From positions 50,357,406 through 50,397,747 of the forward strand of contig NC_068991.1 in the NCBI RefSeq assembly GCF_001194135.2: a stretch of DNA of 40,342 nt, given 5' to 3'. The stretch is from Octopus bimaculoides. Taxonomy: Eukaryota. How positions within the stretch are numbered: the stretch's first letter is position 1; each line of letters opens with the position of its first letter. The notes under the pieces are model-generated. The model did not search any database. It was not told the origin of the DNA and saw nothing but the letters and a program-made list of their open reading frames with translations. Positions 1 through 40,342 of the stretch are shown here, in pieces. The position numbers and the translations under genes were made by a program.

Positions 1-110
1 GATAGAATAAGTATCAAGCTTAAAAAGTAAGTACTGAGGTCGACTCATTCGACTACAAATTTAAATTGGTGCTTCAGCATGGCCGCAGTCTAACAACTGA
101 AATAAGTAAA
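1..110 (+). mobile_element. 3' part of a tRNA-derived SINE
   Basis: GATAGAATAAGTA...GGTGCTTCAGCATGGCCGCAGTC...ACTGAAATAAGTAAA matches the tails of the copies at 18950 and 36341. Confidence 0.65.
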
Positions 111-124
111 TGTTCAAAGATAAT

Positions 125-150
125 GTGCGTGAGTGTGTGTGTGTGTGTGT

Positions 151-187
<37 letters not shown>
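125..187. repeat. (GT)n microsatellite
   Basis: Direct reading. Confidence 0.95.
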
Positions 188-190
<3 letters not shown>

Positions 191-464
191 AGGTAAGTCC
201 ATGAACAAAATAAAATAAGAAAAAGTGCAACAAAAGTCAATTGGATGTACTCTGTGACTACATTAGATTGATGGTCATTGAAAGTTTTAGGTGCAAAAAC
301 AGAAGATAATGATGTTTCGAGCATGGCTCTTCGTCGGATAGGGAAAAAGTCCAGAGAAGAGGAAAAGGAAGAAGGAGTAGATATTCCGGAGAAAAGTATG
401 TTTCTTATTTCTTTACTGCCCACAAGGGGCTACACGCAGAGGGGACAAACAAGGACAGGCAAAC

Positions 465-636
465 GGATTAAGTCGATTACATCGACCCCAGTACGCAACT
501 GGTACTTAATTTATCGACCCCGAAAGGATGAAAGGCAAAGACGACCTCGGTGGAATTTGAACTCGGAACGTAAAGACAGGCAAAATACTGCTAAGCATTT
601 CGCCCGGAGTGCTAACGATTCTGCCAGCTCGCCGCC
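465..636 (-). mobile_element. tRNA-derived SINE with Nin/Deu-like central domain
   Basis: The reverse complement begins GGCGGCGAGCTGGCAGAATCGTTAGC, has a B-box-like GAGTTCAAATTCC, then GCCTTTCATCCTTTCGGGGTCGATAAATTAAGTACCAG. Four copies occur in the window. Confidence 0.8.
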
Positions 637-1196
637 CGTTTCGTTATGTGTTTGTGTGGGCGGGGGGAGTGCGTGTGTGTGTATGTGTACGTGAGTGTAT
701 GTCTGTGTGTGAGTGTGGTGTGTGTACGTGTGCGTATGCGTGCGTGCGTGCGTGTGTCTGTGTAGTTACAGTGATATATACCTGGCATCTAATATTGATT
801 TCTTATAGTTCAACTCCACTTTTCATTCCTTGGGAGATTCATGAAGTAAGTAATAAACTAACGTCAATATAATCGACTGAATTTTCCTTCAAATTTTCTG
901 ACTTTGTGTCATTATTAGAAATCAATATTGAATTCTTGGCACTGAGCTCGATGAAGTAAGCAAAAGAAGAGATGTAGTGGCCTTGAACCATTTTCAAACA
1001 TTATAACAGAAACATATTTTATCTACTTTGGTGTAGTTTGAACTCACAGTGTAGATGGAATTAAATAAAGTGGACTGTTTGATATCTAAAGTTGCAATAT
1101 TTTTGCTAGTTTGTCACTCGACTTATCAACACAGGTAATGAGGGCTGGGAAAGATCGTCGGACTGCGGCCGTAAAAGAACCGGAATTCTAGTGAAG

Positions 1197-1380
1197 ATAA
1201 TATTCTTTTCTACTCTAGACACAAAGCCCGAAATTTTTGGTGAGGGGGCCAGTCGATTACATCGACCTCAGTACGCAACTGGTACTTAATTTATCGACTC
1301 CGAAAGGATGAAAGGCAAAGTCGGCGGAATTTGAACTCAGAACGTAAAGATAAACGAAATACCGCTAAGCATTTCGCCCG
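1197..1380 (-). mobile_element. Nin-domain SINE copy whose 5' end is replaced by a fold-back
   Basis: Near-identical to 465-636 until TTCGCCCGGCG, where it switches to an inverted repeat. Confidence 0.8.
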
Positions 1381-1401
1381 GCGAAATGCTTAGCGGTATT
1401 T
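1357..1401. repeat. Perfect 21-bp inverted repeat with 3-nt spacer
   Basis: AAATACCGCTAAGCATTTCGC-CCG-GCGAAATGCTTAGCGGTATTT. Confidence 0.95.
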
Positions 1402-2064
1402 GAAGAGTTGTAAAAAGGCAAGAGCGACACATTTCCCATTTCCTAAAATTTCCAACCTTATGCCTATATATATGTGTATACATGTATATGTATGTATGTA
1501 TATCTTATTCCACTTCCGGAAACGGCTTCTTCCCCCCAAAGTCATGAATTCATTTCCCACATACGTTTATGCTTTCGTTTTTAATACTTTTCTGTGTATA
1601 TATATAAAAGTTATAAATGTTTTCCCAAATAAAATTGCGCTTCATATTCGAAGCTCCGATGATGCTATACGGCGATACACTGACATCCATCTGAAGAAAA
1701 CGTTTTTTTTTTTTACATGATGTACTAGATTTGCTCATAAATAAAGAGCCCGTCTGAAACAGCTGTAGTGAGCCTCCAGCCATCTGTGCTATTATTTATA
1801 CTTCATCACACTCGGAACCTTCCTTGAACCTACAGGACACCGTAGAACATGTACCGGAGTGTACTCTTGTGTGACTTTATGTACACGTTGTGTATTTGGT
1901 CCTTATTGTGAATGTATGCGTATCGGGAAAGACAAATCCGTATTTTCTTTAGTAAATATGTGAGAATCTGTACTCACAGTTAGTGCACACGTACGCTGTC
2001 CCCGATTCCAACTTGGTGAAAGATCCCCTGACACCGTTGTTTACATTCCACGGCGTAATTGTTT

Positions 2065-2253
2065 TCACCTCAATAGACGTCAGTGATTGGTTGAAATTAC
2101 CGAAATACGACAATTTTTTACATGAAATAACTTTGAATACAAAATTTTTTATCTGTTCTATAACACAAAATATACAAGTATTCGAAGTTTTGAAAGTGTT
2201 TCGGTACCAAAAACACTACATAAAAAAATGTCGCCCGTCAAACCAAAAAGATC
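2065..2253. mobile_element. Right arm of a diverged GGATC-family element
   Basis: GTCAGTGATTGGTTGAAATT...GGTACCAAAAACACTACAT...AAAAGATCC matches the right arms of the copies at 6114 and 10510; no left TIR found. Confidence 0.7.
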
Positions 2254-2300
2254 CATTTCTTATTCAAATACCTTGATTCCATTGGATCCTGAAAGATTTT

Positions 2301-2422
2301 AACACACACACACACACACATACACATACACATACACACACACAAACACACACACACACACACACAAACACACATACACAAATACGCGCGCACGCGCTCA
2401 CACGCACACACACACACACACA
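2301..2422. repeat. Compound (CA)n microsatellite
   Basis: Direct reading. Confidence 0.95.
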
Positions 2423-2835
2423 TATACGTTTATCAATTTGTGTTGCAAGATTCCTAATGTGAAATCGTGTGTTGAAACAGATATTTGTGGTATTTCGGGA
2501 TAGTCGTTTTTTTTTGGGGGGGGGGGCCAAATNNNNNNNNNNNNNNNNNNNNNNNNNNNNNNNNNNNNNNNNNNNNNNNNNNNNNNNNNNNNNNNNNNNN
2601 NNNNNNNNNNNNNNNNNNNNNNNNNNNNNNNNNNNNNNNNNNNNNNNNNNNNNNNNNNNNNNNNNNNNNNNNNNNNNNNNNNNNNNNNNNNNNNNNNNNN
2701 NNNNNNNNNNNNNNNNNNNNNNNNNNNNNNNNNNNNNNNNNNNNNNNNNNNNNNNNNNNNNNNNNNNNNNNNNNNNNNNNNNNNNNNNNNNNNNNNNNNN
2801 NNNNNNNNNNNNNNNNNNNNNNNNNNNNNNNNNNN

Positions 2836-2906
<71 letters not shown>
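2836..2906. repeat. (TG)n microsatellite at a gap edge
   Basis: Direct reading. Confidence 0.95.
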
Positions 2907-2908
<2 letters not shown>

Positions 2909-3369
2909 CGTAGCGAACGGAACCTCAGAAGTGGTAAGTATTCAAGCGAGGTGTATACTGCAGGCTACTCTTCAGGCCGAGGATATCTTGCTTAAGTGAA
3001 ATGTTACATTGTCGCAAGGAGGTACATGTTGACGTCTAGAAAGTTCAGTTAGGATGTACACACCTCGGTATACACCTCACCTGGATATTTATCACTTCTG
3101 AAGTTCCGCTCGCTATGAAACATATGTAGTCCGGATCTTATCCGTAACCCTTGTAATCTTTTTCACACACCTGGCAACTCCGGTCAACTACCGTGAAATA
3201 TAAAAATAACTTTTTTCAGCTTCGATACGAAAGAATCCACAACCTTCCATCTCAATAAACCACTATTGTCCCTGAAAGTTGTTTCTTATATTTACTACGG
3301 ATTCCTTGAAGCTAACTTTCTTCCTACACCTCGATCTCTGGTTCTTACATTTATATCTATAACTATAAA

Positions 3370-3400
3370 AGAGAGAGAGTGTGTGTGTGTGTGTGTGTGT

Positions 3401-3448
<48 letters not shown>

Positions 3449-3452
3449 CGTA
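3370..3452. repeat. (GA)n-(GT)n-(CG)n compound microsatellite
   Basis: Direct reading. Confidence 0.95.
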
Positions 3453-3599
3453 TGTTGCTGATGCATTCCAAAACTGAGGTGCCAATTTTGACGTAAGGGG
3501 TATCAAAAGATTCAGTCCTATTTCGGTTACCGATTAAACTTTAATTCCTTTATTCTTTTATTCGTTTCAGTCATTTGACTACTGCCATGCAAAGACTCG

Positions 3600-3637
<38 letters not shown>

Positions 3638-3724
3638 AGTTTTGGCACCCTCAGTCACATTTAATGACGATGAATTTTTTTCTTTTATAGTATTATATTG
3701 CTCCTAGCTGTTTATATTAATTTC

Positions 3725-3810
3725 ATGTATGTATGTATGTATGTATGTATGTATGTATGTACGTACGTACGTACGTACGTACGTAATTATGTATGTATGT
3801 ATGTATGTAT
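3725..3810. repeat. (ATGT)n-(ACGT)n-(ATGT)n tetranucleotide array
   Basis: Direct reading. Confidence 0.95.
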
Positions 3811-4829
3811 ATGTGTGTGCAAGCGCACGCGCTTGTGTGTGTGTGCATATATACACACACTTGTGTGTATGTGTGTGTGTCCGTATGTATCATTTCACTA
3901 GTTTATTCGGTTGAAGTTATCTCCCCTGAATCAAGAAAATTTTTTATCAGCATTCAGCGAAGTTGTCTCAGAATTGAATGCTTAAGTCACAGCGCTTATT
4001 CTCCTGCGATTTGTTAAATATTCCTATATCTGCTTGAGGATGGAATTTGAAGCACAACAATTTGAACATTGATTGTCCTAATCCAGTGCTTCCACGTATA
4101 TTTCCTCTTTTTACCAACCTTCTAAATTCGATAAAATATTTTCCTCAAATAGTTGAAGCGATAATTACAGACTTATTCATGCCACTAGTTACAAACAATT
4201 CATCTTAAAAGAATTACAAAAAGAAAAAAAAAACTATAATTTCGTAGGTTCAAACTGTGACGACTTTCAAAGTAAAGTTATCTAACTGAGACAACTTTCA
4301 AATTATTGGTACGAGAGGTAAAGGTTTCTGTATGAAAATTTTATCATCTAATTTTCCTAACGTGCCATGTGCATTCTTTTCTCTCCTATAAGATTCTAAA
4401 CTCCAGAGAGTCATAACGTGCTTCGGTATCTATTCATTATTTATTTTTAGAAAATAAGGTAGGAAATTCATTGATTATATACAGAGCTGGATTGAGACCT
4501 ATAAAGACCCCAATCACTTAAACGATTTTGGTGCCCCCATATATATGTAATTCAAAATATTAACAATAATAAACCATAAAGTAAAATTTTATTTTTCAAA
4601 ATGAAAGAAAACTAACAGTAAGATGATATGAAGTTTTCTACTTTTTTTTTTTTTAATTGCCATGTCTTTGACCAGACCCTCAAAATTAATCTTTCGTAAT
4701 ACATCTGCTTCTGCAGTTAGTAGGGATAAGGCATTCCGAATGTAATTTTAGAAAATTTAGAGTGATTTCTTTTGTGCAGTAAACTAGTTATCATTTCTGT
4801 GGTTCTCTCCTTGCTTTGATACCCTAAGC

Positions 4830-5533
4830 ACATGCTTATTTCGCCTAATGGTTAATCCAGCGCTGATTATATAGCATATCCTGACCTTGGAATAAGTCAT
4901 TTTTAATCCCAGAATCGAAGGTTAAGTAAAATATCTTTAAACTACGATTTAAACTACGATACTTACCAACTTGGGACTTGAGAATGCTGTTATGACATAC
5001 AAATATCACTCGCCCGCTGGACCTCAGAGAAAACAGGTTTAGACTGAACTTTGACATGAGTATGTTCATTAGTTTGTATCTAGAATGTACACTGCAAAGT
5101 TAGGATTCTTTGCTATTTCCTTCTAAGAATTGAAATCATTGATCTTTAACTAGGCCATATTGAACCAAACGTGACAAATTTACTAAGAGAACGGGGAACC
5201 GTGACAAACCTTTCAAAAGTGAGCTATTCCGGCCAAACTGAGACTTGGTAACTCTAGATATCAGACAGTCTTTCTTGGTGCTCCCCCCCCCCCATAACGT
5301 AACATACCCAAAATTACATCCCCAAAACAGCCTTCTTCTTAGTGGAAAATACTTCAGCTGTGATCGCCTCTTAACGTTACAAAGTTCATCGAAGACGCAC
5401 ACTGGAGTACTACTCACATCTGAGATGATATTCTCGCTACATACAAATATTCTAGACTGCATCCAAAAGTATGCCATCCAACTGTATGGGACATTTTGGC
5501 TCACTAGTACCATAACAACCCCTGGTTTCTGGA

Positions 5534-5565
<32 letters not shown>

Positions 5566-5860
5566 AGTTTGCATATTCTATAACTAGTTGCTTACCCTAA
5601 TCCCCACCCAAGACTACTCGATATATTCGTCTCTTCTCATCCATAATGTTTTTCCACCAGTTATCCGACAGGTCATTAACTTGTCACCACGATTGGAAGA
5701 CGTGTGTAGGTCATATTATGGTTACTTCTTTCTCTTAACTAAACCATAAAAATCCCGTTCACCGGTCCAACCTCTGTTTAGTAGTATTGCACTGTGTCTA
5801 TGACCAAAAAGATGTAAACTTTAATAGTCAAGTTTATCTTGTGGGGGAGGAAAGAAGTCA
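4830..5860 (-). mobile_element. Highly decayed LINE ORF2 remnant, apurinic endonuclease region
   Basis: Manual minus-strand translation gives HSAILLNRGW and RVVLGGD* (resembling the APE GGDFN motif) with many stops; boundaries approximate. Confidence 0.35.
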
Positions 5861-6113
5861 TTAGATATGACCTAAAGGATAGTTGCTTTACATTGTGCTC
5901 GCCTCTTTGCCTAAATGCACTATAACAATTGTAACATTTTCTTATAGTGACTTTGGAATGGTAAAGCTTACGATATTGAGGTTTGGGGAAACAGCAAGAA
6001 TCTGTGCAAAAGTTATATGCGTTGAGCTACATTTACACCGTAAACTAACCAAAGCATAAGATAGTTATTTAATGCATGTTAAATAATTATTTAATATAAA
6101 TAGTAAATAAGAG

Positions 6114-6735
6114 GGATCTAGTTCAAAACGGGGGCACCAGTATTTTCTTAACGAAACACTTTGAAACTTGGGACACTGGTAGAATGTGTCATATAAAATA
6201 TCTTTTTCTCTTAGTCTTCTTAAGAAAAATTATTATATTGCAATTTATTTCATGTTAAAGTTGTCGTATTTCTGTAATTTCAACCAATCACTGACGTCCA
6301 TTCAGCCGAATACATTAAGTGCTGACTACGTAAACAAACGATTCTCAAACGATTCTGGCGGTGATAAAATTATTATTTCCTTGTCAAAAAATGGCTGAAG
6401 CATATTGGCAGTANNNNNNNNNNGGTTAGGGTTAGGGAAAACGAACACACGTGTGTTGCCTCTCTGCAAAATGTCAGAAGTAATGGAGATTAAATACGCT
6501 TTACACCGCTTAAACTGCCAAAGGAGTAACTATAAACAGCTGAATACTTGTCAGTGATTGGTTGAAATTATCGAAATAAGACAGTTTTTTTACATGAAAT
6601 TAATTCGAATACAAAAATTTTTTTCTGTTCTATAACACAAAATAGATAAGTATACGAAGTTTGAAAGTCTTTCGGTACCAAAAACACTACATAAAACATA
6701 AATGAAAACTGGTGCCCCCGTGTTGAACTAGATCC
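6114..6735. mobile_element. Non-autonomous DNA transposon (MITE) with GGATC termini and 8-bp TSD; Merlin-like by inference
   Basis: 28-bp TIR GGATCTAGTTCAA(A/C)ACGGGGGCACCAGT with 1 mismatch; flanks AATAAGAG / AATAAGTG (7 of 8 match); central GGTTAGGGTTAGGG next to a gap. Confidence 0.85.
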
Positions 6736-7769
6736 AATAAGTGTTTTTATTGTTAATAAATTATCTAAATCTATTTATTGTTGCTAGCAGTACTCTTTCA
6801 CAGCTTCGGCAATTTACAGTACATTTTTTCTTTTATTTTTTGTCATAACGATTAGACGGATGTTGATTTCAAGGCCAATTCTTTCGAATTACCATTAAAA
6901 TAATATATATATTATGTTAACTAGCTATGGGCTTCTCTAATTCCTTATTAAATATTTTACTCAAACCAGAAATTTCCTTGAACTATCTGCGTATTCCTAA
7001 AAGAATCAGCGCCCAGAAATGTTCAAAATAACACTAGACAGACCGAGTGAATCAACTGACGCATTTTGAAATCTTAATTGCACACAATTCAAAAACTATT
7101 GTAGATTTTGACATCATGATGCTTGACTTTTCATAGTTTTATGATATATATATGTAAGGGATGACCGTGCGAACTCATAAAAGGAGAAATGGTGACGAAT
7201 GGAAAAACAGAGGACTCCTTTTATTTAAACGTATCACACGGTCGAACACAATATATATATATCAAATGATGATATAGATGATATGTTATGCGACGATAAC
7301 ATAGATGACCAGTAATGAAAGACCACAACCGTATTAGATGAATAACAGAGATATTTATTATAGCGTTAAAGATGTATGTCTGTGTGAGAGTGTGAATGCG
7401 GCATATAATAACATAATCAAAGACAGGCCGTCATACAAAGAAAAGTGTGTATGTGAGTGATACATNNNNNNNNNNNNNNNNNNNNNNNNNNNNNNNNNNN
7501 NNNNNNNNNNNNNNNNNNNNNNNNNNNNNNNNNNNNNNNNNNNNNNNNNNNNNNNNNNNNNNNNNNNNNNNNNNAGACTCTTGTTGCTGATATGGCGACG
7601 GCGGAGGTCATCGTGGCTGGACGAAGATGCTGAAGTGGTCGCTGGCTGCTGCTGCTGTCGTGTGGTACACGGAACAGTTCTCAAAGAGAAACTGGACCGA
7701 GACAAATTATTGGGTATGAGTTAAAGCTATTTATAACAAACTATGAGCTCCCGAAGGCTTCAGAATTTT

Positions 7770-8085
7770 ACTCTATCACGTGACCTTATTAGGGGCCGTG
7801 ATTGGTCAGTTTGCGTTCTGGCGGGAATGGTTCGAAGAAGTTGCCGATTCGAATAATGATCAGTCACGTGATGGACAAGGAATGGGTTCTCTACTACGCT
7901 CGCATTTATTTATATTTAAATGAGAAGATTGTATGTAATGGCGACAGTAGTTTTGTATCTAGTGACGATAGGTAGTTTCACTACATATATATACACTATA
8001 TATTATATGTTGTTTGCACCAACTGTAAAAAAAACAAATAAACCACATATTACCTATAAGGACTACACGCGTCAATTGACGCAGT
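7770..8085. promoter_or_regulatory. Promoter-like motif cluster, possibly bidirectional
   Basis: Two TCACGTGA E-boxes (7776-7783, 7864-7871), an inverted CCAAT box (GATTGG 7800-7805), an E2F-like GGCGGGAA (about 7820), and the palindrome GCGTCAATTGACGC with two TGACG half-sites (8069-8082). It adjoins a GC-rich non-repetitive patch at 7575-7700. Confidence 0.55.
7938..7971 (+). CDS. Candidate ECH1 first coding exon (MATVVLYLVTI, phase 1)
   Basis: ATG GCG ... ATA G|GTAGTT gives 34 nt. The phase-1 end matches the phase needed by the exon at 16775, and it lies just downstream of promoter-like motifs. The donor is weak and there is no homology support. Confidence 0.3.
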
Positions 8086-8329
8086 GACAACTTTTGAAAC
8101 TTGCACTTGCTTTTGTTTATAAATACATGTGACAACGTTTCAAATATTCAGTAATTGCATAGTCTTTACAGCTCGTAAAACAAAAACTGCGGTTTAGTCT
8201 GTAGCAGAGCTACATATTACATTGTAATATTTTGTAAGGATAAACTTCTTTCAAAATATCGAATTATTGTAACTAATATCATCATGAAGTCATAAAATTC
8301 AATCCTCTCCAACAGGTAGATGAATGAAG

Positions 8330-9130
8330 CTCTGTTACAATGAAGAGAGCTGGGTGTGTCAGTTCCGATTACAGTTGAGGATAAATGGAAGCAGAGAGTA
8401 TGGGACAATCTGCGTTCAGGTGTCACTTTCAACTCTCTCCTTGATCAATCTGATATAATTTCAAGGTGTCGCCTACTTCCTGCTAAAGCAAAATTCTCGG
8501 GGGACTGGATTGATGCCCTGCCTGTGGCCAACATCGGAGGTCTACTCAGTCTAGGTGAGCTCCGCATTTCCATCGCCCTCAGAGTGGGAGCTGACGTCTA
8601 TAAGGGAGTGAGATGTCACTGTGGTAGGCCCCCTTAATTCCAAGATGCCTCATTTGGGACGTCACAGTCTGCGACTCTTTTGCTCCCTTCCACATCCTGG
8701 ATGCTGCAGTAAATGAGAGAGTCACTGCTTCCATGACCGAACAGAACAAAACCCTGAAGTATCGGAGCCTTGCAGTGAACTATCTCTTCCAGCCTGTGGC
8801 GTTTGAGACGTTCGGAAGGACTGAGCCACTAACCGTGAAGTTTTTGTCATCGTTGGCAGTTCACTTCACCGAGATGTCAGGTGATGCCCGTGAAGGCGCT
8901 TAACTTTTCCAACGCCTTAGCCTAGCCATCACCTGTGGTAATGCTGCGAGCATGCTGGCTTGTTTCAATAGATTCCGTTGAACTTTGTGGTGTGCGACCA
9001 ATTGAAGCACTTAGTGCTGCACTGATGTTGTTTTTTTGTTTTTTGCCTTTTTTCTCTCCCCTTTTTCTGTTTTCCGGGGGGGGGGTTGTCTTTCTTTTGT
9101 AAAAGCTATATTAGATAAAATAAAGTATTA
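8330..9130 (+). mobile_element. 3' fragment of a restriction-like-endonuclease non-LTR retrotransposon (CRE-like)
   Basis: WIDALP..G..L...ELRISIALRVG...CHCG, then in another frame LIWDVTV, KYRSL..YLFQPVAFETFG and QRLSLAITCGNAASML; followed by a T-rich tail with AATAAA. Confidence 0.75.
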
Positions 9131-9827
9131 CCTCTAAAGAAATAAAAACGTTCAGGATCAATTTTTACACACTGTCTTTATTCATTTAATAAAGGTTTTC
9201 TACTCCCACTTTTCTTTATTTTTTTGTTTTGTTTTTTTTTTACCTTTTCAAATTGAAAAACACCTTTGAGTCAATTGATGCATTCTGGTTCTTAAAGGTG
9301 AGTGAAAATTCTGGTCCTTCTAGTGTTAAATATTAAATACATCGTTAATGTCATAAGTGTGGGATATTCTCAGCCGGGAAGGTTGTTACGGAGGCCAAGA
9401 AGAGCTATGAAATTTCCAGCCATGTTCAGGTATAGAACATGTCTATGGCTACAGTAGCTAATGTGTCTTTTTCTTTGTATAGAACTGTAGGGGATAATAA
9501 GAAGACGATTTGGCTAGTATATGTAGCAGTTTGTGCCACCATTCATAAGCTTCATTGTTTACTGCAGCCCTCAATGTGAAAGTATTACTTAGGTGCCCGT
9601 TTCTACAACTTGAAAGGAGATTAAATTAGATCAACACCGGTTGAACTTTGTCATTCATGCGCTAAAGAAAACATTGTTTCCCCTGTCTAATTCGATATGA
9701 TGGGATCAATAGCTCGATTATCATTCAGTGAGTATGTAGTATTTCAATAATACAACACAGTAACCATGAAAGATTATCTGAAAGTTTTAATCAATTTGTA
9801 CTGTATGTGTTTGTGTGTGTATGTATA

Positions 9828-10062
9828 CAGGGTGGCCCAAAAGTAGGTTTACAGTTAGTCAACTCTCTCTTTCGCATTCATATATTAACAGTTGAGATCT
9901 TAATTATAAAAAAATATGAAACCACTATTCTATGCTAATTTAGTTAATTTTCTCAAGTTCCTTTTTCAGTTTGTAAGACAGAAATTTAAATGTAATAAAA
10001 TGTTTTAAAAGAAACTCAAAGTGCCTACGTAGTAACTGTAAACCTACTTTTGGACCACCCTG
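9828..10062. mobile_element. Tc1/mariner-type MITE (235 bp)
   Basis: 30-bp TIR CAGGGTGG(C/T)CCAAAAGTAGGTTTACAGTTA with 1 mismatch; TA on both flanks. Confidence 0.9.
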
Positions 10063-10509
10063 TATATATACGGTCATCCCATAAATAATGCAGTTTTTTA
10101 TACTTTTTTATCTTTCAGAATTAAGATAAACAAAATGCTTTTTTAATCTAAAATATACTCTCCTTCGTTTTCTATAATGCTCTACAATTTATCTGATAGA
10201 CTTGCAAGGCCCCTCTTCCATAATTCACTTGTCCGTGACGAAAAATACTCCTCCACTGCTATTCTAACCTCGTCTACAGAATTCATATTTTTTCCGTCCA
10301 AATGATTTTGAAGACTGTGGAATAAATGATAATCAGATGGGGCAATATCCGGCAAATATGGTGGGTGGAGCATTGTTTCCCATTCAAACTGTTCCAGCCT
10401 TTGGAATGTCATCCTCGTTGTATGTGGCCGAGCATTATCATGATGGAAGAACACCTTTCGTCTTGAAACCAAAAATAGTCGTTTTTGTTTGGTTTGAGTT
10501 TAAAAGTTC

Positions 10510-11140
10510 GGATCTTTTTTAAAACGGGGGCCACATTTTTCATTAACGAAACACTTTGAAACTTGGAACACTGGTAGAATGTGTCATATAAAACATCTTT
10601 TTCTCTTAGTCTTCTTTAAAAAAAAAGAAATCCATAAGTTATTCCATGTTAAAGTTGTCGTATTTCTGTNNNNNNNNNNNNNNNNNNNNNNNNNNNNNNN
10701 NNNNNNNNNNNNNNNNNNNNNNNNNNNNNNNNNNNNNNNNNNNNNNNNNNNNNNNNNNNNNNNNNNNNNNNNNNNNNNNNNNNNNNNNNNNNNNNNNNNN
10801 CTGAAACAATTAACCCTAACCCTAACCCTAGGGTTAGGGTTAGGGTTAAAGCAAATTTAAAATGAAAAAAGCAAATAAAACGAAGGTATGGAGATTAAAT
10901 ACGCTTTACATCGCTTAATCAGCCAAAGGAGTAAATGTAAACAACTGAATACTTGTCAGTGATTGGTTGAAATTATCGAAATAAGACAATTTTTTTACAT
11001 GAAATAAATTCGAATACAAAAATATTTTTCTGTTCTATAACACAAAATAGATAAGTATACGAAGTTTGAAAGTCTTTCCGTACCAAAAACACTACGTAAA
11101 ACATTAATGAAAAATGTGGCCCCCGTTTTAAAATAGATCC
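10510..11140. mobile_element. MITE of the same GGATC family, nested inside a mariner
   Basis: 37-bp TIR GGATCT(T/A)TTTTAAAACGGGGGCCACATTTTTCATTAA with 1 mismatch; perfect 8-bp TSD AAAAGTTC (10502-10509 and 11141-11148). Confidence 0.92.
10810..10849. repeat. Perfect 40-bp palindrome of telomeric repeats (CCCTAA)3/(TTAGGG)3
   Basis: TTAACCCTAACCCTAACCCTAGGGTTAGGGTTAGGGTTAA equals its own reverse complement. Confidence 0.95.
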
Positions 11141-11852
11141 AAAAGTTCAAAGTGGACAAACTTTTCATATCCCATCAAACAGATAACACCTTACGTAGGT
11201 GAAGACCTTCTTTAGCTTGGATTACCGGTGTTTCTCCTTTTCCTACCCACTGTCTTCGGTGCTTGACATTTTATAGAGAACCCATTTCTTGTCACCAGTC
11301 ACTATTTGGTCAAAAAAAAGGTTCTTTGGTGAGACACGACAGCAAAGAAGAACACACATTCACTCTCTGATGCCATTAGACTCGGAAAGTTTGTGAGGAA
11401 CTCATTGACCCAATTTGTTGACTTTTCTGATGGCACGCAGGTGCCAATGTATGGTTGAATAACCAGTCTAGCTCTACACATCTTCCAGGACGAGGGTCAT
11501 CTTCTAGGCTGTGGTTTCCGGCTCGGAATTTCTGGAACTACCGTTGACACTGACTTACGCTTATTGTCTGATCCCCATATACTGCATGAGTATTCCGTGT
11601 GCTTTCCATTGCGTTGTTGCTTTTATTGAGCTCATATAGCAAAATATGCCGAATATGCCTTTGTCACTTTCATTATAGCTTTGAAAAATAACTGTTAAAA
11701 TTGAAATGCACTCTTCAAAACTTGCACTAAGAATAAATACAAGGTAAACTTACTACCTACTTTTACAGCAAGTTGATGCAGGTAGTTTATCTCGTCCCCT
11801 TCGACTTTTAGTTCATGCAATTGAAAAGACTGCACTATTTATGGGATGACCC

Positions 11853-11891
<39 letters not shown>

Positions 11892-12103
11892 ATTGGATGG
11901 TATTCATACACACGTATGTGAATGTGTCTGTGTATAGATATTGGGTGGATATTTCTTCTAAATTGACTGTTTATACTCCCATCATTTATAAATCCTAATA
12001 TTTATCTCGTTTCGTTGCTAATACTTTGTTTTGAATTACATCAATTAATTATTCAATTAGAGGTTGACTGGATCTTTCATGAAAACAACGAAGCTATTCA
12101 AGC

Positions 12104-13200
12104 TTGTGTTTTTTGCTGCTCATCCCCCCGCACGGGATGGAGGCAGAGATGCCTAATGCAGGCATAGAGAAAAGCAAAAGCTACACAGCAGTAGCTGGAG
12201 GAATGAATTTAACAAATGAAACGAAGTTCAAATTAAGAGAGGTAATTATCCCTATTGATAAACTAAGAAAATGCAAGAAGTATGCCGAAAAGGAGGGGGG
12301 CAAAGTAAAGCTGACCCCTCCTGAAGGTTTTTTAGCAGAAGTGGAAAAAAAATTGTTATATACAGGTCCTTCAACCTGAAGGAAAGGAAAATAGAAGTGG
12401 CGAAGGAAGAGAACATCGAAAGGTGCCTTTAGTGTATTAAGGAAAAGGTGACTTTTTATGCACTTGGAAGGAAATTCGGCACAGTGGAGGTGAGATTTGC
12501 CTGCACAGAAGAAGGAGTAAAGAAATCCACTGTACCTATAGGAAACGAGGAATGGCTGCTCCTGCCAACTTACCTAGGTAAAAGAATATCTAGGGTAAGA
12601 GTTGGCAAGATTCCTCCTGAGATGAAAGAAGAATGGATAACAACAGCTGTCCTATCCAGTACCAAAGAAGAACCCAGCATTGTGTCAGCAACAAGAATGC
12701 AGAAGCTACACTGATGGGGATACGGGCTTGAGTTATTAGTCAAGATAACTCAAGCTGATATGAACAAGATACCAGAGATAATTGAACTCCCAGACAAGAA
12801 GAAACTAAACGTTACAGTGGAGGGGAAACCCCTCACTTGCTATGGATGTGGCCAGAAGGGGCACATCAAAAAGAAGTGCTCCCAAAGCACAATTGAACCA
12901 AGAAAGGAGGAAGAAATCCCGTCAGAGCATGAGGATGCAGCAGAAACAGAAGAGAAAAGCAGAGTAGATCCAACTGACACCAAGGAAGAGTACACACAAG
13001 TTATTAGAAAAAGAGATAAGGGTGACTTGTCCCCTAAAGCTTCCAAAAAGAAGAAGCAAAATAACCAAAGAATAGCAGCAACATATCATAGCAAACAACG
13101 ACAGAAGAAAACAATAATAAAGAGACTTCCAGCAAGCAGTCAAAGGAAGAAGAGCGGACCATGAAATGGAAGGAAGAACATTTTATATTGTATAAAACAA
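12104..13200 (+). mobile_element. Degenerate gag-like ORF1 of a non-LTR retrotransposon with CCHC zinc knuckle
   Basis: Three consecutive broken ORFs; CYGCGQKGHIKKKC (C-x2-C-x4-H-x4-C); purine-rich plus strand; no downstream ORF2. Confidence 0.65.
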
Positions 13201-14214
13201 ATGAAGCAATTGAGAGGTTACTTTAGTGCCTGGTTCCACTGTCCTGGCAGGCAAATTCTATCCTATTTACTTTACCCTTTTTCTCTGTTACATCTCAGAC
13301 CCTCTGTACCACAAGCCCTTTCTTTCCCCTGGCATCATTATTGCTCCACTTCTTGGTGCTGTAGTTGCCAAATCCTAGCCATCATTGACAGACTACCTGA
13401 ACAATCTCTTGGTGTTTTCTGTAAACTTCCTGGAGCTTCCTTATTTTTTTTCAGCCCTTTATGGTTTTGTTGGTATGTCTAACATTCTCATCCTCAGTTA
13501 ACAGCAATGTAATGACTGACCTTACTTTAATGGCTTTCAATTCTTCCTCTACCAGTGGAATTTGTAATCAGAGTTTACTGTACAGATTGACTGAACTGTG
13601 AGTTGGTGGGGGACACCTCCAATACAGTCATGGTTAAGTTTGAATGGCCACTGTAGTTTGGGAATGATGCCAGACTGGAAGCACCACACTTTAAACCTCT
13701 TGAGTAACTGGGTATTGTCAACTGCCCTGAACCAGTTGTTTAGTTGGACCAGTGCCTTTGGTATGCTTGCTAACACACATGCATGCATGCATGCACAGAC
13801 ACACACACACACACACTTTAACAAGTTTTATTACTTGACTGTTGAAGTCTGTTACCTGTAACTGTCACAGTGGGATCATGTTTTTAATGAGTGTTTAATG
13901 AGAGCATTATTATTTCTCGTGTTGGAAATGATGTTAAATATATTTTGACTACAAAAACCATTCATTCTTTTATAATAATATTAGAAAACCATGCCTACTT
14001 TCTTGTGCAATATACATAAACAAAATGTATTATTCAAAGTTAGCTGTTCCAGTTTTTAACCTTTAGCTAGCTACAGTGCTAGATTAGATATTGTTCCTTA
14101 TGTTTATCCTGTTGCCTATAGACTTGCTACTAGTCATGCTAAGTAAATCGCTCTTATCTGATAAAATACCAACTTGAATTGAGTCAACAGAGGAACCCTG
14201 TGTGCTATATTATA

Positions 14215-14533
14215 TCATCACCATCATCATCATCATTTAATATCCAGTTTCCATGCTGGCATGAGTTGGACAGTTTGAGGTGAGCTGACATGCCATAGCA
14301 CTGAACCAAGCTCCATTTGTCTGTTCTGGCATGGTTTTTGTAGCTGGATGCCCTTCCTAATTCCAACCACTTTACTGAGTGTACTGGGTGTATTCTGTGT
14401 GGCAGCAGCATGGATATTTTTTATGTGACGCCAGCACAGATACTTTTTAGGGGATGCCAGCATGGGTGCTTTTGATGTGGCACCAGTACAGGTGCTTTTT
14501 ACACGGTGCCAACACAAGTGCTTTTTACATGTC
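14215..14533 (-). mobile_element. RTE 3'-tail fragment
   Basis: (CAT)n followed by TTTAATATCCAGTTTCCATGCTGGCATGAGTTGGAC...GCTGGATGCCCTTCCTAA, shared with the other RTE tails. Confidence 0.8.
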
Positions 14534-14699
14534 AAGACAATTAAGTGGCTGCCCTAATTATACAACCATTTATGTGAACAGCCAAAAAGACAATAAGAAG
14601 CAGAATATTTACTAAACAATGAAAATATTTAAATGAAATCTTCAAGAACTGCTACATAACAGAGAAGTTTTGTTCTGAAAACAATATCAGTTTAATGTA

Positions 14700-15998
14700 C
14701 AAGGTTATATCAAAAAGTTCCTGGACTAGCTCTGTAGCACATCAACAGATGGCAGCACATGGCTGCTTGCGCAGTGAGAGCTAGTAGTGACCTTCATGAG
14801 GTAGTGTACCATGTGACATCGCTGTGTTTACTTTACAAGTTGTGAAATTTGTGTTTTTGTGATCATGTGATTGCAGTAGTCTGCAATTTTGCCATGGACA
14901 GGAACAAAGAGCCAACATGAAATTTTGCATTAAACTTGGGAAATCTGCTACAGAGACATTAGAATGCTTCGGCAAGCTTACGGCATCAAGGCAATGGATT
15001 GTAAGCAATGTTTCTAGTGGCATGAGCTTTTCAAAAGAGGAAGAGTGTCCCTGGAAGACCTGCCACAAGTGTCACCTTTAGAAATGTGGTATTGTACATC
15101 AAGAATTTGTCCCCCAGGGCCAGACTGTCAGTCGAGAGTTCTACTGTGACATTTTGAAGTGTTTGAGGGAGACATTCTCAGTGAAAGCAACCAGATCTGT
15201 GGAGTGCAAACAGCAATGCCCCCTGTCACTGAGCTCTCCTCACTCATGAGTTTCTTGCCAAGATCAACATGGCATTGTTTTCACACCCACCCTATTCGCA
15301 GACTTCCATCTCTTCCTTAAGATGAAAATGTAGTTCAAAGGTTGCCATTTTAACACCATTGTTGAGATCAAGAGCGAATTGCAGAAGGTCTTCATCATCA
15401 TCATCATCATCGTCGTCGTTTAATGTCCGCTTTCCATGCTAGCATGGGTTGGACGATTTGACTGAGGATTGGTGAAACCAGATGGCTACACCAGGCTCCA
15501 ATCTGATTTGGCAGAGTTTCTACAGCTGGATGCCCTTCCTAACGCCAACCATTCCGAGAGTGTAGTGGGTGCTTTTTACGTGCCACCGGCACGAAGGCCT
15601 GTCAGGCGGTACTGGCAACGGCCACGCTCAAAATGGTGTATTTTATGTGCCACCCGCACAAGAGCCAGTCCAGGGGCACTGGCAACGATCTCGCTCGAAA
15701 GTCCTTACACATGCCGCAGGCACAAGTGCCAGAAAGGCGACACTGGGCACAGGTGCCATCACAATTTCGCTTTCACTTGCCCCAATAAGTCTTCGCAAGC
15801 TGAGTTTTGTGTCCAATGAGGGAGACTCAACTTACAGGAAACAACTTCCAGGCTGGATTCCAAAAGTGGCAGGAACACTGGGTCCAGTGTATTGCTGTGC
15901 AAGGTGACTATTTCAAAGGAGATGATGTTAAAACACTGGTAAATAAGTTACTTTTTATTAAACATAACTAGTCCTGGAACATTTTTGATACCACCTTG
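14700..15998 (+). mobile_element. Degenerate mariner transposon interrupted by an RTE 3' fragment
   Basis: TIR about 30 bp (CAAGGT..TATCAAAAA.GTTCC.GGACTAG) with TA flanks. Broken transposase pieces: EQRANMKFCIKLGKSATET, GIVHQEFVPQGQTV, HPPYS..DFHLF, FQKWQEHWVQCIAVQGDYF. Confidence 0.88.
15393..15824 (-). mobile_element. RTE 3'-tail fragment inserted in the mariner
   Basis: (CAT)n tail at 15393; high similarity to 28914-29450; the mariner reading frame resumes after about 15825. Confidence 0.88.
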
Positions 15999-16117
15999 TA
16001 TTTCAAAACCTTTCAAGTATTTATTCCCAAATGACTGCTTTGGCAGGATATCTATGCCTGGATGCACTTCTTAACACCATATATGTGGGGGGAGGGGGGG
16101 TAAAAGAGAGAGAGAGA

Positions 16118-16370
16118 GGGGCCACATGGCCTAGTGGTTAGGGTATTGCACTCATAATCATGAGATCAATTCCTAGACCAGGTGGTGTGTTGTGTTCTTG
16201 AACAAAATACTCACATTACTCTGCAATCACTTCAACACCTGACGTGTGATACATCATACATCTGTTCAGGCAATGTCGATTTGATGTGGGGTGTAAGCAA
16301 ATGTACAGCACATACATTTGATCACTATAGACAAATCATTTTGTGCAGGTCATTTGGCAAAAGGTGAATA
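16118..16370 (+). mobile_element. Degenerate tRNA-derived SINE with V/CORE-like domain
   Basis: A-box TGGCCTAGTGGTTAGG and GTGTTGTGTTCTTGAACAAAATAC motif shared with the copy at 27792. Confidence 0.6.
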
Positions 16371-16774
16371 CTCATACATCATCTTTGATGAAAGAGTCCT
16401 TTGTGTGTGTGTTTTTAAACCTTTATTCCCAAGCAGGTAAGGATATTAGAAGAATTACAAAGTGTGATGCCTTTGCCCTGTTTCCTTGATGAGCTATAAG
16501 TGAATCATGGAGCAGAGACATCTGGCGCAGATGAAGGATAGGTTTCATTATGTAAAAATAACATCCATGATCTAAGTAAATGTATTTTTGGTTGAACCAG
16601 TGAAAATTTTTCTCAAGAATGACCTCCATGCCACTAAATAGTTATGTTTTGATTTAATAGCATGAATGTTATCTAAAAACAGAGGAGATTGATTAATTAA
16701 TTGGTGCAATTAATTCAATTTAACTTATTTACTGAAATTTACTGTAGATTTTTTTTTCTTTTTTTAATTCACAG

Positions 16775-16940
16775 CAACAAGGTTACTTGGAACTAAGTCT
16801 GGTTTATATAGAACTATGACTATGGCAGCCACAGATTACCAATACGAAAACTTGAAAATCACTAAACCAAGTGAGTGGGTATTCCATGTAGAATTTAACC
16901 GACCTGACAAAAGAAATGCCATCAATCGAGCTTTATCAGA
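16775..16940 (+). CDS. ECH1: ECH1 coding exon (first firmly identified): [54 protein letters not shown]
   Basis: Long poly-T tract plus ACAG acceptor (AG 16773-16774); GTAAGT donor at 16941; in-frame ATGs at 16816 and 16822; crotonase N-terminal NRPxKRNA motif. Confidence 0.93.
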
Positions 16941-19900
16941 GTAAGTTTACTAATTTTGTATTGATTTAACTTACTATTTAATGTTCCAGTTGTTTAGAAT
17001 TAAAGTGAAGCTTTGCAACCTTGAAATCACGAATGCTGGTTAAAGTGATTGAGACCTTTGGCAATATACAAGGCTTGAGAAGACCTGTCAAGCCAAGTGA
17101 GATTGTAGTCGTAAAAGTACCCACTACACTCTTGGAGTGGTTGGTGTTAGGTAGATTATCCAGCTGTAGGAATCATGCCAAATCAGAATGAAGCCTGGTG
17201 CAGCTCCTCAGCTTACCAGTTTTCAGTCAAGCCATCCGACCCATGTCAGCATGGAAATCGGACATTAACTGATGATGATGAGGCAACATCTTTTATGGTG
17301 GAGTAGTTCATTTACATCATCGTCATCATCATCATCATTCAACATCCATTTTCCATGCTGGCATGGGTCGGACGATTTGACTGAAGCTGTTGAGGCCAAG
17401 GATTGCACCAGGCTCCATTGTCTGTTCTGGCATGGTTTCTATGGCTGGATGCTTTTGACATGGTACCAGCACCAATATCAACTTTGTTGTGGCAGATGGG
17501 TCTCCTTGAACACAGCAATTGTACCAGATATCTCACTCCTTAGTCATCTGCTATTAAATGTCTGTGTATGTTGAGTTTAATAAAGTATTAACTGTTGGGT
17601 ATTAAATCAGTGTTAATATGTTTAATGTAGTGAAGCAACAAGTTTTAATTTGTTAAAATTACACATACAATAAAGAGAAGAAATAATTAGTTAAATGATT
17701 AATTAATTCAAGTCAAAGAAGGTAGTGAAGGCAAACCCCAAATTTAAATGTAATAAAATAAATTAAAAACAGAATATGGACATGCAAGTTGGAGAGTAAG
17801 TTGTTTTCTCTTCGGTAGTGTGGGGACAATTCTGGACATGTTTCAGTTTTATTAGACCTTATCAGTAAAGTCTAGTCATAGCAATTATTGCTAGATCTTA
17901 AGATGACAAAAAGATATATAGAAGAATCTTAGTGAATGTACACTATTTGTCAAGCATCACATAAATCAGGGGTCTCCAATTTTAATGCACGAGTCAATAC
18001 ATCAACATACAAAGACCTATGTTGTATCTCCAAAACTAGATCTATCAGGGTAAAAACTAATAGTATATATTAGAATCAACATCTCAAATCTACTCAAGAA
18101 TTGATCTAAAGAATCCTGTAAAACCAGAATCTGTACATTTGCCAAGGTGAAGATGACAGAATTATCTCCCTTAAACTTATTGGTGGAAATATTAAACGAA
18201 ACTATAGAAACTTTGACTCATCTTCTTGCCACCAGGATGTTAACTCTCTGTATTCTAAGCTAACTGTCATCCAATTTTCACAGTGATAAAGATACAACCC
18301 CCACAAGATATGATAAAAAATTTTACTGATGCAATTTGTCACTTTCAGAGTTACATACAGAAAAAATTTGTGAGTTTGCATAAAAAAGACATACTAACGT
18401 TTTGAGATGGACTTTTCATGAGAGAGAAAAATATTTTTTTTTACTCTAAGATGAAGGGCCATTCTGGATGAGATATATCAGAAATGTTTAACAATGAGGG
18501 ATCCTTTCTGTTAAATATTTCCCTGCAAACTTTATCTTATATCTAAAACTAGGGATATGGAAGCCGTTAAACACTTCTACTTGATTTTAACTCCCAACCT
18601 GTGAATGAGCTACTAAATCAATATTTTTATTAATTATGCCATATTACCTTTGTGTTATGGGATAGTAATGCTTAACACAAAAACTGTCAAAGGTAGGAAA
18701 TATGCAGGGTTTGTTTGAATAAGCTAGAGGGTTGACAGGTAGGAGATAGATGAAGCTGCCTTCAAGGAACTGAAACAGAAAAACTGATTAAACACTGTAA
18801 AATAGATGAAGCTAATTGGCAATTATATTCCAATTTTGGGTGAGTGGAGAAAATATTGCTGGAAACGTTTGACTTTTATCACAGAGACGAACAAATATTT
18901 GTTGATTTCTAATGAGATGATGGAGAATTGAACATACAAAAATATACATAGGCGCAGGAGTGGCTATGTGGTAAGTAGCTTGCTTACCAACCACATGGTT
19001 CTGGGTTCAGTCCCACTGCGTGGCACCTTGGGCAAGTGTCTTCTACTATAGCCTCGGGCCGACCAAAGCCTTGTGAGTGGATTTGGTAGACGGAAACTGA
19101 AAGAAGTCTGTCGTATATATATATGTTTGTGTGTCTGTGTTTGTCCCCCCCCCCAACTTTGCTTGACAACCGATGCGGGTGTGTTCACGTCCCTGTAACT
19201 TAGCAGTTCGGCAAAAAGAGACCGATAGAATAAGTACTAGGCTCGACTAAAGGTGGTGCCCCAGCTTGGCCACGGTCAAATGACTGAAACAAGTAAAAGA
19301 GTAAGAGTATATTAGGTATAAATATTGTTACAATTATTTAGCTAAATTCAATTAAAGATAATTTTTCTTACTAATATAATGAACAAAGAAAATACTAAAC
19401 GTATACATATATATATTTATATATTTCTCTTGTAGAGATATTGTTTCTTCCTTCAAAAAGCTTTCCTATGATCCAGACTGCCGTGTTGTGGTTCTTAGCG
19501 GAGCAGGACGAACATTTACTTCAGGTTTGTTCATACTGGACTTATCAGTATTTTTAAAAATATTTTATCAGTATTAATGCCAGACCTTGTAGTAAACTGC
19601 CATGTTCATTGACCAAGAAATGATATTTCACCAGCACTACTAACATAAGACATAAACATCACAGACTCTCTTTCTCTTAGAAAATTTATGATAGTAAATT
19701 TATGATTTACTATCATAAACACAGGTGAGATCTTTCAAAATTTGACTCAAGCCCCTCACACCTGTTTCTCAAATGTTTTTCAGTTTTTATTTTATTCATT
19801 AGAGAACAGTTCTGATGATAGGTTTTGTTTTCCGTCAAACAACTATATGTATATTACTGTGGGAAAAACAAGAATCTAGCAAACACTTTTTTTTCTTGAC

Positions 19901-20331
19901 CATAACAAATCTCAATCATTAACACTTAATATGAAATCTTTTTTTTATTTTTCTTTAACTTTAAATAGATGTTTCATATCACTTCCATTACTAACAACTT
20001 CAAGAAAAGAAGTTTATTTCCAATTATTCAAATGTGAGGTTAGTCATGTGACCTGTTGTGTGTGAAATGCAATAAATAGAAACTGCTTAGTATTCTGCTG
20101 AATAGACAGTCTTGTCACATTTTGCCATGCTGATTCAAGAATTACATCAACCATTAATATGTAAAATTCTCTGCCACTTTCAATGAGGAAACCATTCTAT
20201 TGAGTAAACAAGTGGAAGATTTATCATCAAAATCAATGGCTGATCCATTTACACACATAGGATTGGTAATATATGTATGTACATACATACATACATGTGT
20301 GTGTATGCATGCATATCTACACATACACATA

Positions 20332-20376
<45 letters not shown>

Positions 20377-20681
20377 NNNNNNNNNNNNNNNNNNNNNNNN
20401 NNNNNNNNNNNNNNNNNNNNNNNNNNNNNNNNNNNNNNNNNNNNNNNNNNNNNNNNNNNNNNNNNNNNNNNNNNNNNNNNNNNNNNNNNNNNNNNNNNNN
20501 NNNNNNNNNNNNNNNNNNNNNNNNNNNNNNNNNNNNNNNNNNNNNNNNNNNNNNNNNNNNNNNNNNNNNNNNNNNNNNNNNNNNNNNNNNNNNNNNNNNN
20601 NNNGTGTCTTCTACTATAGCCTCGGGTCAACCAAAGCCTTGTGAGTGGATTTGGTAGATGAAAACTGAAAGAAGCCCGTCG

Positions 20682-20712
<31 letters not shown>

Positions 20713-22454
20713 ATATGTTTGCGTGTCTGTGTTTGTCCCCCCAACATCGCTTGACAACCGATGGTGGTGTGTTTACATCCCCGTAACTTAGCAGTTCGGC
20801 AAAAGACACCGATAGAATAAGTACTAGGCTTACAAAGAATAAGTCCTAGGGTCGATTTGCTCAACTAAAGGCAGTGCTCCAGCATGGTCGCAGTCAAATG
20901 ACTGAAACAAGTAAAAGAGTATATATATATGTATGGATGGATGGATATGCACACACACACACACACACATATCTTTCATTTTCATTCCTGTTTTTCCTTG
21001 CCACCATAGGTTAGTTGAATGTATTTCTGAAGCATTGTTTTTTACAGCCAGATTCTCTTCCCATCATTAACCCTTTTTCTGTTACAAATAAGGGAATCTC
21101 TTCCTTCACTCTTTTTCAAGGGTTACATAGTGAAGGTATGATTCCTTGACAACAGAAATTACAACAGCATCACCAGTTTCAGCTTGCAATATTCAGAGAA
21201 TCTGTAAACAAACACACTGATACATATACATTTACATACATATATTTATTTGCTTGTGTTAAGCAGCAGAAGAGTTAAGAGTGATCTTACTGATCGTGTA
21301 AAGCACTCATGGCGATGCCATATGAAAATGCCCATGTGGTGACATGTAAAAGCACCCATGCAGCATCGCGCAAAAGCGTCCATGCAGTGCCACATAAAAG
21401 CACCCATGCAGTGCTGCATAAAAGCATCCAGTACACTCTGTAAAGTGGTTGGTGTTAGGAAGGGCATCCAGCCATAGTAACCCTACCAAATCAGACGAGT
21501 CTGGTGCAGCCCACTGGCTTGTCAGCTCTGGTCACACCATCCAATCCATGATAGCATGGACAACAGATGTTAAATGATGATGTTAATGATGATGTGTGTG
21601 TGTGTATACTCTCATCCCTTTGATGAATGACAGTTCCTGACACAGGTGTAAAAAATGACCTTCACCCAATAGCTGCATGTGTGTATGATCAAACTGAAGA
21701 CTTCCAGTAGCACCCTCTAGCTGTTCCTGTTGCCACTGGATTTATGTGATGGTGTTGGCACCAATGTCTTGGCTTGCTGAACAATTTACATAACGAATAT
21801 TATTATTATTATTATTATTATTGAGTGAGAGAGCAGTGCATGCCATCAAAGTGACACTGGGGTAAAATATACAAAGCCCAATACACCCATCATGTCTACC
21901 CGTCTGATAAGGGTACACCAGGCACATGCATCACAACCATATGTGCGCGACATAGTGATCTCATATCAAGATAAATAGCACATGACCTTGCAGGTGGGGC
22001 CCAGTTAGAATTTTCTTCAGATCGAGTAGCCCATCCTGCTCAAAAGGTCCCTGAATAAGGTTTGTTTAAGGATGTTGAGCAAAACACNNNNNNNNNNNNN
22101 NNNNNNNNNNNNNNNNNNNNNNNNNNNNNNNNNNNNNNNNNNNNNNNNNNNNNNNNNNNNNNNNNNNNNNNNNNNNNNNNNNNNNNNNNNNNNNNNNNNN
22201 NNNNNNNNNNNNNNNNNNNNNNNNNNNNNNNNNNNNNNNNNNNNNNNNNNNNNNNNNNNNNNNNNNNNNNNNNNNNNNNNNNNNNNNNNNNNNNNNNNNN
22301 NNNNNNNNNNNNNNNNNNNNNNNNNNNNTCTGTGGTATTTAGCAGAATATTTGCTGTAGCCCATCTTTTTATACCAAGACAAAACAACGTACATGATAAC
22401 ACTTCCAATCAATTAAGATCAGAAACCATGAGAGCCACTGCCTGGTACTGCATC

Positions 22455-22515
<61 letters not shown>

Positions 22516-25500
22516 GTAGGCATGGTTTATGCATAGCCAGTCTTATTGTCTCAGCCTTCAAATCTGTATTGGTCTGGTGCAACAAGCGTCACAAGCCCAG
22601 TAATTATCAAGATGCAGGGTTTGTATGGAGTTACCTTCTCTTAGATGAGCAATTAAAGAGCTGAAGGACCTCATCTGCTCTGGGTCTGTTGCAGTGTCTG
22701 AGGGACCTTCTTCAGGAAACAATTTTGTGACAAGCTAATTAACCTAACAGGTGCTACTACTCTGGGTTAGAGTAGACCTGGGAACAATAGGGGCTAAATA
22801 TTGGTTCCAAACTCCTCAAAACACTAGAACTTCCAAACCAAGACCCTATTTCAGGACACAAGGTGGGGAGGTGTGAATTTCATAGGAATGTGAGGGGAGA
22901 TGGTTAGATGAGAAAAAAAAAACAGATTTTACTTCAACTTCACAGTTGTTATACTTATCAGTGTAAAAGGCTTTAACAAATCAATAAACAATTACTCCAA
23001 CAACATCTGTTCTACCTATATGGAACAATACATGTAAAACATCATTCATAAAAAAGAGGTAAGGTAGTGTTTTCTTCTCTTAATCTTATTCAAAACTAAA
23101 GGTGGTGAGCTAGTAGAATTGTTAGCATGCTAGACAAAAAACCTTAATGGCTCTTTGTCTTTACATTCTGGGTTCAAGTCCTGACATGGTCAACTTTCCC
23201 TTTCACTCTTTCAGGGTCAGTAAAATATGTACCAGTCAAACACTATGGTTGGTGTAATTGATTCATCTCCTCCTGCAAAATTGCTAGTCTTGTGCCAAAA
23301 AATTTGATTTGAATCTTAATCAAAACTAAAAATCTTTTTTTCTAGAATATCTCTAAGATTCTTTATCTTAATATAATCTTCTATCTTCAGGAATTGATTT
23401 TGCCTCATTAGCTGAAGTTTACCAAGAGACTGATATCTCTAAGATTCTTTATCTTAATATAATCTTCTATCTTCAGGAATTGATTTTGCCTCATTAGCAG
23501 AAGTTCACCAAGAGACTGGAGATATGGAAGTATCAAGGAGGGCTTTTGCACTTCATAAAGCTATCAAAGATTTCCAAGAAACTTGCAGTTCATTTGAAAA
23601 GGTAAATCATTGTTTTGGAATCTTCAGTTTACTTAAAATGGTTACAAATAACAATCATGGCCAACTGTGAAGAATCACAGTTTGAGAGATGGGGTGGAAA
23701 AGTGAAAAGGCTAAATGGATATAGTTTAGGCTACTTATTTCATAGGCCTTCAGTTAAAATTCACTGCATTTAATCATTGTTAAGTGGCATCCATTTGTTG
23801 AATGGTCACAGCTGGTTACCTAAAGAATCTCTTGACTGAGATTTGCAGTTGCAGTTTGTACTGGTGCTGGTAGTGTATACAGTTCAAAACCCTGTGAACT
23901 GTGCAGTAATTTTATCAAAATTCACTGCTTGTTTATACATGACAAAGATAAACTATAAACTCTTGCTGTAGGTTCTTTGACTCTTCTTCTAATTGTTGCA
24001 GTTTTATCTTCTGCTATTTCTGCCTTGCTGCAGCCTTTTTTTTTTTTTTTTGTGGTGTGTGTTGTGGGGGGGGTTGTATTTCAAATTCATTCTACATATA
24101 TTCGACAGTCTACTCTGTAAGATCGTTGGTGTTAGGAAGGGCTTCCAGCCGTAAAACCCCTACCAAAACAGATAGTGAGGCCTGGTACAGTCTTTTGCCT
24201 AGCCAACCCTTGTCAAACTGTCCAACCCATGCCAGCATGGAAAACGGATGTTAAATGATGAGGATGAGGATGAGACAATAAATCATATTTCATTCTTTTG
24301 TGTGACACTATTATTATTTTGGTGGCCAGATCTAAATGTTATTTTATTAACAGATCGTCTCTGCTAACATTTTTCATTTGTTAATTTTCGGGGTTGTTCT
24401 GCTTACATTCATCAGCCTTTTTATTATCATCTCTAGGTCGTAAGACAGCGAGCTGACAGAATTGTTAGCATGCTGGATAAGAATGATAATCACCATTTCA
24501 TCTGTCTTTACATTCTGAGTTCAAATTTTACCAAGGTCAACTTAGCCTTTAATCCTTTCAGGGTCAATAAAATAAGCACCAGTTGAACACTGAGTTCAAT
24601 GAAATCAGCTTTCCCTGAAATTGCTGGCCTTGTGCTAAAATTTGAAATCACTATTACCTCTAAGTTGTACTTCATATCTCTTTTAATTATTGTATTATTT
24701 TATTGAGCTATATATATATATATATATATATATACGCGTGTGTGTGTATGAGAGAGAGAGAGAGATAAGAAACTTAAACTAATTAATGATTGATTGAGCT
24801 CATCTAATGCAAAAATAGAAAAATATCTGATTGAAATATGAATTAAATACTTTCTACTTCTTCAGTGTCTTAAACCTGTAATCTCAGCTGTCCATGGCGC
24901 CTGTATTGGATTTGGTGTGGATCTAATAACAGCCTGTGACATGAGGTATTGTACCAAAGATGCATGGTTCCAAGTAAAAGTAAGTTACTTCTTTACAAAT
25001 ACTTAAATGTTGCTTTGATAATTGTAAGTAATCACCTTGTTAACAGTGACTAGCTACCTTGTTAATAGTGAGTAACCACCTTGCTGAGAGTGAGTGTGAC
25101 CCCCTTACTAATAGTGAGTAGTCATGTTGCTAATAGTGAGTGTAGCCACTTTGCTAAGAGTGAGTATCGGCACCTTGCTAATAGTGAGTATAGGCACCTT
25201 GCTAATAGTGAGTAGCCACCTTGTTAATGATGAGTAATCACCTTGCTAAGAGTGAGTGTAGCCACCTTGCTAAGAGTGAGTGTAGCCACCTTGCTAATAG
25301 TGAGTATAGGTACCTTCTTATAGTGAGTATAGGCACCTTGTTAATAGTGAGTAGCCACCTTGCTATGAGTGAGTAGCTACCTTACTAAGATCTGAGCTCA
25401 AGAACTATACGGCAGCAGCAGAATTCTATAAGGGAGAAAACAGGTTGGAGTTAGATTTGCCACTTGTTGGTGTAATATGTTATTGGAAGAGAGGAGCTAA

Positions 25501-28500
25501 TCATTGTGGATATTTCTCAAAATATGGCTGAAACTTCATTATTCAACTCTTTATATTTAGGCTTTCAAGGCATATTTTATTTCATGCAACTCTTTTTAAT
25601 ACATGTGCATATATACAATGATTACTACTACTATCACCACCACCACCACCATCATCATGTTTGAATATACTCTGAGATTTCTGTGCATTTATTTCCTTCA
25701 GGAAGTAGACTTTGGTCTTGCAGCTGATGTTGGTACTTTACAACGTTTACCAAGAATTATTGGCAATCAGAGCCTTGTTAGAGAACTGGCTTACACAGCA
25801 AGGTCTATAACTTCAGATGAAGCACATGATGCTGGACTTGTGAGGTTTGCATAAAGTTTTATCCCTTCATATCATGTTGTACTTGTTTTTTTTTTTCTTC
25901 CGCCTTATTTCCATAAGTATTTGATTACTGAAGGAATGCCAACCTTTCCCTTACTTCCTGACACTTGTTTTTTACCAGATCATGAGACATGTAGGCCCCT
26001 TTGAGTGATGTTCAAATGAACCTCATTACAGATGTATTACTGCATGTGTGAGAGAAAGTGTGTACAGTTGAAAGAATATGTTGAGGTATTTGTTGTTATC
26101 AGCCCTGATTAAACTGACATCTAGTTATTTCCATCCCGTCTCTTTAGGGGTATGTAGGGCTACAGTATCTAATGAACCTTAATTCTGTCATTTAAAGCAG
26201 GGGTTTTCAAACTTTTTGACTTGCGGACCCCTTTATATTTCAGGCTTTACCTTAGGGACCCCCTTATAAACGCTTATGAAATTTATACATAAATATTTGC
26301 TTAAAATAACATATATTTTTACATTTATTTATTTAACAGTATTTAACAACTAGGTTTATTGTCAATTAAAAGATTTCGATTAAAAAACATATATAAAATC
26401 AAATTGCCCGTAAAATGTATTTGCTGTCTACGGACCCCCTGTCTTGTCTTTGCGGACCCCCTGTGGTCGCGGACCACAGTTTGGAAACCCCTGATTTAAA
26501 GGAAAGCCTCTTGATTGAGAGCAGAAATTGACAGCTGAGAAACTGTTACAAAATTGCCATTTGTCTCTCGTTATATTTGTTGCTTCATCATCATCATCAT
26601 CATTTGACATCTGTTGTCCATACTGGCATGGATTAGACGGTTTGACTAGGGCTGGTAAGCTGAGGGGCTGCACCAGACTTCAGTCTGATTTCTATGGCTG
26701 GATGCCCTTCCTAATGCTAACCACTCCAAGAGTGTAATGGGTGCTTTTACGTGCCAGCTGCATGACACCAGTATCTGCCACTACTATGATTTCACTTGGC
26801 TTGATGGGTCTTCATCTCAAGCACAGTAGATCGCTAAGGGTCTCAATCATTTGTCATTGCCTCTATAAAGCCCAATGTTCAAAGGGTGCTTTTTATGTGC
26901 CACCAGCATGGGTGCTTGTTACGCAACACCGGCATCAGTCACATAACCTCCATAAGCCCAATTCTCAAATGGTGCTTTTTATGTGCCACCAACACAGGTA
27001 CCAGTTACGTGACACCAGCATTAGCCACACTGCCTCTGTGGGGCCCAACACTCAAATGGTGCTTTTTACATGCCACTAGCATGGGTGCCAGTTACACAAC
27101 ACTGGCATCAGCTTTGATTATGATTTCACTTGGTTTGATGGGTCCTCTCAAGCACAGCATATCACCAAAGGTCTCAGTCACTAGTTATTGCCTCCATGAA
27201 GCCCAACGTTTGAAGATCATGCTTCACCACTTCATCCCATGTCTTACTGGGTCTACCTCTACCACAGGTGCCCTCCACAATTAAAAATCAGCACTACTTT
27301 ACACAGTTGTCCTCGTCCCTACACATCACATGACTCTACCAGCGCAGTCATCTCTCTTGCACACCACATCTGATACTTATTATGTCCAACTCTTCTCTCA
27401 AGACGCTTACACTCAGTTGTACATGCACACTGACATTGCACATCCAGCAAAGCATACTAACTTCGTTTCTTTCAAGCCTATGCATGTCCTCAGCAGTCAC
27501 AGCCCATGTTTCACTGCTGTGTAGCATAGCTGTTTGCACACAGGCATCATACAGTCTGCCTTTCATGCTGAGGGAGATGCCTTTTGTTGCCAACAGAGGT
27601 AGGAGCTCTCTGAACTTTGTCCAGCCTATTCTTATTCTCACAGTTACGCCCTCGGAGCATCCACTTCCGCTACTGACTTGGTTACCTAAATAACAGAAGC
27701 TATCAACTACATCTAGCTTACCCCCACCCCGGACAGTCGATGGAGTCTATTTTCTGTACATTTTTAGTGTTTATTGTACCTGTACACATGTGAAGGCGCA
27801 TGGCTCAGTGGTTAGTGTCGAGCTTATGATCGTGAGATTGTGAGTTCGAACCCCGGACCGGGCTGCGTGTTGTGTTCTTGAGCAAGACATTTTATTTCAC
27901 GTTGCTCCAGTTCACTCAGCTGTAGAAATGAGTTGCGACATCACTGGTACCAAGCTGTATCAGCCTTTGCCTTTCCCTTGGATAACACTGGTGGCATGTA
28001 GAGGGGAGGCCGGTATGCATGGGCGACTACTGGTCTTCCATAAACAACCTTGCCCGGACTTGTGCCTTGGAGGGTAACTTTCTAGGTGCAGTCCCATGGT
28101 CAGTCATGATCAAAGGCGGTCTCAGCAAACACCTTCCACACACAAAAGCTATTTTCCAAGTTAATCTTCTTCTGATATTGCTTGCTTGTATATGGATAAT
28201 TATTCTTCAAATTGTAATAATGAAACTGTAAAAATGAGAGCTTGTTCATAAGTAAAACACTCAACTAATTCACAATCAACTCATTAATGTGAAAGGATTG
28301 CCATTATATTAACTACTACTATAACTTTTACTATAAAGCACCTGTGCTGGTACCACGTAAAAATTACCCAGTACACTCTAAAGTAGTTGGTGTTAGGAAG
28401 GGTATCCAACCATAGAAATCATGCCAAAATGGACAATTGGAGCCTGGTACAGCTTGCCAGCTCCTGTCAAACTGTCCAACCCATGCCAGCTTGGAAAATG

Positions 28501-31133
28501 GACATTAAATGATGATGATGTCTATTGATAAAGAAGAATATTTTATATATGTTTTTCTTGAAATCATTAAAAAATGTTAAGAAAAATGAACTTCCCTCCA
28601 ATTCAAAGATGAACAGCAACCAGGACATTTACAAATTAGTTGCTACTGTCGTTGCTATCTCTGCAATTTTCCATTTCTTTACTGAGATAAATTTATTTAA
28701 TGGAGTTAATTGCTTTTGTAATTTGAAGTCTCACTTAATTAGGTATGAGACTAACATTTTACCATTAGCTAAATAAGCTTACAAAATGTAGGATTACATG
28801 TCTTGTTCGGAAATATATTAAAATATGTCAGATCTATGTATTCGTTCAAATGATTCACTTGTTTTAACAATGTCATTACAAAATTATGGTGTGCTATCAA
28901 CCAATGAAATCTATCATCATCGTTTAACATCCGCTTTCCATTCTAGTATGGGTTGGACGATTTGACTGAGGACTGGTGAACCAGATGACTACACCAGGCT
29001 CCAATCTGATTTGGCAGAATTTCTACAGCTGGATGCTCTTCCTAACGCCAACCACTCTGAGAGTATATTGGGTGCTTTTACATGCCACCGGCACGAAGGC
29101 CAGTCACACAGTACTAGCAACGGCCTCAGGCGGTACTGGCAACGGCCATGCTCAAAATGGGTATTTTACGTACCACCTGCACAGGAGCCAGTCCAGCAGC
29201 ACTGGCAATGACCTCGCTCGAAAGTCTTTTCACGTGCCACCAGCACAAGTGCCAGTAAGGCGACGCTGGCTACGATCATGCTCAAATGGTGCTATTTACA
29301 TGCCACTGGCACAGAGGCCAGACAGCTGCTCTGGCAACGATCACACTCAGACGGTACTCTTAGTGCTCCACTGGTACAGGTGCTATCACGATTTCACTTT
29401 CATTTGCCCCAACAGGTCTTCGCAAGCGGAGTTTAGTGTCCAATGAAGGAGAGGTTGGCATGGGTGCCAGTCGCCGAATTTGGTTCAATTTCGATTTCAC
29501 TTGCCTCAACAGGTCTTTGCAAGCGGAGTTTAGTGTCCAATGAAAGAAAGGTACTCCTAAGTGGCCTGGTTACAGCCCTAGCATAGGCCATGGGTTATGG
29601 TCTCACTTGGCTTGCCGGGTCTTCTCAAGCACAGCATATTTCCAAAGGTCTTGATCACAAGTCATTGCCTCGGTGAGGCCTAATGTTCAAAGGTCGTACT
29701 TCACCACCTCATCCCAGGTCTTCCTGGGTCTACCTCTTCCATAGGTTCCCTCAACCGCTAGGATGTGGCACTTTTTCACACAACTATTCTCATCCATTCT
29801 TGCCACATAACCATACCAGCGCAATCGTCTCTCTTGCACACCACAACTGATGCTTCTTAGATTCAACTTTTCTCTCAGGGCACTTACACTCTGTCGAGTA
29901 TGCACAGTGACATTACTCATCCATCAGAGCATACTGGCTTCATTCCTTGTGAGCTTACGCATGTCCTCAGCAGTCACGGCCCATGTTTCACTGCCATGTA
30001 GCATGGCTGTTCATACACATGCATCATACAGTCTGCCTTTTGCTCTGAGTGAGAGACCCTTTGTCACCAGCAGAGGTAAGAGCTCTCTGAACTTTGCCCA
30101 GGCTATTCTCATTCTAGCAGCTACACTTTCAGTGTACCCTCCCCCACTACTAACTAGATAACGGAAGCTATCAACTATGTCTAGTTTTTCTCCCTGGAAT
30201 GTGGCAGAAGTTGTTTTCTGCACATTTTCAGTGTTTATTACTTCAGCACATCTGTCAGATGCAAAAACTAACTTCCTAGTTAGCCTTCCTTTGATATTGC
30301 TGCACCTCTTATGTGTCCATAGCTTACACTGGGTACATCTTATAGAGTTTCTACCTACGTCTTTTCTACAGATCGAGCTGGTCCATCTACCTGAAAGGGT
30401 TTGTGTTTTGTCTACCTTCCTACTTATTAGGACTTTGGTTTTAGCTAGGTTGACTCTAAGGCCCTTCGATTCTTGTTCTTGCTTCCACACCTGAAACTTC
30501 TCCTCTAGTTCTGATAGTGACTCAGCAATTAGTGCAAGGTCATCAACATAGAGGAGCTCCCAGGGGCATCCTGTCTTGAATTCCTGTGTTATTGCCTGAA
30601 GGACTATGATAAATAGGAGGGCGCTGAGGACTGAACCTTGGTGGATCCCTACCCAGAATTCTTCACTGTACTCATTGTCAACTCTCACCTTACTGACAGT
30701 GTCTCTGTACATGGCTCGCACAGCTCTCACTAACCATTCTTCTATCCCTAGTCTCCTCATTGACCACCAGATAAGGGATTGGGGGACCCTGTCAAAAGCT
30801 TTCTCCATGTCAATGAAAGCCAGGTACAGAGGTTTATCTTTGGCTGATTACTCATTGAAAAGTTGTTTCTGTTTCATTTTGTTTGTTTTGATATGTTACC
30901 TTGGTAAAACCTTTTATAAATTAAATGCATTAAAAGATTTAATTACAAAATTACTTCAATTTTATGCAGCCGTGTTTTTGATGACAAAGAACAACTGATG
31001 AAAGCTGTCCTTGATACTGCGTCAGTCATAGCCAGGAAAAGCCCAGTTGCCATCCAAACTACAAAGAAGAATTTACTGTATTCCCAAGACCATTCAGTCC
31101 AAGATGGTTTGGATAACATTGTAAGTCTATTTT

Positions 31134-31168
<35 letters not shown>

Positions 31169-32826
31169 CAGGGTGTTCAATTTAAAAGTTGACTCGATTG
31201 ATTGACTGTCAAAATATTGGCTCTCTGTGACTGGCTTGCTATGTCAAATTGATTTTAGCCATTTTACATGTGTAACGCATTCATTCAAGATTTCTTCTAG
31301 AGTCATAATGGTGTTATCAGTGCAGCAACGTTCATTTATTGTGGAATCTTATTTTAGATAAGGTCTTTTTTTCAATGTTGCTCAAGAACACAACACTTTA
31401 CCTCATCCGGAAATCAAAACCCTAACCACAGGCCTTGACATTTAATTACTTCAGGAATTATTTTGGTCATTAATCAAGCTATAGTAGAGATGTTATATTC
31501 AGTAGTTTGGCCATGCAGTGTGACATGATATGTCTCTTTTCTCTGATATCTCAAAAATATAGATATCTGCTTTCCATCTCTTGTAGACTAGTTATAAATT
31601 TCTGTATAGTGATACATACTGGTACATACAAAGTTCTGTACAATGGCACAACATAAGAAAATGTGTTGTACATCATATCAAAATAAATTTCTTGAGGTCA
31701 AGATAAACAGCAGGAGCACTGTGTCATTTAAAGTATACTTGTTAGCATGCACTGATGAATTCAAGTTCATTTAAGGGTCTGGAAACTGTATTGGAAGCCC
31801 AGTCCAGTTATAAGAAATCATGATTATAGAATTAACGACAATATCACTTATTTACAGAATGACTGACCATAAGTAATATTGCTCTTGATATTAAACCTTT
31901 AGCATTTAAACCAACCATATCTACCCATTTTATGTTCAAACTGGCCATATTCAGCTTATCAAACGTACCCTACATTCTAATAATAACAATCACATCCTTG
32001 AAACCTCAAAGCTACAAGGTAATGCATGATTAACTAAAAATTATGAATAAATAGGCATTACATTTAACAGAGTAATCTGAATGCTAAAGGGTTAATCATT
32101 TTATTGTATTTGAGTTGAGGACAGTTGGTGTTTTGGGGGAAAGCTGAGATGATATTAAACAGAAGACAGAGACAAAATAGTCAGAACTGAATTACTATGT
32201 CAAAGTGAAATGCCCTCTTTACATTTAAATCTTAACAATTTCTCTTGCTATGTAATGATCAAAGATTTATGGAAAGTTGTTACTCATAATATCACAGTTT
32301 TATTACACTTAGAACAAAGATGAACTAAAAAAAAAATCATCTCCATTTTCTTTCTGCAGCATTTTACTAGTTTGTCTAAACATGCATTCATAATTTCATG
32401 CAGTTGAACAGAAATTACGCCTTGTTTTTCTTAAAGTTCATACATGTGACATGGGAAGGGAGGGAGTGAATACAGTCTGTGACATAGTTTCAGTTTTTAG
32501 TTACACCATGGTTATTGTCAGTAATTTGAATGAATGTGTGCTCCACCCAGCTGGATTGTCACGCTTCATGAAGATAGAAGCAATCAAGTATACAAGTTTA
32601 GGTTGGGCAACAATTTCAGTTTGGAAATTTTGATTGTGATCTCTGATAGAGTATACACAGGTAAATTTATAATTTGAAATAGACTTGTTAAAACTCCTCC
32701 TAAAATCGACAGCATTTAATGGCAAATTATATTTTCTTTCAGGCTGCTTTAAATCAAGTAATGTTGCAGAGTGAAGACCTTATGAAATCAATAGCAGAAA
32801 AGTCACCAATCTTCTCAAAACTGTAG
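16775..32826 (+). CDS. ECH1: ECH1 spliced CDS, 5'-partial: join(16775..16940,19436..19524,23477..23601,24866..24979,25702..25844,30970..31120,32743..32826); delta(3,5),delta(2,4)-dienoyl-CoA isomerase
   Basis: Manual splicing gives one uninterrupted frame with all GT-AG introns and matching phases. Motifs: [88 protein letters not shown], and C-terminal FSKL*. These align colinearly with recalled human ECH1. From ATG 16816 the CDS is 831 nt (276 aa plus stop). Confidence 0.96.
17050..17282 (+). mobile_element. RTE 3' fragment, sense orientation
   Basis: GAGACCTTTGG...GAGAAGACC...GCCAAGTGA (ORF2 end) joined to GGTTGGTGTTAGG...CATGGAAATCGGACATTAACTGATGATGATG. Confidence 0.75.
17315..17480 (-). 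mobile_element. RTE 3'-tail fragment, antisense, tail-to-tail with the previous copy
   Basis: (CAT)n then CAACATCCATTTTCCATGCTGGCATGGGTCGGACG. Confidence 0.8.
18950..19307 (+). mobile_element. Full-length tRNA-derived SINE (octopus OK/OR-like family, from recall)
   Basis: A-box TGGCTATGTGGTA (18961), B-box GGGTTCAGTCCC (about 19003), CORE-like CCTTGGGCAAGTGTCTT, internal (TA)/(TG) tract, and (GTAAAAGA)n tail. Confidence 0.85.
19436..19524 (+). CDS. ECH1: ECH1 exon: (E)[29 protein letters not shown](G)
   Basis: TTTCTCTTGTAG acceptor; GTTTGT donor at 19525; 89 nt, phase 2 in and phase 1 out. Confidence 0.95.
20604..20920 (+). mobile_element. SINE of the same family as 18950; 5' end lies in the assembly gap
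   Basis: GTGTCTTCTACTATAGCCTCGGG...GTGAGTGGATTTGGTAGA...GACTGAAACAAGTAAAAGAG. Confidence 0.85.
21300..21592 (+). mobile_element. RTE 3'-tail fragment with about 22-bp internal repeats
   Basis: Repeated AAAAGCACCCATGCAG units, then GTGGTTGGTGTTAGGAAGGGCATCCAGCC...GATGTTAAATGATGATG. Confidence 0.78.
21800..22455. mobile_element. Unclassified interspersed repeat flanked by (ATT)n tracts and spanning a gap
   Basis: Non-coding block between two (TAT)n microsatellites; the retroposon call is from recall of similar cephalopod repeats only. Confidence 0.35.
22455..22514. repeat. (TAT)n microsatellite
   Basis: Direct reading. Confidence 0.95.
23100..23308 (+). mobile_element. Nin-domain SINE copy, CpG-decayed
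   Basis: GGTGGTGAGCTAGTAGAATTGTTAGC head and CCCTTTCACTCTTTCAGGGTCAGTAAAATATGTACCAG core. Confidence 0.75.
23347..23518 (+). repeat. Direct tandem duplication, 2 x 86 bp, spanning an ECH1 intron/exon junction
   Basis: Copies 23347-23432 and 23433-23518 differ at 2 positions (GCT/GCA and TAC/CAC). Confidence 0.97.
23477..23601 (+). CDS. ECH1: ECH1 exon: (G)[41 protein letters not shown]
   Basis: CTATCTTCAG acceptor (second copy of a duplicated junction); GTAAAT donor at 23602; 125 nt keeps the frame. Confidence 0.9.
24125..24273 (+). mobile_element. RTE 3'-tail fragment
   Basis: GTTGGTGTTAGGAAGGGCTTCCAGCC...CCAACCCATGCCAGCATGGAAAACGGATGTTAAATGATGAG. Confidence 0.8.
24444..24648 (+). mobile_element. 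Nin-domain SINE copy, CpG-decayed
   Basis: GACAGCGAGCTGACAGAATTGTTAGC head and GCCTTTAATCCTTTCAGGGTCAATAAAATAAGCACCAG core. Confidence 0.75.
24866..24979 (+). CDS. ECH1: ECH1 exon: [38 protein letters not shown]
   Basis: TTCTACTTCTTCAG acceptor; GTAAGT donor at 24980; 114 nt; crotonase oxyanion-hole region and the Asp equivalent to ECH1 D176. Confidence 0.96.
25024..25390 (+). repeat. Minisatellite, about 16 units of 22-24 bp (AGTGAGT[GT/AT]AGCCACCTTGCTAA[T/G])
   Basis: Units counted directly; 22-bp and 24-bp variants are interspersed. Confidence 0.92.
25702..25844 (+). CDS. ECH1: ECH1 exon: [47 protein letters not shown](S)
   Basis: TTTCCTTCAG acceptor; GTTTGC donor at 25845; carries the Glu and Asp equivalent to catalytic E196 and D204; visible within ORF-track entry 25603..25854. 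Confidence 0.97.
26198..26493. mobile_element. hAT (Charlie-like) MITE, 296 bp
   Basis: 16-bp TIR CAGGGGTTT(T/C)CAAACT; perfect 8-bp TSD ATTTAAAG (26190-26197 and 26494-26501); repeated subterminal GCGGACCCC motifs. Confidence 0.92.
26585..27780 (-). mobile_element. 5'-truncated RTE LINE: ORF2 C-terminus plus 3' UTR
   Basis: [16 protein letters not shown]...[17 protein letters not shown] (27348-27641); same 3' UTR and (GAT)n tail as the element at 28914. Confidence 0.9.
27792..28123 (+). mobile_element. tRNA-derived SINE with V/CORE-like domain
   Basis: A-box TGGCTCAGTGGTT (27801), B-box GAGTTCGAACCC (27842), then GTGTTCTTGAGCAAGACATTTTA. Confidence 0.8.
28337..28520 (+). mobile_element. 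RTE 3'-tail fragment
   Basis: GTTGGTGTTAGGAAGGGTATCCAACC...GGACATTAAATGATGATGATG. Confidence 0.8.
28914..30845 (-). mobile_element. 5'-truncated RTE-clade LINE: RT domain to 3' tail
   Basis: [44 protein letters not shown], CxxC region, [21 protein letters not shown]; 3' UTR ending in (GAT)n at 28914; antisense within an ECH1 intron. Confidence 0.95.
30970..31120 (+). CDS. ECH1: ECH1 exon: (S)[50 protein letters not shown]
   Basis: TTTTATGCAG acceptor; GTAAGT donor at 31121; 151 nt. Confidence 0.95.
31135..31168. repeat. (GTA)n microsatellite 14 nt after an ECH1 donor site
   Basis: Direct reading. Confidence 0.95.
32743..32826 (+). CDS. ECH1: ECH1 terminal coding exon: [27 protein letters not shown]; ends in PTS1 (SKL)
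   Basis: TTTTCTTTCAG acceptor; TAG at 32824-32826; the SKL terminus matches known ECH1 proteins. Confidence 0.95.
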   Translation, partial: AALNQVMLQSEDLMKSIAEKSPIFSKL

Positions 32827-32951
32827 TCATTTAAATGAGCTGCGACAGTTAATGTTTTGTAGTTTGATCTGTTATATGGCATCAACGATGGAGTAGATGA
32901 GTGTAAATTATGCAGAAATAGTTGGCAAATGAGAGTAAAGTGCAATAGGCA

Positions 32952-32957
32952 AATAAA
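32952..32957 (+). terminator. Candidate polyadenylation signal (AATAAA) for ECH1
   Basis: First AATAAA after the stop codon, about 125 nt downstream; the sequence is AT-rich, so chance occurrence is possible. Confidence 0.4.
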
Positions 32958-33917
32958 CTAATCTATATTTAATTCTAGTTTTTTGGGGGGTGGGGGGGTT
33001 ATGCTAATGTTTGATTGAATAACTTCCATCTTTGAAATTTCAAACAGATTTTATACTGAAATAATGACAAAATATTTCTTGGTTTAAAAAAAGCAAAACA
33101 AAAAACATCTTCGATTCTTTATTAACATTTTTTCATTAGATATTATATCTTAAGAAGCTGATTGATTTCTATCGATACTTTTTCATTTTTACAATATTTG
33201 CTTAATGAAGAAAGTTGATGAGTCGACAAACACAAGCTGTCTGACTAATTCTTTAAACACTATCCCTATAAATTTGGGGTTTAAAATTCTTTATGTCTGC
33301 TTTTTATCCTTTTGAGACCTATTAAAAGCACACCAACCATATTGGAAGGTTGATTCAGTCAGCTGTATTTGATTCTCTGAGAAAGCAACTTTGTACCTTA
33401 AGAAGAAATCAATATCTATCAATACATTTTCCAATTACTCTTTCTATGTAATAATATTTCCTTTATTGATTTTGTCTGGTTTTTACATAAAAAATATGAA
33501 CTTGAAAATTCTGGAAGTTTCGAAAGCACTATTTTCATGTAATTTAAAAAATTTTCTGAATAAAGTTATATATTTTCATAAGTCGGTCAATTTTTCCTTA
33601 AAGACACAATTTCTGAAATAATTTTCAGTGAATTTTTCATTATTATCATTCATCATTTTGCCTTCAAATTCTTATTCACTGTTTCACATTTTTCATGAAG
33701 CAATACTAGTTTTGAAGATCAACTTTGATCAAATATTTATGTTGTGCTATCAGTGCCATTGGGAAATACACAAAAAGTTTTTGAACTATATTGGTTCAAG
33801 AATGAAGTTAGTGTTGTTCCATTGATCTGTGAAAAAAAACCTGTAAAAGTTAGAAAATTATAAAATCACTGAAGAAAATATTTTCTTCTAAAGCAGTGTT
33901 TCTCAAACATTTTTTAC

Positions 33918-33993
33918 CTATATATATATATATATATATATAAAACATGCATATGAATATACATGTATGTATATATATATATATATATATACA

Positions 33994-34035
<42 letters not shown>
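33918..34035. repeat. Compound (TA)n microsatellite
   Basis: Direct reading. Confidence 0.93.
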
Positions 34036-34038
<3 letters not shown>

Positions 34039-34456
34039 AATAAAAAGTTTAGAAAAGTATAACAATGCACTATAGAACAAAAAATGGACTATATATCTGT
34101 TGTAACTTGGTTATCTATAGTCTGATGATATTTCGGGAATTAGAATTCCTTCTTCAGATCTTATTTGCTGGANNNNNNNNNNNNNNNNNNNNNNNNNNNN
34201 NNNNNNNNNNNNNNNNNNNNNNNNNNNNNNNNNNNNNNNNNNNNNNNNNNNNNNNNNNNNNNNNNNNNNNNNNNNNNNNNNNNNNNNNNNNNNNNNNNNN
34301 NNNNNNNNNNNNNNNNNNNNNNNNNNNNNNNNNNNNNNNNNNNNNNNNNNNNNNNNNNNNNNNNNNNNNNNNNNNNNNNNNNNNNNTATACAATATATAT
34401 ATATATATATATATACAATATATATATATATATATATACAATATATATATATATAA

Positions 34457-34718
34457 AAGAATGGATGAGGATAGCTGTGTGAAAAAGTGCCACACCCTAG
34501 CGGTTGAAGGAACCCTTGGAAGAGGTAGACCCAGAAATGTGGTGGTAAAGCACGATCTTCAAACATTAGGCCTCACCGAGGCAATGACCAGTGACCAAGA
34601 CCTTTGGAAATACGCTGTGCGTGAGAAGACCCGGCAAGCCAAGTGAAACTATAACCCATGGCCTATGCCAGGGGTGTAACCAGCCCACTTATGCATACCT
34701 TTCTTTCATTGGACACTA
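34457..34718 (+). mobile_element. RTE LINE internal fragment (end of ORF2)
   Basis: RMDEDSCVKKCHTLAVEGTLGRGRP...DLWKYAVREKTRQAK*, matching 29600-29800 in reverse. Confidence 0.88.
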
Positions 34719-35884
34719 ATTCCAGATAAACCACCTACACCCGGATATACTACTGCAAAGAACAACTCTTTAATCAAATGGGCAATGGTGCCTAATAAAT
34801 AACTATACAAAAATACATTACTAAATGTCTTGCCCAGGTAGTGCTATTAAGTTAGCTATGGCTTGGGCCAATGTAACCAAAACCTATCTAAGCATATGTA
34901 TATATACATGCAGCATTTGTCCTATTTTTGGTACTGCCATGTTGGCTTGGCGATAACTATTAATATATATTGCATTGTTGTACCATTCTTAAACTTTTTA
35001 TTCTTTACAAGCAATACACAATGCTTCAAGCGAACTACAATACTCTCCTATATATATATATATCCGTATATATACATATACATATGTATTGGGTTGCTGC
35101 ATAGTTATTGCAGCTTTTTTGCAACAAATTTTATGCAACAAAAAAATAACATGTAACAAAAACAACTTTAAATGATTATTCCAGAGCATATTCGCCATCT
35201 ACTTCAATTAATGCTTCCCATTTGTTTGGCAGACACTCAGACTGTCATTTAAGTGTTTCTGTTAACTATTGTTTATTGTTTTTGTTGAATAAAATTTGTT
35301 GCTGGAAATATAGTGATAGGAACCAATGCACCAGTCCTCCTTTCCAAATGCAACTAATGCGTATGTACCAGGGAACATGTCTGTAGCGGAATGTTTATGT
35401 ATACATGTGTGTGTATGTATGTGTGGGTGGGTATATATATGTGTCCTCCTCATGTATAATAACAATAATAATTGACTCATTGGTGTGCATGTATAGACAT
35501 TTGTGTAAGTACATTTAAATGTACATATATGTATTTATGTTTATTTATGTATATCTATATATGTTAAAGTATGCATATATATGTGAGTTTTTGCAATTTT
35601 TTAATTGTTTATATTTGGATATTTTAAATTAACTTCATGAGCTTTATAAAAAATCTCTGAAGAGGCCTAGAGAATCATCCATGTACCTCTATTTCATCTA
35701 TCAATTACTTCAGCCTACTGGGTTATATAGATAAAGTGGGCAAAAAATCCCATTCCTATCTTTACGTCAGATGGTTTAAAATTTCCTTATAGCTCCTTTG
35801 TATACTCTGATCCTTTCTTTATGGCTGTAACCTGAAAACTGCATGTGGTGAATGAAATGTTGTATATGTCTCTTTAACTCTGTA

Positions 35885-36340
35885 GGGTCGCACATGCAGG
35901 ACATTTTATAGGAGCAAATTATGGAACACCATTGAAAGGATTAAGAAGAAAATAGGGAAGACCAACTGGCATACCGCTTTAGAAGGGCCCTGGATAAACT
36001 TAAGCTAAGAATTAAGGTTGTTGAAAGGCCAGGCAACCCTATCAAATCCCTTATCGGTAGAACCTACCCTTTTAATAGAACCCCCTGTACTGATAGGAAC
36101 TGTACTGTATGTAGATTTAGTCCACTAACAAACTGTAAAGTCAGAAATGTGGTCTATAGTATAAGATGTACAGATGGACGATGCAGTAACAAGACAACGA
36201 CGTACATAGGCGAAACAGCGCGGAGCATAGGAGAGCGGATAAATGAACATTGGAGGGAACTTAAGGAAGAGAAGAGCTCATCAGTTCTGTACCAGTACGT
36301 TGAGCAGAAACACAGAGGCTCACTCAACAACATACAAAGA
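35885..36340 (+). mobile_element. Penelope-like element fragment: linker plus GIY-YIG endonuclease (Neptune-like)
   Basis: Open frame from about 35944: KVVERPG...CTDRNCTVC...NCKVRNVVYSIRC...C...YIGETARSIGERINEH; truncated by a SINE at 36341. Confidence 0.85.
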
Positions 36341-36633
36341 CTTGTGAGTGGATTTGGTAGACGGAAACTGAAAGAAGCCCGTCGTATATGTAGATATGTA
36401 TATGTGTATGTGTGTGTATATGCTTGTGCGTCTGTTTGTCCCCCCAGCATCGCTTGACAACCTATGCTGGTGTGTTTATGTCCCCGTAACTTAGCGGCTC
36501 GGCAAAAGTAGCTGATAGAATAAGTACTAGGCTTACAAAGAATAAGTCCTGGGGTCAATTTGCTTGACTAAAGGTGGTGCTCCAGCATGGCCACAGTCAA
36601 ATGACTAAAACAAGTAAAAGAGTAAAAGAGTAA
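36341..36633 (+). mobile_element. 5'-truncated SINE of the same family as 18950, abutting the Penelope-like fragment
   Basis: CTTGTGAGTGGATTTGGTAGACGGAAACTG...GTAAAAGAGTAAAAGAG. Confidence 0.85.
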
Positions 36634-36669
36634 ACTGGCTGATTGGCACTTGGAGGGGCAAGCCCATGC

Positions 36670-37028
36670 TCTTGGACAGCATGGCACTCCGTCACTTACA
36701 ACGTCGAGGGTTCCAGTTGATCCGATCAACGGAACAGCCTGCTCGTGAAATTAACGTGCAAGTGGCTGAGCACTCCACAGACACGTGTACCCTTAACATA
36801 GTCCTCGGGGATATTCAGCATGACACAAAGTGTGACAAGGCTGGAAGTGTGAGAGAAAGTTGTGGTGGAAGAGTACAGCAGGGTTCACCACCATCCCCTG
36901 CCGGAGCCTTGTGGAACTTAAGGTGTTTTCGCTCAATAAACACACACAACGCTCAGTCTGGGAATCGAAACCGCAATCCTATGACCGCGAGTCCGCTGCC
37001 CTAACCACTGGGCCATTGCGCCTCCACA
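36670..37028 (-). mobile_element. tRNA-derived SINE, possibly two adjacent SINE bodies
   Basis: On the minus strand, A-box TGGCCCAGTGGTTAGG (about 37000-37015) and B-box GGTTTCGATTCC (36961-36972). Confidence 0.7.
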
Positions 37029-37030
37029 TA

Positions 37031-37955
37031 TCTATNNNNNNNNNNNNNNNNNNNNNNNNNNNNNNNNNNNNNNNNNNNNNNNNNNNNNNNNNNNNNNNNN
37101 NNNNNNNNNNNNNNNNNNNNNNNNNNNNNNNNNNNNNNNNNNNNNNNNNNNNNNNNNNNNNNNNNNNNNNNNNNNNNNNNNNNNNNNNNNNNNNNNNNNN
37201 NNNNNNNNNNNNNNNNNNNNNNNNNNNNNNNNNNNNNNNNNNNNNNNNNNNNNNNNNNNNNNNNNNNNNNNNNNNNNNNNNNNNNNNNNNNNNNNNNNNN
37301 NNNNNNNNNNNNNNNNNNNNNNNNNNNNNNNNNNNNNNNNNNNNNNNNNNNNNNNNNNNNNNNNNNNNNNNNNNNNNNNNNNNNNNNNNNNNNNNNNNAT
37401 ACATAAATGTATACAAACATATTTACAAAGACACACGTGTGTATGCGCGCGCGTGGGTGTTTGTAAGAGACAGAGTGTGAGTGAGTCAAGGGCTGTGTTG
37501 TCATATGCATACATCCAAAGATGTATGTATATTTATGCATGTACGTATACATGACAACAAACCTCTCTCTCTCACTCACACTCTGTCTCTTACAAACACA
37601 CACATACATAAATGTATACAAACATATTTACAAAGACACACCTGTGTATGCGCGCGCGCGTGCGTGAGGGGTTCCACAATCGCCATTTATTTCAATTACT
37701 CTTGTGAGGATATTCACGTAAATCATTTTTATCATTTAATCCCCCATTTTAATTTTCGTAAAAGTTTCCAAGTACCAACGAGGCTTTTTGGCACATCTTC
37801 AATTTTCCCCATTCATGAGAGGCACCCAGCCATCATTCATCTGAGAGTCCATCTACAGAATGTCCTCAAATTTCTATACAGCATATTTTGCCTTTTTTTC
37901 TTTACGTATATAAGCAACAATTTCATTCCCGAGCAACGCCCGGTGCCTCTGCTAG
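37031..37955 (+). mobile_element. Probable non-autonomous Helitron; 3' end clear, 5' end tentative
   Basis: Terminal CCCGAGCAACGCCCGG hairpin-like motif, then TGCCTCTG-CTAG followed by T (37928-37956). A candidate A|TCTAT start sits at 37031 just before the gap. Confidence 0.45.
37399..37660 (+). repeat. Direct repeat with about 205-bp period next to a gap
   Basis: ATACATAAATGTATACAAACATATTTACAAAGACACAC.TGTGTATGCGCGCGCG at 37399 and 37604. Confidence 0.8.
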
Positions 37956-39250
37956 TCTACTATATAGGTTACATATATAGAGCAGTACATCTTATACATA
38001 AATGGCAATTTCTTTCTGTTGATCTGTCTGTTACCATCTTGCTGCTTACACCAGCAAAGTAATCTTGAGAAAAAATTGCATACATGTTAAACTAACATCC
38101 AGTTCAATTATAGGCTAGTTGGATTTCAGTAAAAATCTATAATGGGCCCCTCTAGAAAGGGAGCTAGTTTTTGATAAAATGAAAAGGGTGCAAAAAGTGT
38201 TAGGGTGAGGGAAATGTGGTGGCATAGTGACAGTGGGTTGATAACGTCAATACAGCTGCCATTCACAGATATACATGTGACACTGCATACATACTTTCAT
38301 AAATACATAGATACATGTATACATGCACACACACACATGCACATACACATAACTAACTTTTAAAATGCTGAGGAATGGAAAGAAAGGTGGGTGTGAGGAA
38401 TAGGTAGCTTTAACAAGAGAGTAGTTAGGTGGCTTTTCTGCTGTCCATTGCAAAGAAACACTCACACACAGACACATACACACACACATACATATATACA
38501 TACACACATGTCTACTATACACCATTTTAAACTCGTGATTACTTGCGTGTATGTTTGTAAATGTGCATGTGTGTGTATGTATGTGTGTGTATTTCAGTGT
38601 GTGTGAGTGTGTATGTATGTATGTATGTGGTGTGTGTGTATGTGGTGTGTGTGTGTGTGTGTGTTTGTGTCTGTGTGTGACATCTTATGACTGTCTGTCT
38701 CTCTACTTTTGTAGGGTCTTTCTTGTTGCTGTCACATATTTTGAAACTTTTAAATTACGTAAGAATTTTCAAATTTGGTACATTGAAATAATTTTCCACG
38801 TTAAATCTGATTTTGTTATTTCCAGAAAAATTGCAGAAAAATTATACTGAGGTTTAAAGTTTAATGGGTTTTACCTTATCAGAAAACAGGATCTATCTGG
38901 GAGCTGGCATTTTCTGCATGATAGCTGTCTATCAGAAAATGAAAGCAAAATCATTATGAGGAGAAATTTTTATTAAACAAAACATTACGACAGCCAAATT
39001 TGTAAGAACTTCTGAAATTTTTATAAGTTTTAATAAATAAAGTCATGTGAAATGATTGAACAGACATGTAAATAATTTTAAAAAGAAAAATATCCCCAGT
39101 GATGTCTTTTTGTGAAAAATTGCACAAATCTGTCCTGATCAAGAGGCCTATCTGTTGGGGAAGGCATGGTCTGACATGGAATAAACAAAAAATTATATAA
39201 GACATTCTATTGTAAAAAAAAACCCAGCAACAATGGGATATTCAGCTAAG

Positions 39251-39315
39251 TACATACGTACGTACAGACGGACGGACAGACAGACGGACGGACGGACGGA
39301 CGGACGGACGGATGG
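39251..39315. repeat. (TACG)/(GACA)/(GACG)n tetranucleotide array
   Basis: Direct reading. Confidence 0.93.
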
Positions 39316-39659
39316 GACTAGAGAGTGGGTACAGAATGAAAGAATGAGGGAAATAAGGCAGAGGTGTTAGAAGAGGCAATGATTTTTAAAAAATTCGTTA
39401 TTTTGAAAATTACATCAGACAGAAGAGAAAAATTTAACAATAGAAATATTGAAATGCTCAACATCTGGAATCCATTCTGCACTGTTTTGCTTCGTTTAAT
39501 CTCTTATATAAGCAGTGAGATTGACCATTGTCAGTAGGTCAAGACTTAACCAACTTCACAATTAACATAAATAAATGAGTGTAGGACAAAAGCCTCCAAG
39601 GACAAAAGCCTTCTAGGACAAAAGCCCCACGGTTATATTTTTCGGTTGTTTTTTTGTTT

Positions 39660-39930
39660 TTTCACCTTTTACTTGTTTCAGTCATTAGACCGTGGCCATG
39701 CGTGAGCACTGCTTTGAAGAATTTTTAGTTGAATGTATCAATGCCAGAAGTTTTTTTTTTACTTTTACTTGTTGCAGTTATTAGACTGCGGCCATGCTGG
39801 GGCACCACCATGAAGAATTTTTAGTCAAAAGTATTGACACCAGAATTGTTTTTATTTTTTATTTTTACTTGTTGCAGTTATTAGACTGCGGTCATGCTGG
39901 GGCACTGCCTTGAAGAATTTTTAGTTGTAG
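39660..39930 (-). repeat. Three tandem copies of a SINE 3'-tail segment
   Basis: TTTTACTTGTT(T/G)CAGT(C/T)ATTAGAC..GGCCATGC.GGGCAC.....TGAAGAATTTTTAGT occurs 3 times and is the reverse complement of the SINE tail at 19255-19300. Confidence 0.8.
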
Positions 39931-40342
39931 AAAAATCAGCATTTTAAAATTTAAATTTCAAGTCTTTTGTTTCCTTCTCTCAGCACTTGCAGATTAATGA
40001 GAATGAGCTGACCTTTTGAACTTTCTCCGGCCGTTGAAAGTCTAACAGAATTATGGTGCCGAAGGCTAATCATTCAGACGTACTTCTTATCATTTTTATG
40101 TTTCTACACATTTCTTGAAGTAAATGTTTTCCCTTTTGTTAGAATTCAGACAATATGTACATTGAGTAGTACATATTCATTTTCAATTGAATATATTTTT
40201 ACTTAAAAATTGGAATTTTGGAAAAATAAAAGTAGTTTTTTTTTTTACAACCGCGATTTCCGTTTTTGTTTACATGAAGTTATTTAAAAAATCTTTTTTA
40301 AGATTTGGCTATTATTTCTAGCATGTGGAGAGACCTTCTAGG

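What the first reader, a model, noticed from the sequence alone, without database searches (positions are those of the whole stretch)
23347..23601. 86-bp tandem duplication creates a twin 3' splice site that would frameshift ECH1
Seen: 44 nt of intron end plus 42 nt of exon start are duplicated, so two acceptors (AG ending at 23390 and 23476) have identical upstream context. The downstream one gives intact ECH1. The upstream one adds 86 nt and reads [35 protein letters not shown] with a stop at 23495-23497, far upstream of later junctions. The copies differ at 2 sites, both in the exonic part (silent Ala; Tyr/His). Established: such premature stops usually trigger NMD. Inference: this is either a real poison acceptor that tunes ECH1 dose, a hypomorphic allele, or two haplotypes mis-joined in tandem by the assembler.
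Basis: partly seen in the sequence, partly recalled or inferred. Interest (0 to 1): 0.7.

Follow-up and report, generated by a model that had tools for sequence, protein, structure and literature searches.

The report
Duplicated splice acceptor in octopus ECH1
In the California two-spot octopus genome assembly, an 86-base stretch spanning an intron-exon boundary of the fatty-acid enzyme gene ECH1 is present twice in a row, giving two identical splice acceptors of which only the second makes a working protein; it is probably a real, species-specific and harmless-to-mildly-harmful duplication, but an assembly error cannot be excluded without the raw reads.

Summary
Window 23347-23432 and 23433-23518 are a head-to-tail 86-nt duplication (84/86 identical) made of 44 nt of intron end plus 42 nt of exon start. 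It lies at exon 3 of Octopus bimaculoides ECH1 (window = GCA_001194135.2, chromosome CM046611.1).

The downstream acceptor (exon starts 23477) gives exactly RefSeq XP_014776935.1. The upstream one (23391) adds 86 nt and stops at TAG 23495-23497.

New evidence:
- O. vulgaris, O. sinensis and Argonauta hians each have one copy, so the duplication is specific to the O. bimaculoides lineage.
- Each copy carries one derived substitution relative to the outgroups.
- The contig sequence comes from the 2015 short-read shotgun assembly, which was never polished.
- No gap adjoins the copies.
- The 2.3% difference between copies is about 30 times the reported 0.08% heterozygosity.
- The geometry does not fit a haplotype bubble.

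I could get no read-level or RNA-level evidence.

Verdict: a genuine lineage-specific tandem duplication that creates a decoy acceptor (about 0.6). Assembly artefact is about 0.3. An adaptively maintained "poison acceptor" is about 0.05. This is a known kind of event and of modest interest.

The parts
23347..23432 (+). Copy 1 of the 86-nt unit: 44 nt of intron end (branch-point region, pyrimidine tract, AG) plus 42 nt copied from the exon 3 start. Carries GCT (derived) and TAC (ancestral).
   Evidence: polarity from the alignment with O. sinensis and O. vulgaris
23433..23518 (+). Copy 2 of the 86-nt unit: the 44 nt are the end of the functional intron and the 42 nt are the true start of exon 3. 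Carries GCA (ancestral) and CAC (derived, His in the annotated protein).
23389..23390 (+). Upstream (decoy) acceptor AG. An exon starting at 23391 adds 86 nt and shifts the frame.
23475..23476 (+). Downstream (productive) acceptor AG. An exon starting at 23477 gives the annotated protein.
   Evidence: model identical to P0122 = XP_014776935.1
23495..23497 (+). TAG premature stop reached when the upstream acceptor is used. It lies 104 nt before the exon 3 donor, with four more exon junctions downstream.
23477..23601 (+). ECH1 coding exon 3 (125 nt), with donor GTAAAT after 23601.
19436..19524 (+). ECH1 coding exon 2. Its donor after 19524 is the partner of both acceptors. The intron is 3.87 or 3.95 kb and contains two N gaps (20377-20603, 22088-22328).
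16816..32826 (+). ECH1 coding region, isoform X2 model. Exons: 16816-16940, 19436-19524, 23477-23601, 24866-24979, 25702-25844, 30970-31120, 32743-32826 (stop included; the protein ends in SKL).
   Evidence: translation identical to P0122; ECH_1 domain and dienoyl-CoA isomerase structures

Best explanation
This is a genuine 86-bp head-to-tail duplication. It arose in the Octopus bimaculoides lineage after the split from the O. vulgaris/O. sinensis lineage, and it spans the intron 2 / exon 3 boundary of ECH1 (delta3,5-delta2,4-dienoyl-CoA isomerase).

What the sequence shows: the duplication placed a second complete 3' splice-site module (branch-point region, pyrimidine tract, AG and 42 nt of exon) 86 nt upstream of the original one. 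The downstream acceptor (exon start 23477) makes the intact enzyme and is the one in the annotated mRNAs. Any splicing to the upstream acceptor (23391) inserts 86 nt, shifts the frame and stops after 21 aberrant codings' worth of codons (21 codons). That leaves a 105-aa fragment with only about a quarter of the crotonase fold.

What is inferred: such transcripts are unproductive and probably degraded. The upstream copy acts as a decoy that is tolerated, either neutral or mildly hypomorphic, rather than as a selected regulator. Exon definition (pairing of the donor at 23602 with the nearest upstream acceptor) probably favours the productive site. Whether the duplication is fixed or polymorphic is unknown.
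For: (1) The repeat is exact in register, with sharp ends and no N between or beside the copies. The nearest gap ends at 23328-1000, that is at 22328, about 1 kb away.

(2) O. sinensis (L003), O. vulgaris (L001) and Argonauta hians (L004) each have a single copy. The O. vulgaris assembly used ONT long reads.

(3) Against the outgroups, each copy carries one private derived change: GCT in copy 1 and CAC in copy 2. This pattern is not what sequencing error at a read end would give.

(4) The copies differ by 2/86 = 2.3%. The reported genome-wide heterozygosity is 0.08% (PMC6289776). Local O. bimaculoides versus O. vulgaris/sinensis substitution divergence is 5-7% for a split of about 34 My. That puts the duplication at very roughly 13 My (Poisson range about 1.6 to over 34 My). 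This is an inference.

(5) The variant sites lie at unit positions 67 and 74, that is 66 nt from one end and 12 nt from the other. Two bubble contigs laid end to end would be symmetric around them.

(6) Meraculous closes gaps only with read-supported splints or k-mer walks, and its authors report collapse, not expansion, of tandem repeats (PMC3158087). That the octopus was assembled with Meraculous is my recollection and was not verified here.

(7) Near-perfect two-copy tandem duplications of 47-184 bp also occur in the orthologous 30-45 kb of the sister-species assemblies. The base rate of real events of this kind is therefore about one per window.

(8) The only AG dinucleotides in the 90 nt before each acceptor are at unit positions 9-10 and at the acceptor itself. 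By the first-AG rule the branch point must lie inside the duplicated 44 nt, so each copy is a self-contained acceptor. This is an inference.

(9) The gene model using the downstream acceptor equals XP_014776935.1. The truncated product covers only ECH_1 profile positions 6-69 of 251.
Against: No read-level, long-read or RNA evidence from O. bimaculoides could be obtained. The only assembly available is the window itself. Its contigs are the unpolished 2015 short-read shotgun assembly. The same group reports split-haplotype redundancy as a common artefact in their squid assembly.

Two variants 7 nt apart, each with one derived state, are equally what two alleles would look like.

A perfectly intact decoy acceptor in a conserved gene is somewhat unexpected if it has persisted for millions of years and is used often.

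There is no microhomology at the junction to suggest a slippage mechanism.
Confidence: 0.6

Rival explanations
1. Assembly artefact. The animal has one copy and is heterozygous at two nearby sites (GCT..TAC and GCA..CAC). The short-read assembler or gap closer laid the end of one haplotype contig and the start of the other in tandem. There is then only one acceptor and nothing biological to explain beyond a Tyr/His polymorphism.
For: The contig sequence is the 2015 Illumina shotgun assembly, explicitly not improved in version 2. The window has 8 N gaps in 40 kb. An odd duplication and hairpin sits right at another gap edge, 37399-37658. Exactly 2.0 copies with SNP-like differences, each allele carrying one derived state, is what two haplotypes look like. 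Split-haplotype redundancy is acknowledged by the same group for another cephalopod assembly. All relatives have a single copy.
Against: No N run lies between or next to the copies, and unclosed small gaps in this assembly are written as 10 or more Ns. None of the 8 gaps shows duplicated flanks, apart from simple repeats. The variant sites are off-centre in the unit (66/12), unlike concatenated bubble contigs. The junction has zero overlap, so it is not a mis-patched overlap. Two heterozygous sites within 8 bp are rare at 0.08% heterozygosity: about 0.4% of 86-bp windows under a two-allele coalescent, by my calculation. Meraculous, if it was used, needs read support for every closure.
Confidence: 0.3
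2. Adaptive poison acceptor. The duplication is real, the upstream acceptor is used at a substantial and possibly regulated rate, and selection keeps it to set ECH1 dose through nonsense-mediated decay.
For: The decoy module is fully intact: 44/44 intronic bases, and identical for 22 nt into the exon. This holds despite about 2% divergence elsewhere in the unit. The stop lies more than 50 nt upstream of an exon junction.
Against: There is no conservation: it is absent from three other octopods. With only two substitutions in total, an intact 66-nt stretch is not significant (about 5% by chance, and noticed post hoc). ECH1 is an auxiliary beta-oxidation enzyme with no known need for splicing-based dosage control (general knowledge). 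No RNA evidence exists, and no aberrant product was found in the protein collection.
Confidence: 0.05
3. Recent polymorphic duplication formed by unequal exchange between two diverged alleles. It is real but young, the two differences are inherited allelic SNPs, and it is carried by the sequenced male as a possibly hypomorphic allele.
For: This explains SNP-like differences without needing millions of years of retention of a decoy acceptor. Each copy has one derived state.
Against: It needs both a rare SNP cluster (heterozygosity 0.08%) and a rare rearrangement at the same spot. There is no microhomology at the breakpoints.
Confidence: 0.05

Closest known systems
Germline tandem duplications spanning an intron-exon boundary in human disease genes, e.g. 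the BRCA1 intron 9 / exon 10 partial duplication (PMC11839443)
   Same: A head-to-tail duplication carries the end of an intron plus the start of the next exon, so the acceptor is present twice. Use of the upstream acceptor keeps the duplicated segment in the mRNA and gives a premature stop.
   Different: The BRCA1 event is 2012 bp, new, and pathogenic in a patient. Here the unit is 86 bp, the copies have already diverged at two sites, the gene is still annotated as producing a normal protein, and use of the upstream site is untested.
Alternative 3' splice sites coupled to nonsense-mediated decay (unproductive splicing, poison exons or sites), and tandem acceptors such as NAGNAG
   Same: Two competing acceptors share one donor. 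One choice is productive and the other introduces a premature stop more than 50 nt before an exon junction.
   Different: Regulated poison sites are typically conserved across species, often ultraconserved. This one is lineage-specific. NAGNAG sites are 3 nt apart and keep the frame, whereas here the spacing is 86 nt and each site has its own branch-point region.
False tandem duplications in short-read diploid assemblies (haplotypes assembled separately and placed side by side)
   Same: A short-read scaffold assembly, exactly two copies, and SNP-like differences.
   Different: Such artefacts usually flank gaps or contig ends. Here there is no gap, the variants are off-centre in the unit, and the divergence is about 30 times the reported heterozygosity.
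ECH1 / dienoyl-CoA isomerase (human 2VRE and 8SK6, rat 1DCI)
   Same: The host gene is an orthologue: phmmer E = 1.7e-95 to 2VRE, an ECH_1 domain, and a C-terminal SKL.
   Different: Nothing unusual in the protein. The residue that differs between the copies (His/Tyr) is at a variable position: Tyr in O. vulgaris and O. sinensis, Asn in Argonauta.

Membership tests
ECH1 (delta3,5-delta2,4-dienoyl-CoA isomerase, crotonase superfamily) | Crotonase-fold (ECH_1) domain over most of the protein | tested here: met
   PF00378 E = 1.8e-43, residues 46-288
ECH1 (delta3,5-delta2,4-dienoyl-CoA isomerase, crotonase superfamily) | Closest relatives and solved structures are dienoyl-CoA isomerases rather than other enoyl-CoA hydratases | tested here: met
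   Top hits are named ECH1 across animals. PDB 2VRE, 8SK6 and 1DCI score E about 1e-95, against 1e-41 for the next hydratase. The model is identical to XP_014776935.1.
ECH1 (delta3,5-delta2,4-dienoyl-CoA isomerase, crotonase superfamily) | Dual targeting signals (N-terminal presequence, C-terminal peroxisomal SKL) | tested here: met
   The protein ends in SKL. Isoform X1 has an N-terminal extension, [24 protein letters not shown]. Actual targeting was not tested.
Alternative 3' splice site coupled to nonsense-mediated decay | Two acceptors with complete signals competing for one donor | tested here: met
   Identical sequence from -44 to +22. The pattern of AG dinucleotides places the branch point inside the unit. 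This is a sequence-level inference only.
Alternative 3' splice site coupled to nonsense-mediated decay | Premature stop more than 50-55 nt upstream of a downstream exon junction | tested here: met
   TAG at 23495-23497, exon end at 23601, and four more junctions downstream
Alternative 3' splice site coupled to nonsense-mediated decay | The alternative site is actually used, and its transcripts rise when decay is blocked | not testable with these tools
   No O. bimaculoides transcript data could be reached. The protein collection holds no aberrant product and no transcript fragments.
Alternative 3' splice site coupled to nonsense-mediated decay | Conservation of the unproductive site across related species (expected for regulated cases) | tested here: not met
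   Single copy in O. vulgaris, O. sinensis and Argonauta hians
False tandem duplication from haplotype mis-assembly | Sequence derives from an unpolished short-read diploid assembly | tested here: met
   Window = GCA_001194135.2. Version 2 reused the 2015 shotgun contigs unchanged.
False tandem duplication from haplotype mis-assembly | Copies abut a gap or contig end | tested here: not met
   No N within about 1 kb. Closed-gap positions are not recorded in the sequence (all upper case), so a closed gap cannot be excluded.
False tandem duplication from haplotype mis-assembly | Difference between copies matches allelic diversity | tested here: inconclusive
   2.3% against a genome mean of 0.08%. 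This is unlikely for a random site, but artefacts would arise preferentially at SNP clusters.
False tandem duplication from haplotype mis-assembly | No junction-spanning reads, halved depth, and a single copy in independent data from the same species | not testable with these tools
   Reads and other O. bimaculoides assemblies are not available here.
Genuine lineage-specific tandem duplication | Head-to-tail copies with sharp ends, absent from outgroups, each copy with private substitutions | tested here: met

The most novel reading that the evidence does not exclude
The duplication is real and fixed, has been retained for millions of years with its decoy acceptor fully intact, and diverts a substantial share of ECH1 pre-mRNA to decay. 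That would be a young, single-step origin of dosage control by unproductive splicing, in an animal group known for unusual RNA-level regulation.
Probability: 0.05. Interest if true: 0.55.

Novelty: new member of a known kind. Interest (0 to 1): 0.27.

Why it matters
If real, this is a clean natural experiment in splice-site choice. Two acceptor modules, identical over 66 nt and 86 nt apart, compete for one donor in a conserved gene, and one outcome is lethal to the transcript. Existing octopus RNA-seq could show which site wins and whether decay hides the loser.

It would also be an example of how unproductive splice sites can be born in a single mutational step.

If it is an artefact, it flags a class of small gap-free false duplications in the widely used O. 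bimaculoides reference. Such duplications can create phantom splice sites and a phantom Tyr/His difference in annotated proteins.

Either way the consequence for octopus biology is probably small, because ECH1 is an auxiliary beta-oxidation enzyme.

Tried and rejected
(1) I searched the 5.8-billion-protein collection with the exon 2 plus aberrant-tail peptide. One candidate came up and none was significant. A search with the normal exon 1-4 peptide gave only distant hydratases and no octopod transcript fragments. There is therefore no independent RNA evidence either way, and the negatives are uninformative.

Look-up of P0122 found nothing beyond the genome record.

(3) A scan of metagenome contigs for the variant-tolerant 25-mer gave no matches.

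(4) I tested whether N gaps in the window carry duplicated flanks, which would show a systematic failure to merge overlaps. None does, apart from simple repeats. One 55-nt repeat starts exactly at a gap edge (37399), but it belongs to a hairpin-like structure.

(5) Rescue by a mini-exon: the only GT in the inserted 86 nt is GAA|GTTTAC at 23417. It is a weak donor and leaves the frame broken, so I rejected this.

(6) Sequencing error as the source of the two differences: rejected as unlikely, because copy 1 has the ancestral base at one site and copy 2 at the other.

(7) Concatenated-bubble geometry: rejected, because the variants sit at 66/12 rather than centred.

(8) The Albertin 2015 genome paper could not be retrieved. 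The assembler name and k-mer size therefore rest on my memory and on indirect sources.

(9) Rfam found nothing in the window.

Full report
**1. What is in the sequence**

Window 23347-23518 is a perfect-register tandem duplication of an 86-nt unit. TRF gives period 86, 2.0 copies, 97% matches, no indels and score 330. The repeat finder gives copies 23347-23432 and 23433-23518.

The copies differ at two positions only:
- 23413 T versus 23499 A
- 23420 T versus 23506 C

The bases flanking the array do not continue the repeat on either side, so the unit boundaries are fixed and there is no microhomology at the junction GAGACTG|ATATCTC.

Apart from microsatellites and old, diverged SINE-internal arrays, this is the only near-identical tandem duplication in the 40-kb window.

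**2. The gene**

Stop-free stretches on the + strand assemble into a seven-exon coding model with canonical AG/GT borders:
- 16816-16940
- 19436-19524
- 23477-23601
- 24866-24979
- 25702-25844
- 30970-31120
- 32743-32826

Its 276-aa translation is identical to XP_014776935.1, Octopus bimaculoides ECH1 isoform X2 (P0122).

The window is identical over 29,130 nt to GCA_001194135.2 chromosome CM046611.1, positions 50,364,102-50,393,231.

The protein has an ECH_1 domain (E = 1.8e-43). Its closest solved structures are human and rat dienoyl-CoA isomerase (2VRE, 8SK6, 1DCI; E about 1e-95). It ends in SKL.

**3. The twin acceptor**

The unit consists of the last 44 nt of intron 2 plus the first 42 nt of exon 3, so the acceptor AG occurs twice, ending at 23390 and at 23476.

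- An exon starting at 23477 gives the annotated protein.
- An exon starting at 23391 adds 86 nt and reads …[35 protein letters not shown], then TAG at 23495-23497. That stop is 104 nt before the exon 3 donor.
- The resulting 105-aa product covers only positions 6-69 of the 251-position ECH_1 profile. By inference it cannot be an active enzyme.

The two acceptors have identical sequence from -44 to +22. Any position-weight scoring of the acceptor therefore gives them the same score.

In the 90 nt before each acceptor, the only other AGs are at unit positions 9-10 and, for copy 1, two bases before the unit. Under the established first-AG-after-the-branch-point rule, the branch point must lie inside the duplicated 44 nt. 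Candidates are CTCTAAG at about -36 and TTAAT at about -20. I infer that each copy is a self-sufficient 3' splice-site module.

The single GT inside the inserted segment (23417) is a poor donor and would not restore the frame, so no mini-exon rescue is available.

**4. Comparison with relatives**

Orthologous loci were fetched for three species:
- O. vulgaris (L001, GCA_951406725.2; ONT-based)
- O. sinensis (L003, GCA_006345805.1)
- Argonauta hians (L004)

In O. vulgaris and O. sinensis, the two halves of the O. bimaculoides region align to overlapping coordinates that share one 86-nt stretch. This means a single copy. tblastn with the exon 3 peptide finds a second partial hit only in O. bimaculoides.

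At the two variable sites the outgroups have GCA and TAC. Copy 1 is therefore derived at the first site (GCT) and ancestral at the second. Copy 2 is ancestral at the first site and derived at the second (CAC, the His of the annotated protein, where the relatives have Tyr).

Local substitution divergence between O. bimaculoides and the other two Octopus species is 5-7%, for a split of about 34 My. If the copies are paralogous, 2/86 = 2.3% implies an age of roughly 13 My, with a very wide Poisson range.

**5. Real or artefact?**

This is the crux, and it cannot be decided without reads.

Points for an artefact:
- The window has eight N gaps.
- The same authors describe split-haplotype redundancy as a common artefact in their squid assembly.
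- Two SNP-like differences with one derived state each look like two alleles.

Points against an artefact:
- No N run lies between or near the copies, and small unclosed gaps in this assembly appear as 10 Ns.
- None of the gaps has duplicated flanks.
- The variants lie 66 nt from one end of the unit and 12 nt from the other. That is not the symmetric geometry of two bubble contigs laid end to end.
- The junction has no overlap that a patching step could have mis-set.
- Reported heterozygosity is only 0.08% (PMC6289776). By my calculation, two heterozygous sites within one 86-nt window are expected in about 0.4% of such windows.
- The Meraculous algorithm closes gaps only with reads that contain both flanks or with a read-based k-mer walk. 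Its authors report collapse, not expansion, of tandem repeats (PMC3158087). I recall, but could not verify, that it was used for this genome.

On base rates: real two-copy tandem duplications of 47-184 bp at 95-96% identity occur in the orthologous 30-45 kb of the two sister assemblies. One real event per window is therefore unremarkable. What is unusual is only that this one straddles an acceptor.

Weighing these points, I put a real duplication at about 0.6-0.65 (including a small share for a recent polymorphic origin) and an artefact at about 0.3.

**6. How it most likely works**

Shown:
- Two identical acceptor modules.
- The downstream one is productive.
- The upstream one gives a premature stop.

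Inferred:
- Transcripts spliced at 23391 are non-functional and probably removed by nonsense-mediated decay. Note that the exon-junction rule is established for vertebrates and has not been tested in molluscs.
- With long flanking introns (3.9 kb and 1.3 kb), exon definition should pair the donor at 23602 with the nearest acceptor (23476). This favours the productive site.
- The decoy therefore costs some fraction of ECH1 output and is tolerated.

A human precedent shows that the upstream acceptor can be used and the duplicated segment retained. This is the BRCA1 intron 9 / exon 10 tandem duplication (PMC11839443).

Absence from three other octopods argues against a conserved regulatory role.

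**7. Comparison with known things and novelty**

Structurally this matches disease-type tandem duplications across an intron-exon boundary. Functionally it would be an alternative 3' splice site coupled to decay. It fails the conservation criterion expected of regulated poison sites, and actual usage is untested. It is at most a new member of a known kind, and there is a substantial chance it is not a real feature.

**8. What could not be done**

- No O. bimaculoides reads, transcripts or second assembly were reachable.
- Two protein-collection searches aimed at transcript fragments returned nothing relevant.
- A metagenome scan was empty.
- The 2015 genome paper was not available.

The decisive tests are junction-spanning reads and depth, PCR across the site, and split-read counts for 19524^23391 against 19524^23477.

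Noticed in passing
window 10808-10848 and 6424-6437: At 10808-10848 there is a telomere-like palindrome, TTAA-CCCTAACCCTAACCCTAGGGTTAGGGTTAGGG-TTAA, just right of an N gap. At 6424 a (GGTTAG)n run sits just right of a 10-N gap. Both are followed within about 60 nt by the same sequence, ATGGAGATTAAATACGCT. This suggests an interspersed element whose end carries TTAGGG repeats with TTAA flanks, as in piggyBac-like elements. There are 6 matches against 0.11 expected.
   Followed up: partly
window 37399-37658: The 55 nt starting exactly at the right edge of the 363-N gap (37399-37453) recur at 37604-37658 with one mismatch. The sequence between them is largely self-complementary. This is either a fold-back assembly artefact or a real inverted repeat next to a gap.
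   Followed up: partly
window 30014-30847 (-): A reverse-transcriptase ORF fragment (RVT_1, E = 1.2e-19) lies inside ECH1 intron 5. It is an antisense retroelement insertion.
   Followed up: partly
window 35945-36454 (+): A 170-aa ORF has a weak GIY-YIG nuclease match (E = 0.001, below the Pfam cut-off). It may be a Penelope-like element remnant downstream of ECH1.
   Followed up: partly
window 12715-13161 (+) and 10185-10499 (-): The first is a CCHC zinc-knuckle ORF, gag-like (E = 4.5e-4). The second is an ORF that by eye resembles the C-terminal part of a mariner transposase, but it has no Pfam hit.
   Followed up: partly
window 25015-25390; L001 29968-30700; L003 22348-23431: A 24/116-nt minisatellite in ECH1 intron 4 is conserved in position but varies greatly in length among the three Octopus species: about 0.37 kb, 0.73 kb and 1.08 kb.
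   Followed up: no
window 23420 / 23506; protein residue 82 of isoform X2: [quoted passage not shown] The Tyr codon survives in the upstream copy. If the duplication is an artefact, this is a Tyr/His polymorphism in the sequenced animal.
   Followed up: yes
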